A stretch of 64,000 nt of DNA, taken from positions 40,336 through 104,335 of the forward strand of contig JAFXTM010000059.1 in assembly GCA_017535865.1 (NCBI GenBank), read 5' to 3'. Below the pieces are notes generated by a model. The model worked only from the letters and a program-made list of their open reading frames with translations. It searched no databases and was not told the origin of the DNA. Made by a program: the position numbers and the translations under genes. The DNA is from Oscillospiraceae bacterium. GTDB lineage: Bacteria; Bacillota; Clostridia; Oscillospirales; Oscillospiraceae. Shown one piece after another: positions 1 to 64,000 of this stretch; the stretch's first letter is position 1; the number at the start of each line of letters is the position of its first letter.

Positions 1-340
1 AGGGAAAACCGGAGGCGGCGCTGGGATAGACGCCGGCGGTGTGATCGACGAAATAGGTGTCAAGACCCGCTTTTTTGATCTCCTCCGGCGTCATTTCGCG
101 CGTGAGCTGATGGACGACCGCCGCCACCATCTCGAGGTGACCGAGCTCCTCGGTGCCGATATCGGTCAGCAGTCCTTTCAGCTCGGGGTAGGGCATGGAG
201 TAGCGCTGGCTCAGATAGCGCATGGACGCGCCGAGCTCGCCGTCCGGTCCGCCGTACTGGCTGATGATGAATTTGGCCAGTGCGGGATTCGGGGTCTGGA
301 TCTTGACCGGATACTGCAGCTTTTTCTCATAGACGAACAT
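1..340 (-). CDS. cotJC: Spore coat protein CotJC (manganese-catalase family); N-terminal part only, C-terminus lies beyond the window start
   Basis: My own minus-strand translation from the ATG at 340-338 gives MFVYEKKLQYPVKIQTPNPALAKFIISQYGGPDGELGASMRYLSQRY...TDIGTEELGHLEMV. This closely follows the B. subtilis CotJC N-terminus. It is absent from the ORF track because the window edge truncates it. It sits directly downstream of cotJA/B. Confidence 0.88.
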   Translation of the reverse strand, partial: MFVYEKKLQYPVKIQTPNPALAKFIISQYGGPDGELGASMRYLSQRYSMPYPELKGLLTDIGTEELGHLEMVAAVVHQLTREMTPEEIKKAGLDTYFVDHTAGVYPSAASGFP

Positions 341-343
341 GAC

Positions 344-787
344 TCACTTCTCCTTCCGCTGGCAATACTCCCAGGGCCAGGGGCCGCTGAGCCACGCATA
401 GCTGTCCATTCCGAGCATGTCGCTCTGCAGGATCGGGCCGCAGCGCCTGGCATAGCGCTCGCGCGCCTCCTTCTGCAGGGAGAGCATGGTCTGATAAAGC
501 GCGAAAGCCTCTTCGTCCTCCGCGTGCGTATCCAGATAGAGCTCCAGCTCATCGACGACAAAATCGATGGCCATCATCTCCGCCAGCGGGGTGGAGGGCA
601 GATCCCGGTTGACGAGCCCCATGAAGGGGAGATCGAGCCCGGGGAACAGCGTCCCGCGCAGCAGGGCGTCCTCCGCCTCATAGGCGGGCGCCGCGGAAGT
701 CTGCATCGGCACATAGGCCATGGCGAGCGGCGCGCTGCCCGGCAGACTGCCCTGGCGATATCGTTGGTCGGCATAGTTGCTGCTCAA
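344..787 (-). CDS. Fused CotJA-CotJB spore coat-associated protein
   Basis: The N-terminal half has the CotJA motif (AYVPMQ...ALLRGTLFPGLDLPF). The C-terminal half has the CotJB motif (ELELYLDTHAEDEEAF...YARRCGPI). Its stop lies 3 nt before the cotJC start. Confidence 0.8.
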   Translation of the reverse strand: MSSNYADQRYRQGSLPGSAPLAMAYVPMQTSAAPAYEAEDALLRGTLFPGLDLPFMGLVNRDLPSTPLAEMMAIDFVVDELELYLDTHAEDEEAFALYQTMLSLQKEARERYARRCGPILQSDMLGMDSYAWLSGPWPWEYCQRKEK

Positions 788-870
788 GTTGATTCCTCCT
801 GAGATGGTCTGGGACTGCGCGGCAGTCCCGTATCAGTCTATGCCGAACGGAGACGCGCGGCTAATCGCAT

Positions 871-903
871 AAAAATTGCAGGAGAGCACAGGCTCTCCTG
901 CAA
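871..903 (-). terminator. Rho-independent terminator of the SASP gene
   Basis: 12-bp stem ttgcaggagagc/gctctcctgcaa (876-887 / 892-903). On the minus strand it is followed by a T-run (aaaaa at 871-875 on plus). Confidence 0.75.
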
Positions 904-921
904 CAAAGCGCGAGGATAGGC

Positions 922-1122
922 TTACTTCATGCCGTTTTCGTAGGCCTCGATCATCTTTTTGACCATCTGACCGCCGACGGAACCGGCCTGACGGCTGGTC
1001 AGATCGCCATTGTAGCCCTCCTTCAGGTTCACACCGACCTGAGAGGCGGCCTCCATCTTGAACTTATCCATAGCCTCACGGGCGGCGGGGTTCACAAGAT
1101 GATTGCTGGAATTGGTAGACAT
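922..1122 (-). CDS. Alpha/beta-type small acid-soluble spore protein
   Basis: 66 aa with the family signature KFKMEAASQVGV...LTSRQAGSVGGQMVKKMIE. SD aaggag lies upstream on the minus strand. Confidence 0.9.
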   Translation of the reverse strand: MSTNSSNHLVNPAAREAMDKFKMEAASQVGVNLKEGYNGDLTSRQAGSVGGQMVKKMIEAYENGMK

Positions 1123-1163
1123 AGCCTTGCATCTCCTTTCATCGAATTGGGTTTTGCCCCGCG

Positions 1164-1196
1164 TCTATTTTTTGCGGAAAAGGCGGATATATTCCG
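1164..1196 (-). promoter_or_regulatory. Possible forespore (sigma-G/F-type) promoter of the SASP gene
   Basis: The minus strand reads GAATA-(15-17 nt)-CAAAAAATA about 45 nt upstream of the SD. This resembles the GHATR / CAHWHTA consensus. Motif match only. Confidence 0.3.
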
Positions 1197-1233
1197 GCAA
1201 AAACAGGAAGGAGAGGCACGGAACAGGATGCGC

Positions 1234-1262
1234 TTGCCAAAGCGGGACCGCTATGGTAAAAT
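1234..1262 (+). promoter_or_regulatory. Sigma-A-type promoter for trxA
   Basis: TTGCCA (1234-1239), 17-nt spacer, TAAAAT (1257-1262), preceded by TGg (extended -10). Confidence 0.5.
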
Positions 1263-1385
1263 CAAATCGAAAAAGGCGGATCGACCGTACACGCGGAATG
1301 GAAAAACGTGCGCCCGGCAACACTAAGCCTGTGCGATCCTTGCGCATTTTATGCGTATGCTTGTGATAACAGAAAGGAGATAATT

Positions 1386-1697
1386 ATGTCAGAGATCGTT
1401 TTGACGGCAGAAAATTTTGAGGAAGAAGTGCTGAAGTCCGAGATCCCGGTGCTCGTCGATTTCTGGGCGACCTGGTGCGGCCCCTGCCGTATGCTCGCTC
1501 CGACGATCGCGAAGATCGCCGAGGAACAGAGCGGCGTTATCAAGGTCGGAAAGGTGGATGTGGACGAGCAGCCGGAGCTGGCCGTGCGCTACGGCATCGC
1601 CAGCATCCCTACGCTGATGGTTTTCAAAAACGGTGAAGTTGTGAAAACCTCGATCGGCGTCATCCCCAAACCTGCGATCGAAGCGCTTTTCGCCTGA
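1386..1697 (+). CDS. trxA: Thioredoxin
   Basis: 103 aa with the WCGPC active site ([14 protein letters not shown]). SD aaaggag lies 7 nt upstream of the ATG at 1386. The longer ORF from 1308 lacks an RBS. Confidence 0.95.
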
Positions 1698-1713
1698 GGG
1701 TACAACAGAAAGC

Positions 1714-1752
1714 GAAAACCCGCTCAAACCGAAAGGCTTGAGCGGGCTTTTT
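1714..1752. terminator. Bidirectional rho-independent terminator between convergent trxA and acnX genes
   Basis: Stem cccgctcaa/ttgagcggg (1719-1727 / 1738-1746), flanked by an A-run upstream and a T-run downstream. Confidence 0.8.
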
Positions 1753-1758
1753 GCGCCG

Positions 1759-2208
1759 TCACTCGTCGCTGATCTCCACGATCCCGTCCTCCTTGATCTC
1801 CACGGTCATACCGTCTTTCACCGTGTTCAAAAACTCATCTCCGAGCTTGTCCACGACAGGCATGTTCGCGTCTGTCCAATAGGCGGCCAGGATCGCCCCG
1901 GCTGCGGCCAGGGAGTCAATGTGCTTGGAGAAGAGCAGGCAGGCCGGCTGCTTGCCGGTGGCGCAGACCGTATAGAGTGCCATGCCCCCGGTGGTCGAGC
2001 CGATGGTCTCGGGCAGGCAGAGCGCTTTGCCGAGCATGGATTTCTGATAGAGATCGGGGTTGTTCTGGTCGCTGCAGCGGACCTTTTTGTCACCGAGCAG
2101 CATGGGCGTCTGAAAACTGGCCAGCGTGTTGAAGCCGCCGTGGGAGACAAGCGCCTCCGCCTTGGCCGTCCCGGCTGTCACGACACGCCCCTGAAAAGTC
2201 TTTTTCAT
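1759..2208 (-). CDS. Aconitase X swivel-domain subunit (DUF126; small subunit of an AcnX-type dehydratase)
   Basis: 149 aa, with GRVVTAGTAKAEALVS...GFNTL...LCLPETIGSTTGG typical of DUF126/AcnX small subunits. It is paired with the DUF521 gene immediately upstream. Confidence 0.75.
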   Translation of the reverse strand: MKKTFQGRVVTAGTAKAEALVSHGGFNTLASFQTPMLLGDKKVRCSDQNNPDLYQKSMLGKALCLPETIGSTTGGMALYTVCATGKQPACLLFSKHIDSLAAAGAILAAYWTDANMPVVDKLGDEFLNTVKDGMTVEIKEDGIVEISDE

Positions 2209-2220
2209 GCAGCGCCTCCT

Positions 2221-3486
2221 TTAGCCTGTGATCATGTCCAGGATCTCCGCCTCGGGATAGAAACGCGCGCTGGAGTAAGTGCGCAGCTTGTTCGAGGAGG
2301 TGATGACCGGCATGGATTTGCAGAGCGGGTTGTTCATATACATGAGGGGGCAGATCGAACTGGTGTGAACGCCCATCCGCCTGAGCCGCTCGGACTGCAT
2401 GGTTTCTCCGAAGGCTTTGAGGACGGCAGGCGCCGCGGTGAATACCGTGGGGATCGCGACCTTGCTGCGGCCCTTTGCCTTGAGCGTGTCCTCCACGCGA
2501 TCGGTCCATTCGACGAGCTGGCTGAGCGTCATGTGCGGACAGCCCATGAAGCAGAGCTTCGGCTTCGCGTCCAGATCCTTCCAGATACAGGGATAGCTGT
2601 TCTTGACACGCTCGATCTCCGCGTCGTCGACGACGTAGACCGGCGCGCCTTCCCGGATCAGGCTCTCCCCAAAGTCCACCGCCTCAGGCGTCAGGCTTTC
2701 GATGTGATAGAGCCCGACCGAGCCGTTGGAGGCCGTCGCCGCGCCGAAATCCTTCAGATAGGCGCAGACCTTGTCGTTGAGCTCCGTACCGAGCCATTTG
2801 TCGAGTCCCTTGACATAGGGGACCTTCTCCATGACCTTCATGCCGACCGCGGAGCCGAAGAGCTGGGCGTCCGGCAGCGTGGAGGTTTTGAGTTCCACGA
2901 TCCAGTCCGCTTTGCGGCCGTCGTCGGTCAGAAGACCGAATTCCGGGATCAGACCGGCGATGGAGCCCATGAGCTCGATGATGCCCGAGTTGCGGTTGCA
3001 GCGCGCTCCGAGAACGGAGTTGGCGTAGACGACGGCGGAGGACTCTGCCCAGGAGAGAATGTCACCGCGCTTGGGTGTGTTGCCGACCTGCGGAAGATAA
3101 CAGGTGCAGGTATAGGCGTCGTCGGAGAGGATGCCGAAACGGCGCACCTGCTCCTCATAGCGCTCCTGCTGGCTGTACATGATGTCAAAGAGCAGGTTCT
3201 GTACGGGATTGGCCGGCACGTTTTTCTTGTCGACCGGCCGCGGATCGGCGCTGAACCGTTGGCGACTGATCTCGTTTTCCGAAAGGATCTTGTCGTAGAG
3301 CTCATAAACGGGTTTCATGATCCCGAGCCCGAAGCTGATGACCGTGTGGCCATATTCGCTCGTGACGGGCACCAGCCGCTCGGCATCAAAGGCATCGCCG
3401 TAGGCTACGAGCGTTTGCATGACCTTGGCCATGGTCTCGCCGCGGGAACCGTTGAGGACGTCCTGCTGTTCCTTTGTCAGAAGCAA
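2221..3486 (-). CDS. Aconitase X catalytic-domain subunit (DUF521; large subunit)
   Basis: 421 aa; the N-terminus MLLTKEQQDVLNGSRGETMAKVMQTLVAYGDAF is typical of DUF521. The two-gene AcnX arrangement resembles cis-3-hydroxy-L-proline or mevalonate-5-P dehydratase family members. Confidence 0.78.
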   Translation of the reverse strand: MLLTKEQQDVLNGSRGETMAKVMQTLVAYGDAFDAERLVPVTSEYGHTVISFGLGIMKPVYELYDKILSENEISRQRFSADPRPVDKKNVPANPVQNLLFDIMYSQQERYEEQVRRFGILSDDAYTCTCYLPQVGNTPKRGDILSWAESSAVVYANSVLGARCNRNSGIIELMGSIAGLIPEFGLLTDDGRKADWIVELKTSTLPDAQLFGSAVGMKVMEKVPYVKGLDKWLGTELNDKVCAYLKDFGAATASNGSVGLYHIESLTPEAVDFGESLIREGAPVYVVDDAEIERVKNSYPCIWKDLDAKPKLCFMGCPHMTLSQLVEWTDRVEDTLKAKGRSKVAIPTVFTAAPAVLKAFGETMQSERLRRMGVHTSSICPLMYMNNPLCKSMPVITSSNKLRTYSSARFYPEAEILDMITG

Positions 3487-3642
3487 GCTGCTTCACTCCT
3501 TTCCGTATTCTTTCCAGCCGCTGCGAAGACGGCTGACAACCGGATGAACTGTGTGTGCTCCTATATAATAAGTGTATGTCTTTTCCTCTTTTCCTGTCAA
3601 GAGCAATTCGCTTTTTTGTGCTTGGTTTATGAAACTTTTTAG

Positions 3643-3659
3643 TTGTAAATTATTTACAA
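3643..3659. promoter_or_regulatory. Perfect 8-1-8 palindrome, candidate operator
   Basis: TTGTAAAT-T-ATTTACAA, located in the divergent acnX / sugar-ABC intergenic region. Confidence 0.35.
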
Positions 3660-3718
3660 AAAAACGATGTAAAACAAGTGCATGTTGTACTAAACAAATA
3701 CTTAAATAGAATATTATC

Positions 3719-3747
3719 TTGACATTCGGTCCTGATATTCATAAAAT
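3719..3747 (+). promoter_or_regulatory. Sigma-A-type promoter of the sugar ABC operon
   Basis: TTGACA (3719-3724), 17-nt spacer, TAAAAT (3742-3747). It leaves a leader of about 185 nt. Confidence 0.55.
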
Positions 3748-3936
3748 TGAAACAGTATGAGGCAAGCAAGCGTAAACGATTAAGCAAGCTGGAGAGAGCG
3801 TGATCTGTCCGGTGATCCCGCATCCGGAAAACGCGCTGTCTTTCTTGCCTAAATCCCGTTTATCGCGTCCCGTTCTTTCGGTGATTGGCAGGGATACCTG
3901 CAAATAATAATCACAATTCCTGAAGGAGGAGAAAAA

Positions 3937-4992
3937 ATGAAAAAGCTCATCGCACTTACCCTGGCACTGATCATGGTTTTTGCTTTGGCGAACATGGCGT
4001 CCGCTGACGGCGCCAAGAAGGTTGGCGTTGCGATGCCCACCGAAAGCCTGCAGCGCTGGAACCAGGATGGCGCCAACATGAAGGCCCAGCTGGAAGAGGC
4101 TGGTTATGAAGTCGACCTGCAGTATGCCAACAACGACGTGGCCCTCCAGGTGAGCCAGATTGAGAACATGATTCTCAACGGCGCGGATGTTCTGGTCGTT
4201 GCCTCCATCGATGGCGGCGCTCTTGACACCGTTCTCGCGCAGGCAAAGGAAGCCGGCATCCCCGTCATCGCGTATGACCGTCTGCTGACCGGCACGCTGA
4301 ATGTTGATTACTACACCACGTTCGACAACTACGGCGTCGGCACCATTCAGGGCACCTACGTGAAGGAAGCGCTGGATCTGGACAATGCGGAAGGCCCGTT
4401 CACCATTGAGTTCACCGCCGGTTCTCCCGACGACAACAACGCCGGCCTGTTCTTCAAGGGCGCGTATGACGTCCTGGCCCCCTACATCGACGAGGGCAAG
4501 CTGGTCATCAAGTCCGGCCAGACCGAGTTCGAGCAGGTTGCCACTCCCGCCTGGAAGTCTGAGACCGCTCAGGCCCGTATGGACAACATCCTGACCGCCT
4601 TCTATTCCGACGGCACCAAGCTGGATGTCGCTCTGTGCTCCAACGACTCCACCGCTCTGGGCGTTACCAACTCTCTGATCAGCTTCGGCCTCTCCGCTGA
4701 GGAGATGCCCATCATCACCGGCCAGGACTGCGACATCCCCAACACCAAGAACATGATCAAGGGCCTGCAGTCCATGTCCGTGTTCAAAGACACCCGTACG
4801 CTGGCCGAGCAGACCGTGAAGATGGTCGGCGACCTGCTGGAGGGCAATGTTCCCGAGACCAACGCCACCTATGACAACGGCGTGATGGAAGTTCCTTCCT
4901 TCAACTGCACGCCCGTCTTCGCTGACGTGAACAACTACGAGGCTCTGCTGCTCGACTCCGGTTACTACACCGCCGATCAGCTGGCTGACTGA
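3937..4992 (+). CDS. Sugar ABC transporter substrate-binding protein (ChvE / multiple-monosaccharide type)
   Basis: 351 aa with an N-terminal signal peptide. The periplasmic-binding fold-I sequence KKVGVAMPTESLQRWNQDG...ADVLVVASIDGGAL...IPVIAYDRL resembles ChvE/XylF-like proteins. SD ggaggag is present. Confidence 0.85.
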   Translation: MKKLIALTLALIMVFALANMASADGAKKVGVAMPTESLQRWNQDGANMKAQLEEAGYEVDLQYANNDVALQVSQIENMILNGADVLVVASIDGGALDTVLAQAKEAGIPVIAYDRLLTGTLNVDYYTTFDNYGVGTIQGTYVKEALDLDNAEGPFTIEFTAGSPDDNNAGLFFKGAYDVLAPYIDEGKLVIKSGQTEFEQVATPAWKSETAQARMDNILTAFYSDGTKLDVALCSNDSTALGVTNSLISFGLSAEEMPIITGQDCDIPNTKNMIKGLQSMSVFKDTRTLAEQTVKMVGDLLEGNVPETNATYDNGVMEVPSFNCTPVFADVNNYEALLLDSGYYTADQLAD

Positions 4993-5017
4993 TTGACCCG
5001 GCAAAAGAATCAAGCAG

Positions 5018-5055
5018 ATCGGGGACGGACGAACTTCGTCCGTTCCCGATTTTTG
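5018..5055 (+). terminator. Intra-operon hairpin plus T-run (attenuating terminator after the binding-protein gene)
   Basis: Stem atcggggacggacg/tcgtccgttcccgat with one mismatch, followed by tttt. Confidence 0.6.
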
Positions 5056-5113
5056 AGTTCCCGATTAATTAACTGTTCGGATGAATTATTCATCGCAGAA
5101 GGGGGTAGTGCGT

Positions 5114-6697
5114 TTGGGCAACATCCTTCTCGAAATGAGAAATATTACCAAGCTCTTCCCGGGTGTAAAGGCGCTGGATGAAGTGAATATCCAGGTCGAA
5201 GAGGGGGAAATCCATGCGCTGTGCGGAGAAAACGGCGCCGGAAAATCCACTCTTATGAAGGTGCTCAGCGGGATCCATCCTTTTGGCACCTACGAGGGAG
5301 ACATCATTTATCAGGGGACGGAATGCCGTTTCAAGACCATCAAGGACAGCGAGCGGAAAGGTATCGTCATTATCCATCAGGAACTGGCGCTGGTTCCGTA
5401 TCTGAGCATTGCCGAGAACATGTTCCTGGGCAATGAGCAGATCAAGCACAAAGGCGTCATCGACTGGGACAAGACCAACTCCGAATGCGCCAAGTACCTG
5501 AGGATGGTTGGTCTGCATGAGAACCCCAGGACGCTGATCAAGGACATCGGTGTAGGCAAACAGCAGCTGGTGGAGATTGCGAAGGCGCTGGCCAAAAACG
5601 TCAAGTTGTTGATCCTGGACGAGCCCACCTCATCCTTGAATGAGCAGGACGCCAAGAACCTGCTGGACATGCTGATCCGCTTCAAAGGAGAGGGAATAAC
5701 CAGTATCCTGATCTCGCACAAGCTGAATGAGATCAGCTACTGTTCCGATAAGATCACGATCATCCGCGACGGCAAGACCATTGAGACGCTTGTCAAGGGT
5801 AAGGATGAGATCAGTGAGCCGCGGATCATCCGCGGTATGGTCGGCCGTGAAATGAAGAACCGTTTCCCCGCGCGGGAGCACAACATTGGGGACGTATCGC
5901 TGGAGATCCGCGACTGGACCGTATTTCATCCGCTGTTTACCGAGCGGAAAGTGGTCGACAATGTTTCCATCACGCTCCGCAAGGGCGAGGTCGTGGGCAT
6001 CTCCGGCCTGATCGGCGCCGGGCGGACGGAGCTATGCATGTCCGTTTTCGGCCATGCATACGGACACAATATCAGCGGCCGCCTGCTGCTTGACGGCAAG
6101 GAGATCCATTTGAACGATATCCCGAGCGCCATTGAGCACGGCATCATGTATGTCACCGAGGACCGCAAGGGCGACGGCCTTATCATCAGCGACAGCATCA
6201 AACATAACATTTCGCTGTCCAGACCGGCCTTTATTGCCAAAAACGGCGTCATCGACCAGGATCTGGAAGCGATCAAGGGCAAGGCGTTCAGCGCCGAGCT
6301 CGGTGTCAAGACGCCTACGATCGAACAGCTTGTGGGCAACCTGTCCGGCGGCAACCAGCAAAAAGTGCTTCTGGCCAAGGCCCTGTTTGCCGAACCGGAT
6401 ATCCTGATGCTGGATGAGCCCACGCGCGGCGTGGATGTCGGCGCCAAGTATGAGATCTATGAGATCATCAACAAGATGGTTGAAAACGGTAAGTCCGTGC
6501 TGATGATCTCATCCGAGCTTCCGGAGCTTCTTGGCATGGCCGACCGCATCTATGTCATGAACGAAGGCCATCTCGTGGCGGAACTGCCAAACGACGGGAC
6601 TGCCACACAGGAAAAGATCATGGGGTATATTCTGAGAGACAGCAACCGGGAGATTTCGGATACCCAGAATCAGACCGAGGGGGTAACGCAGGAATGA
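5114..6697 (+). CDS. Sugar ABC transporter ATP-binding protein (GguA/MglA type, duplicated ABC domains)
   Basis: Two Walker A / signature / Walker B sets (GENGAGKST...LILDEPT; second signature LSGGNQQK...LMLDEPT). Start is uncertain: TTG 5114 lies 8 nt after SD gaaggggg, but the ORF is open from ATG 5081. Confidence 0.9.
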
Positions 6698-7932
6698 AAA
6701 AGAAACTGCAGAGCGGGAACCTGAAGGAGATGAGCATGCTCATCGCCCTGATCATCATCATTGTTCTCTTTGCGATCCTCACCAAGGGCACGCTGCTGAG
6801 ACCGATGAACATCGCAAACCTCATCAACCAGAACGCCTATGTCGTGATTCTGGCCTGTGGTATGCTTTTGTGCATCCTGACCGGCGGCAACATCGACCTG
6901 AGCGTCGGCTCCACGGTGGCGCTTGTCGGCGCCTGTGCGGGTACCTTTATCATCACCTGGAAGTGGAACCCCTATCTGAGCATCGTGCTGTGCCTGCTGG
7001 TCGGCATCGCGCTCGGTGTATGGCAGGGCTTCTGGATCGCCTATGTGGGGATCCCGCCCTTCATCTGCACACTGAGCGGCATGCTGGTATTTCGCGGCAT
7101 CACGCTGCTGATCCTGAAGGGCTTGACGCTGGCCCCCTTCCCGACGGCTTATACGCAGCTGTCGACCGGCTTTATCCCCGATATCCGGGCAGAAGGGATC
7201 ACCTTGTTCGGTACAAAGCTGAATCTCCTGTGCATCCTGGTGGGCGTGGTGATCGCAGTCGCCTATGTGGTCCTGCAGCTGAAAAACAACGCGACCAGAA
7301 AGAAAAAGGGCTACGAGACGGAACCGCTGGTCAGCATGCTGATCAAGATGGTCATTATCTGCGCGGCTATCCTCGCCGTGTTCTGGAAGCTCGCACAGCA
7401 TAAGGGCATCCCCACCGTTCTGATTATTCTGGGCATTCTGCTCCTGGTCTACAATTTCATCACGCAGAAGACGGTGATGGGCCGTCATCTGTATGCCATC
7501 GGCGGCAACAAAAAAGCCGCGGAGCTCTCCGGTGTCAAGACCAAGAAGATGATGTTCCTGGCCTATACCAACATGAGCTTCATCGCTGCCATTGCAGGCC
7601 TGGTTTTCGCCGCCCGCCTGAACAGCTCAAGCCCGGTTGCCGGTCAGAGCTTTGAGATGGACGCGATTGCCAGCTGCTTTATCGGCGGCGCCTCCGCCTA
7701 CGGCGGCACGGGCACGATCGGCGGCGCGCTGATCGGTGCGCTGATTATGGGCACGCTGAACAACGGCATGTCCATCATGGGCATTTCCTCCAACACCCAG
7801 CAGGTCGTCAAAGGCCTGGTGCTTCTGATCGCCGTTGCCATCGACGTGCTCGGCAAGAGCAACTTCAACCTGTCCGGGATCAAGGCGATGTTCTCCGGCA
7901 AGGCCAAAACCGCCGAAAAGAAAAGTACCTGA
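6694..7932 (+). CDS. Sugar ABC transporter permease (GguB/XylH type)
   Basis: 412 aa, multi-TM. It overlaps the upstream stop by 4 nt (ATGA). The conserved [12 protein letters not shown] motif marks this permease family. Confidence 0.85.
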
Positions 7933-7958
7933 CAGCCGGCGGCATGGTTCATCTCACA

Positions 7959-7991
7959 CAGCGCAGCGTCCTCCGGGCGCTGCGCTTTTTC
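7959..7991 (+). terminator. Rho-independent terminator of the sugar ABC operon
   Basis: Stem gcgcagcg/cgctgcgc (7961-7968 / 7978-7985) followed by ttttt. Confidence 0.75.
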
Positions 7992-8003
7992 GGAGGGACA
8001 GCG

Positions 8004-8501
8004 ATGAAAAACAAAGAAGGGACCTTAGACGATCCGACTATGCAGCAAACGGGTATGAGCAGCGCCGCGCAGCGCTGTGTTGATTCCATGCGTGCGCTGC
8101 GGGAGCGTTATCTTGACAAGGTGACCGAACTGGAGCGTGAGCGCAAGCCGGGCGAGGGTATTTTCGGCATGAGAGGCGGCCCGGCGGATGATCCCTGCCA
8201 CGACCGCTATGCCGAGGACCTGGCCGCGCTGCTCGGAGGCTTCCTGGCTGAAGAGCCGGACTCCTCCCAGGTACGGCTTGTTCTGGAGGAGCTCTATGCG
8301 GCACCGCCGAAGACCGGCGTGCCGAAAAGCGCCTATTGGATGCTGATCGCCGTGCAGGGCCTGTGCCCGGAGCTGATCGAGCACCTGAACGCAGAGGACG
8401 CCAAAGCGCTGGAAGCATCCTATGCCGCTGCCTTTCGACGCTGGGAGCGTATGCCGGCGCAGCAGAAGACTCTCAAAGCGCTGCAGAGAAGAGCCCGTTA
8501 G
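8004..8501 (+). CDS. Hypothetical protein (helical, no recognisable family)
   Basis: ATG 8004 lies 5 nt after SD ggaggga and after the upstream terminator. The ORF-track start at 7944 would overlap that terminator. Confidence 0.5.
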   Translation: MKNKEGTLDDPTMQQTGMSSAAQRCVDSMRALRERYLDKVTELERERKPGEGIFGMRGGPADDPCHDRYAEDLAALLGGFLAEEPDSSQVRLVLEELYAAPPKTGVPKSAYWMLIAVQGLCPELIEHLNAEDAKALEASYAAAFRRWERMPAQQKTLKALQRRAR

Positions 8502-8504
8502 GGG

Positions 8505-8551
8505 AAAAGCAAACGAGCGGACCGGAAACCGGTGCGCTCGTTTGCCTTTTG
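8505..8551. terminator. Bidirectional terminator between convergent genes
   Basis: Stem gcaaacgagcg/cgctcgtttgc (8509-8519 / 8535-8545), with A-run and T-run flanks. Confidence 0.75.
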
Positions 8552-8556
8552 ATATA

Positions 8557-9102
8557 TTAAAGTGCGCAGGATTGGTACGGGACGCCGTCGAGATCTTTCC
8601 ACAGGATCTCCCGGTCGGTCAGCAGGATATAGCCGCGGGGGCTTTCGTTTTTCGGAAGAGCGACCGAGCCGGGGTTGAGATACAGATTCCCATCACCGAA
8701 GCTCTCCCGGCACGGGACGTGGGTGTGGCCGTGCAGCAGGATATCGCCGGGATACAGCGGCGGCGGGGAGACGGTGTTGAACACATGTCCGTGCGTGGCG
8801 AAAATAGTCCGTCCGCCCGCAAAAAGCAGGCAGTATTCTGCCATCATCGGGAAATCCAGCACCATCTGATCTATCTCCGCATCGCAATTGCCGCGCACGC
8901 CAAGGACTGACGGGGCGCAGGCGTTGAGCTGCGCGGCGACCTCCCGGGGCGCATAGCCGTCCGGCAGATCATTGCGCGGCCCGTGATAGAGGATATCGCC
9001 AAGCAGCAGGAGCCGCTCGGCACCCTCCCTCCGGAACGCATCGAGGAGCTGCCCGCAGTAGAGAGCTGAGCCGTGGATATCGGAAGCGACAAGGATCCTC
9101 AT
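8557..9102 (-). CDS. YfcE-family metallophosphoesterase / phosphodiesterase
   Basis: MRILVASDIHGS...LLLGDILYHGPRN...VRGNCD...THGH...LHGHTH are the calcineurin-like / MJ0936 family motifs. Confidence 0.8.
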   Translation of the reverse strand: MRILVASDIHGSALYCGQLLDAFRREGAERLLLLGDILYHGPRNDLPDGYAPREVAAQLNACAPSVLGVRGNCDAEIDQMVLDFPMMAEYCLLFAGGRTIFATHGHVFNTVSPPPLYPGDILLHGHTHVPCRESFGDGNLYLNPGSVALPKNESPRGYILLTDREILWKDLDGVPYQSCAL

Positions 9103-9136
9103 GCCATATTCTCCTTCATCTTAATAATTTTTAATT

Positions 9137-9165
9137 ATTATACAGGACGGCAGGGGACTTGTCAA
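9137..9165 (-). promoter_or_regulatory. Consensus sigma-A promoter for the phosphodiesterase gene
   Basis: The minus strand reads TTGACA (9165-9160), 17 nt, TATAAT (9142-9137). Confidence 0.55.
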
Positions 9166-9187
9166 AGAGCCCCATAAATGCTAATAT
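9159..9187 (+). promoter_or_regulatory. Plus-strand promoter sharing its -35 with the divergent promoter
   Basis: TTGTCA (9159-9164), 17 nt, TAATAT (9182-9187). Its -35 hexamer overlaps the minus-strand TTGACA. Confidence 0.4.
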
Positions 9188-9384
9188 GGATATGTAAACT
9201 GGAGAGAAAGGGAAGCGTGGCTTCGCAAGAAAAGCTTCGCATGCGAGAAACTGCTCAAACCCATTTGCCGCCGGGCTTTTTTTAAATCGGATGCAGCATC
9301 CGGTCCCGGCGCATGAGGGATCGTGGGAGTTTCCATAATTTTTGGGATGCACTCGATTTTTTAAATATTTTTTGTTTTTCCCTC

Positions 9385-9413
9385 TTGCATTCTGAACGAG
9401 TATGTCATATAAT
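9385..9413 (+). promoter_or_regulatory. Sigma-A-type promoter proximal to the LysM gene
   Basis: TTGCAT (9385-9390), 17 nt, TATAAT (9408-9413). Confidence 0.55.
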
Positions 9414-9514
9414 GCAATTACACTGTAACCATGCTGTAACTTTTGGGATTGCGCATGGTTGCTCTGCGCATGTAAATTATTCGGCTTGTATCAGCCGGTC
9501 GGGAGGATATAAGA

Positions 9515-11113
9515 ATGATGAAACGTATGCTCAGTCTGCTGCTCAGCCTCTGCCTCATGGCGGGACTGTTTGCCGGCATGACCACAACGGCTTACGCTGC
9601 CGGTGACACCCAGGAGTATATTGTGAAATCGGGAGACAATCTCTCCACGATTTGCTCCAAGCTGGGTGTTGACTACGCCAAAAACAAGGAGTGGATCATC
9701 AACACCAACAAGCTGACTGACCCCAATGTCCTGTCTGTCGGTCAGAAGCTTATTATGCCTGCCAAGGGGAAAGTGCTGAAATGGGAGGGCTCTACGGACA
9801 CCACTACCACGCCCGCTTCCACCGTGACGACGGATACGATCGCGTATACCCCCGGTGTGTCCACTATTCAGTACACCCTGAAAAGCGGTGATTTTATCAG
9901 TGTCGTCTGCAAGAAGCTCGGCATCGATTTCGCTGCCAACGACGCGTGGATCCGTGCGGCCAACAACATCTCCAGCTACAACAATCTGGCGGTCGGCCGC
10001 GTGATCATTCTTCCCGCGCCCGGTACCACCCCGGCTCTGAGCACGGCTGGCTCGTCTTCGGGTGTTTCTGCCGTCACCACGGTTGCGACCACGACAAGCA
10101 GCGGCGCCAGTCTCCTCTCCGGCGACAGCGTGAAGTATTATCTGTTTGATTATACCGTGCGCTCCGGCGATACGCTCTTCAAGATCTGCCAGGCCTACGG
10201 CGCCAACATGGATACGGTACAGAAGCTCAACAACATCGCCAATCCTGCCGCACTGCGTGTCGGCCAGGTCCTGTCGATCCCGTCTTCGATCGCTCCGAGC
10301 TCCGGCACCTACACGAGGATCGTAGCGCATAAGGTCGTTTCCGGCGACACGGTCCAGAAGATCTGCAACAACTACGGCATCAACTACGGTCCCAACGCCG
10401 CCAAGATCAAGGCGCTGAACAACCGCGACAATCTGGATGTCATTCAGGTTGGCCAGACCATTCTGATCCCGGTGCCCGGCAGCGGCTCGAGTTCGGGTTC
10501 TGTGACGCCCTCCGGCTCTTCTGTGGTTCCCAGCGGTTCCTCCAGCGGTACGGCTTACTACACGCTGAACAAGACCGGCTCGGTCAACGGCACCTATTCG
10601 CTGACGGTGAATGGCCAGTCCATCAATGGCGCCTCTTCCGGTCAGACTGTCCACGTCGTGGCGACCCCGGACCACGGCTACAAACTGAACAAGATCACGG
10701 TCACAAAGGCTTATAACGGCCAGGAAGTCAAGGTTGACAAGAACAACAACTTCGTGATGCCCGCCTGCAACGTCAATATTTCCGTGACCTTCAAGACCGA
10801 TCCCAACTCGGCTCCTCACAGCATCAACAAGAGCAGCGTCGGTGACACGAGCAGCGTTACCCTGACCTATGTGGTCAACGGCTACTCCAACGCCACGGCG
10901 GAGAAGGGCCAGACAGTCGCGCTGGTTCTCGGAACGCTTCCCTCCGGTCGGCTCCTCAGCAAGGTCTATGTGACTACGGTTGCACCGACCTCCCTGACGC
11001 AGCTCACCAAGGGAACGCTTGATGCCAAGTACTTTGTCTCCGTCTCCTCGAATCTGACCTTCACGATGCCCGCGAGCGACGTGTATATTACGATCGTTCT
11101 GAAAAACGCCTGA
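9515..11113 (+). CDS. Secreted LysM-repeat cell-wall-binding protein with two C-terminal beta-rich (InlB-B-repeat-like) domains
   Basis: Signal peptide, then four LysM units (YIVKSGDNLSTIC..., YTLKSGDFISVVC..., YTVRSGDTLFKIC..., HKVVSGDTVQKIC...), each ending ...G(Q)xLxIP. Two C-terminal modules of about 85 aa follow, with GYKLNKITV / FVMPACNVNISVTF-type patterns. Confidence 0.85.
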   Translation: MMKRMLSLLLSLCLMAGLFAGMTTTAYAAGDTQEYIVKSGDNLSTICSKLGVDYAKNKEWIINTNKLTDPNVLSVGQKLIMPAKGKVLKWEGSTDTTTTPASTVTTDTIAYTPGVSTIQYTLKSGDFISVVCKKLGIDFAANDAWIRAANNISSYNNLAVGRVIILPAPGTTPALSTAGSSSGVSAVTTVATTTSSGASLLSGDSVKYYLFDYTVRSGDTLFKICQAYGANMDTVQKLNNIANPAALRVGQVLSIPSSIAPSSGTYTRIVAHKVVSGDTVQKICNNYGINYGPNAAKIKALNNRDNLDVIQVGQTILIPVPGSGSSSGSVTPSGSSVVPSGSSSGTAYYTLNKTGSVNGTYSLTVNGQSINGASSGQTVHVVATPDHGYKLNKITVTKAYNGQEVKVDKNNNFVMPACNVNISVTFKTDPNSAPHSINKSSVGDTSSVTLTYVVNGYSNATAEKGQTVALVLGTLPSGRLLSKVYVTTVAPTSLTQLTKGTLDAKYFVSVSSNLTFTMPASDVYITIVLKNA

Positions 11114-11133
11114 GCGGACATACTGAATCTTGC

Positions 11134-11166
11134 AATCACCCCGGATCTTTCCGGGGTGATTTTTTG
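11134..11166 (+). terminator. Rho-independent terminator of the LysM gene
   Basis: Stem aatcaccccgga/tccggggtgatt followed by a T-run. Confidence 0.8.
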
Positions 11167-11168
11167 CC

Positions 11169-11197
11169 TTGACGGGAAAGGGGAATCAGCATAATAT
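11169..11197 (+). promoter_or_regulatory. Sigma-A-type promoter
   Basis: TTGACG, 17 nt, TAATAT. Confidence 0.45.
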
Positions 11198-11228
11198 AAA
11201 TAAAACACCGCAGAAAAAAGGGGAAGTC

Positions 11229-11597
11229 ATGGATAAACGAAAGAGACTGCGCATGGATATTTTGCTGATCGCGCTGCTTCTGGCCGCGACCGGGGTGCTG
11301 TATCTGGCTTTCGGACGTACCGTCGAGACGGGTACCAGCGCCGTCGTGCGCATCGAGGGAACGGTCGTCGCCCGGTATTCACTGCTTGAAGACGGCGTCT
11401 ATCCCCTCAACGGCGGGACGAATATCCTGGAGATCCGGGACGGCGTCGCCTGGATGCGGGAAGCCGACTGCCCGGATCATATCTGTATGCAGCAAGGCAA
11501 GATCAATAAGACCGGCCAGGTCATCACCTGTCTGCCCAACCTTCTGACCGTGACGATCGAGGGCGGAGAGCAGTTGGTCGACGGCGTAGTCGGCTGA
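11229..11597 (+). CDS. NusG domain II-containing membrane-anchored protein
   Basis: N-terminal TM helix, then ...YPLNGGTNILEIRDGVAWMREADCPDHICMQQGKINKTGQVITCLPN, typical of the NusG_II (PF07009) family. SD aaggggaag is present. Confidence 0.65.
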   Translation: MDKRKRLRMDILLIALLLAATGVLYLAFGRTVETGTSAVVRIEGTVVARYSLLEDGVYPLNGGTNILEIRDGVAWMREADCPDHICMQQGKINKTGQVITCLPNLLTVTIEGGEQLVDGVVG

Positions 11598-11610
11598 GAG
11601 GGGAGCGGCC

Positions 11611-12102
11611 TTGAAAACAAAAAAGATCACGGTCATGGCCCTGACGGTGGCGCTGGCAATGATCCTCTCCTTCGTGGAGAGCCAGATCCCGGCCTTCGTG
11701 GCCATACCGGGCGTGAAAATGGGCCTGGCCAACATCGCGGTGGTTTTTGCCCTGTATAAGCTTGGCTGGAAGGAAGCGATCCTTATCTCACTGATCCGCG
11801 TCTTTCTCGTTTCCCTGCTCTTCGGAACCGGCGCAAGCCTGTTTTACAGCATGGCGGGCGCCGTGCTGAGCCTGCTCGGTATGATCGGCCTCAAGGCGAC
11901 AAGGCAGTTTTCCTCGGTGGCTGTGAGTGTGGCGGGCGGCGTGCTTCACAATGTGGGACAGATCGGTATGGCCTGCCTCCTGCTGGAGACAGATGTACTG
12001 CGTTATTATCTTCCATTTCTGGTTTTGAGCGGCATCCTCGCCGGTGTTGTTATCGGTGTGATCGCCGCTGTCATGGTCAAGCGGATCCGACTGGAGGTAT
12101 AG
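11611..12102 (+). CDS. Gx transporter family protein (heptaprenyl diphosphate synthase component I-like, PF07456)
   Basis: 163 aa with 4-5 TM helices. The LSFVESQIP...PGVKMGLANI motif matches, and the family typically pairs with a NusG_II gene. TTG start. Confidence 0.7.
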   Translation: MKTKKITVMALTVALAMILSFVESQIPAFVAIPGVKMGLANIAVVFALYKLGWKEAILISLIRVFLVSLLFGTGASLFYSMAGAVLSLLGMIGLKATRQFSSVAVSVAGGVLHNVGQIGMACLLLETDVLRYYLPFLVLSGILAGVVIGVIAAVMVKRIRLEV

Positions 12103-12105
12103 AAT

Positions 12106-12825
12106 ATGTTGGTATTGATCGCCTCGGCTGTTGTTCCGGCTGTTATCCTGCTGCTCAGGATCTATCGGCTGGACCGCCTGGAAAAAGAGCCCTGGAAACT
12201 GATCGCCGCGCTGATGGCTCTCGGTGTCGTTGCGACGTTGCTGGCCTCGCTGACCGAGCAGATCGGGGATCTCGCGCTGAGCTTTTTCCTTCCGGAGCGG
12301 CATCCGGCCTATCCCTTCCTGCTGTATTTCGGCATTGTGGCCTTCTCGGAGGAGGGGTTCAAATACCTGCTGCTCAAGAACCGGACCTGGCGCTCGCCGC
12401 ATTTCAACTGCCAGTTTGACGGCGTCGTTTACGCGGCGTCGGTTTCGCTCGGCTTTGCGCTTTGGGAAAACATCGGTTATGTGCTGCGTTACGGTCTGGC
12501 GACAGCCATTGCGCGCGCGATCACGGCCATCCCCGGCCACGCCTGCTTCGGTGTGTTCATGGGCGTGCTGTACGGTGTGGCCAAGCGACAGGCGCTGTCG
12601 GGCGACGAGCCGGGGTCCCGCCGGTCCCGGAGACTGGCGGTCCTGCTCCCTGCGCTGCTGCATGGCCTGTACGACTTTATCGCGACCAAGCAGACGAATG
12701 GACTCAGCCTGATCTTTGTCGTGTTTGTGGCGGTCCTCTTTATTGTGGCCTATCGTCTTGCGGTCTCGAATGCCCGCCGGGATCGCTATCTGGATCCTGC
12801 GCCGCGTTCCGGGGACGGCTTTTAG
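12106..12825 (+). CDS. PrsW-family intramembrane glutamic/metallo-protease
   Basis: Multi-TM protein with FSEEGFKYLLL and HGLYDF motifs characteristic of PrsW. Confidence 0.75.
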   Translation: MLVLIASAVVPAVILLLRIYRLDRLEKEPWKLIAALMALGVVATLLASLTEQIGDLALSFFLPERHPAYPFLLYFGIVAFSEEGFKYLLLKNRTWRSPHFNCQFDGVVYAASVSLGFALWENIGYVLRYGLATAIARAITAIPGHACFGVFMGVLYGVAKRQALSGDEPGSRRSRRLAVLLPALLHGLYDFIATKQTNGLSLIFVVFVAVLFIVAYRLAVSNARRDRYLDPAPRSGDGF

Positions 12826-12830
12826 CCCAC

Positions 12831-12859
12831 TTGCTTTTTCTGAGCACCTCGTGTAGAAT
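12831..12859 (+). promoter_or_regulatory. Sigma-A-type promoter for the MATE gene
   Basis: TTGCTT, 17 nt, TAGAAT. Confidence 0.4.
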
Positions 12860-12892
12860 GACTTGTCTGCTCTTCTGCACGAGGTGTTTTTT

Positions 12893-14272
12893 ATGCTTGT
12901 AAAGTTCATCGGGGACCGGGCATTCTACCGCAAACTCTTTTCCGTCATGCTCCCCATTCTTATTCAAAACCTTATCACGAACTTCGTAAACCTGCTGGAC
13001 AACGTCATGGTCGGGCAGGTGGGGACGGAGCCGATGTCCGGCGTCGCGATCGTCAATCAGCTCCTTTTCGTTTTCAATCTCTGCATTTTCGGCGGACTTG
13101 CCGGCGCCGGGATCTTCACCTCTCAGTTCTACGGCAAAAACGATTCGAAAGGCGTGCGGGACACCATGCGCATGATGCTCTGGATCGCCGCGGGGATCCT
13201 GCTTGTATTCGGTTCGCTGCTTCTGTTCTGCGGGCCGAAGCTCATCGGCCTTTTCCTGCATGAAGGCAAGGAGGATCTGGACCTTGCCGCGACGCTCGCC
13301 TTCGGTGAAAGCTATCTGCGGGTGATGCTGCTTCAGCTCATCCCCTTCGCTGTAACGCAGATCTACGCGAGCACCCTGCGGCGTACGGGCGAGACAGTGC
13401 TGCCCATGCGGGCCGGGATCACGGCGGTGCTGGTGAACCTCAGCTTCAACTATATCCTGATCTTCGGCAAACTCGGCTTTCCCGCTCTGGGCGTGATCGG
13501 CGCGGCGATCGCGACGGTCCTCGCGCGCATGGTCGAGATGCTGATCGTTGTGATCTGGGCGCACCGGCATACCGACCGGCTGCCCTTTCTCCCGGGGGTG
13601 TACAGCAGTCTTCGCGTGCCGTGGGAACTGGCAAGGCAGGTGCTGCTCCTTGGCATGCCGCTGCTGATCAACGAGCTGCTTTGGTCCGGCGGGATGACGG
13701 TACTCAACCAGTGTTATTCCCTGCGCGGGCTGGAGGTCGTCTCGGCCTTTAATATCTCTTCCACCATCGGCAATCTCTTCTTCTGCGTCTTTATCGCAAC
13801 GGGCGATTCGATCTCCATTTTGATCGGGCGGCTGCTCGGAGCGGGCGAACTGGAGCGCGCGGTGGATGAGGACCGGAAACTCATTGCGTTTTCTGCGCTT
13901 CTGAGCCTCTTTGTGGCGGTCGCGGCGGCGTGTATCGCGGCACCGATCCCGCGCCTGTACAATACGACCGAATCGGTCCGTCTGCTCGCAACGCGGCTTT
14001 TGTTGATCTGGGCCGTGCTCACGCCGCTGCACGCCTTTGCCAACGCCTGCTATTTTACGCTCCGCTCTGGCGGAAAGACGCTGATCACCTTCGCCTTCGA
14101 CTCCTTGTTCCTGTGGGTGTTTCAGATCCCGCTTGCTTTCTGTCTCTCGCGCTATACGGGGCTCCCGATCCTGCAGATGTACGCGCTGGTGGAGAGCATG
14201 AACCTGATCAAGTGCCTGATCGGAGCCTGGATGCTCAAGAGCCGGATGTGGGTCGTCAATCTTGTACAATAG
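12893..14272 (+). CDS. MATE family efflux transporter
   Basis: 12-TM protein. The N-terminal FYRKLFSVMLPILIQNLITNFVNLLDNVMVGQVG is the classic MatE start. ATG 12893 follows SD gaggtg. Confidence 0.85.
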   Translation: MLVKFIGDRAFYRKLFSVMLPILIQNLITNFVNLLDNVMVGQVGTEPMSGVAIVNQLLFVFNLCIFGGLAGAGIFTSQFYGKNDSKGVRDTMRMMLWIAAGILLVFGSLLLFCGPKLIGLFLHEGKEDLDLAATLAFGESYLRVMLLQLIPFAVTQIYASTLRRTGETVLPMRAGITAVLVNLSFNYILIFGKLGFPALGVIGAAIATVLARMVEMLIVVIWAHRHTDRLPFLPGVYSSLRVPWELARQVLLLGMPLLINELLWSGGMTVLNQCYSLRGLEVVSAFNISSTIGNLFFCVFIATGDSISILIGRLLGAGELERAVDEDRKLIAFSALLSLFVAVAAACIAAPIPRLYNTTESVRLLATRLLLIWAVLTPLHAFANACYFTLRSGGKTLITFAFDSLFLWVFQIPLAFCLSRYTGLPILQMYALVESMNLIKCLIGAWMLKSRMWVVNLVQ

Positions 14273-14309
14273 CTGAAAACAGCTTCCCGAATGGGAAGCT
14301 GTTTTCAGC
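14272..14309. terminator. Bidirectional terminator: perfect 17-bp stem overlapping both convergent stop codons
   Basis: gctgaaaacagcttccc-gaat-gggaagctgttttcagc. Confidence 0.8.
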
Positions 14310-15027
14310 ATTGCAGCCGCCGCAGCATCTCGCGACGCAGGCGCTCGATGATCCGTTTTTCCAGACGGCTGATATAGCTTTGGGAGATGCCCATCGAATC
14401 GGCAACCTCCTTCTGCGTATATTCGCGCCCGTCAGGGATCCCGAAGCGCATGAGGATGATATGCTGTTCCCGCGGCGGGAGCAGAGCGATTGACTCGCGC
14501 AGCATCTGTCGGTCGGCGTCATCCTCCATGGGACGGGATACCTCGTCCTCGTCGGTGCCGAGAATATCCGAGAGCAGCAGCTCGTTGCCGTCCCAATCGG
14601 TGTTGAGCGGCTCGTCAAAGCTGACCTCGGCGCGCTGGGAACCGACTTTGCGCAGATGCATCAGGATCTCGTTTTCGATGCAGCGTGAGGCGTAGGTGGC
14701 GAGTTTGATGTTCTTCTCGCTGTTGAAGGTGTTGACGGATTTGATGAGACCGATCGTCCCGATGGAGATCAGATCTTCCAGATTGATGCCAGTATTCTCG
14801 AAACGCTTGGCGATGTAGACGACCAGACGCAGGTTGTGTTCGATCAGCAGCCTGCGCGCGTCCTCGTCCCCCTCCTCCAGCGCGGTCAGCGCCGCCTCCT
14901 CCTCTTCGCGCACGAGCGGCGGCGGAAGTGTGTCGCTCCCACCTATGTAATAGACCGACGGTGGCTTGACGCCGAGGATGCGCAGTAACTGATCCTGGAA
15001 AAAGAAGATTTGGGGTTTACATAACAT
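14305..15027 (-). CDS. sigE: Sporulation sigma factor SigE (pro-sigma-E)
   Basis: Sigma-70 regions 2-4 ([16 protein letters not shown]...; ...[21 protein letters not shown]) plus an N-terminal pro-sequence. It sits immediately downstream of spoIIGA. Confidence 0.9.
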
Positions 15028-15039
15028 ATTATCCCTCCT

Positions 15040-15840
15040 TCAAATGATGGCGTCAAAGCCGTCCCCGACGGTCTGAGGGGAGACGGCGATCAGATAGTCC
15101 CGTTCTTCTCTGCCGTCGATAAACAGGCGCTCGGGGCGAAATGCCGGCAGCAGCCCTTTCCCGCCCACGGCGGAAAAGGGAAGCAGGCGCAGACGCCCGG
15201 AGAGCACCGGGATCTGCGCGCTCAGCTCCTGCAGTTCCACCGGCGCGAGCGTATCGAACAAGGCCGTGTTTTCCCGGAGGATCCCAGACAGTGCGCGCGG
15301 CGACGCGATCACGACTCTGGCGCCGCTGACGGGGTCGCGCAGTCCGTTTCCGGTATCCAGCAGGGCTTGAAAGCTGGCGAAGCGACCACAGTGCTCGACA
15401 CGGACCGCCCGGAACTGTCTGCTTTGAAGGAGTGAGCGGAAGCGAAAGAGAAGCGTTCCGAGACCGTAACAGAGCAGAAAGGCCAGCAGCAGCTCCTGCA
15501 GCGACAGACAGAGCGGCCTGCCGCCCGAGAGGGCCAGGAGCGCTCCGCCGAAAAAGGCGGAGACAGCGAAGAAAAGCAGAGTGCAGCGCAGAGGATGCGC
15601 TTCCGCGCCGAAGGCGATCCAGGCCATCAGCCCGCCTGCGAGCAGCTTCCATCCGGGGTATGCCAAAAAACGGAGTGCGGGCAGATAGGCGGCGCAGGCA
15701 TAAACGGCGCCTGCCAGCGCGGCCAGGGCATATCGGAGACGTCTCAGACAGAGCCCGGCCGCCCGCGCCGTCAGAAGACAAAGCAGGTAGTCGCAGAGCA
15801 GATTCAGGATGAACCAGAGGTCCAGATAGAGGATATCCAT
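15040..15840 (-). CDS. spoIIGA: Sigma-E processing peptidase SpoIIGA
   Basis: Five N-terminal TM helices (MDILYLDLWFILNLLCDYLL...), a C-terminal aspartic protease motif LLDTGNGLRDPVSG, and the spoIIGA-sigE gene order. Confidence 0.85.
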   Translation of the reverse strand: MDILYLDLWFILNLLCDYLLCLLTARAAGLCLRRLRYALAALAGAVYACAAYLPALRFLAYPGWKLLAGGLMAWIAFGAEAHPLRCTLLFFAVSAFFGGALLALSGGRPLCLSLQELLLAFLLCYGLGTLLFRFRSLLQSRQFRAVRVEHCGRFASFQALLDTGNGLRDPVSGARVVIASPRALSGILRENTALFDTLAPVELQELSAQIPVLSGRLRLLPFSAVGGKGLLPAFRPERLFIDGREERDYLIAVSPQTVGDGFDAII

Positions 15841-15846
15841 GCCCGG

Positions 15847-15880
15847 ATTATACCGCCGTCGGCATCGGAGATTTTGTCAG
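15847..15880 (-). promoter_or_regulatory. Candidate spoIIG-type promoter with a 22-nt spacer; possibly yields a leaderless mRNA
   Basis: The minus strand reads CTGACA (15880-15875), 22 nt, TATAAT (15852-15847), then 6 nt to the ATG. No SD is present. Two CCGAA half-sites lie 10 bp apart further upstream. Confidence 0.3.
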
Positions 15881-15918
15881 ACTTGCCGTTTGAAATTCTC
15901 TTCGGACTGTTTCGGCTA

Positions 15919-15947
15919 TTGTCAAAAGGCTCGAGCTGTGGTAAAAT
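15919..15947 (+). promoter_or_regulatory. Sigma-A-type promoter for the EamA gene
   Basis: TTGTCA, 17 nt, TAAAAT, with TGg extended -10. Confidence 0.45.
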
Positions 15948-15977
15948 CACTTAGAATGCAGACCCGGAAGTCGGGGA

Positions 15978-16910
15978 ATGGAAAGGAAAAACGTTGGAAT
16001 GTGGTTCTGGTTTGCGTTGATTGCGCTGCTCTGCTGGAGCGGTTCGGACTTGTTTTCCAAAATCGGCTGTCAGGATGCTTCCGACAAGTTCAGCCATTTG
16101 AAAATGGTCACGGCGGTCGGCGTCGTTATGGGAATACACGCAGCCTATGAGGTGTTCTTCAACGGGGTCGAGATTACCTGGTCGATCCTCCTGACCTATC
16201 TGCCGGTCTCCTGTCTCTATATCCTCTCCATGGCGATCGGGTATCTCGGACTGCGCTATATCGAACTGAGCATCTCCTCCCCGATCTGCAACAGCTCCGG
16301 CGCGATCGTCGCGGTGCTGACTTTCATGACTGCCGGTATCGGGGAAGATCTGCCGCCGATGGCCCTCAGGGCTGTTGCGCTGATCTGTATCGGCGTGATC
16401 GCGCTGGGTATAACCGAGGCAAATGAGGATGAGGAGCTGCGCCGCGCGCGGCAGGACGCCTCCAACCATCACTATGCCAAAAGCTGGATCGCTATTCTGA
16501 TCCCGATCATTTACTGCCTGCTTGACGCGCTGGGCACCTTTGCCGACAGCAAGGTGCTTGAGACGCTGAACGAGGATTCGGCCAACGTCGCCTATGAGCT
16601 GACCTTTCTTGCCATGGGCGTCATATGCGCCGTCTATGTGATAGGCGTCAAGAAGCAGAAACTGATCCCCCGGCAGGAAGCGCCGAAGTATACCGGCGCT
16701 GTGTTTGAGACCGTCGGCCAGTTCTTTTATATCTATGCGCTGGCGGATTCGGAGCACGTGGCCTTTGCCGCGCCCATTATTTCCTCCTACTGTGTGGCTT
16801 CGGTCATCTGGAGCCGGCTGTTTTTGAAGGAAAAGCTCTCCTGGAAGCACTACGCCTCGATCGCGGTCGTGATCTACGGCATCGTGATCCTCGGTATCCT
16901 GGATATTTGA
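15978..16910 (+). CDS. DMT superfamily (EamA-like) transporter
   Basis: 10-TM protein with the LLCWSGSDLFSKIG start typical of EamA repeats. An alternative start exists at ATG 15999. Confidence 0.72.
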   Translation: MERKNVGMWFWFALIALLCWSGSDLFSKIGCQDASDKFSHLKMVTAVGVVMGIHAAYEVFFNGVEITWSILLTYLPVSCLYILSMAIGYLGLRYIELSISSPICNSSGAIVAVLTFMTAGIGEDLPPMALRAVALICIGVIALGITEANEDEELRRARQDASNHHYAKSWIAILIPIIYCLLDALGTFADSKVLETLNEDSANVAYELTFLAMGVICAVYVIGVKKQKLIPRQEAPKYTGAVFETVGQFFYIYALADSEHVAFAAPIISSYCVASVIWSRLFLKEKLSWKHYASIAVVIYGIVILGILDI

Positions 16911-16928
16911 TCGAAAAGGAGAAAAGCT

Positions 16929-17639
16929 ATGCAGACGAAGTTCAGGCGCATCCTCATCAAGATCAGCGGTGAGGCGCTGGCTGCGGACAAGCACACGGGC
17001 TTTGACTTCGATTTTGTCACCCGGGTCTGCGAGGCGGTCAAGGCCTGCGCCGACGCGGGCGTGCAGGTCGGCATCGTGATCGGCGGAGGCAACTTCTGGC
17101 GCGGCGTCAAGGACGGCGCGGGAAAGGTCGAGCGCGTCAGCGCGGACCGGATGGGCATGCTGGCCACGGCTATGAACTGCCTCGCTGTCTGCGACGTGTT
17201 CCGTCAGCTCGGCGCGGACGCCCGTATTCTCACGGCCATGGATATCCAGGGCGTGGGCGAGCGCTTTGAAGCGCGCAAGGCCATCGAGTATCTCGAGCGG
17301 GGGAGCATCGTGCTCTTTGCCTGCGGCAGCGGACACCCCTTTTTCTCCACCGACACCGCGGCGGTTTTGCGCGCGGCGGAGGTCCATGCTGACGCCATCC
17401 TGCTTGCAAAGAACATCGACGCCGTTTACAGCGATGATCCGCGCCGCAACCCCGACGCTGTCCGCTTCGACGAGATCAGCTATGAGGAAGTGCTGGCGAG
17501 GCGTCTGGCGGTCATGGACACCACGGCGACCTGCCTCGCGATGGATAACAGCATCCCGGTCATCGTCTTTGCCCTGGCCGAGCCGGAGAACATTGGCCGC
17601 GTCCTGGCGGGTGAGAAACTGGGTACGATCGTGCATTGA
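16929..17639 (+). CDS. pyrH: UMP kinase
   Basis: RILIKISGEAL...GGGNFWRG...; conserved pyrH-frr-uppS synteny. Confidence 0.95.
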   Translation: MQTKFRRILIKISGEALAADKHTGFDFDFVTRVCEAVKACADAGVQVGIVIGGGNFWRGVKDGAGKVERVSADRMGMLATAMNCLAVCDVFRQLGADARILTAMDIQGVGERFEARKAIEYLERGSIVLFACGSGHPFFSTDTAAVLRAAEVHADAILLAKNIDAVYSDDPRRNPDAVRFDEISYEEVLARRLAVMDTTATCLAMDNSIPVIVFALAEPENIGRVLAGEKLGTIVH

Positions 17640-17675
17640 TTTTTCCATATACACTTTTTTACAGGAGGTATCGTT

Positions 17676-18227
17676 ATGTCTGACTACGCCGTTTTTGAGA
17701 GCAAAATGAAAAAAACCTGTGAAGCGCTGACGGCCCAGCTCGCCACCATCCGCGCCGGGCGCGCCAACGCCGCTGTCCTGGATCAGATTCTGGTTGACTA
17801 TTACAATGTGCAGACCCCCATCCAGCAGATGGCGTCCATTGGTTCTCCCGATCCCCGCTCTCTGCTCATTACTCCCTGGGATAAGAACGCGCTGAAGTTG
17901 ATCGAGAAGGCGATTCTCACCTCGGATCTGGGCATCAACCCGCAGAGCGACGGCCACAGCATCCGCCTGGTCTTTCCGCCCCTCACGGAGGAGCGCCGCA
18001 AGGAGCTGGTCAAGATGACCAAGAAGTACGGCGAAGAGGCCAAGGTCGCGATCCGCAATATCCGCCGCGACGCGGTCGAGAAGTTCAAGAAGCAGCAGAA
18101 AGCTTCCGAGATCACCGAGGACGACTATAAGATCGCGGAGAAGGACATCCAGAAACTGACCGACGACTATATCAAGGAACTGGATAAGATCTGTGAGAAG
18201 AAGGAAAAGGAATTGACCGAGATCTGA
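17676..18227 (+). CDS. frr: Ribosome recycling factor
   Basis: 183 aa: ...LATIRAGRANAAVLD...LTEERRKELVK...IRNIRRDA. Confidence 0.95.
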   Translation: MSDYAVFESKMKKTCEALTAQLATIRAGRANAAVLDQILVDYYNVQTPIQQMASIGSPDPRSLLITPWDKNALKLIEKAILTSDLGINPQSDGHSIRLVFPPLTEERRKELVKMTKKYGEEAKVAIRNIRRDAVEKFKKQQKASEITEDDYKIAEKDIQKLTDDYIKELDKICEKKEKELTEI

Positions 18228-18964
18228 TGACAGACGAACGAAACAACACGGCGGGGGAGCGGGAGCAGTCCGGCATTCCCCGCCATATTGCCATCATTCT
18301 GGACGGCAATGGCCGATGGGCAAAAAAGCGCGGCCTGCCCCGCACGGCGGGCCACGCCGCCGGGGCTGAGACCTTCCGCCGTATCGCGCTCTACTGCCGC
18401 GATATCGGTGTAGACTATCTGACGGTCTACGCGTTTTCCACTGAAAACTGGAAACGACCCACCGAAGAGGTCAAAACGATCATGCGCCTGCTCGACAAGT
18501 ATCTCCATGAAGCCATCGAGACCATGGAGCGCGACGGCATGAAAATGCGGATTTTCGGCGATGTGAGCGGCCTCTCTCCCGAGCTGCAGGCCCTCGCACA
18601 CACTGCGGACACGGTCGCCGACCGGGTGGAGGGCTTCCAGGCAAATATCTGTCTCAACTACGGCGGGCGGGATGAGATCGTGCACGCTGCGCGCCGCTAT
18701 GCCACTGACCTGGCCTCCGGAAAAGCAGGGGAGCTGACCGAGGAGCTTTTCAGCTCGTATCTCTACTCCGCCGGGATCCCGGATCCGGATCTGCTGATCC
18801 GTCCGGGCGGTGAACAGCGGCTTTCGAATTTCCTGTTGTGGCAGTGCGCCTATGCGGAGTTCTATTTCACGGACGTGCTGTGGCCGGATTTCACGCCGGA
18901 GGAGCTGGACAGGGCGATCGCCGTGTTCCGCAGCCGCGACCGGCGCTACGGCGGCGTCAAGTAG
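18227..18964 (+). CDS. uppS: Isoprenyl transferase (undecaprenyl-diphosphate synthase)
   Basis: PRHIAIILDGNGRWA...FSTENWKRP...RLSNFLLWQ motifs. Confidence 0.95.
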   Translation: MTDERNNTAGEREQSGIPRHIAIILDGNGRWAKKRGLPRTAGHAAGAETFRRIALYCRDIGVDYLTVYAFSTENWKRPTEEVKTIMRLLDKYLHEAIETMERDGMKMRIFGDVSGLSPELQALAHTADTVADRVEGFQANICLNYGGRDEIVHAARRYATDLASGKAGELTEELFSSYLYSAGIPDPDLLIRPGGEQRLSNFLLWQCAYAEFYFTDVLWPDFTPEELDRAIAVFRSRDRRYGGVK

Positions 18965-18970
18965 ACGGCC

Positions 18971-19654
18971 ATGACGGAGATACAGAAGCGACTTTTTTCG
19001 CTACAGGACGAAGCCTACCGTGACTTTACCGCGCCGCTGCTGCCGACGGTGCCGCGGGAGAGGATCATCGGCGTAAGGCTTCCCGCCGTCCGTGCCCTTG
19101 CAAAAGAGCTGCGGGCCGAGGGAAAAGCGCAGGCCTTCCTGCGCGAGCTGCCGCATCGCTATTATGAGGAGAACAGCCTCCATGCGGCGATCCTTTGCCG
19201 GGAGCGCGATTACCGTGTCTGCATGGAGGAGCTGGAGAGTTTTCTCCCCTATGTGGACAACTGGAGCGTCTGTGACGGGATGGACCCGGCGGTCCTGAAA
19301 AAACACCGCCCGGACTTGCTGACGCGCATTCCGGCCTGGCTTGCCTCGGAACGCCCTTTCACGGTCCGTTTCGGGATTGCCATGCTGATGAACCATTTTC
19401 TGGACGAGGACTTTCGGCCGGCCTTTCTGGAACAGGTGGCCGCGCTCCGTTCGGACGAGTACTATGTGAATATGATGATCGCCTGGTATTTTGCGACGGC
19501 GCTGGCCAAGCAGTACGAGGCGACGCTTCCGTATATCGAGCAGCGGCAACTGGAGAGCTGGACGCATAACAAGAGTATCCAGAAGGCCGTGGAGAGCCGC
19601 CGCGTTTCGGAGGAGCATAAAGCATATCTGAAAACACTGCGCTGGAAGAAATAG
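18971..19654 (+). CDS. DNA alkylation repair protein (AlkD/AlkC-like HEAT-repeat family)
   Basis: 227 aa: LQDEAYRDF...IGVRLPAVRALAKEL...EENSLHAAIL...VDNWSVCD...W. This pattern is characteristic of the DNA_alkylation family. Confidence 0.7.
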   Translation: MTEIQKRLFSLQDEAYRDFTAPLLPTVPRERIIGVRLPAVRALAKELRAEGKAQAFLRELPHRYYEENSLHAAILCRERDYRVCMEELESFLPYVDNWSVCDGMDPAVLKKHRPDLLTRIPAWLASERPFTVRFGIAMLMNHFLDEDFRPAFLEQVAALRSDEYYVNMMIAWYFATALAKQYEATLPYIEQRQLESWTHNKSIQKAVESRRVSEEHKAYLKTLRWKK

Positions 19655-19671
19655 AAACGAGGGAGAACACG

Positions 19672-20814
19672 ATGGTTAACGCCATTACCATATTGGGCTG
19701 TACCGGCTCTATCGGGAGACAGACCGCCGCCGTGGCGGAGCGTTCCGGTGTCCGCGTCGCGGCTCTGACCGCCAATCGCAAGATCGACCTGCTGGAAGAG
19801 CAGGCCCGCCGCTTCCGTCCGGATTTTGTGGCGGTCTACAACGAGGCGGCCGCCAGAAAGTTCCGGCTTGCAGTCGCCGACACCCCGATCCGTGTCGGCT
19901 CCGGTATGGAGGGCCTGATCGAAGCGGCTACGCTGGAAGGCGTTGACTGTGTGGTCACGGCGGTATCCGGCTCGGTCGGCCTGAGGCCGACGCTCGCGGC
20001 CATCGACGCAGGAAAACGGATCGCACTCGCCAACAAGGAGACGCTCGTCTGCGCCGGCGATATGGTGATGGCCCGCGCCGCCGAAAAGGGGGCGGAGATC
20101 GTGCCCGTGGATTCGGAGCACTCGGCAATCTTCCAGTGCCTGATGGGACGAGGGGAGAGGGAGCTCGGCAAAATCCTTCTCACCGGCTCGGGCGGCCCCT
20201 TTCGCGGCCGGAAGCGTGAGAGCCTGGAGGATATCACACCGGCACAGGCGGTGGCGCATCCGAACTGGAGTATGGGCGCCAAGATCTCGGTAGACAGCTC
20301 CACGCTGATGAACAAGGGCCTCGAGTTTGTGGAGGCCATGCATCTGTTCCGCGTCACGCCCGATGAGATCCAGGTGGTAATCCATCCCCAGAGCGTCATA
20401 CATTCTATGGTGGAGCTCGTCGACGGCACCGTGATTGCACAGCTCGGTGTGCCCGACATGGGCCTGCCCATCCAGCTCGCGCTGACCTATCCGGAGAGGA
20501 CGCCGTCCATGTTCGCCCATCTGGATTTTTGGAAGCTCAGGGACCTGAGCTTTGAGGAGCCGGACCTGGTGAACTTCCCCTGCCTGCGCCTCGCGATGGA
20601 CTGCGCCCGCCGAGGCGGCACGGCCCCCTGCGTGATGAGTGCCGCCAATGAGGTGGCGGTGCATAAATTCCTGCGCGGCGAGCTCGGATATAACCGCATT
20701 TACGACGCGGCTGCGGGCGCGGTGGAGACGGTGAACTGGACGAAAGCCGACAGCCTCGAGACTATTCTGGCCAGCGATGAAGCGGCCAGAGCCTATGTAA
20801 AAGAGCATTTTTAA
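19672..20814 (+). CDS. dxr: 1-deoxy-D-xylulose 5-phosphate reductoisomerase
   Basis: ILGCTGSIGRQT...LANKETLV...DSEHSAIFQC...HPNWSMG motifs. Confidence 0.95.
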   Translation: MVNAITILGCTGSIGRQTAAVAERSGVRVAALTANRKIDLLEEQARRFRPDFVAVYNEAAARKFRLAVADTPIRVGSGMEGLIEAATLEGVDCVVTAVSGSVGLRPTLAAIDAGKRIALANKETLVCAGDMVMARAAEKGAEIVPVDSEHSAIFQCLMGRGERELGKILLTGSGGPFRGRKRESLEDITPAQAVAHPNWSMGAKISVDSSTLMNKGLEFVEAMHLFRVTPDEIQVVIHPQSVIHSMVELVDGTVIAQLGVPDMGLPIQLALTYPERTPSMFAHLDFWKLRDLSFEEPDLVNFPCLRLAMDCARRGGTAPCVMSAANEVAVHKFLRGELGYNRIYDAAAGAVETVNWTKADSLETILASDEAARAYVKEHF

Positions 20815-20884
20815 TGGAGGGCGGATCCCCGTCCGTTCAGGCTGACGGAGGTCGCGCTGCTTCCTTTTCTTTGGAGACCTGATC

Positions 20885-21949
20885 ATGACTATTCTGTATA
20901 TCCTGCTGGCTGTTCTGATTTTCGGCGTGTTGATCGCCGTCCATGAGTTCGGCCATTTCACGGCTGCCAAGGCCTGCGGCGTGCGGGTCGAGGAATTTGC
21001 GATCGGCATGGGGCCGGTGCTCTGGAAGAAGCGGAAAGGGGAGACGCAGTACTCTCTGCGTGCAGTCCCGCTGGGCGGCTTCTGCGCCATGACCGGTGAG
21101 GACGAAGCCTCGGATGACCCGCGCGCCTTTACAAGCCAGAGTGCCTGGAAGCGCATGCTGATCCTGGTGGCCGGCGCATTTATGAACTTTCTGCTCGGGC
21201 TGGTGATCATTTTTTGCCTTTTTGTCAGCGCAAAGGGCTTTTACGTCCCGGTCCTGAGCGGCTTTATGGAGGGCTGCCCCTATGAAGGCGCTGATGCGCT
21301 GCAGGCGGGGGACCAGTTTTATTCGATCGACGGGCATCGCATTTACCACACCGACGATGTTTTGACCTTCCTCAGTCGCGGTGGAGACGACTATGATCTC
21401 GTGATGATCCGCGATGGGAAGAAGGTGGTCCTGAAGGATTTCCATATGGTCACGCTGAGCTATGAGGGGCAGGAAAATAAAATGTTCGGCTTCTATCTCG
21501 GCAGTGGGGTGGAAAAGGCTACCTTAGGGAAAAAGCTCAGCCACACCTGGGACACGGCCATGGACTTCAGCCGTATGGTCTGGATGAGCCTGGGCCAGCT
21601 TGTGAGCGGACAGGTGAGCGTCAAGGACCTCTCCGGCCCGGTCGGGATCGTGGACATGATGGCGGAGACCGGCGAACAGGCGGAGACGACAGGCGACGCG
21701 CTGTACAGTATCTTCTATCTTGCCGCTTTTGTGGCTGTCAACCTCGCTATAATGAACCTGCTGCCGATCCCGGCACTGGATGGCGGGCGTGTTTTCCTGC
21801 TCCTGGTCACCTGGGTGATCGAGCATATCACCCATAAAAAACTGGACCCCCGATACGAGGGCTATATCCACGCGGCCGGCATGGTGCTGCTGCTTGGATT
21901 GATGGCTTTCGTGATGCTGAATGATATCGTGAGGATCGTCAGAGGATGA
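20885..21949 (+). CDS. rseP: RIP metalloprotease RseP/RasP (site-2 protease with PDZ)
   Basis: HEFGHF zinc motif in the first TM helix, a central PDZ-like region, and NLLPIPALDGG near the C-terminus. Confidence 0.9.
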   Translation: MTILYILLAVLIFGVLIAVHEFGHFTAAKACGVRVEEFAIGMGPVLWKKRKGETQYSLRAVPLGGFCAMTGEDEASDDPRAFTSQSAWKRMLILVAGAFMNFLLGLVIIFCLFVSAKGFYVPVLSGFMEGCPYEGADALQAGDQFYSIDGHRIYHTDDVLTFLSRGGDDYDLVMIRDGKKVVLKDFHMVTLSYEGQENKMFGFYLGSGVEKATLGKKLSHTWDTAMDFSRMVWMSLGQLVSGQVSVKDLSGPVGIVDMMAETGEQAETTGDALYSIFYLAAFVAVNLAIMNLLPIPALDGGRVFLLLVTWVIEHITHKKLDPRYEGYIHAAGMVLLLGLMAFVMLNDIVRIVRG

Positions 21950-23007
21950 GAACCAGAAACGAGACAAGGCAGATCCGTGTGGGCGGGCTCCCGTTGGGCG
22001 GCGGCGCGCCGGTCACGGTGCAGTCCATGTGCAACACAAGGACATGGGATGTGGAGGCAACGGTCGCGCAGATCAGGGCTTTCCGCAGCGCGGGCTGCGA
22101 TATCGTGCGCCTTGCGATCCCGGACCTGCGTTCCGCAGAGGCGATCCCGGCCATCAAGGAGCAGGTCGATATGCCCCTGGTGGCGGACATCCATTTCGAT
22201 TATAAGCTCGCCCTGATGGCGGCAGAGCGCGGCATCGACAAGATCCGCATCAACCCCGGCAACATCGGCGGCGAGGAGAACGTGAAAGCCGTCGCGGATG
22301 CCTGCCGTTCCCGGCATATCCCGATCCGCATCGGCGTGAATGCCGGCAGCCTCGAAAAGAATCTGCTGGAGAAATACGGCCATCCCTGCCCGGAGGCTAT
22401 GGTGGAGAGCGCGCGCGGCCATGTGGAGCTGCTGACTCGCTTCGGCTTTGAGGATATCTGCCTCTCGCTGAAGTCCTCCACCGTGCCGCTTACGATCGCA
22501 GCCTACCGAATGGCGGCTGAGTGCTTTCCCTATCCGCTGCACATCGGGGTGACCGAGACAGGCACCGAGTGGAACGGCACTATCCAGTCCGCGGTCGGCA
22601 TCGGCACGCTCCTCAGCGAGGGGATCGGCGACACGATCCGCGTCTCCTTGACGGCGGATCCGGTGAAAGAGGTACGCGCCGGGATCGCCATTTTGAAGGC
22701 AGCCGGGCTGCGGAGCGGCGGCGTGCGCTTCATATCCTGCCCCACCTGCGGCCGTACGGAGATCGATTTGATCGGCCTTGCCAAAAGAGTGGAGGAGCAG
22801 GTGAGCTGCCTGGACCGGGACATCACGGTGGCCGTTATGGGCTGTGTGGTGAACGGGCCCGGCGAGGCGCGCGAAGCCGACTACGGCATTGCGGGCGGAA
22901 AAGATCGGGGACTGATCTTTAAAAAGGGGCAGGTCCTCGGTACATATCCCTATGATCGTCTCAGCGATGCGCTGATGGATCTCATTCGCGAGGAAGAGGG
23001 ACTATGA
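21946..23007 (+). CDS. ispG: 4-hydroxy-3-methylbut-2-en-1-yl diphosphate synthase (flavodoxin)
   Basis: VQSMCNT...RINPGNIG...CPTCGRT...GCVVNGPGE motifs. It overlaps rseP by 4 nt. Confidence 0.95.
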   Translation: MRTRNETRQIRVGGLPLGGGAPVTVQSMCNTRTWDVEATVAQIRAFRSAGCDIVRLAIPDLRSAEAIPAIKEQVDMPLVADIHFDYKLALMAAERGIDKIRINPGNIGGEENVKAVADACRSRHIPIRIGVNAGSLEKNLLEKYGHPCPEAMVESARGHVELLTRFGFEDICLSLKSSTVPLTIAAYRMAAECFPYPLHIGVTETGTEWNGTIQSAVGIGTLLSEGIGDTIRVSLTADPVKEVRAGIAILKAAGLRSGGVRFISCPTCGRTEIDLIGLAKRVEEQVSCLDRDITVAVMGCVVNGPGEAREADYGIAGGKDRGLIFKKGQVLGTYPYDRLSDALMDLIREEEGL

Positions 23008-25184
23008 ACGAGACGATCCCGTTTTTAACCATCTTCCCTGGCTGCTCGGATTTCGAGACCATGGCAGGGGGCTTGGACAAGGCATACGTAACAAAGGTGC
23101 AGATCGAAACGCGCGAGCGGCGCATGACGGTCTGTGCCTGGTTTGCATGCATGCCCTCCCCGGTCGAAACGGACGCGATCTGCGGCCGGCTTAAGGAAGA
23201 ATATGCTCTTGACGCCTGCAGTCTGACGGCGGATTATCCGCAGCCGAAGTCGACGGCTGTTCCGCAGGAGGCGTCCGGCGGCGCTCCGACAGGGAGCGTG
23301 CTGTTTGGCCGCGCGATCAAAAAGCGTCCCGTCGCGATGAACACGCTGACGCTCGAATCGGGCCGCGTCTGCGTCGAAGGCGACGTGATCGACGTTACGA
23401 GCCGCACTGTCGCAAAAATCAACAGCGCGGTGCTCAGCTTTGATCTCACCGACCGGACGAACACGATCCGCGTCTCGCGCTTTCTTCACGCGGGCGAGGA
23501 CAAGTCCGTGCTTGAAAAGATCAACACGGGCGATCATCTGATCGTGCAGGGGGACGTCGTATACTCCAAGTATGACGACGATATGGTCCTCGAGCCGCAC
23601 AGTATCATGAAAGGAAAACGCACGGTACGCCGGGACGACGCGCCGGAGAAGCGGGTCGAACTCCACATGCACACGCGCTTTTCCACCATGGATGCGCTCA
23701 CCAAGCCCAAAGCCATCGTGGAGCGCGCCGCCTACTGGGGCATGCCCGCCATAGCGGTGACGGATCACGGTGTTCTGCAGGCATTTCCCGACATGTGGAA
23801 AGAGGGCAAAAAGAACGGCGTCAAGATCATCTACGGCTGTGAGATCTATTATCTCAACGATATGGACGGCAACAGCGCCGTGATCGGCAAGTCCAATCTG
23901 CCGCTGGATACGGAGTTTGTGGCCTTCGATATCGAGACCACCGGCCTGAACGCGCAGCATGACCGTATGACCGAGATCGGCGCGATCCGCTTTACGGCTG
24001 ATAGGGTGCTTGACAGATTCACCACTTTTGTCGATCCCGAGCGGCCTATTCCCGCTGAGATCACCGATCTGACCGGTATCCGTGACAGCGACGTGGCCGG
24101 CGCCCCTTCTGAGGAGGAGGCGATGAAGCGTTTTATCGCCTTTATCGGGGACAGGCCGATCGTCGCCCACAACGCCCATTTTGACGTCGGCTTCATGAAG
24201 GCGGCGGCGCTGCGCCACGGGCTGCGCTTCTCCCCGGTGTTTCTCGATACGCTTGCGCTTTCCCAGGCGTTGCTTCCGGGGCTCAAGCGTTTCAAGCTCG
24301 ACATCGTCTCCAATTATCTGGAACTCCCGGCCTTTAATCACCACCGCGCGACGGACGACGCCGAGGTGGTGGCGCGCATCATGGGGAAGTTCCTCCCCGT
24401 GCTTCAGCAGCAGGGGGCCAAGACGCTGGATGATATCGAGTCGATCTATCATACGCTCCGGCGCACGGACAGGGGCAGGACCTACCATATGATCCTGCTT
24501 GTCAAGAACCGGAAAGGACTGAAAAACCTCTACGAGATGGTTTCGCAGTCCTATCTGAAATACTTCCACCGAAATCCCGTCGTGCCCAAAAGTCTGCTGA
24601 TCCAGCACCGGGAGGGGATCCTGGTCGGTTCGGCCTGCGGTATGGGCGAACTGTACGGCGCGGTGATGCGGGGCGCCAGCCCGAAGGAGCTGGAGAAGAT
24701 CGCCTCCTTTTACGACTATCTGGAGATACAGCCGATCTGCAACAACGCCTTCCTGGTCGAGAACGGCAGGGTGCGCGACGTCGGCGTGCTGCAGGACTAC
24801 AACCGCACGATCCTTGAGCTCGGCCGCCGTCTCGGCAAGCCTGTTATCGCGGCGAGCGACGTGCATTTCCTCGATCCCGAGGACGAGCAGTTCCGCAAGA
24901 TCCTGCAGGCGGCAAAGAAGTTCTCCGACGCAGATCGCGACTGCCCGATCTATTTCCGGACCACTGAGGAGATGCTGGAGGAGTTTGCCTATCTGGGGGA
25001 GGAGACCGCCCGTGAAGTGGTGGTGACCAATACCCGTGCGATCGCAGATCAGATAGAGGAGATCGAACTCCTTCCCAAGGAACTCTTTCCGCCGAAGATC
25101 GAAAACTCCGCTTCCCAGCTCAAGGAGCTCGTCTATGAGAAGATGCACCGTCTCTACGGGGAAAACCCGCCGGAGATCGTGTAG
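23004..25184 (+). CDS. polC: DNA polymerase III PolC-type, N-terminal 726-codon fragment (ends at an in-frame TAG)
   Basis: OB/N-terminal region, PHP start VELHMHTRFSTMDAL, and the DEDDh exonuclease FVAFDIETTGL. It is in the same reading frame as the next fragment and overlaps ispG by ATGA. Confidence 0.93.
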   Translation: MNETIPFLTIFPGCSDFETMAGGLDKAYVTKVQIETRERRMTVCAWFACMPSPVETDAICGRLKEEYALDACSLTADYPQPKSTAVPQEASGGAPTGSVLFGRAIKKRPVAMNTLTLESGRVCVEGDVIDVTSRTVAKINSAVLSFDLTDRTNTIRVSRFLHAGEDKSVLEKINTGDHLIVQGDVVYSKYDDDMVLEPHSIMKGKRTVRRDDAPEKRVELHMHTRFSTMDALTKPKAIVERAAYWGMPAIAVTDHGVLQAFPDMWKEGKKNGVKIIYGCEIYYLNDMDGNSAVIGKSNLPLDTEFVAFDIETTGLNAQHDRMTEIGAIRFTADRVLDRFTTFVDPERPIPAEITDLTGIRDSDVAGAPSEEEAMKRFIAFIGDRPIVAHNAHFDVGFMKAAALRHGLRFSPVFLDTLALSQALLPGLKRFKLDIVSNYLELPAFNHHRATDDAEVVARIMGKFLPVLQQQGAKTLDDIESIYHTLRRTDRGRTYHMILLVKNRKGLKNLYEMVSQSYLKYFHRNPVVPKSLLIQHREGILVGSACGMGELYGAVMRGASPKELEKIASFYDYLEIQPICNNAFLVENGRVRDVGVLQDYNRTILELGRRLGKPVIAASDVHFLDPEDEQFRKILQAAKKFSDADRDCPIYFRTTEEMLEEFAYLGEETAREVVVTNTRAIADQIEEIELLPKELFPPKIENSASQLKELVYEKMHRLYGENPPEIV

Positions 25185-25190
25185 AAGCGC

Positions 25191-26999
25191 GTGGACGTGG
25201 AGCTCAAGACCATCCTTGACCACAACTATGACGTGATCTATATGTCTGCCCAGAAGCTCGTTCAGAATTCTCTTGAGCACGGCTATCTGGTCGGCAGCCG
25301 CGGCAGCGTCGGCTCTTCGCTGGTGGCCTTCATGTCCGGGATCACGGAAGTCAACTCGCTGCCGCCGCACTACGTCTGCCCAAAATGCTGTCATTCGGAG
25401 TTCGTCACCGACGGCAGCTTCGGCTGCGGCGCAGACATGCCGGAGAAGGACTGCCCGGTCTGCGGCGAGCGTATGAACCGCGATGGCTTCGACATTCCGT
25501 TCGAGACCTTCCTGGGTTTTCCCGGCAACGAAAAGACGCCCGATATCGACCTGAACTTCTCCGGAGAGTATCAGGCCAAGGCCCATAAATTCACTGAGAC
25601 TCTTTTTGGAGCCGACCACGTTTTTCGTGCCGGGACCATCGGTACGCTCGCCGAGAAAACCGCATACGGCTACGTGAAAAAGTATCTGGAGGAGCGCGGC
25701 ATCCGCGCGACGAAGGCGGAGGAAAACCGTCTCGCCCAAGGCCTCGTTGGCATCAAACGTACGACAGGCCAGCATCCCGGAGGACTTGTCATCATCCCAC
25801 AGGATATGGATGTGACCGACTTCTGCCCGGTGCAGCATCCGGCGGACGACCCCAACAGCGAGATCATCACGACCCATTTTGAGTATCACTGCATGGAGGA
25901 TAACCTTCTGAAGCTCGATGAACTGGGGCACGATGACCCGACCATGATCCGCATGATGGAGGATATGACCGGCATTGACGCCAAGAAGATCTCGCTCTCC
26001 GACCCGGACACGATGTCGATCTTCATCAGCCCGGCAGCGCTCAGCCTCCCGGACGACGACCCTATCATCGGCAAGACCGGCTCCATCGGCGTACCGGAAT
26101 TCGGAACGCCCTTTACCCGTCAGATGCTTGTCGATACGCAGCCCAGAGCCTTTGATACGCTGATCCGTCTTTCCGGCTTCTCGCACGGGACGGACGTTTG
26201 GGCGGGCAATATCCACGATCTGATCGTGAAGGGTACGGCCAACGTCAACGAGACCATCGGCTGCCGCGACGATATCATGATCTATCTGATCCAGAAGGGG
26301 ATGCAGCCCTCACTGGCCTTCAAAACCATGGAGGCCGTGCGAAAAGGCAGGGTCAAGAAGGAAAACAAGTTTCCCGGCGACGCGGAGGAGCAGATGCGCA
26401 GCATGGGCGTCCCCAACTGGTGGATCGAGTCGGCGCGCAAGATCGCCTATCTTTTCCCCAAGGCTCACGCTGTGGCCTATGTCATGATGGCTTTTCGCAT
26501 CGCCTGGTTCAAGGTCCACGAACCCCTCGCGTTTTACAGCGCGTATTTTTACCGCCGCAGCCAGAAGGGCGGCTTTGACGCGGAGCGGATGTGCGTCGGG
26601 ACCGACGCGGTGCGCCGCAAGATCCACGAGATGCAGCGGCGCAGCGATCTGACCGCAAACGAAGAGGATCTGCTGGTAACGATGGAGGCTGTATATGAGT
26701 TTAACATGCGCGGCTTCCGTTTTGCCCCTATCGACCTGTACAAGTCCGACGCGGCCCGTTTCCAGATCACGGAGGACGGCTGCCTTCGTCCGCCGTTTAT
26801 CTCCATCCTGGGGCTGGGCGAGTCGGCGGCTCAGGACCTGGCTGCCGCCCGGGAGAACGGAAGGAAATTCATCTCCGTTCAGGAGTTGAGCCGCGCCTGC
26901 CCCAAAGTCAGCCAGACGCACCTGGACACGCTCAAGCGGCTCGGCGCTCTTGGCGATATGCCGGAGACGAGTCAGATCAATCTGTTTGACCTACAATGA
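25191..26999 (+). CDS. polC: DNA polymerase III PolC-type, C-terminal fragment (same frame; continuous with 23004-25184 except for TAG at 25182-25184)
   Basis: YLVGSRGSVGSS..., zinc finger CPKC...CPVCG, palm/fingers PDIDLNF...GGLVIIPQ, C-terminal HhH. Both 25191 and 23004 are multiples of 3, so the frame is shared. No SD precedes 25191. Confidence 0.93.
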   Translation: MDVELKTILDHNYDVIYMSAQKLVQNSLEHGYLVGSRGSVGSSLVAFMSGITEVNSLPPHYVCPKCCHSEFVTDGSFGCGADMPEKDCPVCGERMNRDGFDIPFETFLGFPGNEKTPDIDLNFSGEYQAKAHKFTETLFGADHVFRAGTIGTLAEKTAYGYVKKYLEERGIRATKAEENRLAQGLVGIKRTTGQHPGGLVIIPQDMDVTDFCPVQHPADDPNSEIITTHFEYHCMEDNLLKLDELGHDDPTMIRMMEDMTGIDAKKISLSDPDTMSIFISPAALSLPDDDPIIGKTGSIGVPEFGTPFTRQMLVDTQPRAFDTLIRLSGFSHGTDVWAGNIHDLIVKGTANVNETIGCRDDIMIYLIQKGMQPSLAFKTMEAVRKGRVKKENKFPGDAEEQMRSMGVPNWWIESARKIAYLFPKAHAVAYVMMAFRIAWFKVHEPLAFYSAYFYRRSQKGGFDAERMCVGTDAVRRKIHEMQRRSDLTANEEDLLVTMEAVYEFNMRGFRFAPIDLYKSDAARFQITEDGCLRPPFISILGLGESAAQDLAAARENGRKFISVQELSRACPKVSQTHLDTLKRLGALGDMPETSQINLFDLQ

Positions 27000-27002
27000 G
27001 AA

Positions 27003-29390
27003 ATGAGGATAGACCTCGTGAGAAGCAGTAACAAGTTCTTTTCGGGCATGCTGTGCCTTTGCCTTGCGGTCCTGCTGACTGCCTGCGCAGTCAAAACGGC
27101 GCCGGAACCGACGACAGCGCCCAGCCCGTCTCTGAATCCGGAGACGCTGCCCTCGCTCTGTATCAGCGAACTGATGAGCGACAACAGGAGCACTCTCGCA
27201 CTTGCGGACGGCAGCTTCCCCGCCTGGATAGAACTGCATAACACGGGCCTCGAGGAGGCGGACCTCACCGGGTTTGCGCTCTGCCTGGGCGAAGACAGCT
27301 GGACGCTGCCGGAGCTCCGGCTGCATCCGGATGAGTACCGCCTGGTGTATTGCGACGGCGCAGCCGGCGCGGAGGGAGAACTGCACAGTAGCTTCGTGCT
27401 GGACCGCGAAGGACGAAAGCTGAGCCTGCTCTCCCCGCGTGGGACGGAAGTCCTGAGCCTGAAGCTCCCTAAAGTCGGGCAGGACAGCAGCCTGTGCCGG
27501 ACGGAGGACGGCTCATATGAGGAGTCCCGTCTGCCGAGCCCCGGTTTCCCGAACGGCGAGGAGGGCTATCTGGCTTTCCAGCGGCTGCGCGCCTTCTCCG
27601 CGCAGGATCTCACTCTGGGCGAGGCGATGGTATACAACGAGTGGTATCTCTCCCAGAACGGCGAATATTTCGACTGGGTGGAGATCACGAACGCCACGGG
27701 TCAGAGCCTGCAGCTGAGTGATTATTATCTGTCCGACAAGGAGAAGGATCGTCTCCTGTTCCGCCTGCCCGAGCAAATACTGGAGCCGGGCGAAAGCAAG
27801 GTGATCTTCTGCTCCTCGGACTCGACGAACGCCTCGATCGCGCCGTTTGGGCTGAACTCGGATCTGGAGACACTGTATCTGAGCCGCGGGGATGGGACGC
27901 TCGTCGATTATCTCTGCCTGCGGGATATCCCGATGGGCAGCAGCATGGGACACGTGCCGGGCAGCGGAGAGGTCTTCTTTTTTGATTCGCCCACGCCCGG
28001 CGAACCAAATGCGGGCGGCGTGCATTTCCCGGGACGAAAGCCGGTCGCTCTGAGCCCGGACGGAGTGTTTGACGACGTGCCCTTTGCCAGAGTCGAGCTC
28101 GGCGGGGAAGGGACGATCCGCTATACGCTTGACGGCAGCGTGCCGACGGCGGAGTCGGACATCTACACCGGACCCTTTACGCTGAATCAGACGGGCGTAG
28201 TACGTGCGCGCAGCTTCCGGGACGATCATCTCCCAAGCGAGACGCTGAGCCTCAGCTACATCGTGAACGAGGGTCACACGCTGCCTGTGGTGAGCCTGGT
28301 CTGCGATCCGAAGGACATGTTCGGCCCGCGCGGCATCTACACGAATCCGACCGAAAAGATGGAGGTCGGCGGCTGTCTGCTGTTCTACGCCGACGGAGAA
28401 CGCTTCGATATCGACTGCGGAATCAAGCTGCACGGGGCGACCTCCAAGATTACTCAGAGCAAGAAATCCTTCAAGATCATGTTCCGCGAGCGCTACGACG
28501 GGAGGCTGTATTACGACCTTTTCGACAATGGGATCCTCGAGTACAGCTCCATTCTGCTGCGCGCTGCACAGGAGGCCGACCAATCGACCTTCATGCGCGA
28601 CAACCTGATGCACCAGCTGTCCATGCAGGCTTTCCCGGCCCTGCCCGCCGAGGACTATCGTTACAGCGTTTTATATATCAACGGACAGTATCGCGGCATC
28701 TACAATATCCGCGAGGCGCACTCGGAGACCCACTACGCGCAGCACTACGGATACGACGAGAGTACCGTCTCGCACTGGCAGGGCGAATGGCCCAACAAGT
28801 CCTTTGTCGACGAGGTGTATGAGTACGCGGTCAACCACGATCTGCGCATAGGGGAGAACTACCGCTACGTGAGCCGATATGTCAACATCGACAGCGTGAT
28901 CGGCTGGTGCATCATCCAGGTATACAGCGGGAACTTCGACTTCAACAGTCCGAACATGCGCTTCTATTTTTCGACGGAGGACCAGCAGCTCCGCTACGCG
29001 CTGGTGGATCTGGATCTGGGCATGTTCGACGTGGGGAGCTTCGGCACGATCTTCACTTTCGGCTATGACTACAACAATCTGGCGTGGGCTTTAATGAAAA
29101 ACGAGAGCTTCCGCCTCGAGTTCATCCGCCAGCTGAAGAATGCGCTGGACGGACCGCTCTCCGACGAAAACGCGCTGGCGCTGATCGACGAGCTGGCAGA
29201 TCAGCTCCGCCCGGAGGTCGAGCGGGATCACGCGATGTGGGGAGGTTCGCTCAAAAGCTGGGAGCGTATGGTGGAGCATCTGCGCGAGTATATCGGCACC
29301 GCTCCGGGCCGCGCGGCCTATACAGAAAATGCGCTCCGCTACAGCGGCTTTGTCAATCGAGACGAGATAGACCGCTATTTCTCCGATTGA
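27003..29390 (+). CDS. CotH-family kinase lipoprotein with two lamin-tail (LTD) domains and a chitobiase/Fn3-like module
   Basis: Lipobox LLTAC. Two LTD-like units (ISELMSDN...AWIELHNTG; EWYLSQNGEYFDWVEITNATG). CotH core ...YINGQYRGIYNIREAHSETHYAQHYG...MRFYF. Confidence 0.78.
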   Translation: MRIDLVRSSNKFFSGMLCLCLAVLLTACAVKTAPEPTTAPSPSLNPETLPSLCISELMSDNRSTLALADGSFPAWIELHNTGLEEADLTGFALCLGEDSWTLPELRLHPDEYRLVYCDGAAGAEGELHSSFVLDREGRKLSLLSPRGTEVLSLKLPKVGQDSSLCRTEDGSYEESRLPSPGFPNGEEGYLAFQRLRAFSAQDLTLGEAMVYNEWYLSQNGEYFDWVEITNATGQSLQLSDYYLSDKEKDRLLFRLPEQILEPGESKVIFCSSDSTNASIAPFGLNSDLETLYLSRGDGTLVDYLCLRDIPMGSSMGHVPGSGEVFFFDSPTPGEPNAGGVHFPGRKPVALSPDGVFDDVPFARVELGGEGTIRYTLDGSVPTAESDIYTGPFTLNQTGVVRARSFRDDHLPSETLSLSYIVNEGHTLPVVSLVCDPKDMFGPRGIYTNPTEKMEVGGCLLFYADGERFDIDCGIKLHGATSKITQSKKSFKIMFRERYDGRLYYDLFDNGILEYSSILLRAAQEADQSTFMRDNLMHQLSMQAFPALPAEDYRYSVLYINGQYRGIYNIREAHSETHYAQHYGYDESTVSHWQGEWPNKSFVDEVYEYAVNHDLRIGENYRYVSRYVNIDSVIGWCIIQVYSGNFDFNSPNMRFYFSTEDQQLRYALVDLDLGMFDVGSFGTIFTFGYDYNNLAWALMKNESFRLEFIRQLKNALDGPLSDENALALIDELADQLRPEVERDHAMWGGSLKSWERMVEHLREYIGTAPGRAAYTENALRYSGFVNRDEIDRYFSD

Positions 29391-29402
29391 CCCGGCTTCA
29401 CG

Positions 29403-29447
29403 CGCAGACGCCACAGGACCGACCGGCCCCGTGGCGTTTGCGTTTAT
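29403..29447. terminator. Terminator hairpin between convergent genes
   Basis: 12-bp stem cgcagacgccac/gtggcgtttgcg (one G-U pair), followed by tttatt. Confidence 0.6.
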
Positions 29448-29887
29448 TCACGTTTGAGACCCTGCATGAAGCCGTCGAGAGCGGTGCTGTGGACGTCGCC
29501 CGCGATCAGCTTCCCGTTCCGGATATAAAGTGTGACCAGAACCGTTTGTTCCTCATCGGGATAATTGGTGACGGTGTAGCTGTACTGCTCGCAGGTCTGG
29601 CCGAGATGCTTCGAGAGATCGCAGCCCTGCTGGAGTTGGATGTCGTTGTAGTCTGCGATAACGCCGTCCAGGCTGACGGGGATCCGCACGGTTTTGTGTT
29701 TTTCGCTCCCGAGATCGATCTCCCAGCCCTGCTCCTCCAGAAAACGCTGACGTCCTTCAAGCGTGTTCAGATCCGCTTTTTTCTGCGCGCGGCCGAAGAT
29801 CGCGATCAGGACGACGAGCAGAATGGCGGCGAGGGCTGCGAGCCCCGGCAGTCTTTTCCGACGCAAAATGCGGACGAGTTTTGCCAT
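29444..29887 (-). CDS. DUF4830-like membrane-anchored protein
   Basis: N-terminal TM helix, then ...GRQRFLEEQGWEID...YNDIQLQQGCDLSKHLGQ...TVTNYP, resembling DUF4830 proteins of Clostridia. Confidence 0.5.
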   Translation of the reverse strand: MAKLVRILRRKRLPGLAALAAILLVVLIAIFGRAQKKADLNTLEGRQRFLEEQGWEIDLGSEKHKTVRIPVSLDGVIADYNDIQLQQGCDLSKHLGQTCEQYSYTVTNYPDEEQTVLVTLYIRNGKLIAGDVHSTALDGFMQGLKRE

Positions 29888-29970
29888 GCTTAATCACCTC
29901 GTCGCACTGTATGCTTCTCCCTGGCCGACTATGTTGAAAAGCGTGTGAAAGTGACTGCGCAAGCGAAAGG

Positions 29971-29999
29971 TTGCAAAACGGTTAAAAATATAGTATAAT
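29971..29999 (+). promoter_or_regulatory. Sigma-A-type promoter for the pseudouridine synthase gene
   Basis: TTGCAA, 17 nt, TATAAT. Confidence 0.5.
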
Positions 30000-30032
30000 C
30001 ATGACATATCCGACGCGGGGAGGGAAAAGAAG

Positions 30033-30758
30033 GTGGCGCAGCAGCGCTTGGATAAAGTCCTGGCCGATCTGGGGATCGGTACGCGCAAAGAGCTCAGGGA
30101 GCGGATTCGTGCCGGCGGCGTTCGGATCGACGGAGTGGTTTGCACGAAGCCTGAACAAAAGGTCGATCCCGAGCTGCAGCGCATCGCGTTGGACGACAGA
30201 GAGCTGTGCTATAAGAGCCTGCGCTATTTCATGCTCGATAAACCGACCGGCGTCCTGACCGCGACCGAGGACCGCAGTCAGCCGACCGTGCTGGACCTCC
30301 TGCCGGCGGAGCTGCGCCGGCTGGGACTGTTTCCGGTCGGTCGCCTTGATAAAGACACCAGCGGCCTTCTCATCCTGACAAACGACGGAGAATTTGCCCA
30401 TCGGGTCCTTTCGCCAAAATCCTGCGTGGAAAAAAGGTATTATGCCAATATCGACGGAGAAGTGGATGAGGCGGACATAGCGGCCTTTGCCGCCGGGATC
30501 CGGCTGCGGGACGGGACGGAATGTCTGCCGGCCGGACTGGAGAGCGCCGGGCCAGGCAAGTGTTTTGTCACCGTCAGGGAAGGAAAGTATCATCAGGTCA
30601 AACGCATGCTCGCCTCCCGCGGAAAACCGGTCATCGCGCTGCGCCGTCTGGCCATCGGGAACCTGTCGCTGGACGAAAGCCTTGGTCCCGGCGGCCTGCA
30701 TGAACTCGACGAAACGGATTTGTGCAAGTTGTTCACTATGGATTTTGGGGAAAATTAG
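30033..30758 (+). CDS. RsuA-family rRNA pseudouridine synthase
   Basis: S4 domain (QRLDKVLADLGIGTRKELRERI) plus the catalytic motif GRLDKDTSGLLILTNDG. GTG start after SD gggaggga. Confidence 0.85.
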   Translation: MAQQRLDKVLADLGIGTRKELRERIRAGGVRIDGVVCTKPEQKVDPELQRIALDDRELCYKSLRYFMLDKPTGVLTATEDRSQPTVLDLLPAELRRLGLFPVGRLDKDTSGLLILTNDGEFAHRVLSPKSCVEKRYYANIDGEVDEADIAAFAAGIRLRDGTECLPAGLESAGPGKCFVTVREGKYHQVKRMLASRGKPVIALRRLAIGNLSLDESLGPGGLHELDETDLCKLFTMDFGEN

Positions 30759-30844
30759 TCAAAAAGACAGAAGGATTTCTTCGTGTTTTTTGACGGATAA
30801 AACACAATCCCAAAAAAATTAACAAATTTAATATGTAAAAACTA

Positions 30845-30873
30845 TTGAAAATCACATGATTTGGAGTTATTAT
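30845..30873 (+). promoter_or_regulatory. Sigma-A-type promoter for the PucR-like regulator
   Basis: TTGAAA, 17 nt, TATTAT. Confidence 0.45.
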
Positions 30874-30949
30874 GTAAAAAGAAAAATGTCGGTGATTTGT
30901 CAATATGCCAAACGGCAAAACAAAGTCCCGGCACAGGGAGGCATGAAAA

Positions 30950-32044
30950 ATGTCCAGCAGAATCTTCCAAAATGTGATTATCCAGCTTAAGGATGCGGTC
31001 GACAGGACGATCGGCGTGGTCGACGAGCAGGGCTTTGTTGTTGCGAGCAGCGAGCTTGCCATGATCGGTTCCCGGCTTGACGATTTTCGCGTCTATGATT
31101 TTGAAGGCACAGACCGGGTCATCACGACGGGGATCCGCAGCTATAAGGCGCTGTCAAGCGAGAATGTGAAGCTGGACTATGCGGCTTTCGTGGAGGGGAC
31201 GGATCCTCTGGCGCGCACCCTCTGCTCCGTGTCAGCCGTCGCCTACAACGAGGCGAAGGCAGGCTATGATGAAAAGCACAACAAGGCCGCTTTCGTCAAA
31301 AACATCATTTCGGACAACATCCTGCCAGGCGATGTGTATGTGCGCGCGAAGGAGCTGCACTTCGTAACGGACGAGCCGCGCAGCGTGCTTCTGGTCCGCC
31401 AGATCGACAATACGGATGTTGCGGCGATGGAGGTCGTCCACCGTCTCTTCCCGGACAAGCAGAAGGATTTTGTCATCAATATCAGCGAGACGGATATCGT
31501 CGTCGTGAAGGCGCTCAGCTCGCCGGACGCGATCGACGAGGTGCTGAAAGCGGCGCACAGCGTGGAGAATGCGCTCCATGACGAGCTCGGTATCCGCTGT
31601 GTGATCGGCGTCAGCACGACGGCCAATCATCTGCGCGAACTGGCCGACCGCTACAAGGAGGCGCAGGTCGCCATCGACGTCGGCCGCGTTTTTGAGGCGG
31701 ACAAGTCGATCATCAATTACGAAAATCTCGGTCTCGGGCGCATCATTTACCAGCTTCCGACCACGCTGTGCGAGATGTTCCTCAATGAGGTTTTCAAGAA
31801 AAACCCGATCGAGACGCTCGATGAGGATACGCTTGAGACTATCAACAAGTTTTTCGAGAACAATCTGAACGTTTCGGAGACCTCGCGCAAGCTTTATGTC
31901 CATCGCAACACACTGGTCTACCGCCTGGAGAAGATCAAAAAACTCACCGGGCTTGACCTGCGGGAATTCGATCACGCCATCGTTTTCAAGGTGGCCATGA
32001 TGGTAAAGATGTATCTGGATTCCCTGAACGCTTCGCGGTATTGA
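30950..32044 (+). CDS. PucR/CdaR-family transcriptional regulator
   Basis: The C-terminal HTH NVSETSRKLYVHRNTLVYRLEKIKKLTGLDLR is typical of PucR_C. The N-terminal sensor domain is uncharacterised. Confidence 0.75.
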   Translation: MSSRIFQNVIIQLKDAVDRTIGVVDEQGFVVASSELAMIGSRLDDFRVYDFEGTDRVITTGIRSYKALSSENVKLDYAAFVEGTDPLARTLCSVSAVAYNEAKAGYDEKHNKAAFVKNIISDNILPGDVYVRAKELHFVTDEPRSVLLVRQIDNTDVAAMEVVHRLFPDKQKDFVINISETDIVVVKALSSPDAIDEVLKAAHSVENALHDELGIRCVIGVSTTANHLRELADRYKEAQVAIDVGRVFEADKSIINYENLGLGRIIYQLPTTLCEMFLNEVFKKNPIETLDEDTLETINKFFENNLNVSETSRKLYVHRNTLVYRLEKIKKLTGLDLREFDHAIVFKVAMMVKMYLDSLNASRY

Positions 32045-32106
32045 GGCGCTTACACCGCCCGTGCGGGCCTTCCGTTCGGGCATGATCCACTGGAGGAAAA
32101 CACTGT

Positions 32107-32799
32107 ATGATCAATATGTTCAATGTCACCGAGGTCTATGACAGCAGCGGGACAGTCGCACTCGACGGGATCGATCTGCAGATCGAGGAGGGTGAGTTTG
32201 TCTTTCTGGTGGGGCCCTCCGGGTCCGGTAAGACGACCTTGATGAAGCTGATCACGGGCGAAGTCCGGGCGACGGACGGAACGGTTGTCGTCAACGACTT
32301 TGACATGACCAAGATCAAACGCCGGAAGCTTCCCAAGATGCGCCGCACCCTGGGCGTCGTGTTTCAGGATTATCGTCTGATCGACAACATGACGGTCTAT
32401 GACAACGTGGCTTTTGCCATGCGTGTCGTCGGCGCGCCCAACCGTGAGATCCGCAAGCGTGTGCCCTACGTGCTGGATCTCGTGGGCCTGAAGGGCTGCG
32501 AGAAGCGTCTGCCGAACGAGCTCTCCGGCGGCGAGCAGCAGCGTGTGGCGATTGCCCGCGCGCTTGTGAATTCTCCGCGCATGCTGGTGGCGGACGAGCC
32601 GACCGGCAACCTGGACCCGGTGCGCAGCCTGGAGCTTATGCTCCTCTTTGAAAAAATCAATGAGATGGGGACGACGGTTCTGGTCGTTACCCATGAAAAG
32701 GAACTGGTCAACGCCCTGGCCAAGCGTGTCGTCACGATCGACAACGGCCACGTGATCAGCGATGAGATGGGTGGGTATTTCGGCGATGATTCTGAGTAG
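32107..32799 (+). CDS. ftsE: Cell division ATP-binding protein FtsE
   Basis: GPSGSGKTT, LSGGEQQRVAIARAL, LVADEPTGNLD; followed by ftsX. Confidence 0.9.
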   Translation: MINMFNVTEVYDSSGTVALDGIDLQIEEGEFVFLVGPSGSGKTTLMKLITGEVRATDGTVVVNDFDMTKIKRRKLPKMRRTLGVVFQDYRLIDNMTVYDNVAFAMRVVGAPNREIRKRVPYVLDLVGLKGCEKRLPNELSGGEQQRVAIARALVNSPRMLVADEPTGNLDPVRSLELMLLFEKINEMGTTVLVVTHEKELVNALAKRVVTIDNGHVISDEMGGYFGDDSE

Positions 32800-33688
32800 A
32801 TGCGGTTATTTGATCCGCGAAGGTTTCCGAAGCATTAAAACACACAGCTTCATGTCTTTCGCGTCGGTTACGATTATCATGGCCTGCTTGATCATTATGG
32901 GAAGCGTGACGCTGCTTTCCTTCAACATTGACGCTCTGATCAAGAATCTCGAGGATCGGAACGAGGTCGTCGCGTTTGTGGACGACGCCGTGACAGACGA
33001 GGCGGAGGCGCGTGCGCTTCAGCCGGAACTTGAGGCGCTGGACAATATCATGAGCGTCGAGTTCATCTCCCGTGACGAGGCCATGGAAAACTTTATGAGC
33101 AAGTATGATTCCAGCCTGCGGGAGGGGATCGATCCCACGGTTTTCCGTCATCGCTTTGTCGTTCATCTGAACGACATCGCTCAGATGGCGGAGACAAAGA
33201 GCGCAATGGAAGGCGTGGTCGGGATCGCCAAGGTCAAGGCGCATCTGGAGTACGCAAAAGCCTTTGTGACGGTGCGCAACATCGTGAGCGTCGTCTCTCT
33301 GGTCCTGACGATCATCCTGGTTTTTGTCTCCATCTTCATCATGTCCAACACCATCAAGCTTACGACGTTCGGACGCCGTGAAGAGATCGCCATTATGAAG
33401 ATGGTCGGCGCGACCAACAGCTTTATTCGTCTGCCCTTCGTCGTGGAGGGTCTCGTGCTCGGGCTGCTCGGCGGCAGTCTGGCGTTCCTCGCGGAGTGGG
33501 GACTTTACGCCCTGATCACCCGGCGCGTCATGGGGACTGTTTCCAACAGCATCCTGTCTGAGAGCTTCTTTACGCTTATCCCCTTTAAGACGCTTGCACT
33601 CCCCGTGCTGGTCGTGTTCCTGGGCATCGGCGTGTTCGTCGGCGTGTTCGGCGGCGTCAATGCGATCCGCAATTACCTGAAGGTCTGA
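32786..33688 (+). CDS. ftsX: Cell division permease-like protein FtsX
   Basis: 4-TM FtsX topology with a large first extracellular loop. The YLIREGFRSIKTHSFMSFASV start is typical. ATG 32786 overlaps the ftsE end; the ORF is open from 32762. Confidence 0.85.
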   Translation: MILSRCGYLIREGFRSIKTHSFMSFASVTIIMACLIIMGSVTLLSFNIDALIKNLEDRNEVVAFVDDAVTDEAEARALQPELEALDNIMSVEFISRDEAMENFMSKYDSSLREGIDPTVFRHRFVVHLNDIAQMAETKSAMEGVVGIAKVKAHLEYAKAFVTVRNIVSVVSLVLTIILVFVSIFIMSNTIKLTTFGRREEIAIMKMVGATNSFIRLPFVVEGLVLGLLGGSLAFLAEWGLYALITRRVMGTVSNSILSESFFTLIPFKTLALPVLVVFLGIGVFVGVFGGVNAIRNYLKV

Positions 33689-33712
33689 AAGCGGATACGG
33701 ATTGGAGGCAAT

Positions 33713-35044
33713 ATGAAACAGAAGAAAGCCATTTCGATTTTGTGCCTGGTACTCGCGGTGATCATGATCCTCTCCCTGGTGATCAGCGTCTTGCCCGGCC
33801 GGGCTTACGCGGTCACGCAGAGCCAGATCGACGCGATGAAGGCAAAAAGAGCGGAAATCACACAGCGCAAGGATAAAGCCCAGGAGGTCCTGGACAGCCT
33901 GAAGGAAGAAAAGGCCGGCGTTCTGGTCGAAAAAAACGCGCTGGATGAGAAAAACGCGGCGGCCCAGGAAGCGTTGGAGCTCGTTGCCGAAGAGATCGCG
34001 ATGTATGACGACATCATCGCGGAGAAGGAAGAAGAGCTGGCGGCAGCCCTGAAGAAGGAAGAGAACCAGCTTGCCCGTTACCGGCAGCGTATTCGCGCCA
34101 TGGAGGAAAACGGCGGGTATAACCTGATCGGCATTCTGATCAGTGCCGACAGTTTTACGGATCTGCTGACCACGCTTGACGACGTGGGCGAGATCATGGA
34201 GAGCGACAAGACGCTCGAGCGGGAATACCGTGCCGCCCGCCAGGAAGTCGAACGCGTCAAGGCTGAGTACGAGGCCGTGCGGGCCGAGTGCGAGGCAAGG
34301 CAGGCGGAGCTCCGGGAGGAGAAAGCCCAGTTGGAGGCGGAGATCCTGGAGACCGAGGAGAGACTCGCGGAACTGTCCGATGAGATCGACGTGGCTACGG
34401 CCGCCTATGAGGAGGAGGTAGCCGCGGAGGCGGAAGCGGACGAACAGGTACGTAAGCTCATTGCCCAGTACGAGGAAGAGCAGCGCAGAGCCCGTGAGGA
34501 AGCGGCCAGACGTGCTGCGGCAGCGGCGGCGGCAGCGGCAGCTGCGCAGAGCGGAGGCGGCGGCAGCAGCACCGGCGGCGGCGGGGAATCGGTCGGCGAC
34601 GGCTACTCCGGCTATACCGGCACCAGTACCGGAGGCGGCGGCAGCAGCACCGGCGGCGGAGGCGGCGGCTTTATGTGGCCCGTGCCCTGCAGCCATCGAA
34701 TCTCCAGTTACTACGGGGAAGACCGAACCAATCATTTCCACAGCGGCATCGACATCGACGGCTACGGCAACGACGGCGCGCCTATTGTCGCATCGGCGTC
34801 CGGGACCGTCATCCTGGCGGGATATAACGGCGGCTACGGTGAATGCGTCATGATCGACCACGGCAACGGCTATGTGACGCTGTATGGGCATATGTCCGGG
34901 TACGCGTGCTCGTATGGCCAGTATGTCAGCCAGGGCCAGACGATCGGTTATCTCGGTTCGACCGGCAACTCGACCGGTACCCATTGCCATTTTGAGATCC
35001 GTGTCAACGGTTCGACCACGAATCCTCTTTCGTACGTCGGCTGA
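33713..35044 (+). CDS. Coiled-coil M23 peptidoglycan DD-metalloendopeptidase (EnvC/PcsB-like FtsEX partner)
   Basis: Signal/TM segment, about 250 aa of heptad-rich coiled coil, an Ala/Gly linker, then the M23 motifs HSGIDI...GHMS...HCHFEI. Confidence 0.85.
   Translation: MKQKKAISILCLVLAVIMILSLVISVLPGRAYAVTQSQIDAMKAKRAEITQRKDKAQEVLDSLKEEKAGVLVEKNALDEKNAAAQEALELVAEEIAMYDDIIAEKEEELAAALKKEENQLARYRQRIRAMEENGGYNLIGILISADSFTDLLTTLDDVGEIMESDKTLEREYRAARQEVERVKAEYEAVRAECEARQAELREEKAQLEAEILETEERLAELSDEIDVATAAYEEEVAAEAEADEQVRKLIAQYEEEQRRAREEAARRAAAAAAAAAAAQSGGGGSSTGGGGESVGDGYSGYTGTSTGGGGSSTGGGGGGFMWPVPCSHRISSYYGEDRTNHFHSGIDIDGYGNDGAPIVASASGTVILAGYNGGYGECVMIDHGNGYVTLYGHMSGYACSYGQYVSQGQTIGYLGSTGNSTGTHCHFEIRVNGSTTNPLSYVG
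34503..34672 (+). repeat. Low-complexity GC-rich coding repeat (poly-Ala then Gly/Ser linker) inside the M23 gene
   Basis: It encodes AAAAAAAAAAQSGGGGSSTGGGG...GGGGSSTGGGGGG. The gcggcggc/ggcggcgg runs are visible in the DNA. Confidence 0.8.
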
Positions 35045-35167
35045 TCGAGATGGGGGCGGCGGAGCGAAAGCGACGCATGTCGTCCGCTTCTGCTTCCGTA
35101 TCATGACTCTGTCGGACAGGATTCCGCAGAAAAGGGAATAGACCTGAACATACTGCGTTTTACTACG

Positions 35168-35200
35168 CTTTGCCGGACAGCTTTCCGCTGTCCGGCAAAG
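35168..35200 (+). terminator. Perfect 13-bp hairpin after the M23 gene (no trailing T-run; terminator or processing site)
   Basis: ctttgccggacag-ctttccg-ctgtccggcaaag. Confidence 0.4.
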
Positions 35201-35223
35201 CCGTGTTCCCAAGGAGGTTGACT

Positions 35224-36474
35224 GTGGGTAAAATCTTACACAGGCTGTTGGAGCGAATCTGGTTTTTCGTGACCGGATTTCTCAACATCAGCATTTCCCT
35301 CAAGGCTGTCATCCTGCTTCTGGCGCTTGCGATCGGCGGGACCTATTCCTGGGTCCGTTCCGATATGCTGAAGGCGGTCGGCGGCAAGGAGGACTATGAA
35401 GAGGCCATGCGCTATATCGAGATCAAGGACCTGCTGGACGAGCGATTTATAGACGCCGTCGACCGCAGGTCGATCGGCGAGAATGCCGCGGCGGCCATGG
35501 TTTCCGGTCTCGGCGACAGCTGGAGTTATTTCATGACGGCTGATGAGTACCGGACCTATCAGCTCTCTTCGTCCAACGATTATTCCGATATCGGCATGTC
35601 GCTGGTCAAGGACACCTCCTCGGGCGGCTTCAAGGTCATCTCGATCTATCCGAGCTCTGCTGCGGCGCGTGCCGGCCTGGGGACCGGCATGATCATCACG
35701 GCGGTGGACGGAGAAAAGCTGAAGGACTACACGACCGACCAGGTTCGTACGTTGATCCGCTCACGCCTCAATTCCGTTTTCAGGCTTGAAATCGGCAATG
35801 GCGCGGCCTTGATCGAAGTGGACTGCACCAACTCCAACCTGGATGCTGTGAGTTATCGTCTGGAAAAAACCGGCGCCGGGTATATTCAGATCAAGAATTT
35901 CGAGGCTGGCAGCGGCAAGAGCGCGGTTGATGCCATCGAGAGGCTCATGAAGGAAGGCGCAGTGTCTTTCGTTCTGGACCTGCGCAACAACTCGGGCGGT
36001 TTAAGCAGTGAGGTCGCGACTCTGCTCGACTACCTGCTTCCGAGCGGGCGCATCTTCTCCGAGGTCGGCAAGGACGGAAAGGAGATCGTCACCACCTCGG
36101 ACGGCATGTGCATCCAGTATCCGATGGCGGTGCTGATCAATCCGGGAACCTTCCGCGAGGCCGAGCTCTGCGCGGCTGTTCTGAAGGAATTCAAGTGGGC
36201 GACTCTGGTCGGAGAACCAACGACCGGCAATACGCGCTCGCAGGAGACGATCGCGCTTGCGGACGGCAGTGCGATCCGCCTCTCGACCCGAACCTATCTG
36301 ACGCCGAGCGGCATCGATATCTCCAAGGCGGGCGGCGTGATCCCCGATTCGATCGTCTACAACAGCGATGAATCCGCGACCGGTACGACTCAGGGCACGA
36401 CCGGCGGTCAGGACGGCACGGCAAGTATCTCTGCGGACGATCAGCTGATGGCCGCGCTTCGATATTTAAGTTGA
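35224..36474 (+). CDS. S41-family C-terminal processing peptidase (CtpA/CtpB-like) with PDZ domain
   Basis: GTG 35224 lies 7 nt after SD aaggagg. TM anchor, PDZ (GFKVISIYPSSAAARAGL), and S41 motifs LDLRNNSGG...TGNTRSQ. Confidence 0.85.
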   Translation: MGKILHRLLERIWFFVTGFLNISISLKAVILLLALAIGGTYSWVRSDMLKAVGGKEDYEEAMRYIEIKDLLDERFIDAVDRRSIGENAAAAMVSGLGDSWSYFMTADEYRTYQLSSSNDYSDIGMSLVKDTSSGGFKVISIYPSSAAARAGLGTGMIITAVDGEKLKDYTTDQVRTLIRSRLNSVFRLEIGNGAALIEVDCTNSNLDAVSYRLEKTGAGYIQIKNFEAGSGKSAVDAIERLMKEGAVSFVLDLRNNSGGLSSEVATLLDYLLPSGRIFSEVGKDGKEIVTTSDGMCIQYPMAVLINPGTFREAELCAAVLKEFKWATLVGEPTTGNTRSQETIALADGSAIRLSTRTYLTPSGIDISKAGGVIPDSIVYNSDESATGTTQGTTGGQDGTASISADDQLMAALRYLS

Positions 36475-36543
36475 CAGGGCAGCGCCCTTTCAGTAAAATA
36501 TCATAGTCATTTCACTAATCCATGATAAAAGGAGCACTGTGTT

Positions 36544-37032
36544 ATGCCGAATTCAAACCGTTTCAAAATGAGTCAGGAGCGTCTGGACGCGCTGAAGGAA
36601 GAACTGCACTATCTGGAGACTGTACGCGAGAAAGAGGTCGCCGAGCAGATCAAGGAAGCGCGCAGCTTCGGCGATCTGTCTGAGAACAGCGAGTACGACG
36701 AGGCGAAGACCGAGCAGGGCAAGCTGTATTCCAAGATTGCGGAGCTGAAGGCTCTGATCGAGAACGCGGAGATCGTCGACAACATTGACCACGACGCGCC
36801 GAAGGATACCGTGACGCTCTCCAGCGTCGTGCGGGTGCGCGATGTGGAGGAAGACGTCGAGGAGGAGTACGTGATCGTCGGCTCTCAGGAGGCAAACCCC
36901 AGAGAGGGCCGCATCTCGGACGACTCTCCGGTCGGCAAGGGCCTGATCGGTCACCGTGCCGGTGAGACCGTTGTGATCCACGCGCCGGCCTGCGAGTTGA
37001 AACTGAAGATCCTTTCGGTAAAGAACGATTGA
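36544..37032 (+). CDS. greA: Transcription elongation factor GreA
   Basis: LKEELHYLETV...ARSFGDLSENSEYDEAK...SPVGKGLIG. Confidence 0.95.
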   Translation: MPNSNRFKMSQERLDALKEELHYLETVREKEVAEQIKEARSFGDLSENSEYDEAKTEQGKLYSKIAELKALIENAEIVDNIDHDAPKDTVTLSSVVRVRDVEEDVEEEYVIVGSQEANPREGRISDDSPVGKGLIGHRAGETVVIHAPACELKLKILSVKND

Positions 37033-37055
37033 GTAAACAAGGCAGGTAAGTCAAC

Positions 37056-38561
37056 ATGAGCGAGAACAAGGCCGGACAGCCGGAGGAGATCCAGGAGCTG
37101 TCCGAGATCCTGCGCATCCGGCGGGAGAAGCTTAACAACCTCCGGGAGGAGGGGCGCGATCCCTTCCAGAAGACCCGCTTTGAGCGTACGGCCTGGTCCG
37201 AGGAGATCAAGCGCGCTTATGACGAGTTTGCGGAAAAAACCGTTTCCGTCGCGGGGCGCATCATGTCCAAACGCGGCATGGGCAAGGCGATATTCTGTCA
37301 TATCAAGGATGATCGCGGCCAGATCCAGCTCTACATCCGTTCTGATGCGGTGAGCGAGCAGGAGTTCAAAGACTTCCGCAAGTACGATATCGGCGATATC
37401 ATCGGCGTCACCGGCTATGTGTTCAAGACGAAAACGGAGGAGATCTCCGTCCATGTCGAGGCGGTCGAGCTGTTGTCCAAGTCCCTGCGCCCGCTGCCGG
37501 AGAAGTTTCATGGCATGACCAACACCGAACTCAAATATCGCCAGCGTTATCTCGATCTCATCATGAGCGATGAGAGCCGCCGCAATTTTGAAATACGCAG
37601 CCGCTTTATCAGCCATGTCCGCCGCTATCTGGATGAGCGCGGCTACATGGAGGTGGAGACGCCGGTCCTGAACACGATTGCTGGCGGGGCCGCCGCCAGA
37701 CCTTTTATCACGCACCACAACACACTGGATATCGACATGTATCTGCGTATCGCGACCGAGCTGCCGCTCAAGCGGCTGATCGTGGGCGGCATTGAGCGCG
37801 TGTACGAGATCGGGCGCATCTTCCGCAACGAGGGTATGGATACGCGCCACAACCCGGAGTTCACTTCCATTGAACTCTATGAGGCCTATACCGATTTCCA
37901 CGGCATGATGGATATCGCAGAGGGGCTCCTTTCCAGCGCTGCCCGGGAGATCCTGGGGACCTATGAGGTAGAGTGGATGGGCAACACCATCGACCTGAGC
38001 CCCGGCTGGAAGCGTATGACGATGGTGGAGGCGGTCCGGGAATACGTCGGTATCGACTTTGACGCGATCTCCGACGACGCGGAGGCGGTCGCCGCCGCGA
38101 AAGCGAAAGGCGTCGAACTGGCCGAGGCTGCGGAAAAGACCTGGGGCAACGCCCTCTATGCCTGCTTCGATCAGCGGGTGGAGGAGCATCTGATCCAGCC
38201 CACCTTCATCACCATGTATCCGGTGGAGGTTTCGCCGCTCACGAAGCGCAGCCCGATGGATCCGCGCCTGACCGAGCGCTTTGAATTTTTCATCAACGCC
38301 AGCGAGATGGGCAACGCCTATTCCGAGCTGAACGATCCCATCGACCAGCGACGCCGCTTTGAGGCGCAGCTTGCCCAGCGGGAGCGCGGCGATGACGAGA
38401 CCGAGATGCTGGATGAGGATTTCCTCACTGCCATGGAATACGGTATGCCGCCCACGGGCGGCATGGGAATCGGCATCGACCGTGCCGTCATGCTCCTGAC
38501 CGGGAGCAGCTCCATCCGCGACGTCATCCTGTTTCCCACGATGAAACCGGAGAATTACTGA
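37056..38561 (+). CDS. lysS: Lysine--tRNA ligase (class II)
   Basis: RRYLDL...FRNEG...ELNDP...GMGIGIDR motifs; 501 aa. Confidence 0.95.
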   Translation: MSENKAGQPEEIQELSEILRIRREKLNNLREEGRDPFQKTRFERTAWSEEIKRAYDEFAEKTVSVAGRIMSKRGMGKAIFCHIKDDRGQIQLYIRSDAVSEQEFKDFRKYDIGDIIGVTGYVFKTKTEEISVHVEAVELLSKSLRPLPEKFHGMTNTELKYRQRYLDLIMSDESRRNFEIRSRFISHVRRYLDERGYMEVETPVLNTIAGGAAARPFITHHNTLDIDMYLRIATELPLKRLIVGGIERVYEIGRIFRNEGMDTRHNPEFTSIELYEAYTDFHGMMDIAEGLLSSAAREILGTYEVEWMGNTIDLSPGWKRMTMVEAVREYVGIDFDAISDDAEAVAAAKAKGVELAEAAEKTWGNALYACFDQRVEEHLIQPTFITMYPVEVSPLTKRSPMDPRLTERFEFFINASEMGNAYSELNDPIDQRRRFEAQLAQRERGDDETEMLDEDFLTAMEYGMPPTGGMGIGIDRAVMLLTGSSSIRDVILFPTMKPENY

Positions 38562-38567
38562 TAATCC

Positions 38568-38606
38568 GAAAGCACCTTGCCAGACCGCAGGGTGCTTTCC
38601 TTTTCT
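38568..38606 (+). terminator. Rho-independent terminator of greA-lysS
   Basis: Stem gaaagcacc/ggtgctttc followed by cttttc. Confidence 0.75.
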
Positions 38607-38717
38607 GCCGTTGGGCGCCGCTCTCGACACCCCGTGTCCGTTGCCTTGGGCGATCGAGGACGGCTTCTGCGATCTGGATGCCCGGCAGACACGTCTTGAA
38701 AAAACGCGATGCTGTCA

Positions 38718-38746
38718 TTGCGGGAAATGGTGTTCTGTGGTAAGAT
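38718..38746 (+). promoter_or_regulatory. Own promoter for the TIR-like gene
   Basis: TTGCGG, 17 nt, TAAGAT, with TGg extended -10. Confidence 0.4.
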
Positions 38747-38801
38747 AGCTATCATAAATGAACAGATAACGGTTACAGGAAAGAGAAACAAGGGTGATCA
38801 T

Positions 38802-40145
38802 ATGAAAGATAAAGTATTCATCGTGTGGTCCGGCGACTCGTCGGTCGCGCAGAAGGTGAAAAACAGGCTGGAGGGAAACCACAATTACATCTGCCTGATC
38901 GGCGGCGGATTTGGGACACAGGTACAGGCGATGTCTGTCGGAGATACCGTGATCAAGCAAATGAATCTCTGCAATCAGGCCATTGTCCTTTTCCAGAACA
39001 GGCAGACCGGCACGGTGAGCGATAATCTTTTCTTCGAGTTGGGATATGTTGCCGCCTCCTACGGGTGGAAAAAGATCCATTGCATCAGCAGAAAAGGCGA
39101 AAGCATTCTCCTTCCCTCGGATTTTGACAATTCCTTTGTAGAAGCGATCGAGGGGAAAACGGATGATGAATTTGCCGATAATATCGTTGCGTTCTTTTTG
39201 AAGCGGCAAAGACTGTCTTTGGTCGTCAATAAGATGCAGCTGATCAGTAATCGGCATATCATGCATGACATCATCCAGGCGCATTATTCCGAAATGGGCT
39301 CCAAGTGCTCCGACTATGAACTGGCGCAGTATATCCTGTTCTATATGCAGGCGGCGGTCATGTTTCAGGATGAGCCGAAAGTGCTGGAAGAACTCCGGGA
39401 TTTTAAGCGGAAACACAACATGGAATTCTCAAAAGAGATCACGATCGCCGTGAATCTGAGCGTTGCCTTGCTTGAGGTTCAGGTCGGATTGAAAAACGAC
39501 GGCGGTACGGTCTTTCTGGATGAACCGGCTTTTCGAAAGTATTATAACGCCTGCCGGAACATCCTGGATGAGATCGAAGAGGATGCTTCCGGGACCTTCG
39601 ATGAATGGGCAAAGACATTCGCTTCCGAGAATATCGCCTACGCCTGCTGCCACTACGCGGAGAATCCGGGCATATCGGACAGCATGAGAGCAAGCCTCTA
39701 TGAGAGAACGATAAAATACGGCAAGGAAGCCCTGGTCCACATTGAACAGCTGGAAGCGAATACACCGACAAACGAGAACAACGACAGCACAGGCTTGATT
39801 TCCCTGTTCAAGGCGTACGTCTATCGGCACCTGTTCCTCGCCTGCAGATCGATCTGCCGTGAAGAGGCGGGAGAATGGCTGAACAAAGCGCTGAAAGAGA
39901 GAGCGCAGCTTGTCCGGAACTACAACGATTATGCTGTCGATTCAAAATTGTATATGAATTTTGAAATGGAGTATTATCTGATCCTTATAGAGTATCTGAA
40001 CTACTACGGCAGAGACGGGATGGACCCCTTCGACTTTGAAATGAGCTTATCCGAAATCGATGAGTTTATTGCCAAGACCGAACGGAACAATTCGGTCCAT
40101 GTATTCATGAAAGCCATATCGGAACAGAGGAAATCCTTTGAATAG
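38802..40145 (+). CDS. TIR-like (CAP12/PF10137-type) nucleotide-binding domain fused to a C-terminal all-helical domain of about 300 aa; function unknown, candidate defence/NADase effector
   Basis: ATG 38802 follows SD aagggtga. The N-terminal 115 aa follow the PF10137 pattern: KVFIVWSGD...AIVLF...NLFFELGYVAA...KKIHCIS...LLPSDFDN. The conserved Glu (E79) is encoded at 39036-39038. No P-loop and no TM helix. The gene looks more AT-rich than its neighbours. Confidence 0.6.
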   Translation: MKDKVFIVWSGDSSVAQKVKNRLEGNHNYICLIGGGFGTQVQAMSVGDTVIKQMNLCNQAIVLFQNRQTGTVSDNLFFELGYVAASYGWKKIHCISRKGESILLPSDFDNSFVEAIEGKTDDEFADNIVAFFLKRQRLSLVVNKMQLISNRHIMHDIIQAHYSEMGSKCSDYELAQYILFYMQAAVMFQDEPKVLEELRDFKRKHNMEFSKEITIAVNLSVALLEVQVGLKNDGGTVFLDEPAFRKYYNACRNILDEIEEDASGTFDEWAKTFASENIAYACCHYAENPGISDSMRASLYERTIKYGKEALVHIEQLEANTPTNENNDSTGLISLFKAYVYRHLFLACRSICREEAGEWLNKALKERAQLVRNYNDYAVDSKLYMNFEMEYYLILIEYLNYYGRDGMDPFDFEMSLSEIDEFIAKTERNNSVHVFMKAISEQRKSFE

Positions 40146-40179
40146 GACAGCGTTCAGCAGCGTCTGAGCGCAAGGAATG

Positions 40180-40215
40180 CATCGGGCCCACTGAAATTTT
40201 TCGGTGGGCCCGATG
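40180..40215 (+). terminator. 12-bp GC-rich hairpin downstream of the TIR-like gene (no clean T-run)
   Basis: catcgggcccac-tgaaatttttcg-gtgggcccgatg. Confidence 0.45.
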
Positions 40216-40330
40216 GAAAAGAAAAGAGATGCCGATAGATCATACCGTTGAGACCTGCACTGATCGGCATACCGGCGGTCCGCATAAGCGGGGGCGCTGC
40301 CTCAATGGGAGCCACAAAGGGTAAGACATC

Positions 40331-41356
40331 ATGAAACGAACCTCAAAACATAACAGGACCCGAGGGCGGTCGATCCTTTTTTTTGTTCTTTTGCTTCTTG
40401 TACTCGCCGTCCTCCTGCTGCTGCGCCTCGGGCAAGAAAGGGTGAAAGCGGCGCCTGAGATATCGCCGTTTTCTTATGCGGTCCCGTCATCGGCGCCGGT
40501 CGGGACGGAGGCGCCGCCGGAAACGACGGTCAACGCTGAGACGGAGAAAGCAGCGTCGGGCACGGAACAGGAGCCGAAACCGGAGCCGGAGCCGAGAAAA
40601 ACGGGCCGGGCCGGAAGCGGCTATAATGCTGCGACGTATCAGCTCGTGAGCGATATGATCTATATCCGCCGCACCGACGCGCCGGACGGCGACGCACAGA
40701 TTCGCGCGCTGGAACAGCAGCTTCGGGAGGCGGACCCGGAACTGGGCGAGGCTTGGACCGGCATCATGGACTACTGGGAATACGCGAACCGGGAGATGCC
40801 GATCAACACCTCTCTTCCCGATGACCTTCCGCAGGACGACAGCCTCTGCCTGGTCGTGCTCGGTTTCCAGCTCCTCTATGATGGAGACATGGCGCCAGAG
40901 CTGCTCGGCCGCTGTGAACTCGCGCTGCAGTGTGCACGGCAGTACCCGAACGCCTATATCGCCGTGACGGGCGGCGGAACGGCAGGCAAGGACAAGAGCA
41001 TTACTGAGGCGGGCGTGATGGCTGACTGGTTTATCGCGCAGGGGATCGCCCCGGAAAGGATCATCCGGGAGGACGCTTCTCTTACGACGGACCAAAATGC
41101 GATCAACACCTGTGCGATCCTGATTCGCGACTATCCGCAGGTCAGACAGCTTGCAATCATTTCGAGCGACTATCATCTTCCGCTCGGCTGTACGATGTTT
41201 ACCGAGGCGGCGCTTCTCTGCGGCTTTTATCTCGGCGAGGTGCCCTATACGGTCGTCTCCAACGCAGCCTGGGCGACGAATGGCAGCACAATTGGTTACA
41301 AAGGAATGAAAAATCAAGCCTCCTATGTCTGGATCATGGCGGATCCGAAATATTGA
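40331..41356 (+). CDS. YdcF/DUF218-family membrane-anchored protein
   Basis: TM anchor, a Pro/Glu-rich linker, then the DUF218 core CLVVLGFQL...GRCELAL...IAVTGGG...EAGVMADW...TDQNA...IISSDYH. Confidence 0.75.
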   Translation: MKRTSKHNRTRGRSILFFVLLLLVLAVLLLLRLGQERVKAAPEISPFSYAVPSSAPVGTEAPPETTVNAETEKAASGTEQEPKPEPEPRKTGRAGSGYNAATYQLVSDMIYIRRTDAPDGDAQIRALEQQLREADPELGEAWTGIMDYWEYANREMPINTSLPDDLPQDDSLCLVVLGFQLLYDGDMAPELLGRCELALQCARQYPNAYIAVTGGGTAGKDKSITEAGVMADWFIAQGIAPERIIREDASLTTDQNAINTCAILIRDYPQVRQLAIISSDYHLPLGCTMFTEAALLCGFYLGEVPYTVVSNAAWATNGSTIGYKGMKNQASYVWIMADPKY

Positions 41357-41497
41357 GCCGCATCATTAAAAATGCCGATTCTCTTACAATTCATAGAGGG
41401 GAGGGCAACAAAGAAAAAATGATTAATAAACAAAAAGTAACTTTTTTGTAACCTTTTGTATACCTTTTGACGTTCTTACGTAAAACATGAAAAACGG

Positions 41498-41526
41498 TTG
41501 ACAAATAAAGCCCGCACGAGTAAAAT
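41498..41526 (+). promoter_or_regulatory. Consensus sigma-A promoter for the giant surface-protein gene (leader of about 285 nt)
   Basis: TTGACA (41498-41503), 17 nt, TAAAAT (41521-41526). Confidence 0.5.
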
Positions 41527-41814
41527 GTCATTAAGTATATAGGTGTTATTATGTCGATTTATTGGTTGTATCACCCTATAGGCGGGAAGTTCTCGCCTGG
41601 CAATATGCCGGAAAGAAGCGTTTTCGGCTCGCCGAATGGAATGAATTTGCATTTCGCTGACGTAATATTCCTATTATATTATTCTATATGCTTTTCTTTT
41701 GAAAGAAAACGCGAAAAGGGCGCTATTGATCCCGCTTGCGGGTTTGATAGATAGATACACGTAAATTTGCAGTGACCAGGGAGCCTGTTCGCTGCAGTAA
41801 TGGAGGCAAAGCTT

Positions 41815-44800
41815 ATGAAACAGATGAAGAAGACACTGTCGCTTCTCCTGGCGCTGGTCATGCTTCTCTCTTTGGGCTCGACGGCTTTGGCCGGCGAGGT
41901 CGAGGAGCAGGTGCCCGTCGTTGTGGAGGAGCAGCAGCCTGTCGTCGTCGAGGAGGCGCCCCCCGTTGTGGAGGAGCCGCCCGTCGTCGAGGAGGCGACC
42001 CCTGTCGTTGAGGAGCAGCCCGTCGTCGAGCCTGTGCCCGTTGAGGAGCCCGCGCCCGTCGTCGAGGAGCCCCCTGTTGTGGTAAACGCGATCGTCAATC
42101 AGCCGGAAGACCTTGCCGTGTGCAACGGTGAGGAGGCTGTCTTCTCCGTCGCGGTTTCTGGCAGTGCGACCTTCCAGTGGCAGTACTGCAAGGACGGCCG
42201 CACATGGAAGAACCTCAACGTCAGCCGCTATGGCAACGGCCCCGAGCTTCACTTTAACGCGGCTCTGTCCTACAACGGCTATCGTTATCGCGCTGTGGTC
42301 ACCTTTGCCGACGGCGAGGTCGTGACGACCAAGGCCGCCGTGCTGAAGGTCGCCGCTGCGAAGATCACGGTCCAGCCGCAGGACGTCACCGTGGCCCCGG
42401 GCGAGAACGCTGTTTTCTCGGTCAAGGCGAGCGGCTCCGTGAAGTCCTACCGCTGGCAGTACTCCAAGGACGGCGGTAACACCTGGACCTATCTGAGCCT
42501 CAAGAACTATCCCGCCAAGAGCACCCTTACCGTGGCCGGCAAGGAGGCCTTCAGCGGCCGCCTGTTCCGGGTGGTCATTACCGCGGCGGATAATTCGAAG
42601 CTGATCTCGAACGCGGTGATGCTCACCGTGGCCGAGCCGACGCCGGAACTGCCGGAAGCTCCTGCACTGGTGGAGATGCCGGCGCGTACGCTGAAAGCGG
42701 CCCCGCGGCGCGGACCTGCCTCTGAGGTCGGCGTTGAGGTCGACGCGCCCGCCGGCGCCCTGCCCGTAGATGCGGAGCTGAGCGTGGCCCCGGTCGATGT
42801 GGCCGAGTGTGAGGAGCTCACCAAGGCTCTCCTGGGCGACGAGATCGAGATCGGCTATGCCGTGGACATCAGCTTCTCCACGCCGGCCGACGGCGAGATT
42901 GAGCCTGTCCAGGGCAATCCCGTCATCGTTTATCTGACGGTGCCCGGCCTGGCTGAGCGCGAGGGTCTCCTTCAGATCGTTCACATCTCCGACTCGGGCA
43001 ACGCCACGCGTATGGCGCTCGTTCCGGAGAGCGAGCTGCCGCGTCCTCTCGGTGAGAACGAGATCGCCATCAAGTCCGATGAGTTCTCCACCTACGTCCT
43101 GACTTGGACCGCCGGAAGCGAAGAGCAGTCCGCCACGATCCACTGGGGCACGTATGATGGGGACGAGTTCACAGAACTGGAGACTCCCACGACGATTGAC
43201 TCCACTGCATCTTCCGTGGATGTCAATGTCATTATTGACGCATCAAAGTATTACTTTGTCGCGGCCGAGTATAAGCTGACTGCGGATGCGGAAGAGTCTG
43301 AGATCCTGAAATCCACTGTCCTCAAGAAGGTGGACGGTGTCTGGCAGGTCACCCTTGAGTCCGGTACGGTTGCTTTGGCAGACGGAAGCCATATCTTCGT
43401 CAACTATGCTGAAATCGGATCGGGTGGCTATGTGCCCCCGTCTCCGCCTCCGCAGGATGTCCTGCCTCCGGAGACCGAAAAGACCGTTACGAGGAATGCG
43501 GATGGCACTTATACCGTTCAGCTGGATATTACCGGTCATGAGGATGAGAACATCACGCAGATCGGCGCCAACGTCGTCATCGTGATGGACATCACGCAGA
43601 GTATGACGAACGGTATGCCCGGCGGCGGTGGTTCACGTATGGCGGCGGCGAAGAGTGCGCTGAGCACGCTGATCACTACCTTGGATCCCGACAAAAACCT
43701 GATCAACTTTACCGCGGTGAACTTCGGCGTTAGCCAGAACGGGGCGACTCTGGCCCGCGACTGGACCACGCAAACATCCCAGATGAATGCATATGTGTCC
43801 GGCCTTCCCAACAATCCGAATGATTATGGCACCAACTGGAGGGCTGGTTTGGAGGGCGGCCAATCGCGTGTTCAGAACGCCAATAGCTCGGCGACGCTTA
43901 GTAAGAACGAGACCTACGTTATTTTCGTGACGGACGGCAACCCGAACTGCTATACAGACGACAGAGGCAGATGGCACCCATCGAGCGGCCCGAACTTTGA
44001 CCAGGGCGCTTATAACGCTTCTGTCAATGCTGCGAACTGGCTTGGTAGTAACAGCCATTTCTACGGTGTGTTCGTTGGTGACGCAGACGGTTATGATCAT
44101 CTGGAGGACCTGATCACCAACGCTCATGGTGTGGAAACCATCAACGGCACCGATACCGAGGAACTTAAAGCGGCCTTCGGCTCAATCGCCCAGACCATCG
44201 TGGACAACCTCGGCGCCGGAAGTGTTGTCGTTGACGACGGTATCCCGACCCTCTCCAATGTCAGTGCTAACGTCTCTGCCGGTGAAGCGGGTGGCTTTGA
44301 GTACTACATCACGCCGAAGAACGGCACACAGACCGAATGGACCGACCATCCCGGCGCAACCTACAGCAACAGCAACGGCGTCACCTGGAACCTGAGCGAG
44401 GCCGGCACCCTGAAGGACGGATGGGTCTATACCCTGAAGTTCAAGGTGTGGCCCAGTCAGGCAGCGTATGACCTGATCGCCGACCTGAACAACGGCCTGG
44501 TGAGTTTTGATGATCTTCCCGAAGAGCAGCAGGCTGCCGTGGAAGGCAACATTAACGACGGCTATACGCTGAAGACCAATACGCATCTGTATACCACCTT
44601 TAAAGATCTGGATGGAAATGAGTATCGGGATGTCTTGGATGCGAAAGCCAAAGCTATGCCGTTGCCCACCACTACCATCAAAGTGGTAAAGTATTGGAAC
44701 AACGATCTGGATGACAAAGAAGCGATTGCAAATGCGTCGATTATTGTTACCAAGGATGGCGACGATTACGAAACCGTAAATCTTGGAAGTGTTACTCAGA

Positions 44801-46410
44801 TCGGTCCCCATAGGTGGAAACAGACGCCCAACGTTGAGATCTATATCTCTATGGGTCAGTTGACGCTGGATACGGAGACGGATGAGATCAACGTCATTTC
44901 TTCCGGACATGACTACTCTGTCAAAGAACCGATCGAATACTCTTACAACTGGTGGCTGACCGCTGACACCTATCATCCCATGCTTGTGAATGGCGAGCCC
45001 ACTGTTCTGATCAAGGTTAGGGATGCGGATTTGGCCAGCGCGCCCAGCTTGAATGACAATGAGCATGTTACAAGCGGAGGCAAGGACTACTATAAGTTCA
45101 ATGGCACTCTTTATGTTGCGCAGGATGCGGACGAGAACCTCCTGGAGGCTACCAACGACCGCCGCAGCAACCTGAACGTGACCAAGGTTGTGACGGGTGA
45201 GAACGCCCCCGCCGATGCATACTTTACTTACAGTATTACTGTTACGGATTTCGAGGGTGAGGATGTCTGGTTCTCTGTTGCCACTGATACGACCGGTGCT
45301 ACTCTTGTAATGGATGAGGGTATCGCTACCGGTGCTACGCGTGAGGTGAAGAACGGTCAGGCAACCGGGTACTGGTACTTCGCCAGCGGCGGGACGGCTA
45401 CCGTCAAGATCAAGGCTGGGCAGAACATCCGTATCATGAACCTTCCCAATGATTCGACATACGAAATCGTAGAGGTTGAGGATTCCATGGAGCCCGGCTG
45501 GGTGTTTACCGAGGCGGAGTCTTCCATCGTTTCGGATTATCAGGCTACGCCCGCATCGATCGATGGTTCTACCGCTTCCGGTACCATTGACATGGCCAAC
45601 ACGAAGTACATCGTGACCTACACCAACGAGTATCTCGGCGTGTTCTATGTGTACCACTCCAGCAACTGCGCCGTGGAGCAGATCCCGATGTCGACAGGTG
45701 GCGTTGCGTACAGCGCGTCCAATCCCTTCAACATCTTTGCCAAGACCTATGAGGGCACGCTCTACGGCGGCTACTACAGCGACTACGCGGGCAAGAGCAG
45801 CGGCTTCGACGCGGCGGCTCTGACGTACACGGACGGTCTTGGCTCCGATGCGGACGGCACGCCTTACAGCCTCGCCTACATCAAGGAAAGCAGCAAGGCT
45901 GCCTGGTCGTCTTCGGCGGCCTACGGTGTGGATGGCACGGCCATAACGCCTGTCAAGGATACGGTCTACTTCCTCAAGGAGGTCCCGACCGCGTACCTGC
46001 AGCCCTACACCTACTTCACCTACTACAAAGCGGCACCCCAAAATATCGCTGCTCTGTGGACGATCTCCGCGCTGGACGACCTGAACTACACCGGCGCTGG
46101 CTTCTACATTCAGAATGTACAGACCGGGACGACCAACGTGGTCTCCTCGCTGAGCATCAAGGCTGCGAACAGCACGACGACGGTCAAGCTGACTGCCAGC
46201 AAGTGCTTCGGTCTCAAACAGGGCATTCTGGACGGCTATCTGAGCTACGTCAAGATCAACGATATGATCGGATCGAAGATCAACATTTGGCAGTACTGGA
46301 CGACCCCGGATGGTATCGAGGTCTGCGGCATTGTTCAGCGTGAGCTTGACACGACCAGCGGAACGAAGGCGAGTGTCGGTTACAACGACACGGCCTATCC
46401 CGGGACCTGA
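41815..46410 (+). CDS. Giant secreted VWA-domain, pilin/Cna-B-like surface protein (1531 aa) lacking an LPXTG sorting signal
   Basis: ATG 41815 lies 8 nt after SD ggagg. Signal peptide (LLALVMLLSLGSTALA), P-V-V-E-E repeats, and two Ig-like modules with the FSV.xSGS...WQYxKDG..W motif. VWA with MIDAS residues (VVIVMDITQSM...GTNW...FVTDGNPN). Pilin-like modules (LNVTKVVTGENAP; LPNDSTYEIVEVED). The C-terminus ...YNDTAYPGT has no LPXTG or hydrophobic tail. Confidence 0.75.
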   Translation: MKQMKKTLSLLLALVMLLSLGSTALAGEVEEQVPVVVEEQQPVVVEEAPPVVEEPPVVEEATPVVEEQPVVEPVPVEEPAPVVEEPPVVVNAIVNQPEDLAVCNGEEAVFSVAVSGSATFQWQYCKDGRTWKNLNVSRYGNGPELHFNAALSYNGYRYRAVVTFADGEVVTTKAAVLKVAAAKITVQPQDVTVAPGENAVFSVKASGSVKSYRWQYSKDGGNTWTYLSLKNYPAKSTLTVAGKEAFSGRLFRVVITAADNSKLISNAVMLTVAEPTPELPEAPALVEMPARTLKAAPRRGPASEVGVEVDAPAGALPVDAELSVAPVDVAECEELTKALLGDEIEIGYAVDISFSTPADGEIEPVQGNPVIVYLTVPGLAEREGLLQIVHISDSGNATRMALVPESELPRPLGENEIAIKSDEFSTYVLTWTAGSEEQSATIHWGTYDGDEFTELETPTTIDSTASSVDVNVIIDASKYYFVAAEYKLTADAEESEILKSTVLKKVDGVWQVTLESGTVALADGSHIFVNYAEIGSGGYVPPSPPPQDVLPPETEKTVTRNADGTYTVQLDITGHEDENITQIGANVVIVMDITQSMTNGMPGGGGSRMAAAKSALSTLITTLDPDKNLINFTAVNFGVSQNGATLARDWTTQTSQMNAYVSGLPNNPNDYGTNWRAGLEGGQSRVQNANSSATLSKNETYVIFVTDGNPNCYTDDRGRWHPSSGPNFDQGAYNASVNAANWLGSNSHFYGVFVGDADGYDHLEDLITNAHGVETINGTDTEELKAAFGSIAQTIVDNLGAGSVVVDDGIPTLSNVSANVSAGEAGGFEYYITPKNGTQTEWTDHPGATYSNSNGVTWNLSEAGTLKDGWVYTLKFKVWPSQAAYDLIADLNNGLVSFDDLPEEQQAAVEGNINDGYTLKTNTHLYTTFKDLDGNEYRDVLDAKAKAMPLPTTTIKVVKYWNNDLDDKEAIANASIIVTKDGDDYETVNLGSVTQIGPHRWKQTPNVEIYISMGQLTLDTETDEINVISSGHDYSVKEPIEYSYNWWLTADTYHPMLVNGEPTVLIKVRDADLASAPSLNDNEHVTSGGKDYYKFNGTLYVAQDADENLLEATNDRRSNLNVTKVVTGENAPADAYFTYSITVTDFEGEDVWFSVATDTTGATLVMDEGIATGATREVKNGQATGYWYFASGGTATVKIKAGQNIRIMNLPNDSTYEIVEVEDSMEPGWVFTEAESSIVSDYQATPASIDGSTASGTIDMANTKYIVTYTNEYLGVFYVYHSSNCAVEQIPMSTGGVAYSASNPFNIFAKTYEGTLYGGYYSDYAGKSSGFDAAALTYTDGLGSDADGTPYSLAYIKESSKAAWSSSAAYGVDGTAITPVKDTVYFLKEVPTAYLQPYTYFTYYKAAPQNIAALWTISALDDLNYTGAGFYIQNVQTGTTNVVSSLSIKAANSTTTVKLTASKCFGLKQGILDGYLSYVKINDMIGSKINIWQYWTTPDGIEVCGIVQRELDTTSGTKASVGYNDTAYPGT
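41896..42082 (+). repeat. Imperfect tandem coding repeat (about 15-18 nt units, gtcgtcgaggag-like) encoding (P)VVVEE(x)P units
   Basis: The translation reads EEQVPVVVEEQQPVVVEEAPPVVEEPPVVEEATPVVEEQPVVEPVPVEEPAPVVEEPPVV. Confidence 0.8.
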
Positions 46411-46426
46411 AAGGAGATGGACGATA

Positions 46427-46714
46427 ATGGCTAAAAAACTGTTTTCCGCGCCTTTCCTCATCCTGAGCGGCTGGGGCGGCGATGGCAGCGACGACGGCGG
46501 CGGCAGCGGCGGCTACACGGACGATCCCTCTGCATGGGATTACAACGAGTGGCTCGAGATCATGGTCGGCGGAGATGACAATGACGGAGACGGGGACATT
46601 GATAAGGGCGACTATATTCTCTGGGCGCTTGCAAATAATATAGATGCCGATACAATCGAGGCTCTGAACCCCGGCTGGGATTCCTATGATCCCACATATT
46701 ATAAAGCAAACTGA
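46427..46714 (+). CDS. 95-aa Gly/Asp-rich acidic protein: N-terminal lasso-leader-like motif plus one EF-hand/dockerin-type Ca2+ loop; candidate precursor/substrate of the downstream cassette
   Basis: SD aaggag lies 10 nt upstream of ATG 46427. Sequence: MAKKLFSAPFLILSGWGGDGSDDGGGSGGYTDD... FSAPFLILSG fits YxxPxLxxxG with F for Y. DNDGDGDIDKGD fits the 12-residue D-x-D-x-D-G-x-I-D-x-x-D loop (46577-46612). Confidence 0.5.
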   Translation: MAKKLFSAPFLILSGWGGDGSDDGGGSGGYTDDPSAWDYNEWLEIMVGGDDNDGDGDIDKGDYILWALANNIDADTIEALNPGWDSYDPTYYKAN

Positions 46715-46731
46715 CCTTGCATCAGATCATT

Positions 46732-46769
46732 AACAGAATAGCGTGGGATTACTCCCACGCTTTTCTGTT
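46732..46769 (+). terminator. Strong hairpin / attenuating terminator between the small acidic protein gene and the kinase gene
   Basis: 17-bp stem with one mismatch, aacagaatagcgtggga-ttac-tcccacgcttttctgtt. The T-rich tract lies within and after the 3' arm. Confidence 0.65.
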
Positions 46770-46780
46770 AGATAAACGTC

Positions 46781-47524
46781 ATGAAAGATTCTGTATTTGA
46801 AATCATGTATGCCGGGCATGCCCTGCGTTATTCTTTCCACGATGTCAACACGCGCTGGGAGTTCCGGTCTCTGGCCCGGCGATCGAGCGCAGAGACCTGG
46901 GATATCCGGGCGACGAAGGAGCAGCTCGAGCGTACGCGCGCCGTGCTCCCGGAGGACTCCCGGGACGCTTTTGTCGAGTTCCGCGCCCTGATCGGTCTGA
47001 CGAGCAGGGAACTGCTGAAATACGATTGCTGTATTTTCCATGGGGTCTCCTTCGTGTGGAAAGGCGCGGCGTTTCTTTTGACCGCGCCGAGCGGCGTCGG
47101 CAAGAGCACGCAGTTCTTCAACTGGCAGCGGCTGTTTCCCGGGGAGATCGCGATGATCTGCGGGGATATGCCCGTGCTCGAGCGCCGGGAGGACGGCAGC
47201 GTCTGGGCGCACCCCAGCCCCTGGAACGGGAAGGAGCGTCTCGGCGACCGCCGCCTCTGCGGCCCCGTGGCCGGGATCGTCCTGCTCGAGCAGGGGAGTG
47301 AGAACAGTATCTCCCCGCTTTCGCCGCACGACGCGATCACGCCCTTTTTCGGGCAGTTTCTGGTGCGCCCGGAAACGGAGGAGGAGATCCGTGCGCTCGC
47401 GCGTCTGATGGATCAGACGCTGCGCAACGTGCCCCTGTATAAGCTCGTGAATCTCGGCGACGACGCCTCGACCGCGCTCCTGCGCGAGACGCTCTCGCCT
47501 CTCGCGGAAGGAGGGAGCCCATGA
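46781..47524 (+). CDS. HPr kinase/phosphorylase C-terminal-domain-like kinase (HprK-related, RiPP/lasso-associated type)
   Basis: FHGVSFVWKGAAFLLTAPSGVGKSTQ matches the HprK P-loop block HG..V...G.GVLI.G.SG.GKS. There is no N-terminal HprK regulatory domain. It is translationally coupled (ATGA) to the PqqD gene. Confidence 0.7.
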   Translation: MKDSVFEIMYAGHALRYSFHDVNTRWEFRSLARRSSAETWDIRATKEQLERTRAVLPEDSRDAFVEFRALIGLTSRELLKYDCCIFHGVSFVWKGAAFLLTAPSGVGKSTQFFNWQRLFPGEIAMICGDMPVLERREDGSVWAHPSPWNGKERLGDRRLCGPVAGIVLLEQGSENSISPLSPHDAITPFFGQFLVRPETEEEIRALARLMDQTLRNVPLYKLVNLGDDASTALLRETLSPLAEGGSP

Positions 47525-47814
47525 CCGTTTATAAAGGCCGTCCCGGCGTCGTTCTGACGGAGATCGCCGGAGAGTACGTTCTCGTCGCGGCGAAGGCGCT
47601 GAAGGGGGAATGCCCCTATGTGATGCAGCTCAACGAGACCTCGGCCTTCCTCTGGCGTCAGCTGGGCTCCGGCATGAGCCTGGAACAGCTCGGGGAAGCC
47701 GTCGCGGAGGAGTACGAGATCGACGACCCCGCAGCGGCCCGCGAGGCGATCGTGGACTTTATCCGGCAGATGGTCGATCTGCATTATCTTGTGACGGAAG
47801 AACTGCCGTCCTGA
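47521..47814 (+). CDS. PqqD-family peptide chaperone (RiPP recognition element)
   Basis: 97 aa: ...EYVLVA...VMQLNETSAFLWRQLGSGMSLEQLGEAVAEEYEIDDPAAAREAIVDFIRQMVDLHYL follows the PqqD/RRE winged-helix pattern. Confidence 0.75.
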   Translation: MTVYKGRPGVVLTEIAGEYVLVAAKALKGECPYVMQLNETSAFLWRQLGSGMSLEQLGEAVAEEYEIDDPAAAREAIVDFIRQMVDLHYLVTEELPS

Positions 47815-47875
47815 GCGAAGGCACAGACGTCTTTTGTTCGGCAGACACTGTATGGATCAGAAACAGGAGGAGACT

Positions 47876-48193
47876 ATGTCAAAGAATAAGAAGAAAAAGA
47901 AGAGCGCGGGCGGCGCGGTGATCGTGCTTATCCTGCTCGTGTTGATGCTGGCTGCGCTGCTGGCTGTCAAGTTTTTCGGGATCGGTTCCCCGGCGCCAGC
48001 CGAGGTGACTGCCGCTCCCACCGAAACGCCTGTGGAGGAGACCGCGGTACCCGAGGCGTTGGAAGCGCCCGTCGTCGTGGAGAGCACCCCGGCTCCCACG
48101 CCGATGCAGCCCGGCGATGTGCCGGAGCTCCTCGAGGATGAGGGCGAGATCGAGATCATCATTCCGGACGATATGGAGGGCGAAGGCTTCTGA
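47876..48193 (+). CDS. Small single-pass membrane protein with a poly-Lys N-terminus and an acidic Pro/Glu/Val-rich ectodomain
   Basis: ATG 47876 lies 6 nt after SD aggagga. Sequence: MSKNKKKKKSAGGAVIVLILLVLMLAALLAV...EAPVVVESTPAP...EDEGEIEIIIPDDMEGEGF. Its stop overlaps the next start (TGATG). Confidence 0.5.
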   Translation: MSKNKKKKKSAGGAVIVLILLVLMLAALLAVKFFGIGSPAPAEVTAAPTETPVEETAVPEALEAPVVVESTPAPTPMQPGDVPELLEDEGEIEIIIPDDMEGEGF

Positions 48194-49395
48194 TGCCGGA
48201 GTCGAACGAAACCCGGGCGCTCTTTCTGGATCTGCTGCGCTGCGCGGTGCACGGAGAGAGCTTCGACGGACCGCTCTCTCGTGAGGCCGCGCCTGCTGTG
48301 GCCCGCCTGGCCCGGGAGCACAGCGTGCTCCCCCTGCTCGTTGAAGCGGGGGGAGCGCCTCTGCACGGCTATGCGGCCCACGCCAGGAGACTTACGATCT
48401 CTCAGGCGGGGCGCACAGCCGATTTTCTGCTGCTCTATGCCTTTCTGAATGAGCGTGGCCTGTACCCCGCCGTGATGAAGGGAATCGTGCTGCGCAGCCT
48501 CTATCCGCATCCGGAGCAGCGCGCCTCGACCGACGAGGATCTGCTGGTCCGTTCGGAGGAGTTTCCCCTCTACCACCGCGCCCTGCTGGATTACGGCCTC
48601 GCCCCGGTGAACCCGGATACAGATCTGGGGTCGAGCGATGAGGTCTCCTACGTGGACAAGTCCCGCGGCCTGTACATCGAGGTGCACAAGAACGCCTTCC
48701 CGCCCGACTCCGACATCTACAGGGACCTGGACGCGCTCTTTGCCGGCGCGCTGGACCGCTGCACGACGGTGACGGTCTACGGTCAGCCGATCACGACCCT
48801 CGTGCCGACCGACCATCTGCTTTATCTGCTCTGCCACGCCTTCAAGCACTTCCTGCTCAGTGGTGTCGGCATCCGCCAGGTCTGTGACGTCGGGATGTTC
48901 GCGGAGCGTTATGCGGGCGAGATCGACTGGGCCGCGGTCCGTGAGCGCTGCGAGAGCGTGAGGATCGCGCGGTACAGCGCCGCGCTCTTCCGCATCGCGG
49001 AGCGGCGTCTCGGCTTTGCCATGCCCCCGGCCTTCGCGGATCTGGAGGTCGACGAGAGCGACATGCTCGCGGATATCCTCACGGGCGGCCTCTACGGCAC
49101 AAGCGACGTCAATCGTGCGCACAGCAGCAGGATTACGCGGGACGCCGTCACAGCGCAGAAGCAGCAGCGCCGCAGATCCGGCGCACTTGCCGCGCTGTTC
49201 CCTCCATTTTCCAGCATGTGCTCCAGATTTCCATATCTGTGTCGCTTCCCCTGGTTGCTGCCTGTTGCCTGGGTGCAGCGTGTGTGGAACTATCTGTTTC
49301 GCCGTCGCCACCGTGCCCGGGCTAATCCCGCCGAGAGCGTACGGATCGGCAGGGAGCGCGTTCAACTCCTGCGGGAGTACGGGATCATCGATTAG
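48193..49395 (+). CDS. Uncharacterised nucleotidyltransferase family protein (PF14907 / NTP_transf_5-like)
   Basis: 400 aa. VMKGIVLRSLYPHPEQRASTDEDLLV (G-x-x...D-x-D Pol-beta-like NTase core) followed by ...IEVHKNAF... matches the family seen next to HprK-like and PqqD genes. Confidence 0.68.
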   Translation: MPESNETRALFLDLLRCAVHGESFDGPLSREAAPAVARLAREHSVLPLLVEAGGAPLHGYAAHARRLTISQAGRTADFLLLYAFLNERGLYPAVMKGIVLRSLYPHPEQRASTDEDLLVRSEEFPLYHRALLDYGLAPVNPDTDLGSSDEVSYVDKSRGLYIEVHKNAFPPDSDIYRDLDALFAGALDRCTTVTVYGQPITTLVPTDHLLYLLCHAFKHFLLSGVGIRQVCDVGMFAERYAGEIDWAAVRERCESVRIARYSAALFRIAERRLGFAMPPAFADLEVDESDMLADILTGGLYGTSDVNRAHSSRITRDAVTAQKQQRRRSGALAALFPPFSSMCSRFPYLCRFPWLLPVAWVQRVWNYLFRRRHRARANPAESVRIGRERVQLLREYGIID

Positions 49396-49508
49396 TACCA
49401 GGAAGAAGAAAAATCAAACCACAGCCTTATTCGTTGTAATCATCGAAACAAGCGAAATATGTCGAAACGAGCGGAGGGATTGTTCCATCCGGATATAGGG
49501 TAGTTTCA

Positions 49509-49546
49509 ACAGGAAACCATGAAAAACGTGGTTTCCTGTTTTTCTT
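49509..49546 (+). terminator. Rho-independent terminator ending the kinase-PqqD-NTase cassette
   Basis: 11-bp stem acaggaaacca/tggtttcctgt followed by ttttctt. Confidence 0.8.
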
Positions 49547-49606
49547 GATACCACCCAAAACTCAGCTGCATGTGACAAGGATTCGAAAAACAAAAAGAAA
49601 TTCTGC

Positions 49607-49635
49607 TTGATTAAAACAATAAACTGAGGTATAAT
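49607..49635 (+). promoter_or_regulatory. Sigma-A-type promoter of the ABC-exporter / EPS operon
   Basis: TTGATT (49607-49612), 17 nt, TATAAT (49630-49635), in an AT-rich 330-nt intergenic region. Confidence 0.5.
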
Positions 49636-49731
49636 ATTAAAAGTAGTTTTATGCCGTGTGGGTAACAAAAGGCTACAAATAAGCAACATAAAATGACAAC
49701 GAATTGACATAATCTACTGCGAGGCTGAAGA

Positions 49732-51516
49732 ATGGATAAAGAGACAAACGGAAACAAAGCATTCTTTAACTCGGTGCACACGCTTCGCATGCGTATTAAG
49801 GACGGGACCTTTAAGGAGATCCTGGACGACTGGAGATGGATCTTTTCCTACAGCAAGCGCTACAAGGGAGCGATTGCATTTTACGTCTTTCTGGGGATAT
49901 TCAGCACCTCGCTCGGTCTCGTGGCAAGCGTGGCCAGCAAATACATGATCGATATCATCACCGGGTATCAACGGGAAAAGCTGGGAATATTCATCGCGCT
50001 GACGTTGGGCAGCGCTGCTTTCAGCCTGACTTTCTCCAATCTGATCAAACGGATTACGAAAAAACTGAGCATCGATATCAACAACGACATCCAGGCGGAT
50101 ATTTTCGACCAGATCATCGACGTCGACTGGAAGGCGATCAACAAGTATTCCAACGGCGATATCCTCAACCGCTTCAATAACGACGTCGGCACGGTCAGCA
50201 GCAACGCGATCAGCTGGCTGCCCTCCATCATCATTTCGATCTACAATTTTATTGTCACCTTCCTGCTTATCTGGCATTACAACAAGGTGATGTCGCTCCT
50301 GGCTTTTGCCAGCGCGCCGATCATGCTGCTCATGTCCAAGTACCTGATCACCAAGCAGCGTGAGTACTCGAAAAAGGTTCGTGAGACCAGCAGCGAGATG
50401 ATGAGCTTTGAAGTGGAGACCTTCTATAATTTCGACGCCATCAAGTCCTTCGGCATCATGAAGACCTACGGGGTCAAGCTGCGGGACTTGCAGCAGAAGT
50501 TCAAGAAGATCAGCCTGGAACACAATATGTTCACGATCAAGACCGGCGTGTTCATGTCGATCCTCGGGATGATCATTCAATACACCGCTTTTGGCTATTG
50601 CCTCTATCTGTTGTGGAGCACCCAGATCACCTACGGTACGATGACGCTCTTTCTCGAGCAACGCGGCCGTCTGGCCAACGCCTTTAACAGCGTGATTGGC
50701 ATCATTCCCAGCTTCCTGACGAGTTCGGTTTCCGCCCACCGTATCCGCGAACTGATCGAACTGCCCAGAGAAAAGCACATCCCCGAGAGCGAGGCTCTGC
50801 GCGCGCTCGCACGGGACGGATTCGAGGTCCGTTTCCAGGACGTGGACTTTTCGTATTCGGAAGACCAACGGGTCATCAGCGATTCGGATTTCCGCGCGTC
50901 TCCGGGTGAGATAGTGGCGCTGGTCGGGCCCTCCGGCGAGGGCAAGACCACGATGATCCGCCTGATCCTCGGACTGATCTATCCCGAGCAGGGGAACGCG
51001 TTTCTTGTTGCCTCGGACGGCAGCCGCGTCGAGATGAACGCGGACAGCCGCTTCCTTTTCTCTTATGTTCCGCAGGGCAACGCAATCCTGGCCGGTACCG
51101 TCGCAGAGAACCTGCGCATGGTGAAAGAGGACGCAACGGACGCCGAGATCGAAGAAGCACTGAAAATCGCCTGCGCCTGGGACTTTGTCTCCCGGCTGCC
51201 GGAAGGGATTAACAGCAAGGTTGGCGAGCGCGGCCGTGGCTTTTCTGAGGGGCAGGCACAGCGTATTGCCATTGCCCGCGCAGTGCTGCGCGATGCTCCC
51301 ATCATGCTGCTGGATGAGGCGACCTCCGCGCTGGACGTCACCACCGAGCGGCAGGTCCTGCGCAACATCATTCGTCAGCGACCTAACAAGACCTGCATCG
51401 TGACGACACACCGGCCTACGGTGCTGAATATGTGCCAGCGTGTCTACCGGGTGATGAATACCCGTGTGACCGAACTGAGCGAGGAAGAATCCGGCCACAT
51501 GGTGATGGATTTCTGA
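49732..51516 (+). CDS. ABC exporter, fused TMD-NBD half-transporter (MsbA/McjD-like)
   Basis: 594 aa: six-TM ABC_membrane domain, then GPSGEGKTT, FSEGQAQRIAIARA, MLLDEATSALD. No C39 peptidase domain. Confidence 0.85.
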   Translation: MDKETNGNKAFFNSVHTLRMRIKDGTFKEILDDWRWIFSYSKRYKGAIAFYVFLGIFSTSLGLVASVASKYMIDIITGYQREKLGIFIALTLGSAAFSLTFSNLIKRITKKLSIDINNDIQADIFDQIIDVDWKAINKYSNGDILNRFNNDVGTVSSNAISWLPSIIISIYNFIVTFLLIWHYNKVMSLLAFASAPIMLLMSKYLITKQREYSKKVRETSSEMMSFEVETFYNFDAIKSFGIMKTYGVKLRDLQQKFKKISLEHNMFTIKTGVFMSILGMIIQYTAFGYCLYLLWSTQITYGTMTLFLEQRGRLANAFNSVIGIIPSFLTSSVSAHRIRELIELPREKHIPESEALRALARDGFEVRFQDVDFSYSEDQRVISDSDFRASPGEIVALVGPSGEGKTTMIRLILGLIYPEQGNAFLVASDGSRVEMNADSRFLFSYVPQGNAILAGTVAENLRMVKEDATDAEIEEALKIACAWDFVSRLPEGINSKVGERGRGFSEGQAQRIAIARAVLRDAPIMLLDEATSALDVTTERQVLRNIIRQRPNKTCIVTTHRPTVLNMCQRVYRVMNTRVTELSEEESGHMVMDF

Positions 51517-51537
51517 GGCCCGAAGGGGGATTCGCCC

Positions 51538-52287
51538 ATGATCGATCTGCATACACATGTTCTCCCTGGCATAGACGACGGCTCGACCGACATGGATATG
51601 TCGATGGAAATGCTGTTTATTGCGGCGGAAAGCGGCGTTGAGACGCTTGTCACCACACCGCACTGCAACATCCCCGGCGAGTTTGACAACTATGCCGACA
51701 AAGAAATGGAGCTCCTCTGGAACGGGCTCGAACAGGAGAGAGAACGCGCGGGTATTCCGATCCGACTCTGCCGGGGTATGGAAATCTTTGCTACGCCTGA
51801 CCTTCCGGAACTTCTGAGCGAAGAGAGAGTATGGACGCTGAACGGTACAAACTATTTTCTGACGGAGTTTGCTTTCGATGAGGACCCGGAATACTGCTGG
51901 CGTATCCTGGAAGAATGTGAGAGTCAGGGCTTTCGGCCAATCATTGCACACCCCGAACGGTACTTTTTTCTTCAGGATGATTTGCAGATCGCGTACGAAT
52001 GGTGTACCGCCGGTTATGGCTTGCAGCTGAACAAGGGCAGCCCGCTCGGCCGCTTCGGCCCCGAGGTGCAGCAAACGGCCATTGAGCTCCTGAATCACGG
52101 ATTGATCGCCTGTGTGGCGAGCGATGCGCACTATCCCCATCGGCGCAGCACGTATATGGGGGAGATTCGCCGCTTCCTGGAGGAGACTTACGGAGAAGAC
52201 TGCCTGTACCTCCTTCTGGAGGAAAACCCCGCACGTATCCTGCGGGGAGACAATTTGCTGGGAGTTGAACCGATCCCGTTTCTATAA
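51538..52287 (+). CDS. PHP-family protein-tyrosine phosphatase (CpsB/YwqE type)
   Basis: MIDLHTHVLPGIDDGS...TPH...AHPERY...ASDAH motifs. Confidence 0.85.
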   Translation: MIDLHTHVLPGIDDGSTDMDMSMEMLFIAAESGVETLVTTPHCNIPGEFDNYADKEMELLWNGLEQERERAGIPIRLCRGMEIFATPDLPELLSEERVWTLNGTNYFLTEFAFDEDPEYCWRILEECESQGFRPIIAHPERYFFLQDDLQIAYEWCTAGYGLQLNKGSPLGRFGPEVQQTAIELLNHGLIACVASDAHYPHRRSTYMGEIRRFLEETYGEDCLYLLLEENPARILRGDNLLGVEPIPFL

Positions 52288-52310
52288 AGAAAAGATAGAG
52301 GAAGTTGAGT

Positions 52311-53183
52311 ATGAGACGATTGAGGATATTCATTGTTCTGTTTTCCTTGTCGGTTTTTGCCGTCTATGCGATTAACAGCATACAGGAGAGAATGACCTCG
52401 GACTATGTGCCCCCGGTCATTCATGCGGAGTACGATGCGATCCAGTCGAGCGTTGCCGTTACGGATCAGGAACTGCTGACCGGCATGACAGCTTCCGACA
52501 ATCTCGATGGAGACGTTTCGGATTCGCTGGTCGTTGTTTCCAAGTCGAAGTTTATCTTCCGCGGGATGCGCCGCATCAAGTATGCGGCCTTCGACAAGAA
52601 CAACAATGTAGGCGTATATGAGCGCATGCTGACGTATACGGACTATGTGTCCCCGCATTTTTCACTCAGTCAGCCGCTCCGTTTTGTCGACGGAAACTCC
52701 GATGTTGATTATCTGAAAAACGTTTCAGCTTATGATTGCCTCGACGGGGATATCTCCAAGCAGATCATGATTACCTATGGGGAAAACCGGAGGATCAGCG
52801 ATACGACCAAGAGCCAGACGATCAATCTGCAGGTTACGAACAGCGCCGGAGATACGGCGACGCTTCAGCTTGAGGCGTTGCGGCAGGATTACACCTCCTA
52901 CAACCAGTATGCGCCTTCGCTGAGCGAGTATCTGGTATATACCGGCATCGGACAGCCGCTGACTCTTTCGTCCTATGTGAACGGGGTCTGGACGGGAAAC
53001 ACGGTCCGTACCTTCGCCGACACCGGCTATGATCCCAACACGGATGTGAGTATTGACTCCAGTTCCGTCAATTATAACGCACCGGGCGTTTATCCCGTCC
53101 CGTTCCAGCTTAGCCGCCTGAAAAATGACGGCGTGCGGGAATATCTGGGGACCAATACGCTTTTTGTGGTTGTGGAGGGTTGA
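52311..53183 (+). CDS. Membrane-anchored protein with Ig-like (DUF5011-like) extracellular domains; function unknown
   Basis: TM anchor, then repeated ...D.LDGD(V/I)S... motifs typical of bacterial Ig-like/DUF5011 modules. ATG 52311 lies 6 nt after SD agaggaag. Confidence 0.45.
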   Translation: MRRLRIFIVLFSLSVFAVYAINSIQERMTSDYVPPVIHAEYDAIQSSVAVTDQELLTGMTASDNLDGDVSDSLVVVSKSKFIFRGMRRIKYAAFDKNNNVGVYERMLTYTDYVSPHFSLSQPLRFVDGNSDVDYLKNVSAYDCLDGDISKQIMITYGENRRISDTTKSQTINLQVTNSAGDTATLQLEALRQDYTSYNQYAPSLSEYLVYTGIGQPLTLSSYVNGVWTGNTVRTFADTGYDPNTDVSIDSSSVNYNAPGVYPVPFQLSRLKNDGVREYLGTNTLFVVVEG

Positions 53184-53184
53184 A

Positions 53185-54834
53185 ATGAACGAAGATAGAG
53201 AATTCACCTCCCCCTTGGATCGTGTCGACCTATACAGCATGCTCCGGGACGTGCTGCGCAATCTGTGGGCAATCGTGATCGGAGCGCTGGCTGTTGCGCT
53301 GATCGTCAATATGTCGGTCAAGTCGGATTTCCAGAAGACCTATTCAACCAAAACGACTTTTGTTGTGACCTCCCGCACATCGAGCAACTACACCTACAGC
53401 AATCTGAACGCGGCATCCTCAATGGCCACCAGCTTCTCCAACATCCTCAACAGCCGCCTGCTCCAGAAAAAAGTCTGCCAGGATCTGGGCCTTGAGAGCT
53501 TCAACGCAAAGACGAGCGCCAACGTCATCAAGGGCACAAATCTGATGACGCTTCAGGTGACGTCGGATACGCCGCGAAACGCCTATATGATCATTCGCTC
53601 GATCATGAACAACATCGGCGACCTCACGCCTTACGTCTCGTCGGATATGGTGATGGAAGTCCTGCAGGAACCGAGTGTTCCGACGGGCGCGGACGCCTCT
53701 TTTTCGGCCGCCCGTCAGACAAAAAAAGCGTTTATGGGCGTCGCCGCCGCGCTGGTCCTGGTTTTCATGTATCTCTCGTATCAGAAGGAGACCATCAAGA
53801 GCGATAAAGATCTGGAGGACAAGCTGGACGCGCGCTGCCTCGGCGTGGTGTACCATGACAGCCTGTATCCATCCCTGCGTGCGTTCGTGCAGGGAAAGAA
53901 GAACAGGCATCTTGTTACGGATCTGACAGCGAAGTTCGAGTATGTCGAGCGCTTCAAGAAGATCGGCGCAAACGTATCCAGCAACGCGCGCCGCCGGGAG
54001 GCGCGGATCATTGCGGTCACGAGCGTGCGCGAGCATGAGGGCAAGTCCACGGTAGCCGCCAATCTTGCGCTTTCCCTGTCCCAGCAGTCCTATAAGGTCC
54101 TGCTGATCGACGGCGATCTCCGCCGCCCTACGCTTCAGACTCTGTTCCTTCGAAAGAAGGACCGCCTGCCGGCGGCACTGGGAGATCTGCTGGCCGGGAA
54201 AGCAACGATGATGGATGCCCTCTGGTATGACAAACGACGGAACATCTATCTTCTCCTCAATAAAAAGAACTATTCGAACTCCACGGATATTGTCTCTTCT
54301 CCCAGCATGAACCAGCTTTTGACGTCTTCTGCCGAGCATTTCGATTACATCGTGATCGACACGCCGCCCATGTCTCTCATGGCGGACGCCGAGGCCCTGG
54401 TCGACCAGTCGGATCTGAGTGTGCTCGTTGTCAAGTATGACACCGTTCTGGCCCCGGATCTGAACGATGCGATCGACTCGCTCCGCGACTGCCACGCCTT
54501 TTTTGCCGGATGCGTTTTGAATGAAGTACGGGCGCTGCCCGGAGCCCGTCGTGCGGTCGGCGGCTATGGCGGCTATGGGCGTTACCGGTACAGCCGTCGT
54601 TACGGCGAATACAGCACGTACGGGAAATACGGCGGCAGCAGCGCTTCGTCAGGCGAAAGGTCTTCGAGCCGGAGTGGGACCCACACATCAAGCCGAAGCG
54701 GAACGTCCGGTCGTTCACGAACAGGCGCATCTTACGCTCCCAGGAAAAGCAGTACCGTGGGTACGGTGAAAAAAGAATCCGCCAAGGCGGGTAAGAGCGA
54801 GGCTCCCACCGGCTCAGGCGAAGTGAAAAAGTGA
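53185..54834 (+). CDS. Fused Wzz-like modulator / BY-tyrosine kinase (copy 1) with Tyr cluster and Ser/Arg/Gly-rich tail
   Basis: Two TM helices flanking a Wzz-like loop. Kinase core VTSVREHEGKSTVAANLA, LLIDGDLRRP, YIVIDTPP. Y-cluster GGYGGYGRYRYSRRYGEYSTYGKYGG, then about 70 aa of S/R/G-rich tail. Confidence 0.85.
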   Translation: MNEDREFTSPLDRVDLYSMLRDVLRNLWAIVIGALAVALIVNMSVKSDFQKTYSTKTTFVVTSRTSSNYTYSNLNAASSMATSFSNILNSRLLQKKVCQDLGLESFNAKTSANVIKGTNLMTLQVTSDTPRNAYMIIRSIMNNIGDLTPYVSSDMVMEVLQEPSVPTGADASFSAARQTKKAFMGVAAALVLVFMYLSYQKETIKSDKDLEDKLDARCLGVVYHDSLYPSLRAFVQGKKNRHLVTDLTAKFEYVERFKKIGANVSSNARRREARIIAVTSVREHEGKSTVAANLALSLSQQSYKVLLIDGDLRRPTLQTLFLRKKDRLPAALGDLLAGKATMMDALWYDKRRNIYLLLNKKNYSNSTDIVSSPSMNQLLTSSAEHFDYIVIDTPPMSLMADAEALVDQSDLSVLVVKYDTVLAPDLNDAIDSLRDCHAFFAGCVLNEVRALPGARRAVGGYGGYGRYRYSRRYGEYSTYGKYGGSSASSGERSSSRSGTHTSSRSGTSGRSRTGASYAPRKSSTVGTVKKESAKAGKSEAPTGSGEVKK

Positions 54835-54841
54835 GACTGTT

Positions 54842-56272
54842 ATGAACGAAAATCTTTCAAGTCATTCCGAAGAGCTGGAAAAGATCAATATCATCTCGTT
54901 CCTGAACGATCTTCTGCACCGTCTGCGGAGCTTCTGGTGGGTGATTCTTCTGCTCACGGTTGCATTTGGCGCGGCATCCTACTATCGAACCAGCACGCAT
55001 TACAGCCCCTCCTACACGGCGGAAGCGACCGTTTCCGTTGAGATCGTGAACGGTGGCTCTAACGCCAACCGCAACACGGCCGAACAGTTGGGCGTCATCT
55101 TCCCGTATATTCTGACCAGCGGTGCCCTGTCGGATGTTATTGCTGCGGATCTGGGACTGAGCAACGTTCCGGGGTCTATTCAGGTAAGCTGTATCAGCGG
55201 TACAAACCTTTTGACGATTACTGTGACCGGCTCCAACCCCAATAATGTCTATGCGGTGCTCCAGTCCATGCTCAAGAATTATCCGGAAGTCGCACAGTTT
55301 GTCGTTGGGCAGACCATGCTCACCGTTATCGATGACAGCGGCATTCCCGAGGATACGGGACGCACCTCCGTTCTGCGCGGCTCTCTGACCAGAGGCGCGG
55401 TGGTGGGCTTCCTGCTTGGCGCTGTCCTGCTGATGGTCTACACCGTGACGACCCGAACGATCCGTGATGAAGAGGATCTCCGCACGTTCCTCAATGTTCC
55501 CTGCTTGGGCACGCTTCCCTCGTATAAAAAGAAACGCCGGAAAAAGAATGTCAATACCGAGATCAACATTCTCAACGACCGGAATGGCAGCAACAGCGAT
55601 TACATTGAAAGTATGCGCCTGATTCGTACCCGTCTTGAGCGCCAGCTCGGGGACAAGCAGGTGCTGATGGTCACAAGCTCGATCCCTGGGGAAGGAAAAT
55701 CCACGGTCGCGGCTAATCTGGCGATCTCCATGGCCCGAAAAGGAAAGAGCGTTATCCTGATCGACTGCGATCTTCGAAATCCAACGCAGGGGAAAGTTTT
55801 TGGACTCAAAGGAAAGTATCCCGGTCTTGTACCTGTTCTGCAGGGTAAGGCCAAATTGGAAGACGCGCTGTATGAGGTTACCGATCACGGCGAGCCGATC
55901 GGCCTGACGCTTCTTCCGGGGGCCGACCATGAATCCAAGCTTGTCGAAATCCTCGGCAGCGAGGAGATGAGAGAACTGCTGGAGAAGCTCAAAAAGCGTG
56001 TGGACGTGGTCATCCTCGATTCACCGCCTTCCGCCATGCTGGTCGACGCGATGATCATGGTTCAGCACGTGGACGGCGTGGTATATGTGGTCATGAGCGA
56101 CTTTGCAAAGCGCAGCTTTATCTTCCGCGGCATGGATGAGTTGACGTCAAACGGCGTCGAAGTACTCGGCTGCATCCTCAACGGCGGAAAAACCCGTTCA
56201 AAAGGTTACGGGTATTACGGTTCAAAAGGGTACGGATATTATAGTACAGGTACAAAAGCAAAAAGCGAATAA
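54842..56272 (+). CDS. Fused Wzz-like modulator / BY-tyrosine kinase (copy 2)
   Basis: Same architecture as copy 1: VTSSIPGEGKSTVAANLA, ILIDCDLRNP, VVILDSPP; C-terminal Y-cluster KGYGYYGSKGYGYYS. Confidence 0.85.
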   Translation: MNENLSSHSEELEKINIISFLNDLLHRLRSFWWVILLLTVAFGAASYYRTSTHYSPSYTAEATVSVEIVNGGSNANRNTAEQLGVIFPYILTSGALSDVIAADLGLSNVPGSIQVSCISGTNLLTITVTGSNPNNVYAVLQSMLKNYPEVAQFVVGQTMLTVIDDSGIPEDTGRTSVLRGSLTRGAVVGFLLGAVLLMVYTVTTRTIRDEEDLRTFLNVPCLGTLPSYKKKRRKKNVNTEINILNDRNGSNSDYIESMRLIRTRLERQLGDKQVLMVTSSIPGEGKSTVAANLAISMARKGKSVILIDCDLRNPTQGKVFGLKGKYPGLVPVLQGKAKLEDALYEVTDHGEPIGLTLLPGADHESKLVEILGSEEMRELLEKLKKRVDVVILDSPPSAMLVDAMIMVQHVDGVVYVVMSDFAKRSFIFRGMDELTSNGVEVLGCILNGGKTRSKGYGYYGSKGYGYYSTGTKAKSE

Positions 56273-56323
56273 TCAGAAAAAGTGCTGCGGCCTGAACAAA
56301 ATGGAAAGAGAAGGATCAATAGG

Positions 56324-56947
56324 ATGGGGAAGGACTCGGTATATTGCAAATATGTAAAACCGCTTATAGACTGGGTCTTCTCTTTCGTTTTCCTTGTCCT
56401 GTTCTGGTGGGTATATGTTTTGATCGCCATATGCATCAAGCTTGAAGATCCCAAAGGACCCATTCTGTTCAGACAGAAACGTCTCGGCAGGTTCGGTCAG
56501 GTATACTGGATGTACAAATTTCGCTCCATGAAAGTGAACGCGGAGTTTACCGGATCTGGAGTGTATTCGGACGACAAAGATGATCGCATCACCAGAGTCG
56601 GCCGGATCCTGCGCAAGACCAGCTTGGATGAGCTTCCGCAGCTGTTCAATGTTCTGCTCGGACAACTTGCAATCGTTGGGCCTCGCTCGCCGCTCACCTA
56701 TCATCCGTGGCCTCTGGAGCAGTATACGCCTGAACAGTTGAGAATGTTTGATGTACGACCCGGAATAACGGGCTGGGCGCAGGTGCACGGCAGAAAAACG
56801 GTCGAGTGGCACAAGCGCATTGAACTGAACGTCTGGTACACAGAGCATGTGTCGTTCTGGCTGGACATAAAGATCCTTTTTATGACAGTGTTCAAGGTCC
56901 TGTCCAATGCTGACAATGAAAATGTTGGCGCGACTTTGAAAGAATAA
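56324..56947 (+). CDS. Small monotopic phosphoglycosyl transferase (undecaprenyl-phosphate sugar phosphotransferase, EpsL/WcaJ C-terminal-domain type)
   Basis: [13 protein letters not shown]...[15 protein letters not shown]...KFRSM...[22 protein letters not shown] motifs. Confidence 0.9.
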
Positions 56948-56968
56948 GGAAGAGGGACATAGCGGACG

Positions 56969-57787
56969 ATGAGTCTGAAGCTGATGTATATCACAAACAA
57001 CCCGCAAGTGGCAAAGATCGCAGCGGACGCGGGGGTGGACAGGTTGTTTGTGGATATGGAAGTCCTGGGGAAAGCGGAGCGCCAAGGCGGGATGAACACA
57101 GTCCAGTCCCATCATGATCCCGATGATATAGCCGTGCTGCGTGATGCGGTCGGACCCGGTGTTGAGATCATGGCGAGGACCGACCCGATGAATGAGGGTC
57201 TCGCCGATCAGATCGAAGCGTCTATCCGGAATGGAGCCGATGTTATCATGCTGCCCATGTGGAAAACGGCAGATGACCTGCGGTGCCTTGTGGATATGGT
57301 TGCGGGACGAGCCTTGACGATGCCTCTGCTGGAGACTCCGGATGCGGTGGACCATCTGGATGAGGCGCTGACCGTCCCCGGGATCGATCAGCTCCATATC
57401 GGCCTGAATGATCTCCATCTTGGCTATCATCGCAGGTTCATGTTCGAACTGCTTGCGGACGGAACGGTCGAGCGGCTCTGCCGCCGGATCGGCGACGCCG
57501 GGATCCCGTACGGCTTTGGCGGTGTCGGCCGTCCCGGGAGCGGAACGCTGCGTGCGGAGTGCATCCTGGGGGAGCATGTGAGGCTGGGATCCAGCTTCGT
57601 TATCCTGTCGCGCAGTTTTTGCAATACATCCCTTGTTACCGATTATGGCGAGATGGAACAAATCTTCCGCGGAGGGGTAAAAGAAATTCGAAGAGTCGAG
57701 CGGGATTGCGCGGCCTGGAAAGCGGAACAGTTTGAGGAGAACCGGCAGAACGTGATTGAAAGTGTCAAGCAAATCATCGGAGCCTGA
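56969..57787 (+). CDS. HpcH/HpaI aldolase / citrate-lyase-beta-like TIM-barrel protein
   Basis: ...VDRLFVDMEVLGK...ADVIMLPMWKTADDL...LLETPDAVDHLDE...IDQLHIGLNDL resembles the HpcH/HpaI / PEP-utilising fold. The assignment is tentative. Confidence 0.55.
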   Translation: MSLKLMYITNNPQVAKIAADAGVDRLFVDMEVLGKAERQGGMNTVQSHHDPDDIAVLRDAVGPGVEIMARTDPMNEGLADQIEASIRNGADVIMLPMWKTADDLRCLVDMVAGRALTMPLLETPDAVDHLDEALTVPGIDQLHIGLNDLHLGYHRRFMFELLADGTVERLCRRIGDAGIPYGFGGVGRPGSGTLRAECILGEHVRLGSSFVILSRSFCNTSLVTDYGEMEQIFRGGVKEIRRVERDCAAWKAEQFEENRQNVIESVKQIIGA

Positions 57788-57790
57788 GCT

Positions 57791-58684
57791 ATGAAGATTC
57801 TGATAACGGGTGCATTCCCACTCAGCGAAGAGGAACGTAAAGAGCTGGAAGATCTTGGCCACGAAGTCTTTTTTCAGAAGGATGAGCGTGAAAAAACCGA
57901 GCATCCGGAAGACTTCGGAGCCGTCGTCTGCAATGCTCTTTTCCTGTATAATCCGATCGAATCCTTTTCTTCTCTGAAAAAAATACAGCTGACCAGCGCG
58001 GGTCTTGACCGTGTACCTTTGGACTATATCCGGGCACGTGGAATCGAACTCCATAATGCCGCGGGCGTCTACAGTATCCCCATGGCGGAGTTTGCGATCG
58101 GTGGGATCCTTCAGCTTTATAAAGGCAGCCGGGCATTCTCGGATTCCCAGCGCGCCCGTCAATGGGTGAAGCAGCGGGATCTGCGAGAACTATACGGGAA
58201 AACTGTCTGCATCGTCGGGACCGGCGACGTCGGGCGGGAGCTTGCCAAACGTCTGAGTTGCTTCGGCTGTCATGTGATCGGCGTGAATCGAACGGTGCAT
58301 GCGGTGCAGGGCTTTGATGAAGTCCTTCCGCTTGCCGAATTGAAGCTGGCAGCCAAGCGGGCGGATATCCTGATATGCTGCCTCGCGCTGACGGATGAGA
58401 CGCGAGGTTTGATTGACAGGGAAGTATTGGCGGCGCTCCCGGATGGCGCCGTATTCGTCAATGTTTCCCGCGGAGCGCTTGTGGATGAAGCTGCTCTGAT
58501 CGAATGGCTGCGCATCGACCGTGCCCTCGGAGCCGTCCTGGACGTGTTTGAAGCTGAACCGCTCCCGGCGGACAGCCCGCTGTGGGACATGGAAAAAGCG
58601 ATCGTCTCTCCGCATAACAGCTTCGTTGGAGAAAGAAATCACGAGAGACTGTTTTCGATTATGAAGAGTTTTTTTGTTTCTTGA
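57791..58684 (+). CDS. D-isomer-specific 2-hydroxyacid dehydrogenase family, NAD-binding
   Basis: GKTVCIVGTGDVGRELAKRL Rossmann motif, ...VNVSRGALVDE..., ...SPHNS catalytic His region. Confidence 0.8.
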   Translation: MKILITGAFPLSEEERKELEDLGHEVFFQKDEREKTEHPEDFGAVVCNALFLYNPIESFSSLKKIQLTSAGLDRVPLDYIRARGIELHNAAGVYSIPMAEFAIGGILQLYKGSRAFSDSQRARQWVKQRDLRELYGKTVCIVGTGDVGRELAKRLSCFGCHVIGVNRTVHAVQGFDEVLPLAELKLAAKRADILICCLALTDETRGLIDREVLAALPDGAVFVNVSRGALVDEAALIEWLRIDRALGAVLDVFEAEPLPADSPLWDMEKAIVSPHNSFVGERNHERLFSIMKSFFVS

Positions 58685-58699
58685 CAGAGGTAGCTATCC

Positions 58700-59761
58700 A
58701 TGTATCAGTTTGCCGTTTTGCTGCGCGCGCTTGCCTGTATTCTGATAACGAATTCTCATATGGAGAGCGTTTACCCCAATAAGATCTTTGCAAACGGCGG
58801 CCTGCTCGGTGACGTACTTTTTTTCGCCTTGTCCGGTTTCCTCCTTTACGCAAAGGAACAACCGGTTTTTTTCAAATGGTATTATAAAAGACTGAAGAGA
58901 GTATATCTCTCGACCTGGATCGTGGTATTGCTTTTCTGGCACAGCGGCACATATGGCCATGTTTCCCTCAGCCGTTTTGTTCAGCTGTTTATTTGGCCGA
59001 CAAAATACCATTTTGTTTCTTCTATTCTGGTACTATACGTTGTTTATTATTTCCTCGTTCGGTTTGTCAACGCAGGTTTAGAGCATAAAAACAAAAAGCT
59101 TCTCCTTGCAGGCCTGTGTCTGGGCATCGTCTTTTTTACTGCGTTTTACTGTCTGTTTGATTTCAGCTACTATCATATCGACAATGTTTACAGCCCTATG
59201 ATCTGGCCGCTTTACCTTTTTGCCATGATGATCGGGATGTATTTCCGGATGAATGCGGAACGGTTTTTTAATAAAAGCTGTGTTTTCGCGTGGTTCGGAA
59301 TTCTGCTGGCTGGCGCAGCTTATGCGGGAACAAAGCTTCTCTTCTCCAGAGGAAAGCTTCCCGGCACGATACAATGGCTTAATCAGGTAACGCTGTTATT
59401 CCTGCTTTTTTTCATTTTCCGATGCTTTGTCGGCCTGGAAAGCAGGATTCGTCTGATCCCCGGCGTGGTCTTTGAACCGGTTCGCTTCCTTTCAGAGCGG
59501 GCTTTCGAAATCTATTTGGTCCAGATCCCTTTGATTCAGCTCTGCAATATTGGAAAGAAGTCGTTTCCAACGAACCTTATGATCGTGTTAGGGGTCATTT
59601 TTCTATGTGCGTGTGTTGCACGTCTGCTTGTGAAAATCGTATTGCAGGCGGGATCCTGGTTTTCAGTGAGAGTAAAAAAAGCTGAAAAGATTGGGTGGTG
59701 TGCCGCACAGAGAGCTTTGCATCACAGAAACATAAAAAACACGGGGAATAAACGGGAATAA
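58700..59761 (+). CDS. Acyltransferase-3 family membrane O-acyltransferase
   Basis: 10-TM protein with LRALACILI...GDVLFFALSGFLL motifs. Visibly AT-richer DNA. Confidence 0.78.
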   Translation: MYQFAVLLRALACILITNSHMESVYPNKIFANGGLLGDVLFFALSGFLLYAKEQPVFFKWYYKRLKRVYLSTWIVVLLFWHSGTYGHVSLSRFVQLFIWPTKYHFVSSILVLYVVYYFLVRFVNAGLEHKNKKLLLAGLCLGIVFFTAFYCLFDFSYYHIDNVYSPMIWPLYLFAMMIGMYFRMNAERFFNKSCVFAWFGILLAGAAYAGTKLLFSRGKLPGTIQWLNQVTLLFLLFFIFRCFVGLESRIRLIPGVVFEPVRFLSERAFEIYLVQIPLIQLCNIGKKSFPTNLMIVLGVIFLCACVARLLVKIVLQAGSWFSVRVKKAEKIGWCAAQRALHHRNIKNTGNKRE

Positions 59762-59765
59762 CGTT

Positions 59766-60887
59766 ATGAAAGAAATACTTCCGATCTATATCGGCTGCGT
59801 CCTCCTTGCCTATCTTTCACATCGATCGTCGCTCTACGATTACAGGCTTGCGCGATATAAGCATAAAGACAGGTTTTTTTTCTCATTGATTGTTTTTATA
59901 GCTGTGATTTTTGTTGGGCTGCGCACGGATTACAACGACACGGCTGCCTATATAAGATACTATTCAGCGATTGAAACCAGCACAGGATGGTTCTCCAAGA
60001 TCGACTGGTCGGTAAGTGAATATCCTTTGTTTCGCATTCTGAATAATGTATTAAAGATAGCCGGTTTTTCCGCCCAGTCTTTTATACTTATTTATTCTGC
60101 TTTTTCCATCGGCGTGTTTCTTTGGTTTATACGCAAGTATACCGAAGACTTAACACTATCCATATTTCTTTTCTTCACCATGGGCTGCTATATTTTCACA
60201 ATGGCGGCCATAAAGCAGTGTACTGCGACAGCTTGCTGTCTCCTTGGGATTGACAGACTCCTGAGCACGAAACATGCCAAATACATCCGCTTTTTTTTGT
60301 GGATTACGGTAGGTATGCTGTTCCATCCCTTTGCGGCCATGTTTTATCTCTGCCCTTTCCTGACTTTTTCGCCATGGACGCTCCCGTCCTATCTGATGAT
60401 CATCCTGTGTGCCGTGGGCGGCTACTCTCTGCAGACCTGGCTTTCCAGTGCGCTCGACCTTTTGAGTATGGTGGGAATCGAATATGATGACTCCTTGGCA
60501 TTGTCAGAAAGCGTCAATGTGCTTCGCGTTCTTGTTGTGTGGTCGCCGATCCTGCTCTCTCTCCTGACGTCAAAGTTCTGGGTCCGCAGCAAGAATAAAG
60601 TAGACAATCTGCTTCTGAACCTCTCCACGCTCTGTGCGGAGATCATGTTTATTGCACTATTTGGCAACCCGCTTTATTTCGGACGCCTGGCAAACTATTT
60701 CCTGCTCTTTCAGACGATCAGCCTTCCGTTTGTCTTAAGGTACTTTGAAGAGAACAGCCAACTGCTGATAAAAATCATTGTGGTGTTCGGTTATTCCGGT
60801 TATGCATATTACAGAGAAGCACTCCGAACGACGACTTTTGACTCGGCGTTCAGCAGGATTACACTGTGGCAGTACCTGGGATTTTAG
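59766..60887 (+). CDS. EpsG-family polysaccharide polymerase (Wzy-like)
   Basis: 373 aa, about 11 TM helices. The GLRTDYNDTAAY motif near the N-terminus is typical of EpsG. Confidence 0.68.
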   Translation: MKEILPIYIGCVLLAYLSHRSSLYDYRLARYKHKDRFFFSLIVFIAVIFVGLRTDYNDTAAYIRYYSAIETSTGWFSKIDWSVSEYPLFRILNNVLKIAGFSAQSFILIYSAFSIGVFLWFIRKYTEDLTLSIFLFFTMGCYIFTMAAIKQCTATACCLLGIDRLLSTKHAKYIRFFLWITVGMLFHPFAAMFYLCPFLTFSPWTLPSYLMIILCAVGGYSLQTWLSSALDLLSMVGIEYDDSLALSESVNVLRVLVVWSPILLSLLTSKFWVRSKNKVDNLLLNLSTLCAEIMFIALFGNPLYFGRLANYFLLFQTISLPFVLRYFEENSQLLIKIIVVFGYSGYAYYREALRTTTFDSAFSRITLWQYLGF

Positions 60888-61110
60888 CCGTTCCTTTTAT
60901 ATGGTTCGATGGCTGGATCAGCGCAGATCCCTTTCTGAACGAACTATGTCATGACTTGGATAAAGAAGGATTCGTTCGGTGCCATGAGCGCAGATCGCGA
61001 TACATGTCCGGGATTGTCTGAAGGTGCTCCCCGCGGGAGGTTCCATATCCTTGCATCCAGTTCCGCAGACACATTTTTATTCCACAGTATGTTTTGATTG
61101 AGAGGATAAG

Positions 61111-62442
61111 ATGAACAAACATAAGTCATATGAAGATCTATTTGAACGCCTTGTCTCCGGCGAGGAGAAACTGGCCCTGATCGGCTTGGGTTATGTTGGT
61201 ATGCCGATCGCCGTTGAATTCGCGAAGCATGTCAGCGTGATCGGATTCAATCATAACGAGCGCCGGGTCCTCCAGTACAAGAGCGGTATTGATCCGACGC
61301 ACGAGGTCGGAGACGAGGTGATTCGTGCAACGACCGTGGACTTCACTTCGGATGAGACGCGCCTGCGGGAGGCCCGGTTTTTGATCGTTGCGGTCCCGAC
61401 TCCGATCAAGGAGGACAAAACGCCGGATCTTTTCCCAGTCGAGAACGCGTCCCGCATCGTTGGCCGCAATCTGACGCCGGGCTCCGTCGTGGTCTATGAA
61501 TCGACAGTCTACCCCGGCGTGACCGAAGAAGTCTGCATTCCCATTCTGGAAAAAGAGTCCGGACTCAAATGCGGAAAAGACTTCAAGGTGGGATACAGCC
61601 CGGAACGTATCAACCCGGGAGATAAAGTCCATCGCTTGCAAACGATCAAGAAGATCGTCTCCGGTATGGACGAGGAGACCTTGGAGTGTGTGGCCAAAAC
61701 CTATGAGCTGGTCGTGGAAGCCGGTGTTCACAGAGCCTCCAGCATCAAGGTCGCGGAAGCGGCCAAGGTGATCGAGAACAGCCAGCGGGACATCAACATC
61801 GCTTTCATGAATGAGCTGTCCATCATCTTCCACCGCATGGGCATCGATACGAAGGAGGTCCTGGAAGCGGCCGGAACGAAATGGAACTTTCTGAAGTTTT
61901 ATCCCGGCCTGGTCGGCGGGCACTGCATCGGCGTCGACCCCTACTACCTTACCTATAAAGCGGACATGCTGGGCTATCACAGCCAGGTCATCCTCTCGGG
62001 CCGACGGATCAACGACGGTATGGGCAAGTTCGTGGCGGAAAACTGCGTCAAGAACCTGATCGCGGTGGATAAACCGGTCAAAAACGCCGGCGTTGCAATT
62101 CTGGGCTATACATTCAAGGAGAACTGCCCAGATACCAGAAACAGTAAAGTCTTTGATATTGTGAACGAACTGAAGGAGTACGGCATCACTCCGGTTATAA
62201 CGGATCCGGTCGCGGACCGGGAGGAAGCTAAGAGGATTTATGGCGTCGAGTTCAGCAGCCTGGATGAAGTGAAAAACATGGACGCCGTGATCATCGCGGT
62301 CGCTCATGATGAATTCAAAAGACTGACCAAAGAACAGATCGACTGCCTCTACGGCCCGGGGGAAAAAGTACTGCTGGACATCAAGGGCGTCTTGGATCGA
62401 GATGAATATGAGAACGCAGGATACCTTTATTGGAGATTGTAA
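61111..62442 (+). CDS. Nucleotide-sugar 6-dehydrogenase (TviB / WbpO / UDP-N-acetyl-hexosamine dehydrogenase type)
   Basis: LIGLGYVGMPIAVEF Rossmann start, GGHCIGVDPYYL catalytic Cys motif; 443 aa. Confidence 0.85.
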   Translation: MNKHKSYEDLFERLVSGEEKLALIGLGYVGMPIAVEFAKHVSVIGFNHNERRVLQYKSGIDPTHEVGDEVIRATTVDFTSDETRLREARFLIVAVPTPIKEDKTPDLFPVENASRIVGRNLTPGSVVVYESTVYPGVTEEVCIPILEKESGLKCGKDFKVGYSPERINPGDKVHRLQTIKKIVSGMDEETLECVAKTYELVVEAGVHRASSIKVAEAAKVIENSQRDINIAFMNELSIIFHRMGIDTKEVLEAAGTKWNFLKFYPGLVGGHCIGVDPYYLTYKADMLGYHSQVILSGRRINDGMGKFVAENCVKNLIAVDKPVKNAGVAILGYTFKENCPDTRNSKVFDIVNELKEYGITPVITDPVADREEAKRIYGVEFSSLDEVKNMDAVIIAVAHDEFKRLTKEQIDCLYGPGEKVLLDIKGVLDRDEYENAGYLYWRL

Positions 62443-62499
62443 AACCTATTTCGAAACAGCGGTTTGAACGGAGAATCGCGAACAAAGAAAAGAGCCGGA

Positions 62500-63606
62500 A
62501 TGATGAAATTCCTTCTAATATCTCCCAAAAATCGAACGGTCTATAATTTCCGGGGCGATCTGGTTCGGGAGATTCGGAAAAAAGGATATGAAGTGATCGT
62601 AACAGGCCCGGATCAGACCGATGTGGACAAGATCGAGGCGCTCGGCGCTCGCTTTGTTGAGATCCCAATGAATAAAACGGGAACCAGCGTCGTCGGGGAT
62701 CTGAAATACTATTGCTCGCTGCGCGAGTTGATGAAGCAGGAAAAGCCCGACGCGACGCTGGGATACACGGTCAAGCCGGTGGTTTACGGTGCGATAGCAG
62801 CGAAAGCCGCGGGTGTCCGAAACATCAACAGCATGGTCACGGGCGGCGGCTACACCTTTGCGTCGACGTCATGGAAGGCTAAGCTGCTGGGAGTGATCGT
62901 CCGAAATCTCTACCGGATAGGCTTGGGAAAAGCGTCGCATGTCATCTTTCAAAACGCGGACGACAGAAATGAATTCTGCTCCCGGGGATTGGTTAGACAG
63001 AACCAATGCCATGTCGTGAACGGCTCAGGTGTGGACACGGCACATTTCACACCGTCTGCCTATCCGGAGACCGTTACGTTTTTTATGCTGTCCAGGCTGC
63101 TGAAAAGCAAAGGCGTTGCCGAGTACCTGGAGGCGGCGAAAACCGTGAAGGAAAAGTATCCGAACGCTCGGTTTATTTTGCTCGGCAAATACGAGGAAGC
63201 CATGCAGGACGCCATGGATCGACGACTTGTCGAGCAGTTTGTCGGCGCGGGAATCGTGGAGCGTTTTGATGAGACCGCGGATGTTCGGCCCTTCTATGCG
63301 ATGTGCAGCGTCTATGTGCTTCCATCTTATCGGGAAGGGATGCCGCGCACGGTCCTGGAGGCCATGGCGATGGGACGCCCGATCATTACGACGGATACGC
63401 CTGGCTGCCGGGATACCGTGGAAAATGGTGAAAACGGCCTGCTGATTCCATCGAAAAACACTTCAGAACTGGCGGACGCCATGATCTGGTTTTTGGAAAA
63501 TCCGGAGCGGATCTCGCAGATGGGACAGAAGAGCCGTGAACTTGCAGAAGAAAAATTCGACGTCAGAAAAGTAAACGCTGACATGATCCGTTTCATGCAG
63601 CTCTGA
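62500..63606 (+). CDS. Glycosyltransferase family 4 (GT-B)
   Basis: C-terminal EGMPRTVLEAMAMGRPIITTDTPGCRDTVENGENGLL is the GT4 E-x7-E region. Confidence 0.8.
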   Translation: MMKFLLISPKNRTVYNFRGDLVREIRKKGYEVIVTGPDQTDVDKIEALGARFVEIPMNKTGTSVVGDLKYYCSLRELMKQEKPDATLGYTVKPVVYGAIAAKAAGVRNINSMVTGGGYTFASTSWKAKLLGVIVRNLYRIGLGKASHVIFQNADDRNEFCSRGLVRQNQCHVVNGSGVDTAHFTPSAYPETVTFFMLSRLLKSKGVAEYLEAAKTVKEKYPNARFILLGKYEEAMQDAMDRRLVEQFVGAGIVERFDETADVRPFYAMCSVYVLPSYREGMPRTVLEAMAMGRPIITTDTPGCRDTVENGENGLLIPSKNTSELADAMIWFLENPERISQMGQKSRELAEEKFDVRKVNADMIRFMQL

Positions 63607-63619
63607 CAGGGAGGAGCTT

Positions 63620-64000
63620 ATGGGTTATCAGGATGTGGCATTCCCTGAGAACAGTTTATTTCTTGTAACCGGCGGTGCGGGCTTTATCGGCTCAAACCTG
63701 TGCGAAGCGATACTTCGGATGGGATACAATGTACGCTGCCTGGACGATCTTTCGACGGGAAAACAAAAGAATATCGAGCCGTTCCTTGAGGATTCCCGGT
63801 TTGAATTCATTAAAGGCGACATCAAGAATCTGGATACCTGCCTGGAGGCCTGTGACGGCGTGGACTATGTGCTCAATCAGGCGGCGTGGGGCTCGGTCCC
63901 GCGCAGTATTGAGATGCCCGTGTTCTATTGCGCCAACAATATCCTGGGGACGCTGAACATGATGGAGGCGGCCAGGCAGAGCGGCGTGAAAAAGTTCGTC
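63620..64000 (+). CDS. NAD-dependent nucleotide-sugar 4-epimerase (TviC/WbpP-like); N-terminal part only, continues past the window end
   Basis: My own translation from ATG 63620 gives MGYQDVAFPENSLFLVTGGAGFIGSNLCEAILRMGYNVRCLDDLSTGKQKNI... It has the GxxGxxG SDR motif and follows the TviB-like gene. Confidence 0.82.
   Translation, partial: MGYQDVAFPENSLFLVTGGAGFIGSNLCEAILRMGYNVRCLDDLSTGKQKNIEPFLEDSRFEFIKGDIKNLDTCLEACDGVDYVLNQAAWGSVPRSIEMPVFYCANNILGTLNMMEAARQSGVKKFV

Follow-up and report, generated by a model that had tools for sequence, protein, structure and literature searches.

Bacteria, plants and animals all rely on TIR domains for central functions of their immunity. Some TIR domains serve as adaptors, and to our knowledge every new mode of TIR control so far has uncovered new signalling chemistry. 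The characterised TIR domains of the PF10137 family are NADase effectors of the CBASS and Pycsar systems (PMC9402430; Pfam family description). In the Cap12 TIR-STING proteins (Sphingobacterium faecium SfSTING, PDB 7un8, and the protein of structure 9lmq), a TIR of this type stands first and is followed by a STING domain that binds cyclic dinucleotides, and CBASS with Cap12 includes a CD-NTase gene. Residue S10 of SfSTING contacts the phosphate and ribose of NAD, and D110 is supplied in trans by the neighbouring TIR, which completes the active site (PMC9402430). PycTIR carries a PF10137-type TIR as its C-terminal part (positions 192-261 of the 288 in the profile), and an adjacent gene for the pyrimidine cyclase PycC belongs to Pycsar. 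The PADLOC candidate PDC-S35 consists of one gene; its product, about 265 aa long, has a PF10137-like TIR region at the C-terminus and no TPR-like domain. ThsI of type VIII Thoeris and BcTpr join an N-glycosidase fold to a TPR domain in about 400-450 aa (DrHyd, the “CMP hydrolase”, with TPR-S), and these effectors respond to or make cADPR-type molecules. A ThsB-type TIR neighbour belongs to type VIII Thoeris; BcTpr, however, is often found without a TIR partner (29 of the 78 operons in the BcTpr survey).

The window, by which we mean the whole 64-kb stretch of DNA analysed, carries a single gene between lysS and a DUF218 gene whose product joins a Cap12-class TIR domain to a TPR-like domain, an arrangement that resembles several of these systems and coincides with none of them. 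An initial annotation had proposed an ORF of 447 aa at this position, and that ORF is real. Its start agrees with the homologues, as MKDK is the start of every one of them, and the CDS is therefore taken to begin at 38802; a longer reading from 38709 (478 aa) was discarded on the same ground. The motifs quoted in that annotation could all be located (KVFIVWSGD at residues 4-12, AIVLF at 60-64, NLFFELGYVAA at 75-85 and KKIHCIS...LLPSDFDN at 90-110), and its conserved Glu codon, 39036-39038, is that of E79. The features to which the text refers are the following.

38562-40330, + strand: islet from the lysS stop to the DUF218 start, 1,769 bp, absent from the contig of a sister species (L073)
38568-38599, + strand: intrinsic terminator of lysS with a 13-bp stem and a T-rich tail, the upstream edge of the islet (terminator scan; inverted repeat I6)
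38718-38746, + strand: weak promoter-like element, TTGCGG, a 17-nt spacer and the extended -10 TGG-TAAGAT (read from the sequence)
38802-40145, + strand: CDS of the 447-aa protein, Cap12-class TIR plus TPR-like domain (ORF, Pfam, homologue alignment, AlphaFold2)
38802-39161, + strand: TIR domain (PF10137), residues 1-120, alpha/beta with five strands (Pfam, AlphaFold2, Foldseek, profile search of PDB sequences)
38829-38831, + strand: codon of S10 in the WSG motif, aligned with S10 of S. faecium TIR-STING and invariant in the core family
39024-39038, + strand: codons of N75-L-F-F-E79, N75 aligned with Cap12 N80 and E79 with the catalytic E84
39120-39122, + strand: codon of D107 in the LPSD motif, aligned with Cap12 D110
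39162-40142, + strand: predicted TPR-like alpha-solenoid, residues 121-447 (AlphaFold2, alignments, Foldseek)
40180-40215, + strand: GC-rich hairpin 3' of the stop codon, 17-nt arms, 2-nt loop, no T-run (inverted repeat I2)

The placement of the N-terminal domain in the Cap12/PycTIR class, which had been made from the sequence alone, is borne out by Pfam, as PF10137 matches residues 4-109 over profile positions 1-110 of 119 with 38.8 bits (curated cut-off 24.7; E 1e-9) and also matches 49 of the 50 members of the broad family. A profile of the family searched against PDB sequences matched only Cap12 TIR-STING (E 5e-6 and 3e-5), a search with the single window protein returned noise only, and the best Foldseek match is the TIR-STING structure 9lmq. 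The initial annotation had named a non-TIR Rossmann-like family such as nucleoside 2-deoxyribosyltransferase (NDT) as the identity that would overturn its proposal. The TIR assignment stands; an NDT or DrHyd identity was rejected, since Pfam gives no match of that kind for the window protein and the PDB profile search returned neither MilB nor NDT, and a Nuc_deoxyrib_tr match occurs in one of 50 relatives only, weakly (6.5e-4). The 60-sequence core alignment contains 67 invariant positions, S10, N75, E79 and D107 among them, and in the broad alignment of 50 sequences E79 remains invariant down to about 22% identity and D107 is at least 90% conserved. The counterparts of SfSTING F6, S10, N80, E84 and D110 (F6, S10, N75, E79 and D107) are thus all invariant or at least 90% conserved. 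However, W33 and F37, which stack against nicotinamide in Cap12, are not conserved in the family, where this place is taken by an invariant G34-G35, and pLDDT falls below 50 in the modelled BB-loop region (36-48), so that the substrate may differ from NAD+. By analogy with Cap12, NAD+ itself may be the substrate.

The remainder of the protein had been described as an all-alpha domain with no P-loop or cNMP-binding element, and both parts of that description hold. The AlphaFold2 model is confident (pLDDT 86.5, pTM 0.81) and helical throughout this part; Pfam finds neither element in the protein, and the helical part belongs to no named family. Foldseek aligns the domain with the TPR proteins LGN/Pins (about 305-317 aligned columns, the higher-scoring matches) and more weakly with Rap TPR, at E values of only about 1e-2 and target-normalised TM scores of 0.35-0.55 (LGN/Pins) and 0.27 (Rap), and sequence models of TPR match single relatives only (E about 0.008). 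The model is described here as a TPR-like solenoid. In a set of 1.84 billion representative proteins the domain turned up in only 72 clusters, and it nearly always begins at residue 126-150 of a protein of 440-490 aa; it is family-specific and almost confined to a position behind this TIR domain. Its family-specific motifs are GSKCSDYELAQY (166-177), ENND (325-328), Y339/R342 and EMEYY (388-392), and polar or aromatic residues conserved in the broad family are Q136, K144, Y339, R342, R367, E390 and Y391.

That the architecture could not be matched to a named system was also correct with respect to the PADLOC models and the comparison with ThsI. The matches of PADLOC to the protein are weak (best E 2e-4) and do not extend beyond the TIR region; they include PycTIR (E 0.023) and PDC-S35 (E 0.002-0.008), the latter covering only about 60 TIR residues. 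When all ORFs of the window were compared with PADLOC, no other defence system was evident and no cyclase-type model matched. Weak, TIR-only matches in a window with no other defence system speak against an effector. Matches of neighbouring genes in relatives to mad3, mad8 and AriA were probably background and were discounted because the window's own ORFs yield the same matches.

Cap12, the only PDB sequence family matched and the best structural match, shares the PF10137 TIR and the layout in which a regulatory domain follows it. However, the second domain here, about 325 aa long, is predicted to form a TPR-like solenoid, no STING or SAVED match is found by Pfam, and no CD-NTase gene lies nearby. 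The PycTIR domain order is reversed in the window protein, in which the TIR is N-terminal and no cNMP-binding domain was detected, and PF00211 is absent from the 25 most frequent of the 219 Pfam families in 148 genes flanking the relatives. ThsI and BcTpr agree with the window protein in layout and size, and share with it a catalytic Glu after an Asn-containing loop and, putatively, a link to NAD-derived chemistry; the solo window copy also recalls BcTpr without its TIR partner. However, homology to ThsI was rejected when the family profile was compared by hhalign with a ThsI-like protein of an E. coli plasmid (L117:2776-3981; probability 0.3%, E 0.21). The plasmid protein itself matches PF20308 TPR-S (1.5e-17) and MAP3K_TRAF_bd, whereas the window protein has no match to PF20308, PF13281 or Nuc_deoxyrib_tr at E up to 1, and the N-terminal domain of ThsI is MilB/DrHyd-like where that of the window protein is PF10137. 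Further, no ThsB-type TIR neighbour is found in the window, and TIR_2 genes lie beside a minority of the relatives.

The gene occupies an islet whose presence differs between close relatives. In a sister species (L073), whose LysS is 96.4% identical in protein sequence, the gap between lysS and DUF218 is 68 bp rather than 1,769 bp, and in a blastn comparison homology stops at 38551 and restarts at 40619. The lysS-DUF218 junction is a one-gene insertion or deletion difference between sister species, and the alternative that the gene belongs to a conserved core fails at this same junction. Four relatives of the DUF218 gene (P0199, P0205, P0198 and P0194) were also considered; they lie in other contexts, with GntR or HD upstream, and are therefore uninformative on the junction, so that L073 is the only true empty site. 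The junction provides a clean natural experiment, as one sister species has the gene there and the other lacks it. The lower GC content that had been suspected by eye was confirmed by computation (0.484 for the gene against 0.567 for the window, 0.593 for lysS and 0.592 for DUF218); the gene ranks third lowest among the 54 ORFs of the window, 2.2 sd below their mean (0.579, sd 0.043). A low-GC single-gene indel, an empty site in a sister species and spread across phyla are in keeping with the proposed horizontal insertion, and the gene would have reached the lysS-DUF218 spacer by horizontal transfer. At the edges of the islet, a search for mobile-element signatures found only short direct and inverted repeats at chance level. 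The lysS terminator parts the gene from lysS, and the promoter-like element lies 55 nt upstream of the ATG, its extended -10 at 38738-46; the claim of an own promoter has low support, as the match is weak and a consensus promoter scan was silent on the + strand. The downstream hairpin is real, its arms being 94% complementary, and for want of a T-run it was not called by the terminator scan. The immediate neighbourhood consists of greA, lysS, DUF218 and an adhesin gene.

The family is rare, with 59 loci in 185,579 species genomes, all of them in gut or rumen assemblies. These loci belong to Clostridia, Bacilli, Bacteroidales and Eggerthellaceae, with one contig labelled Methanomassiliicoccales, and protein identity across phyla is 46-69% (mean pairwise identity 65% for the TIR domain and 40-61% for the helical domain). 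A phage origin was rejected, as the viral contigs searched contain no relative and BFVD yielded nothing past a giant-virus Cap12-TIR protein. Conservation of this degree is unusually high for an immune sensor, and many loci, that of the window included, lie among housekeeping genes and not in defence islands; both observations weigh against an effector.

The most frequent partner in the relatives is a CatA-like acetyltransferase, encoded directly upstream in 54 of 94 loci (41 of 67 when redundancy is removed), mostly with gaps of -11 to about +30 nt. Of these 54 CatA-like proteins, 51 retain the catalytic HHxxxDG motif, and the distances among the CatA-like proteins correlate with those among the TIR-TPR proteins (Mantel r 0.72; reached by none of 2000 permutations). 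The scores of the CatA-like partner, 100-130 bits, fall below the NCBIfam equivalog cut-offs of 250-300. The association is a new observation, and our literature search found no paper that ties a CatA-like acetyltransferase partner to TIR systems. HAD hydrolases adjoin the CatA-like/TIR-TPR pair in about 19 loci, and in one case (L055) an IU-nucleoside hydrolase gene overlaps the TIR-TPR start codon. Partners such as a CatA-like enzyme, an HAD phosphatase and an IU-nucleoside hydrolase are metabolic in type and unusual for defence, which again tells against an effector. Other relatives keep different company. TIR_2, the family of the canonical TIR proteins, is the most frequent Pfam family in the 148 flanking genes, with six members; TIR_2-WD40 (two copies), DUF4062 and Tubulin_2 are neighbours in L004/L011, with the order RyR, a 736-aa protein, the TIR-TPR gene and then two TIR_2-WD40 in L011. 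TIR_2-TPR, DUF4062 and a reverse transcriptase are found in L002, TIR_2-LRR-CutA1 precedes the TIR-TPR gene and TM-RyR follows it in L015, Macro and an endonuclease occur in L013, and in L042, L047 and L080 the TIR-TPR gene is preceded by TM-RyR, TIR_2-NagB-like and HAD. The RyR domain is matched by one of ten members of the TM-RyR family, membrane proteins whose end resembles RyR, for which no sequence relative was found in the PDB.

The window gene itself belongs to a clade without the acetyltransferase. That no cyclase or partner lies nearby was confirmed across the 64-kb window, as tblastn with CatA-like, HAD, TM-RyR and TIR_2-NagB-like queries finds none. The initial annotation's description of a stand-alone sensor-effector would suit the window copy, but not the family at large, in which about 60% of the relatives form a tight two-gene cassette with the CatA-like enzyme. 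Since most relatives have that partner and others lie beside TIR_2, the solo state is probably derived, and the ancestor of the window copy was probably an acetyltransferase-bearing cassette.

Taken together, these data allow a model to be constructed in which the gene encodes a conflict effector, probably anti-phage, that is activated by assembly, cleaves NAD, is controlled by its TPR-like domain and descends as a solo derivative from the CatA-like cassette; we hold this model with about even confidence. The product would most likely be a cytoplasmic two-domain protein, with a TIR N-glycosidase domain and a TPR-like domain that controls it. By analogy with TIR-STING, the TIR would be inactive alone, as its active site would need D107 from a neighbouring TIR, and binding of a trigger to the TPR-like domain would drive self-assembly; the packed TIRs would then cleave NAD+ or a closely related nucleotide, and growth would halt before a phage finishes its cycle. 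Abortive infection and its trigger are inferred, and the trigger is more likely to be a conserved small ligand or a conserved partner than a variable phage protein. An effector is favoured because the TIR residues are conserved, the helical domain is rare and carries conserved polar and aromatic residues, the gene is patchy and mobile, several neighbours are of conflict type and the ORF is maintained. If the protein is an assembly-activated NADase, it would represent a compact one- or two-gene defence module of strictly anaerobic gut bacteria. A more specific version, which we consider distinctly unlikely, is that of an undescribed TIR conflict module of the gut and rumen in which a CatA-like O-acetyltransferase and the TIR-TPR protein act together, the window gene being a self-sufficient solo derivative that hops between phyla. 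The CatA-like enzyme might transfer acetyl groups to a product derived from NAD, so that a signal resembling O-acetyl-ADP-ribose is made or quenched, or might alternatively guard the TIR; if it acts on the TIR product, acetylated NAD derivatives would enter bacterial conflict.

It is also possible, if unlikely, that the protein is a component of a Thoeris-like multi-gene system of nucleotide signalling rather than an autonomous system. The window copy would then have been orphaned, either through loss of its partners or because they are encoded at another place in the genome. Either the TPR-like domain may sense an NAD-derived signal made by a TIR_2 protein, or the Cap12-type TIR may make the signal. 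Same-strand TIR_2-repeat-sensor proteins and the candidate effector TM-RyR flank several relatives (L011, L015, L042, L047 and L080), the conserved polar residues of the helical domain fit a small ligand, and ThsI/BcTpr offer a precedent in layout, in cADPR-type chemistry and in a core TPR gene that can stand alone. However, TIR_2 neighbours are missing at most loci, none is present in the window, homology to ThsI/TPR-S is undetectable, and as a single gene the solo clade has reached several phyla, which argues that the gene works alone. The metabolic type of several partners raises a further scenario, in our judgement quite improbable, in which the protein is a non-immune enzyme or regulator of small molecules, an N-glycosidase acting on a nucleoside, nucleotide or xenobiotic together with a CatA-like enzyme, an HAD phosphatase or a nucleoside hydrolase. 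Such a pathway might, for example, detoxify or modify nucleoside-type compounds in the gut, with the solo copy keeping only the glycosidase step. The frequency, retained motif and correlated divergence of the CatA-like partner would suit this scenario, as would the HAD and IU-nucleoside hydrolases, the high conservation, the many housekeeping neighbourhoods and the replaced nicotinamide stackers. However, the characterised PF10137 TIRs are NADase effectors of CBASS and Pycsar (PMC9402430), the trans-acting Asp of assembly-activated TIRs is conserved, and the CatA-like partner scores too low for any NCBIfam equivalog. Further, the family is very rare, patchy and mobile down to a one-gene difference between sister species, and its neighbours repeatedly include TIR_2 proteins of the sensor type, DUF4062 and Macro. 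Finally, the adaptor role of some TIR domains, the lack of a detectable partner in the window and the weak promoter match would be compatible with an inactive relic or a structural adaptor that uses its TIR for protein-protein contacts only, without catalysis. This is highly improbable, as five active-site positions, that of the catalytic Glu among them, show little or no variation down to about 22% identity, the core alignment retains its many invariant positions, and all contigs of the species carry an intact ORF, with differences of 1-5 nt from the window gene in the five other contigs.

The interval between lysS and the DUF218 gene contains a single long plus-strand reading frame at 38709-40145 in the ORF listing of the window, and the TIR-TPR coding sequence occupies 38802-40145 of it (447 aa), starting at 38802 rather than 38709 because MKDK opens every one of the 286 relatives in the database, whose length is mostly 445-450 aa. 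The gene is real, and the initial annotation had located and described it correctly. The features concerned are as follows.

37056-38561, lysS, upstream neighbour of the TIR-TPR gene
38568-38599, hairpin upstream of the TIR-TPR gene, lysS's own terminator
38802-40145, plus strand, TIR-TPR gene
40180-40215, hairpin downstream of the TIR-TPR gene, real and without a T-run
40331-41356, DUF218/YdcF gene, downstream neighbour of the TIR-TPR gene

The surroundings comprise ftsE, ftsX, genes for a PcsB-type M23 peptidase and an S41 peptidase, greA, lysS, the DUF218 gene and the gene for a 1,536-aa adhesin-like protein. A promoter scan returned no plus-strand promoter for the TIR-TPR gene, the sole upstream candidate, picked out by eye, being a weak promoter-like TTGCGG-17-TGGTAAGAT.

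In L073, a contig of a sister species (LysS 96.4% and lysS DNA 90% identical), lysS and the DUF218 gene lie 68 bp apart, as against 1,769 bp in the window, with the DUF218 gene and the downstream adhesin common to both; the islet at 38562-40330 is therefore a one-gene presence/absence difference between sister species. All contigs with identical LysS carry the gene intact at the same site, with 1-5 nt differences. Its low GC and scattered occurrence favour gain over loss. The gene has 48.4% GC (window 56.7%, each flanking gene 59%), the third-lowest value among 54 window ORFs (mean 0.579, sd 0.043), and its GC3 is 0.65 (the longer ORF has 0.635), below the mean of 0.74. A scan of 185,579 species, with one genome per species, yielded 59 TIR-TPR loci, all in gut or rumen metagenome-assembled genomes and spread over many Clostridia (Christensenellaceae and others), Bacilli/Mollicutes, Erysipelotrichaceae, Bacteroidales, Eggerthellaceae and a single contig bearing the label Methanomassiliicoccales; a further 37 loci came from a metagenome scan, and no relatives were found among viral contigs or in BFVD. 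The islet has neither an integrase nor flanking repeats. Together with composition and distribution, the empty site in L073 gives the horizontal origin proposed in the initial annotation direct support.

The N-terminal domain is a Cap12-class TIR with a pocket that differs from that of Cap12. It matches Pfam PF10137 (CAP12/Pycsar effector TIR) at 38.8 bits against a cut-off of 24.7; 49 of the 50 members of the broad family alignment likewise match PF10137, and the broad-family profile, run against all PDB sequences, matched solely CD-NTase-associated protein 12 (TIR-STING; 9lmq, 5e-6; 7un8, 3e-5), finding neither a nucleoside deoxyribosyltransferase nor MilB. TIR-STING 9lmq is also the top Foldseek match for the AlphaFold2 model (pLDDT 86.5, pTM 0.81). 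In the cryo-EM structure of S. faecium TIR-STING, E84 is catalytic, S10, R78 and N80 contact ribose and phosphate, F6, W33, F37 and L47 stack on nicotinamide, and the essential D110 comes in from the partner TIR (PMC9402430). Residues F6, S10, S73, N75, E79 and D107 of the TIR-TPR protein align with F6, S10, R78, N80, E84 and D110. E79 does not vary even among sequences with as little as ~22% identity; conservation in the family is 90% or higher for D107 (the equivalent of the trans-acting aspartate), N75 and F6, and S10 never varies within the core family. Equivalents of W33 and F37 are not kept, an invariant G34-G35 standing there instead, and loop 36-48 is poorly modelled. A deoxyribosyltransferase-like domain, named at the outset as the finding that would overturn the TIR assignment, is rejected by the PF10137 match, the profile match to TIR-STING only and the aligned active-site residues.

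Residues 121-447 are modelled with high confidence as entirely helical, and superpose loosely on LGN/Pins TPR solenoids (E ~1e-2, target-normalised TM 0.35-0.55) and more weakly on that of Rap (E 0.075, TM 0.27). Queried alone among 1.84 billion representative proteins, this TPR-like domain retrieved 72 clusters, and because nearly all share a protein size of 440-490 aa and a domain start at residue 126-150, it is essentially always joined to a Cap12-class TIR, without shuffling among effectors. Core-family proteins share, in pairwise comparison, a mean identity of 65% over the TIR domain, 61% over residues 121-230 and 40-44% over the rest; GSKCSDYELAQY, ENND and EMEYY stand out as motifs of the TPR-like domain. 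The positions that survive in the broad family are polar or aromatic (Q136, K144, Y339, R342, R367, E390 and Y391), so a conserved ligand or partner would suit this domain better as a trigger than a fast-evolving phage protein.

Clustering of the flanking ORFs of all TIR-TPR loci revealed the following recurrent or extended neighbourhoods in relatives.

L016:7344-7997, L052:7347-7982, L063:7353-7979 and 51 other loci, CatA-like gene
L015:9371-11593, L042:165-2336, L047:3821-6028, L077:3752-6091, L019:5133-7358, TM-RyR protein
L042:2340-3626, L047:6041-7321, L080:5964-7250, TIR_2 + NagB-like fusion, 428 aa
L004/L011:1-17350 (Bacteroidales MAG), same-strand island of, in order, Tubulin_2, 994-aa, 425-aa, RyR, 736-aa, TIR-TPR, two TIR_2-WD40 and DUF4062 genes

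The CatA-like gene (~218 aa), an unexpected partner for a TIR-effector family, immediately precedes the TIR-TPR gene, in the same orientation, in 37 of 61 loci at the first count and 54 of 94 at the next (41 of 67 once near-identical loci are removed), mostly at a gap of -11 to +30 nt. Its product belongs to the chloramphenicol-acetyltransferase family (PF00302, E 3e-26) while scoring far under every NCBIfam CatA or CatA-like equivalog cut-off, and 51 of 54 retain the HHxxxDG catalytic motif. Distances among the CatA-like proteins correlate with those among their TIR-TPR partners (Mantel r 0.72, 0/2000 permutations), and the pair travels as a unit while the remaining neighbourhood varies. Two tandem TIR-TPR copies follow a single CatA-like gene in L090:8001-10887 and L093:7995-10837. 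L063 (contig CAUFXM010000003.1, 227 kb), labelled in its record as a Methanomassiliicoccales archaeon, carries an HAD, CatA-like and TIR-TPR cassette that, going by this label, could reflect bacteria-to-archaea transfer in the gut. On a neighbour-joining tree the window gene falls in one 13-locus clade that lacks the acetyltransferase (Clostridia, Bacteroidales, Eggerthellaceae, Bacilli/Mollicutes), nested among acetyltransferase-linked clades; the solo state looks derived.

HAD hydrolases adjoin in ~19 loci, and a ~720-aa membrane protein with an RyR-like C-terminus in ~15. The latter has up to ~4 predicted N-terminal TM segments, depending on the member, and a conserved E..RWN motif in the RyR-like part, which is a separate 97-aa gene in L011; beyond RyR, it has no Pfam or PDB sequence match. 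Canonical, sensor-type TIR_2 proteins fused to WD40, LRR-CutA1, NagB-like or TPR domains also recur as neighbours, and of the Pfam families represented in 148 other flanking genes TIR_2 is the commonest. The 428-aa fusion has a glucosamine-6-phosphate deaminase-like (NagB-like) C-terminal half, and in L042, L047 and L080 the order is TM-RyR, fusion, HAD, TIR-TPR. Separate nagB-like genes adjoin the solo gene in divergent orientation in L001, L007, L008 and probably L014. The L004/L011 island is a large, conflict-system-like operon. The Eggerthellaceae MAG L013 has its solo gene flanked by a Macro-domain protein and a non-specific endonuclease (L013:7230-7880, L013:9366-10529); Macro domains bind or hydrolyse ADP-ribose. 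None of the relatives' partner families is encoded within the 64-kb window, and PADLOC found no complete system among its other ORFs, the mad3, mad8 and AriA matches probably arising from ABC-type ATPases such as FtsE.

In the best-supported model, the TPR-like domain would regulate a Cap12-type TIR N-glycosidase that would be activated by assembly and serve in conflicts with phages or other mobile elements, NAD+ cleavage being its likeliest activity. The protein would then represent a TIR effector whose regulatory domain is new. What the analysis establishes is the family, the conserved residues (the trans-acting aspartate among them), the modelled fold, the mobility of the gene and the recurring TIR_2 sensor-type neighbours; substrate, trigger, oligomerisation and phenotype are inferred. 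We give this model about an even chance, because the nicotinamide pocket is altered and the commonest partners are metabolic-type enzymes. Those same partners, and an IU-nucleoside hydrolase that overlaps the TIR-TPR start codon in one locus, are what a non-immune role in nucleoside or nucleotide processing together with the acetyltransferase would draw on; the recurring TIR_2 neighbours speak against it, and we regard such a role as improbable. With E79 invariant, we consider an inactive adaptor or relic very improbable indeed.

The gene could also be an orphan component of a pathway of the Thoeris kind, which we judge unlikely. The nearest known layout is that of the type VIII Thoeris effector ThsI, a 'CMP hydrolase and TPR' protein (10.64898/2025.12.03.692087) whose layout BcTpr shares (10.1101/2023.05.26.542521). 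A ThsI-like protein from an IncP plasmid of E. coli, where its gene neighbours that of a type VIII-like ThsB, served for comparison. It matches Pfam TPR-S (1.5e-17) and MAP3K_TRAF_bd, whereas the window protein has no TPR-S match, and the TIR-TPR family profile does not match it (hhalign probability 0.3%); on these two grounds ThsI membership is rejected, and the likeness is one of design. PADLOC matches of the TIR-TPR protein are weak and confined to the TIR region (CBASS TIR effectors 2e-4, PDC-S35 2e-3, PycTIR 0.02). The plasmid locus itself (L117:2776-5972, NZ_CP147111.1) carries the ThsI-like (TPR-S) gene and a TIR gene, after which come another TIR gene and one for DUF4231; the arrangement resembles type VIII Thoeris on a conjugative plasmid, possibly adjoined by a second TIR-based system.

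Elsewhere in the window, the 1,536-aa surface protein (41800-46410) begins with a run of Pro/Val/Glu-rich repeats (PVVVEE...) and is preceded by a 40% GC intergenic region (41357-41799); its gene diverges fast, the sister species sharing 65% of its nucleotides as opposed to 90% in lysS, and the L073 orthologue carries VWA_2 and DUF7604. The gene for the PcsB-like M23 peptidase (33713-35044) contains a very GC-rich stretch at 34400-34800 (GC 0.65-0.68), whose product has low-complexity runs of Ala, Gly and Ser and which gives rise to a long spurious antisense ORF at 32756-35212. Two adjacent genes at 58700-60887, whose GC of 0.445 and 0.454 is lower than that of any other in the window, lie inside an apparent capsule/exopolysaccharide locus, in which comparison with L072 and L116 places CpsB-like and AAA_31/ParA-type genes at 49.7-56.3 kb, and have probably been horizontally exchanged.

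Follow-up and report, generated by a model that had tools for sequence, protein, structure and literature searches.

The 64-kb window (the whole 64,000-nucleotide stretch of DNA analysed here) carries a gene set whose most likely function is to phosphorylate a small acidic protein and to decorate it further, and we consider it probable that the locus is a maturation system of the linear polyphosphorylated peptide (LPP) type whose leader peptidase was lost or never present, with a 95-aa acidic protein as the substrate. The cyclase-less cassette as such is no longer novel, having been published in May 2026 as LPP (PMC13381572). The five ORFs of a first-pass annotation of this DNA (46427–49395) are all found at the positions given there, the overlaps it described between the kinase and PqqD genes (ATGA) and the membrane protein and nucleotidyltransferase genes (TGATG) can be read directly in the sequence, and the P-loop (APSGVGKST) and DED motif it claimed are both present. 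It had also described the genes as lacking intergenic promoters, and our site scan found no promoter-like sites within the four-gene block. The conserved set additionally includes an ABC exporter, and the features are listed here with the evidence for each in brackets:

41800..46410, + strand, giant secreted adhesin, 1536 aa (Pfam domains, sequence)
46427..46714, + strand, precursor-like small acidic protein, 95 aa (family conservation, AF2 model)
46736..46765, + strand, 13-bp hairpin and T-run, terminator or attenuator (terminator scan, covariation)
46781..47524, + strand, ScmC-type P-loop protein with an HprK/PEPCK-like fold, 247 aa (Pfam, AF2, Foldseek)
47521..47814, + strand, discrete PqqD-type RiPP recognition element (RRE), 97 aa (PF05402; ATGA overlap with the kinase gene)
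47876..48193, + strand, single-pass membrane 'tether', 105 aa (TM prediction, synteny)
48193..49395, + strand, NTP_transf_5 (PF14907) nucleotidyltransferase-fold enzyme (NTase), 400 aa (start overlaps the tether stop, TGATG)
49508..49540, + strand, intrinsic terminator closing the four-gene block (terminator scan, sequence reading)
49732..51516, + strand, MsbA-like ABC exporter, a half-transporter without a peptidase domain (ABC_membrane and ABC_tran domains)

The family and fold assignments, synteny, conservation of motif and site, hairpin covariation, and absence of a cyclase and peptidase were computed directly. These loci come from Clostridia and Erysipelotrichia of the rumen and gut; synteny extends over the whole block in loci L030, L032 and L033, and in related loci the cassette is invariably placed directly behind a giant surface adhesin gene.

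The small ORF is preceded by a Shine-Dalgarno sequence (AAAGGAG) and, on the strength of its homologues, is a real protein family beyond chance, with 49 homologues found in one search and approximately 190 cluster representatives with full-length matches in a search of 1.84 billion proteins. To the question raised earlier of whether a small motif protein always lies upstream, we note that the ORF occupies the same position in every evaluable related locus. The protein has a leader-type motif, F6-x-x-P9-x-L11 (46442–46459), and the FxxPxL pattern spotted in the first-pass annotation proved to be family-wide, with the Pro retained in 98% and [FYW]xxPx[ILVMFA] found in 155/190 members; the aromatic is mostly Phe rather than Tyr or Trp. 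N-terminal [F/Y/W]xxPx[I/V/L] motifs are of the type bound by RiPP recognition elements. Across the family (n = 190), P9 and S/T27 are each conserved in 98% and W42 in 97% of members, with 15–25 residues (median 19) between the Pro and the Ser or Thr, which is Thr in 31%. Ser27 (codon 46505–46507) lies within a Gly-rich disordered linker, and S/T27 is a candidate phosphosite, at a distance from the motif like that at which the homologous LppK phosphorylates its substrate (LppK polyphosphorylates core Ser3, 15 residues past the motif Pro; PMC13381572). In the AF2 model residues 1–33 have pLDDT values below 50 and the majority of residues 34–95 score 70–90; the latter form the helical C-terminal domain, which has four short helices (residues 39–47, 60–69, 74–80 and 89–94) and includes a DxDxDG loop. 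No match to the protein was found in Pfam, PDB or fold searches, and it has no hydrophobic signal peptide.

HMM searches upheld two of the three family labels suggested earlier, PF05402 for the PqqD protein (E 7e-13) and PF14907 for the NTase (E 4e-40), and the third, PF07475 (HprK_C), matched 0/20 kinase family members at E up to 10. The label 'HprK C-terminal-domain kinase' therefore stands for the HprK/P-like fold and not for the profile: the AF2 model (pLDDT 93.5) found L. casei HprK/P as the top Foldseek match (E 3e-7), followed by PEPCK. The precomputed Pfam family of this protein is PF27840 ScmC and its best NCBIfam match is TIGR04249 (E 3.8e-4), with a score of 19.9 bits against a cut-off of 125 and far below all curated cut-offs. 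These low scores, and the missing PF07475 match, weigh against the LPP-type reading. Among 447 homologues P103, G107, K108, D129 and K151-E152 are invariant, and by analogy with LppK and PsmK the protein is a putative Ser/Thr kinase. The nearest NCBIfam models to the PqqD protein are lasso PqqD chaperones, and its PDB sequence matches are only to lasso and LPP recognition elements (TbiB1, LppB (9x8z), PbaB1 (9x90) and TfuB1). In the NTase the DED motif is D114-E115-D116, and residues K96, G97, S112, D114, D116, E163 and H165 show conservation of 95% or more in 27 homologues. The enzyme may be an analogue of PsmN and LppN; in the pseudomycoidin system the substrate is phosphorylated by PsmK, and the hexose on the phosphate depends on PsmN (PMC6993621).

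The tether, the sole TM-containing product of the cassette, matches no Pfam or NCBIfam model. Its N-terminus is poly-Lys, and a single TM helix and an acidic linker rich in Pro and Thr lead to a conserved motif at the extreme C-terminus (..EDEGEIEIIIPDDMEGEGF). Equivalents are found between the PqqD and NTase genes in 20/21 loci (L015 being the exception), and in these the linker is variable and a C-terminal IxE/DxGxIxIxIPxxxxSGGL/F is conserved; about half have a Cys right after the hydrophobic segment, and several of these sites are lipobox-like. The ABC exporter, for which the top NCBIfam matches are TIGR02204 and TIGR02203, is a candidate exporter by analogy with LppD and PsmD. Its gene opens the EPS operon, with CpsB next (51538–52287), and sits behind the second terminator and its own promoter-like site (49607–49635). 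The exporter adjoins the unit in at least 16 loci (60–80% identity), with side and orientation varying, and because it is always paired with CpsB it may serve the polysaccharide pathway and not the peptide.

The adhesin has a Sec signal peptide and Ig, VWA, DUF7604 and DUF7601 domains (Pfam), with neither an LPXTG motif nor a C-terminal TM segment. Its C-terminal module of approximately 230 aa, with the motifs LYGGYY, YYxKEVPxxYLxPYxHYTY and YWxTPDG, is kept in the adhesins of 22 loci despite differing passenger regions. The distance from the adhesin stop to the start of the small ORF is 8–35 nt in 22/22 loci examined, and as only 16 nt separate them in the window, the two are most likely co-transcribed. 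The small ORF is operonic with the adhesin and not with the enzyme genes, which counts against the LPP-type reading. The strong hairpin noted earlier, AGCGTGGGATTACTCCCACGCT with its T-run (46740–46761; core AGCGTGGG-ATTAC-TCCCACGCT), separates the precursor gene from those of the enzymes and was scored as a terminator by our scan. The motif AGCGYGG..CCRCGCT occurs once in the 64 kb, 0.02 occurrences being expected, and once per related locus in the same place (twice in L010, after each small ORF). In the hairpin alignment 94% of cells are paired, compensatory changes are seen in 9/13 pairs, and 0/500 shuffled controls reached this level of covariation; G-U pairs form on the + strand only, and no Rfam family scored above threshold. 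In three loci a promoter with a perfect consensus lies downstream of the hairpin and ahead of the kinase gene, an observation also counted against the LPP-type reading.

The absence of a lasso cyclase and leader protease reported in the first-pass annotation was borne out. Searches of window ORFs of 150 aa or more gave no match to a cyclase of the lasso type, to a B2 protease or to a signal peptidase, there were no Asn_synthase or transglutaminase matches in the tested ORFs of the window, and no processing enzyme was a conserved neighbour in more than 30 related loci. Similarly, no SpI peptidase gene was found among the tested window ORFs or the conserved neighbours in related loci.

From these data we infer all of the chemistry and each step of the mechanism. 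The 95-aa protein would be made in the cytoplasm, as it is without a signal peptide, and the discrete PqqD element would bind its F6xxP9xL11 motif as an added beta-strand, thereby recruiting the ScmC/HprK-fold P-loop kinase. The kinase would phosphorylate the conserved Ser27, perhaps several times, some 18 residues downstream of the motif, and the PF14907 enzyme would add a further group to the phosphate, which by analogy with PsmN could be a hexose. The product would remain linear and possibly uncleaved, would probably be exported by the adjacent MsbA-like ABC transporter, and may function on the cell surface together with the adhesin, membrane tether and capsule, with the conserved hairpin uncoupling expression of the precursor from that of the enzymes. 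In favour of the LPP-type reading are the same four enzyme types as in LPP clusters (PqqD, NTP_transf_5, ScmC-type kinase and MsbA-like ABC), the HprK/P-like fold with an invariant P-loop, the conserved catalytic carboxylates of the NTase, and the conserved motif and S/T27 in a region predicted to be disordered. Against it, LppK did not phosphorylate an S3T variant, while 31% of the proteins here have Thr, and LppN was inactive in a heterologous host (PMC13381572). The prevalence of Phe in the motif and the position of the ABC gene, behind a terminator and its own promoter-like site, also speak against it. The first-pass annotation had proposed a stand-alone, RRE-guided phospho- or nucleotidyl-transfer onto a small acidic protein and not a lasso pathway, and the computational tests we ran all agree with this suggestion.

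The first-pass annotation also allowed for a surface protein as the target; it is unlikely that the giant adhesin is the true substrate, with the RRE binding its C-terminal module, the kinase and NTase modifying it before or during export, and the small protein acting as an accessory chaperone or adaptor. In every locus the adhesin gene ahead of the cassette encodes this module, whatever the passenger domains, and the adhesin has no recognisable anchor; however, YLxPY[L/T/M/F]HYTY fits [Y/W]xxPx[L/..] in only a minority (7/22) of loci, in several loci YLxPY is either not there or has no Pro, and it is probably structural because it lies inside an E-box-like beta-domain motif (YYxKEVPxxYLxPY). 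The adhesin also has a Sec signal peptide whereas the enzymes are cytoplasmic, and it is the small protein which has its motif at a free, disordered N-terminus like known precursors. We regard as very unlikely a modification of the tether, as substrate or co-substrate, near its conserved C-terminus as in paeninodin-type lasso peptides: its gene lies among those of the enzymes, with translational coupling to the NTase gene, its C-terminal motif often has a Ser at -4 (..SGGL), and C-terminal Ser is the target of lasso kinases, but this Ser is absent from the window protein (..MEGEGF) and several homologues, an aromatic-xxP motif is missing from the tether, its C-terminus should lie outside the cell according to the positive-inside rule and the post-TM Cys, and L015 has no tether gene.

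HPr-rel-A (TIGR04352/TIGR04353/TIGR04355), which occurs mainly in Proteobacteria, is a gene set adjoining exopolysaccharide loci whose products are a P-loop protein related to HprK, a member of the PqqD family and a PF14907 enzyme. A Gram-positive counterpart of it, involved in capsule or EPS biosynthesis on a glycan or lipid-linked intermediate, with PqqD as a scaffold and an unrelated small ORF, seems distinctly unlikely here. The cassette invariably shows synteny with the ABC–CpsB–Wzz/CpsD–Bac_transf–HpcH locus, nucleotide-sugar chemistry makes use of the NTase fold, and LppN was inactive without further host factors (PMC13381572), yet none of the window proteins gives a match to the HPr-rel-A models at E up to 0.01, peptides are the substrates of the homologous kinases LppK and PsmK, and the adjacent small protein conserves the RRE-binding motif and Ser/Thr. 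An ordinary tailored lasso cluster, with its cyclase and B2 protease outside the window, is the most improbable reading: the K-B1-N-D genes and leader motif are typical of paeninodin-type clusters, and over half of LPP-carrying Bacilli also have lasso genes (PMC13381572), but Asn_synthase and transglutaminase are unmatched in the tested ORFs of the 64 kb, neither family is a conserved neighbour up to 10 kb on either side in 26 genome loci, or in three further contigs, and the putative precursor has approximately 94 aa with a conserved folded domain.

Returning to the LPP-type reading, three known systems can be compared with the window. In SynChlorMet (ScmC TIGR04249 and ScmD TIGR04248), ScmC is the best NCBIfam match of the kinase-like protein and ScmD is weakly matched by PqqD, with both scores far under the cut-offs (19.9 vs 125 and 16.4 vs 100 bits, respectively), and no radical-SAM partners were found in the window. 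The order A-K-B-x-N-D in the window parallels the paeninodin/pseudomycoidin-type psmC-A-K-B1-B2-N-D (precursor–kinase–RRE–x–NTase–ABC; PMC6993621), but those clusters have the cyclase (C) and B2 protease, and in the window the candidate site is internal instead of a C-terminal Ser and the substrate is of approximately 95 aa with a folded domain. The closest known system is LPP of Bacilli, e.g. Paenibacillus alginolyticus lppA-K-B-S-D-N (Popov et al., Nat Commun 2026, PMC13381572), whose components match the window set. Both have a PqqD element, a ScmC/HprK-rel-type kinase (annotated in the domain table of that paper as TIGR04249 in 67 cases, TIGR04352 in 65 and Hpr_kinase_C in 1), an NTP_transf_5 enzyme and an MsbA-like exporter, both lack a macrolactam cyclase and are embedded in capsular polysaccharide loci, and both have a precursor with an N-terminal aromatic-xxP-x-aliphatic motif and a hydroxyl residue 15–25 residues downstream, the length of the window precursor falling inside the 35–200 aa reported for LPP. 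In contrast, the SpI/SipW-like leader peptidase used to define the LPP family (PMC13381572) is absent from the window, where a non-enzymatic membrane or lipoprotein tether takes that slot; in the window family Phe is the predominant aromatic of the motif, the consensus part HQxIxFET is missing, the candidate site is Ser or Thr, and the precursor ends in a helical acidic domain that is conserved, whereas the LPP C-terminus is hypervariable. The window precursor also shares an operon with a giant adhesin, its gene is followed by a hairpin of conserved sequence, and the loci belong to Clostridia and Erysipelotrichia of the rumen and gut rather than to Bacilli.

Reading the window sequence recovered, at the same positions, all five open reading frames (ORFs) that the first-pass annotation had described as a lasso-like modification cassette, and these lie with their neighbours as follows:

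41800-46410, giant adhesin (1536 aa)
46427-46714, small acidic protein (95 aa)
46740-46761, hairpin with a 9-bp, GC-rich stem and a T-run
46781-47524, kinase-like protein
47521-47814, PqqD-type protein
47876-48193, membrane protein (105 aa)
48193-49395, nucleotidyltransferase (NTase)
49508-49540, second terminator
49732-51516, ABC exporter
51538-52287, CpsB

The small ORF has a good ribosome-binding site and starts 16 nt past the adhesin stop codon. The four genes after the hairpin are tightly packed, and the overlaps reported earlier, ATGA between the kinase-like and PqqD genes and TGATG between the membrane protein and NTase genes, can be read directly off the sequence. This block ends at the second terminator, which sits in an AT-rich 336-nt spacer together with a promoter-like site that precedes the ABC transporter gene, and the latter is a separate transcription unit in the window. 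Housekeeping and sporulation genes are found upstream of the cassette, and downstream there is a Wzy-type capsule locus with CpsB, two Wzz-CpsD fusions, Bac_transf, EpsG and glycosyltransferases. CpsB is followed by a 292-aa protein (52305-53183) with only a sub-threshold match to Bact_surface_Ig-like (E 1.2e-4), which is conserved in at least nine related loci, and then by the tandem Wzz-CpsD fusion genes (53125-54834 and 54842-56272).

Two of the enzyme assignments are secure, as the PqqD protein matches PF05402 (E 7e-13), making it a discrete RiPP recognition element, and the NTase matches PF14907 (NTP_transf_5; E 4e-40, 138.5 bits with a gathering score of 31.2). The only PDB sequences matched by the PqqD protein were TbiB1, LppB (9x8z, E 0.022), PbaB1 and TfuB1, and of 27 NTase homologues at least 95% retain the G-S...D114-x-D116...E163 carboxylates. 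The top NCBIfam matches of the ABC transporter are TIGR02204 and TIGR02203 (MsbA-like). The kinase-like protein had been assigned to HprK, and here the fold is upheld by structural comparison while membership of the HprK Pfam family is not: neither this protein nor about 20 members of its family matched PF07475 (Hpr_kinase_C) at E up to 10, its precomputed annotation is PF27840 (ScmC), its sole NCBIfam match is TIGR04249 ScmC (19.9 bits against a cut-off of 125), and a search of PDB sequences with the family profile returned noise only, HprK being absent. As the Pfam, NCBIfam and PDB-sequence searches had no HprK match, the fold search was the only informative one. The AF2 model (pLDDT 93.5) has L. 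casei HprK/P as all of its best 15 PDB matches in Foldseek (E 3e-7 to 1.5e-5; TM-score by target 0.41–0.52), followed by PEPCK, and the Walker A motif is invariant in the family. We conclude from the model that the gene encodes a P-loop protein of the HprK/PEPCK fold outside the HprK Pfam family.

The absence of the two enzymes that define lasso clusters was borne out by a Pfam scan that took in practically every window ORF of 150 aa or more, in which there was no match to Asn_synthase (the lasso cyclase) and none to Transglut_core3 or related models (the transglutaminase-like B2 leader peptidase). No signal peptidase was found among these ORFs, nor did NCBIfam models detect one in the seven proteins of the cassette region (46427-52287).

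Scanning 185,579 species genomes with an alignment of the kinase family identified 26 loci, in rumen and gut metagenome-assembled genomes of Oscillospiraceae, Lachnospiraceae, Christensenella, Erysipelotrichaceae and others. It should be noted that the loci were compared using tblastn and precomputed gene calls, and that greedy ORF clustering sometimes chose antisense ORFs in GC-rich loci. The order ScmC, PqqD, (small membrane protein) and NTase lies directly 3' of a giant adhesin in every locus, and wherever the locus is not truncated at a contig end, the adhesin and kinase genes are separated by an ORF of about 90 aa, with 8–35 nt between the adhesin stop and small-ORF start (22 loci). Two cassettes each are present in L005, L006 and L023, and L010 has an extra adhesin and small-ORF pair without its own cassette. 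A MsbA-like ABC gene, which CpsB always accompanies, is near the cassette in at least 16 loci, before or after it and in the same or the opposite orientation; this transporter is the only conserved neighbour of about 600 aa. The same block is present on three further contigs (L030, L032 and L033) reached from distant small-ORF homologues.

The adhesin passenger regions vary between loci (VWA, Flg_new and MucBP), and the last ~230 aa are conserved. We note that this C-terminal module (45640-46410 in the window, and in L004-L027) conserves LYGGYY, YYxKEVPxxYLxPYxHYTY and YWxTPDG; it has no Pfam match, LPXTG motif, TM segment or recognisable anchor. Just upstream of the window adhesin are genes for a TIR-domain protein of the CAP12/Pycsar-effector type (38709-40145) and a DUF218 protein (40331-41356), and L003 also has this pair in front of its adhesin. 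The divergent Erysipelotrichaceae locus L029 has a 62-aa ORF (9481-9669) with a Tyr-type motif, YKKPTL, and ending ..GGGGF, followed by ScmC-like and PqqD genes and then by CpsB where the NTase is expected.

The small acidic protein belongs to a family with 49 word-indexed homologues; among 1.84 billion proteins it has 190 representatives, which with few exceptions are 75–120 aa long and match from residue 1. The consensus is MxKKxFxxPxIxx...GxG[ST]..., the median net charge is -11, and the Pro is separated from the conserved Ser/Thr (S/T27, Ser27 in the window) by 15–25 residues (median 19).

Residue conservation in the small acidic protein, computed over 191 sequences
Pro9: 98%
Aromatic three residues before Pro9: mostly Phe
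I/V/L two residues after Pro9: 97%
Ser/Thr27: 98% (68% Ser, 31% Thr)
Trp42: 97%
Asp62-Tyr63: 92% and 90%
Trp66: 98%

The motif [FYW]xxPx[ILVMFA] is present in 155 of the 190 members with Phe (141), Trp (9) or Tyr (5) as the aromatic residue (the sub-motif of the linear polyphosphorylated peptides, LPPs, is [Y/W]xxPx[L/V/I/F/A]). AF2 predicts residues 1-33 to be disordered and most of 34-95 to form four short helices (pLDDT mostly 70–90), with a helix-loop-helix surrounding a DxDxDG loop. The label 'EF-hand/dockerin-like' would refer only to this pattern and the predicted helix-loop-helix, because nothing significant was found in Pfam, by PDB sequence search, or by Foldseek of the model against the PDB. 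Given a best 19-residue hydropathy of 0.55, a Sec signal peptide was rejected, as was a double-glycine leader, since a C39 peptidase domain is missing from the ABC transporter.

Within the cassette, the 105-aa protein alone carries a TM segment, and in 20 of 21 loci a gene of this kind separates PqqD from the NTase, L015 alone lacking it. Members of this family have a basic N-terminus and then the TM helix, shortly after which about half have a Cys (several of these being lipobox-like), followed by an acidic, Pro/Thr-rich and variable linker of about 30–150 aa, and a conserved extreme C-terminus, IxE/DxGxIxIxIPxxxxSGGL/F, which the positive-inside rule would place outside the cell. We read this family as a putative membrane tether.

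The hairpin previously seen 3' of the small ORF was also found, and AGCGYGG..CCRCGCT occurs once in the window against an expectation of 0.02. Each related locus has a single copy in the corresponding position, except L010, where both small ORFs are followed by one. In the alignment, the 13-bp helix is 94% paired with compensatory changes in nine of 13 pairs, a level reached by none of 500 shuffles, and G-U pairs are sensible on the + strand only, indicating an RNA element; a search of Rfam returned only sub-threshold chance matches. We observed that the primary sequence, in GAATAGCGTGGGG / AGCGCGGAG variants that include compensatory changes, is kept in the window and in L005-L031, over a range of bacterial families with small proteins of only about 20–40% identity. 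The hairpin is no generic terminator, and conservation beyond what a terminator needs suggests a possible role in recognition by a protein or RNase. Three loci have a perfect 12/12 sigma-70 consensus, TTGACA-16-TATAAT, between the hairpin and the kinase gene (L008 9963-9990, L022 9957-9984 and L027 7478-7505), and in these, to judge from the sequence, the enzymes have an operon of their own, apart from that of the adhesin and small ORF. In the window no such promoter follows the hairpin and, as there are only 20 nt beyond it, the cassette probably relies on read-through or a weak site inside the small ORF.

Other features of the window include an in-frame TAG within polC (25182-25184; ORFs 23004-25184 and 25191-26999 share a frame and translate across it as ..PPEIV*KRVDVEL..), for which an assembly error, a true nonsense mutation and recoding are all possible explanations. 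A large protein with CotH kinase, lamin-tail and Fn3-associated domains (27003-29390) is unrelated to the cassette, and a 634-aa ORF (1738-3642) has no Pfam match.

By analogy, an LPP system offers the closest parallel to how the cassette works, with a chemistry that we infer as follows. Phosphorylation of Ser27 would be directed by the recognition element through its binding to the N-terminal motif of the small protein; the phosphate so added would in turn be the target of the NTase, with export of the product as the probable last step. The evidence fits less well with other readings. The adhesin, with its conserved C-terminal module, or the tether, with its conserved C-terminus, might be the substrate instead, and it is the small protein that carries both the aromatic-Pro motif and S/T27. 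A role in polysaccharide chemistry, for which the cassette is placed beside a capsule locus, likewise agrees less well with the recognition motif and Ser/Thr conserved on the adjacent small protein. A lasso cyclase located at a distance also fits less well, and precomputed Pfam calls for the L030, L032 and L033 contigs include no peptidase and no cyclase. The absence of the SpI-like peptidase, by which LPPs were defined, implies that a module of kinase, recognition element and NTase is able to work on a small protein and not on a cleaved peptide.

A more speculative reading, and one we think improbable, is that the small phosphoprotein, tether and adhesin C-terminal module constitute an unrecognised, sortase-independent means of mounting giant adhesins in Gram-positive rumen bacteria. 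An LPP-type phospho(glycosyl) modification would be made in the cytoplasm, the ABC transporter would export the modified protein, and the modification would then link or dock the adhesin to the membrane tether and/or capsule. If true, this would be the first biological role for LPP and paeninodin-type phosphorylation.

Giant adhesins, a capsule operon and a membrane tether accompany the enzyme module gene by gene in several families of rumen Firmicutes, and this linkage provides a testable hypothesis that places the phosphorylation chemistry in cell-surface or adhesin biology. Together, the adhesin linkage, missing peptidase, tether and conserved RNA hairpin offer a lead on the purpose of such phosphorylation, in a branch that genome-mining rules anchored on the SpI-like peptidase, cyclase or B2 overlook.

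The lasso peptide produced by the Bacillus pseudomycoides psmC-A-K-B1-B2-N-D cluster is phosphorylated on its C-terminal Ser by PsmK, and PsmN places a hexose on the phosphate (PMC6993621); unlike in lasso clusters, no macrolactam cyclase or B2 peptidase was found with the window cassette among the ORFs of at least 150 aa. It also differs from HPr-rel-A (TIGR04352/04353/04355), as neither the kinase-like nor the PqqD protein matched these models at E up to 0.01. A cyclase-less cassette already has a precedent in the LPPs described in May 2026 by Popov et al., whose clusters sit in Bacilli capsule loci, a co-localisation noted by the authors (PMC13381572). LPP precursors are 35–200 aa and begin YxxPxVLxHQxIxFETxxS, LppK polyphosphorylates core Ser3, LppN was inactive in a heterologous host, and the domain table lists the kinases as TIGR04249 (67 cases), TIGR04352 (65) and Hpr_kinase_C (once) (PMC13381572). 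Judged by this family annotation, the LPP kinases appear to be the same kind of protein as the window kinase-like protein. The window cassette resembles the LPP clusters in its discrete PqqD recognition element (PF05402), NTP_transf_5 enzyme and adjacent MsbA-like exporter, and, in spacing only, in the conservation of S/T27 at a comparable distance from the motif. In contrast, the SpI-like leader peptidase that is the founding criterion of LPPs is absent beside the window recognition element, no such gene (SipW-type, TIGR02228) was found in L030, L032 or L033, and the peptidase slot is filled by the non-enzymatic tether protein (no Pfam or NCBIfam match). The small-protein family also lacks HQxIxFET and thus most of the LPP precursor consensus, whereas it has a conserved folded domain, and the cassette is obligatorily coupled to a giant adhesin whose C-terminal module is conserved. 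With SpI and most of the consensus missing, and a folded domain, tether and adhesin added, the window cassette is best placed as a variant of the LPP kind.

Follow-up and report, generated by a model that had tools for sequence, protein, structure and literature searches.

The window, a 64,000-nucleotide stretch of Oscillospiraceae DNA, contains a cassette of genes arranged around a small acidic protein of 95 residues. The order is a giant secreted protein, the small protein, a hairpin, an HprK-like kinase, a PqqD-family RiPP recognition element (RRE), in most loci a membrane protein that we call the stalk, an NTP_transf_5 nucleotidyltransferase, an MsbA-like exporter and a capsule locus. The coordinates of these features are collected in Table 1.

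The small ORF is a real, conserved gene. It translates exactly to the protein described in an earlier, sequence-only reading of this DNA, and the motif positions given there are correct: FSAPFLILSG spans residues 6-15 (46442-46471), G24 precedes D32 in the Gly-rich stretch, and DNDGDGDIDKGD spans residues 51-62. Its AAGGAG lies directly 3' of the stop codon of the 1536-residue gene. A longer in-frame ORF from position 46310 is unsupported; the methionine of MAKK is the start in 80/83 homologues. The family consists of at least 76 clusters of unannotated proteins of ~ 90 residues from rumen and gut Clostridia. All conservation counts refer to an alignment of 83 small-protein homologues, in which W42, D62 and W66 are invariant. 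On account of its Asp-rich loops, the search also drew in an unrelated protein of 1196 residues with DUF7507/DUF11 repeats (P0016). Related loci were gathered with the kinase alignment as query; the alignment of the whole small-protein family has no sufficiently conserved stretch.

The giant protein combines a signal peptide, PVVEE repeats and Ig, VWA, DUF7604 and DUF7601 domains with a family-specific, β-rich C-terminal domain of ~ 266 residues; it contains neither an LPXTG motif nor a transmembrane (TM) anchor. Only the C-terminal domain and an N-proximal domain of ~ 130 residues are common to the giants of other loci. Residues 1271-1536 are modeled by AlphaFold with a pLDDT of 92.6, and a PDB search gave no match at E < 0.1 (best E 0.1). 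The giant gene lies 5' of the small gene in essentially every locus, at gaps of 14-36 nt.

The small gene is followed by the hairpin, which in the window has a 9-bp GC-rich stem and a T-run (46740-46761). A hairpin occupies this position in 25 of 27 distinct intergenic regions; its consensus stem has 15 bp, with compensatory changes in 10 of the 15 pairs (21 loci). The 10-mer ATAGCGTGGG is found at the hairpin site only, in 17/46 loci. An Rfam scan of the window gave no match, and the hairpin is not a known RNA family. In this window the hairpin and the start codon of the kinase gene are only about 20 nt apart, too close for a promoter to fit between them. A promoter consensus follows the hairpin in three loci.

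The sole NCBIfam match of the kinase is ScmC (E 3.8e-4, below cutoff), and its homologues carry a precomputed PF27840 ScmC annotation. It shares 32% identity with its counterpart in L024, an SpI-containing cluster of the LPP (linear polyphosphorylated peptide) type; that counterpart matches ScmC at 2.8e-7 and HprK_rel_A at 1.4e-3. HprK was not found in a profile search of the PDB with the kinase. Together, the sub-threshold HMM matches and the P-loop argue weakly for an HprK-like kinase. For the PqqD protein, the best NCBIfam models are lasso PqqD chaperones, with a weak match to ScmD, and the best PDB matches are TbiB1, LppB (9x8z) and PbaB1 (9x90). Residues N33, Y60 and F74 of LppB are kept as N38, Y65 and F80, and the D70 equivalent is Ala76.

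The stalk has a poly-Lys segment, a single TM helix, a linker rich in Pro and Glu, and the conserved C-terminal motif DExGxΦxIIΦPxDxxGxG[FL], and matches no peptidase or other Pfam or NCBIfam family. It is present in most loci. In L019 and L040 there is no space for it between the PqqD and nucleotidyltransferase genes, and in L018, L021, L029 and L037 the stalk HMM is negative though the gap exists. The possibility that it is a cryptic leader peptidase was rejected, as it has no S26/SipW match, whereas the same search detects SpI in L024. The nucleotidyltransferase has LppN and PsmN as analogues. The exporter consists of ABC_membrane and ABC_tran domains, with MsbA_rel as the best NCBIfam model, and has no peptidase domain. 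For an MsbA-type exporter, 10 kDa would be a large cargo, which weighs against the small protein being a substrate of the cassette. The ABC-CpsB-Wzz block adjoins the cassette in 14 distinct loci.

When the kinase alone was used for searching, a member of the small family was found beside it in 11/13 genome loci, always just 3' of a giant secreted protein, and in 17/18 metagenome loci with at least 300 nt of upstream sequence. One contig carries two complete tandem cassettes. L007 and L008 hold the giant and small genes, with no kinase, PqqD or nucleotidyltransferase gene within 10 kb. The giant, not the enzymes, is the tightest partner of the small gene, an observation that also runs counter to a substrate role.

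Table 1. Features of the cassette and of the small protein, in window coordinates
Feature	Position	Strand	Basis or detail
Giant secreted protein, 1536 aa	41800-46410	+	Pfam domains
Ribosome-binding site AAGGAG	46411-46416	+	10 nt 5' of ATG; read from sequence
Small acidic protein, 'A' (predicted cassette substrate)	46427-46714	+	95 aa, pI 4.05
Leader-like motif K4-L-F6-S-A-P9-F-L-I-L13, predicted to bind the RRE	46436-46465	+	Conservation; predicted disorder; PqqD covariation
Gly-rich segment G24-G-G-S27-G-G-Y-T-D-D33-P34, predicted acceptor	46496-46528	+	Family conservation
Folded helical domain (predicted), residues 36-95	46532-46711	+	AlphaFold2, 83-sequence alignment, pLDDT about 88-93
Dockerin/EF-hand-type loop D51 to D62, then Y63-x-x-W66	46577-46612	+	
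Hairpin (terminator/attenuator) between small gene and enzyme genes	46738-46763	+	Terminator scan; conservation
HprK-like/ScmC-like P-loop kinase, 'K', 247 aa	46781-47524	+	Walker A APSGVGKST
PqqD-family RRE, 'B', 97 aa	47521-47814	+	Pfam PqqD PF05402, 7.4e-13
Stalk membrane protein	47876-48193	+	Alignment of 5 orthologues
NTP_transf_5 nucleotidyltransferase, 'N', 400 aa	48193-49395	+	Pfam PF14907, 3.8e-40
MsbA-like ABC exporter, 'D', 594 aa	49732-51516	+	Pfam and NCBIfam
Capsule locus 3' of exporter: CpsB; Wzz/tyrosine-kinase-like; EpsG; glycosyltransferases	CpsB 51538-52287; Wzz/tyrosine-kinase-like 53125-56272		

Conserved parts of the small protein

The FxxPxL block near the N terminus is one of the two regions in which the family varies least, and the calcium loop is conserved as well. 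The block has the consensus KK-x-[F/Y]-x(1-2)-P-x-Φ-Φ-Φ: Pro9 is present in 80/80 ungapped homologues, position 11 is hydrophobic in 81/81, and a Phe stands 2 or 3 residues N-terminal to the Pro in 77 of the 83, with FxP spacing in place of FxxP in about half the family. In the window protein the block fits the lasso-class motif [Y/W]xxPx[L/V/I/F/A] as F6-S-A-P9-F-L11, with Phe replacing Tyr/Trp; LPP and lasso crystal structures show leaders of this class bound to RREs. The earlier proposal of a lasso-type leader stands in part: the aromatic/Pro/hydrophobic block is conserved and lies beside a PqqD gene, but the Gly and the Thr at -2 are not conserved, as Gly15 occurs in only 30/83 members and Ser/Thr at position 21 in only 48/83.

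The pattern [FYW]xxPx[LIVM]xxxG alone is not above chance in the 64-kb window (7 observed versus about 10 expected), so that its significance comes from conservation and context only. Residues 1-33 are predicted to be disordered (AlphaFold pLDDT 47-59). In L022 the same N-terminal motif (MKFDPNFVDF) is found at the same position on an unrelated body of 65 residues, which fits a modular leader. The small gene is the only ORF of the cassette in which a leader was recognized.

The leader aromatic covaries with the RRE. Among 25 distinct small-protein/PqqD pairs, 21 Phe leaders and a single Trp leader pair with A/V/M/I at the PqqD D70-equivalent (position 76), and both Tyr leaders (L021 and L044) pair with Asp, as in LppB and TbiB1. 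In the LppB crystal structure, Asp70 hydrogen-bonds the hydroxyl of the leader Tyr, and Asn33 is needed for binding (PMC13381572). The change of Asp70 to Ala76 in the RRE matches the change of Tyr to Phe in the leader. The two Tyr/Asp pairs may stem from one evolutionary event.

Downstream of the leader-like motif, the Gly-rich segment follows the family consensus GGG[S/T]GQS-T-T-D-P, with G24 in 75, G26 in 79, S/T27 in 82 and D33 in 74 of the 83 members. The spacing from Pro9 to S/T27 is 18-20 residues in 60/73 members, and Ser27 is the predicted modification site. In LPP, the phospho-Ser is 15 residues C-terminal to the leader Pro, and LppK left an S3T variant unphosphorylated (PMC13381572). 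Site 27 is Thr in 48/83 members, which, given the inactivity of LppK on S3T, counts against the proposed phosphorylation of this site.

The C-terminal domain is predicted to contain helices at residues 39-45, 60-69, 74-80 and 89-94, and the calcium loop sits between the first two (AlphaFold, pLDDT about 90). Residues D51, D53, D55, G56, I58, D59 and D62 occupy loop positions 1, 3, 5, 6, 8, 9 and 12. Translated in six frames, the 64-kb window contains a single instance of the pattern D-x-[DN]-x-[DN]-G-x-[ILV]-[DNST]-x-x-[DE], and 50 shuffles contain none. Across the 83 homologues, position 1 is acidic in 80, positions 3 and 5 are D/N in 74 and 77, and positions 6, 8 and 9 are conserved in 43, 54 and 80; the Asp at position 12 is present in 83/83, Y63 in 82 and W66 in 83. 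The earlier assignment of an EF-hand/dockerin loop is borne out by this conservation of the liganding positions and by the flanking helices of the model. There is only one loop per protein. Pfam matches are sub-threshold, with Dockerin_1 in 11/83 (best E 0.01) and EF-hand_1 in 7/83 (best 0.0018), and the window protein itself matches neither. Foldseek returned no PDB relatives of the small protein, and a profile search of PDB sequences gave noise only. From the loop, we infer that the C-terminal domain binds calcium.

Comparison with known systems

The LPP clusters of Bacillota (LppA/K/B/S/D/N; Popov et al., Nat Commun, May 2026; PMC13381572) encode precursors of 35-200 residues with a YxxP leader, a variable C-terminus and a capsule-locus context. 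The sequence-only reading's statement that no described precursor joins elements such as those seen here is outdated, as these precursors have been published (PMC13381572). The cassette resembles LPP clusters in its HprK-like kinase, discrete PqqD RRE, NTP_transf_5 protein, MsbA-like exporter and adjoining capsule locus, and the gene order A-K-B-[x]-N/D is found in both. Both have an N-terminal leader of the form aromatic-xx-Pro-x-hydrophobic and a hydroxyl residue about 15-20 residues past the Pro, and an LPP precursor may also be long (35-200 residues), with a variable C-terminus. The window kinase is homologous to that of the SpI-bearing locus L024; a precursor was sought at this locus and none was identified.

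There are also differences. A SipW-like SpI (LppS, an archaeal-type leader peptidase) is the defining feature of LPP clusters (PMC13381572), whereas the cassette has none and the non-enzymatic TM/Pro-rich stalk is usually in the LppS position. No S26/SipW match was found among the cassette proteins of the window, L002, L009 and L010, whereas the same test finds the SpI of L024 (TIGR02228, 3.8e-6), and the cassette encodes no leader peptidase of any kind, which speaks against reading the small protein as an LPP-like substrate. Phe (FxxP/FxP) replaces Tyr in the family leader, and A/V/M stand in the RRE where LPP clusters have the conserved Asp70. Compared with the LPP consensus YxxPxVLxHQxIxFETxxS, the family has only [F/Y]x(1-2)PxΦΦ; HQxIxFET is absent, GGG[S/T]GQSTTDP stands instead, and the S/T lies 18-20 residues past the Pro versus 15 in LppA. 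The C-terminus is a conserved folded domain with a calcium loop, a giant secreted protein is always 5' of the cassette and is proposed to be co-transcribed with it, and the cassette occurs in Clostridia of rumen and gut (Oscillospiraceae and relatives), with Bacilli as the LPP hosts. Calcium, EF-hand, dockerin, giant surface proteins and Oscillospiraceae are unmentioned in the LPP paper (PMC13381572).

In the phosphorylated and phosphoglycosylated Firmicutes lasso peptides paeninodin (PadeK) and pseudomycoidin (PsmK/PsmN), HPr-kinase-like enzymes (poly)phosphorylate Ser and an NTP_transf-type enzyme adds hexose to the phosphate (PMC8498205, PMC6993621). These clusters share with the cassette a PqqD-type B1 RRE, an HPr-kinase-like enzyme, an NTP_transf-type enzyme and an ABC exporter, but the cassette has neither a lasso cyclase nor a B2 protease. 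Moreover, it is a C-terminal Ser that is modified in the lasso peptides, whereas the C-termini of the small family are variable and mostly not Ser, and the substrate here would be a 10-kDa protein with a folded domain.

With dockerin type I segments, the small protein shares a 12-residue loop having D1, D/N3, D/N5, G6, a hydrophobic residue at 8, D/N/T at 9 and Asp at 12 rather than the Glu of EF-hands, followed by an aromatic-rich helix, and the loop is predicted to be flanked by two helices. However, the loop here is single, in contrast to the two repeated segments of dockerins and the usual pairing of EF-hands; no Pfam model matches at threshold, no cohesin was identified, and there is no structural match in the PDB.

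In the HPr-rel-A system and the SynChlorMet cassette (ScmC/ScmD) of NCBIfam, a P-loop protein related to HprK is paired with a chaperone of the PqqD family; to our knowledge, no substrate has been assigned to either. The window kinase matches ScmC and the PqqD protein matches ScmD, all far below curated cutoffs, but the cassette lacks radical-SAM/SPASM enzymes. By analogy only, an acidic, Gly/Asp-rich, predicted calcium-binding protein beside an ABC exporter recalls RTX/type I substrates, and calcium-dependent folding after export would rationalize the pairing of loop and exporter. Unlike those substrates, the small protein has no RTX nonapeptide repeats and no C-terminal secretion signal, and the host is Gram-positive.

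Substrate reading and its rivals

We consider it fairly likely that the small protein is the RRE-recruited substrate of an LPP-like modification cassette and is phosphorylated or phosphoglycosylated near Ser27. Residues 1-33, predicted to be disordered, bear the lasso/LPP-type motif F6-x-x-P9-x-L11. Judging from the covariation and the LppB crystal structure, this motif would bind as a β-strand in the cleft of the adjacent PqqD RRE, which would present GGG-S27-GG, 18-20 residues downstream, to the HprK-like kinase. By analogy to LppK, PadeK and PsmK, the kinase would phosphorylate Ser/Thr, possibly several times, and the NTP_transf_5 protein may, as PsmN suggests, add a sugar or a nucleotide-derived group to the phosphate. 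With no gene for a leader peptidase in the cassette, the small protein probably keeps its tag. The product probably leaves the cell through the neighboring MsbA-like ABC pump. The C-terminal 60 residues, predicted to form the helical calcium-loop domain, would fold or bind a partner in calcium-rich surroundings. The small gene is presumably transcribed together with the upstream anchorless giant, and the conserved hairpin would attenuate read-through into the enzyme genes, giving the high substrate-to-enzyme ratio typical of RiPP operons.

It is unlikely that the small protein is instead chiefly a structural partner of the giant (an adaptor, anchor or assembly factor), with the kinase, PqqD and nucleotidyltransferase set acting elsewhere and the conserved N terminus contacting the giant's C-terminal domain or the stalk. 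The 14-36-nt adjacency of the giant and small genes is the most invariant link, kept even in L007 and L008 where the enzyme genes are not nearby. Between the small gene and the enzyme genes lies a strong terminator, and the giant, which has no known anchor, ends in a conserved, confidently folded domain of no known fold. Such a partnership nevertheless leaves unexplained the covariation of the leader aromatic with an RRE pocket residue, the match of the motif to an RRE-binding class and the occurrence of the motif on a different body in L022, and the cassette yielded no second ORF with a leader.

Very unlikely is an ordinary Sec-secreted calcium-binding or dockerin-like protein that merely neighbors a PqqD cluster. 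Dockerin-like loops are common among secreted proteins of rumen Clostridia, and the N terminus MAKKLFSAPFLILSG is mildly hydrophobic after two lysines. However, a Sec h-region was taken as at least about 7 hydrophobic residues after a basic n-region, and the small protein falls short: it has no more than 4 hydrophobic residues in a row. The longest runs across the family have a median of 4 and never exceed 6, whereas the signal peptide of the giant reaches 9. Two homologues, P0002 (which starts MAKKSFSKPRLYGWGGG) and P0008, have charged residues within the hydrophobic stretch, Pro9 is invariant and unusual for an h-region, and synteny and RRE covariation speak against chance adjacency. There is also no lipobox Cys in the small protein. 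A Sec signal or lipoprotein was therefore rejected, and the weak Sec signal that the earlier reading offered as an alternative is improbable given how short these runs are throughout the family.

A lasso precursor, in which the leader would be cleaved near residue 23 and one of Gly24-26 cyclized onto Asp32 or Asp33, is scarcely credible. FxxPxLxxxG is present in the window protein with Gly24 and Asp32 nine residues apart; G24, G26 and D33 are conserved at spacings of 8-10 residues, and the PqqD protein scores highest with lasso B1 models. The reading fails because the cyclase and the B2 protease are missing: neither an Asn-synthase-like cyclase nor a transglutaminase-like B2 protein turned up in the cassette, among the window's large ORFs or at about 35 related loci, and the lasso ring proposed earlier falls with them. 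The stalk, without a family match, is the one cassette protein left unassigned. Asn_synthase had no match in the cassette or in any window ORF of at least 400 residues, and the remaining genes of the conserved cassette at the about 35 loci are all otherwise accounted for, with no cyclase among them. In addition, the Thr at -2 is absent, a Gly at +9 (Gly15) is found in only 30/83 homologues, and the 'tail' would be a folded domain of 60 residues. Finally, a chance ORF, for which only the small size and the low-complexity Gly/Asp stretch speak, can be dismissed in view of a family of 76 clusters in which W42, D62 and W66 never vary, a strong ribosome-binding site, a confident AlphaFold domain and a conserved position in the cassette.

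A possible role in surface assembly

The substrate and structural-partner readings are not mutually exclusive, and the calcium-loop domain and the always-adjacent giant suggest a role at the cell surface. Published speculation on the role of LPP includes a link to capsule or biofilm (PMC13381572). More tentatively, and with a probability that we judge to be low, the cassette could be a surface-assembly system in which the RRE-guided kinase and nucleotidyltransferase phosphorylate or phosphoglycosylate a calcium-folding adaptor that retains its leader; once exported, the adaptor would link the anchorless giant adhesin to capsule, wall or stalk. It would act through the conserved C-terminal domain of the giant, a part of the proposal that is equally tentative. 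If this were true, LPP-type RiPP machinery would be structural in surface display rather than serving antibiotic production or signaling.

Three features distinguish the Clostridial variant: the missing leader peptidase, a folded calcium-loop protein as probable substrate, and the fixed link to the giant and to the start of a capsule locus. Together they lead to a testable functional hypothesis, namely that the enzyme set modifies a surface-assembly adaptor. RRE-dependent modification would then reach beyond short peptides and include a protein of 10 kDa whose leader is probably retained. The analysis also defines three unannotated families, the small protein, the C-terminal domain of the giant and the stalk, which are abundant in rumen and gut Oscillospiraceae, where adhesins matter for attachment to fiber or host. 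Lastly, the covariation of Phe/Ala versus Tyr/Asp provides support from natural variation for the leader-discrimination rule suggested by the LppB structure.

The small protein and its family

The small gene is a real gene and a member of a family. Its 95-residue product, MAKKLFSAPFLILSGWGGDGSDDGGGSGGYTDDPSAWDYNEWLEIMVGGDDNDGDGDIDKGDYILWALANNIDADTIEALNPGWDSYDPTYYKAN, is strongly acidic (pI 4.05; 20 Asp and Glu versus 4 Lys and Arg). A word-indexed search returned only two relatives; an exhaustive HMMER search of cluster representatives recovered 15 of ~90 residues, and a profile search extended the family to 76 clusters, all from rumen or gut metagenomes and Oscillospiraceae-type metagenome-assembled genomes (MAGs). 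No Pfam match and no informative name is attached to any of the 76.

Conservation was counted on an 83-sequence alignment. The N terminus follows M-A-K-K-x-F-x(1-2)-P-x-Φ-Φ-Φ, with Pro 9 present in 80/80 sequences and a hydrophobic residue at position 11 in 81/81. A Gly-rich segment, GGG[S/T]GQSTTDP, is also conserved, with Ser or Thr at position 27 in 82/83. Trp 42, the Ca loop and D62-Y63-x-x-W66 are invariant or almost so, and Trp 77 and Asn 81 are conserved too; conservation is poor for Gly 15 (30/83) and for a hydroxyl side chain at position 21 (48/83). Translated in six frames, the window contains the Ca-loop pattern once, and none of 50 shuffles contains it. The loose leader pattern, [FYW]xxPx[LIVM]xxxG, is at chance level (~10 expected, seven observed), and therefore weight must rest on conservation and context. 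The sequence-only reading had described both the N-terminal motif and the Ca loop; its motif coordinates all agree with the translation, and the alignment confirms the two features as real and conserved.

The small protein is predicted to have a leader region that is disordered and, after it, a Ca-loop domain that is folded. AlphaFold2, supplied with the 83-sequence alignment, predicts disorder for residues 1-33 (pLDDT 47-59) and a confident four-helix domain for residues 36-95 (pLDDT ~88-93), in which the Ca loop sits between helices 39-45 and 60-69. Neither Foldseek nor profile search found a PDB relative, and Pfam matches were sub-threshold only (Dockerin_1 in 11/83 members, EF-hand in 7/83).

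Gene order of the cassette and its hairpin

Features of the cassette in the window
Feature	Position	Description
Giant gene	directly 5′ of small gene	1536 aa; signal peptide, Ig, VWA, DUF7604 and DUF7601 domains
Giant, N-proximal shared domain		residues 292-434
Giant, C-terminal shared domain	45610-46407	residues 1271-1536; beta-rich
Ribosome-binding site	10 nt 5′ of small gene	AAGGAG; immediately 3′ of giant stop codon
Small gene	46427-46714 (+)	95 aa
Hairpin	46740-46761 (conserved site 46738-46763)	GC-rich, with T-run; 3′ of small gene
Kinase	46781-47524	P-loop protein, 247 aa; sole family match ScmC (HprK-related)
PqqD	47521-47814	PqqD-family RiPP recognition element (RRE)
Stalk protein	47876-48193	poly-Lys, one TM helix, Pro-rich linker, conserved C-terminal peptide
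Nucleotidyltransferase	48193-49395	NTP_transf_5
ABC exporter	49732-51516	MsbA-like
CpsB and capsule locus	from 51538 on	

The cassette is conserved as a unit, and contigs that encode homologues keep the gene order of the window. Public genomes and metagenomes were searched with the kinase alone, and the loci were annotated by HMMs from the cassette proteins. In 11/13 genome loci a family member lies directly 3′ of a giant gene and adjoins the kinase and PqqD genes; the order giant, small protein, kinase, PqqD holds in 10 of these 11, and at L015 the giant comes after the kinase and PqqD genes. Of the 18 metagenome loci in which the upstream DNA reaches at least 300 nt, 17 have giant, small protein and kinase, the exception (L039) having a divergent upstream ORF, and those with enough downstream DNA run on into PqqD, the stalk where present, and the nucleotidyltransferase. 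In 14 distinct loci the cassette is bordered by ABC exporter, CpsB and Wzz-type genes. One Oscillospiraceae contig (L009, = L012; 45-13146) carries two complete tandem cassettes, each with its own giant, small protein, kinase, PqqD, stalk and nucleotidyltransferase genes, and a response-regulator gene between them.

The only parts of the giants shared across loci are the N-proximal domain (~130 aa) and the C-terminal domain (~260 aa). The latter is modeled by AlphaFold as a confident fold (pLDDT 92.6) for which no PDB match was found. The middle part is swapped among loci, with VWA, Ig and DUF7601 domains in the window and Flg_new repeats elsewhere. No LPXTG motif or TM anchor is present in any of the giants, nor was any recognizable anchor found in the 1536-residue protein.

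The stalk protein ends in a conserved peptide, DExGxΦxIIΦPxDxxGxG[FL], and its linker varies greatly in length (~40-120 aa). Further family members are encoded at L009 (1412-1852 and 11398-11958) and L010 (11360-11785); at L019 and L040 the gap between the PqqD and nucleotidyltransferase genes is too small for a stalk gene.

Of 27 distinct intergenic regions 3′ of the small gene, 25 contain a strong hairpin, which has a consensus stem of 15 bp, compensatory changes in 10/15 pairs and no Rfam match. The 10-mer at its core, ATAGCGTGGG, occurs in 17/46 loci, at the hairpin site only, and is absent elsewhere in ~480 kb of locus sequence. The primary sequence (ATAGCGTGGG...CCACGCTAT) is conserved across loci whose proteins are merely 35-60% identical. 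Since the hairpin is more conserved than a generic terminator needs, it may also serve for recognition by a protein or an RNase. It is well recognized that RiPP operons tend to carry a stem-loop 3′ of the precursor gene. In the window the kinase start codon comes only ~20 nt after the hairpin, so the enzyme genes must be expressed by read-through; three loci have a TTGACA-17-TATAAT promoter 3′ of the hairpin instead. As an attenuator, the hairpin would keep the substrate and giant abundant and the enzymes scarce.

Correspondence with LPP clusters

The Gly-rich stretch of the small protein had been likened to a lasso ring. This idea fails, as lasso enzymes are absent: the larger ORFs of the window include neither an Asn-synthase-like cyclase nor a transglutaminase-like protease. 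The statement that nothing similar had been described has been overtaken by the report of linear polyphosphorylated peptides (LPPs) in Bacillota (Popov et al., Nat Commun 2026; PMC13381572). LPP clusters, often housed in capsule loci, comprise a precursor (LppA), an HprK-like kinase (LppK), a discrete RRE (LppB), a SipW-like leader peptidase (LppS), an MsbA-like exporter (LppD) and an NTP transferase (LppN). LppA spans 35-200 residues, with an N-terminal YxxPxVLxHQxIxFETxxS and a variable C terminus. LppK places several phosphates onto core Ser 3, LppS cleaves after T-1 with LppB required, and LppN showed no activity in a heterologous host (PMC13381572).

The window cassette shares this gene set and order, without a leader peptidase; in the peptidase position it has the non-enzymatic membrane stalk protein. 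The two cluster types are tied together by L024 (Acutalibacteraceae MAG, 9629-12899), an LPP-type gene set whose kinase, the most distant one found, is a homologue of that in the window and is accompanied by PqqD, a 157-aa archaeal-type SipW-like signal peptidase I (TIGR02228, 3.8e-6) and an ABC exporter. L024 has neither giant nor small protein, and a search for a precursor gene there found none. A second PqqD gene lies ~4 kb downstream.

The sequence-only reading correctly linked the small protein to the PqqD protein. In crystal structures 9x8z and 9x90, a [Y/W]xxP leader sits in the RRE cleft, where LppB Asp 70 hydrogen bonds with the leader Tyr hydroxyl and Asn 33 fixes the kink at the Pro (PMC13381572). 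LppB, TbiB1 and PbaB1 can all be aligned with the PqqD protein of the window; with LppB numbered as in that paper, N33, Y60 and F74 are kept as N38, Y65 and F80, and D70 is replaced by Ala 76. The leader and RRE covary across 25 distinct small-protein/PqqD pairs. The Phe leaders number 21, two of them (L017 and L027) read by eye; these and the lone Trp leader are paired with Ala, Val, Met or Ile at the D70 equivalent, and the two Tyr leaders (L021, MRKRQYQSPVFL; L044, MAKKKYLTPILL) with Asp, the residue that LppB and TbiB1 also have; in the remaining pair (L029) the leader was not identified. If the N terminus of the small protein is the RRE ligand, such covariation is to be expected from the published mechanism of recognition; it is supportive rather than conclusive, because the Tyr leaders of L021 and L044 may have a common origin. 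The conserved Ser or Thr follows the invariant Pro at a spacing of 18-20 residues in 60/73 members and of 15 in LppA, which fits an enzyme reading at a set spacing from the RRE anchor. At L022 (Anaerovoracaceae MAG, 8003-8200), the slot between giant and kinase is occupied by a 65-aa ORF that shares the N-terminal motif (MKFDPNFVDF) but has an unrelated body without the Ca-loop domain, suggesting a modular leader on differing bodies.

The small protein as a putative substrate

The small protein is probably an RRE-recruited substrate of an LPP-like cassette; we hold the details with much less confidence. Its leader would bind PqqD, the kinase may (poly)phosphorylate it at or near Ser 27, and the nucleotidyltransferase could extend the phosphate. 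In related lasso peptides, a C-terminal Ser is phosphorylated by PadeK and PsmK, and the nucleotidyltransferase PsmN puts a hexose on the phosphate. The small protein would keep its leader, be exported by the ABC pump and have a Ca-dependent extracellular role connected with the giant.

Several points weigh against the substrate reading. Thr outnumbers Ser at the predicted site (48 versus 34), and LppK rejected Thr (PMC13381572). The kinase assignment is weak. The giant and the small protein are also more tightly linked than the small protein and the enzymes: L007 and L008 have giant and small protein, with the enzymes absent within 10 kb.

As an RRE-recruited substrate, the small protein would belong to a new, Clostridial and peptidase-less variant, whose predicted substrate is a small folded Ca-loop protein and which is firmly tied to giant surface proteins without an anchor and to a capsule locus. 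The LPP dataset was seeded on the peptidase, and the few Clostridial entries in the supplement all have one; the main text mentions no Ca, EF-hand or dockerin domain, giant surface protein or Oscillospiraceae (PMC13381572). The features of the variant provide a concrete hypothesis for the purpose of the LPP-type enzyme set.

A multi-TM Sulfatase-family (LtaS-like) protein of 730-746 residues is encoded directly 3′ of the nucleotidyltransferase at L009 (13329-15569) and L010 (13080-15272), a hint that phospho-alcohol transfer may take place at the cell surface. Immediately 5′ of the giant gene lie genes for a TIR-domain protein (CAP12/Pycsar-type, 478 aa; 38709-40145) and a DUF218 protein (40331-41356), a pair also found in L002. 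Farther upstream, a 795-aa protein with Lamin-tail, Fn3-associated/CHB_HEX_C and CotH kinase domains (27003-29390) is encoded immediately 3′ of the polymerase genes. There, a PolC-type DNA polymerase III alpha gene is split by one in-frame TAG (25182-25184; …NPPEIV*KRVDVELK…) between ORFs 23004-25184 and 25191-26999. TAG is a normal stop elsewhere in the window (12/48 ORFs); read-through is possible, and the in-frame TAG is probably a sequencing error or strain mutation.
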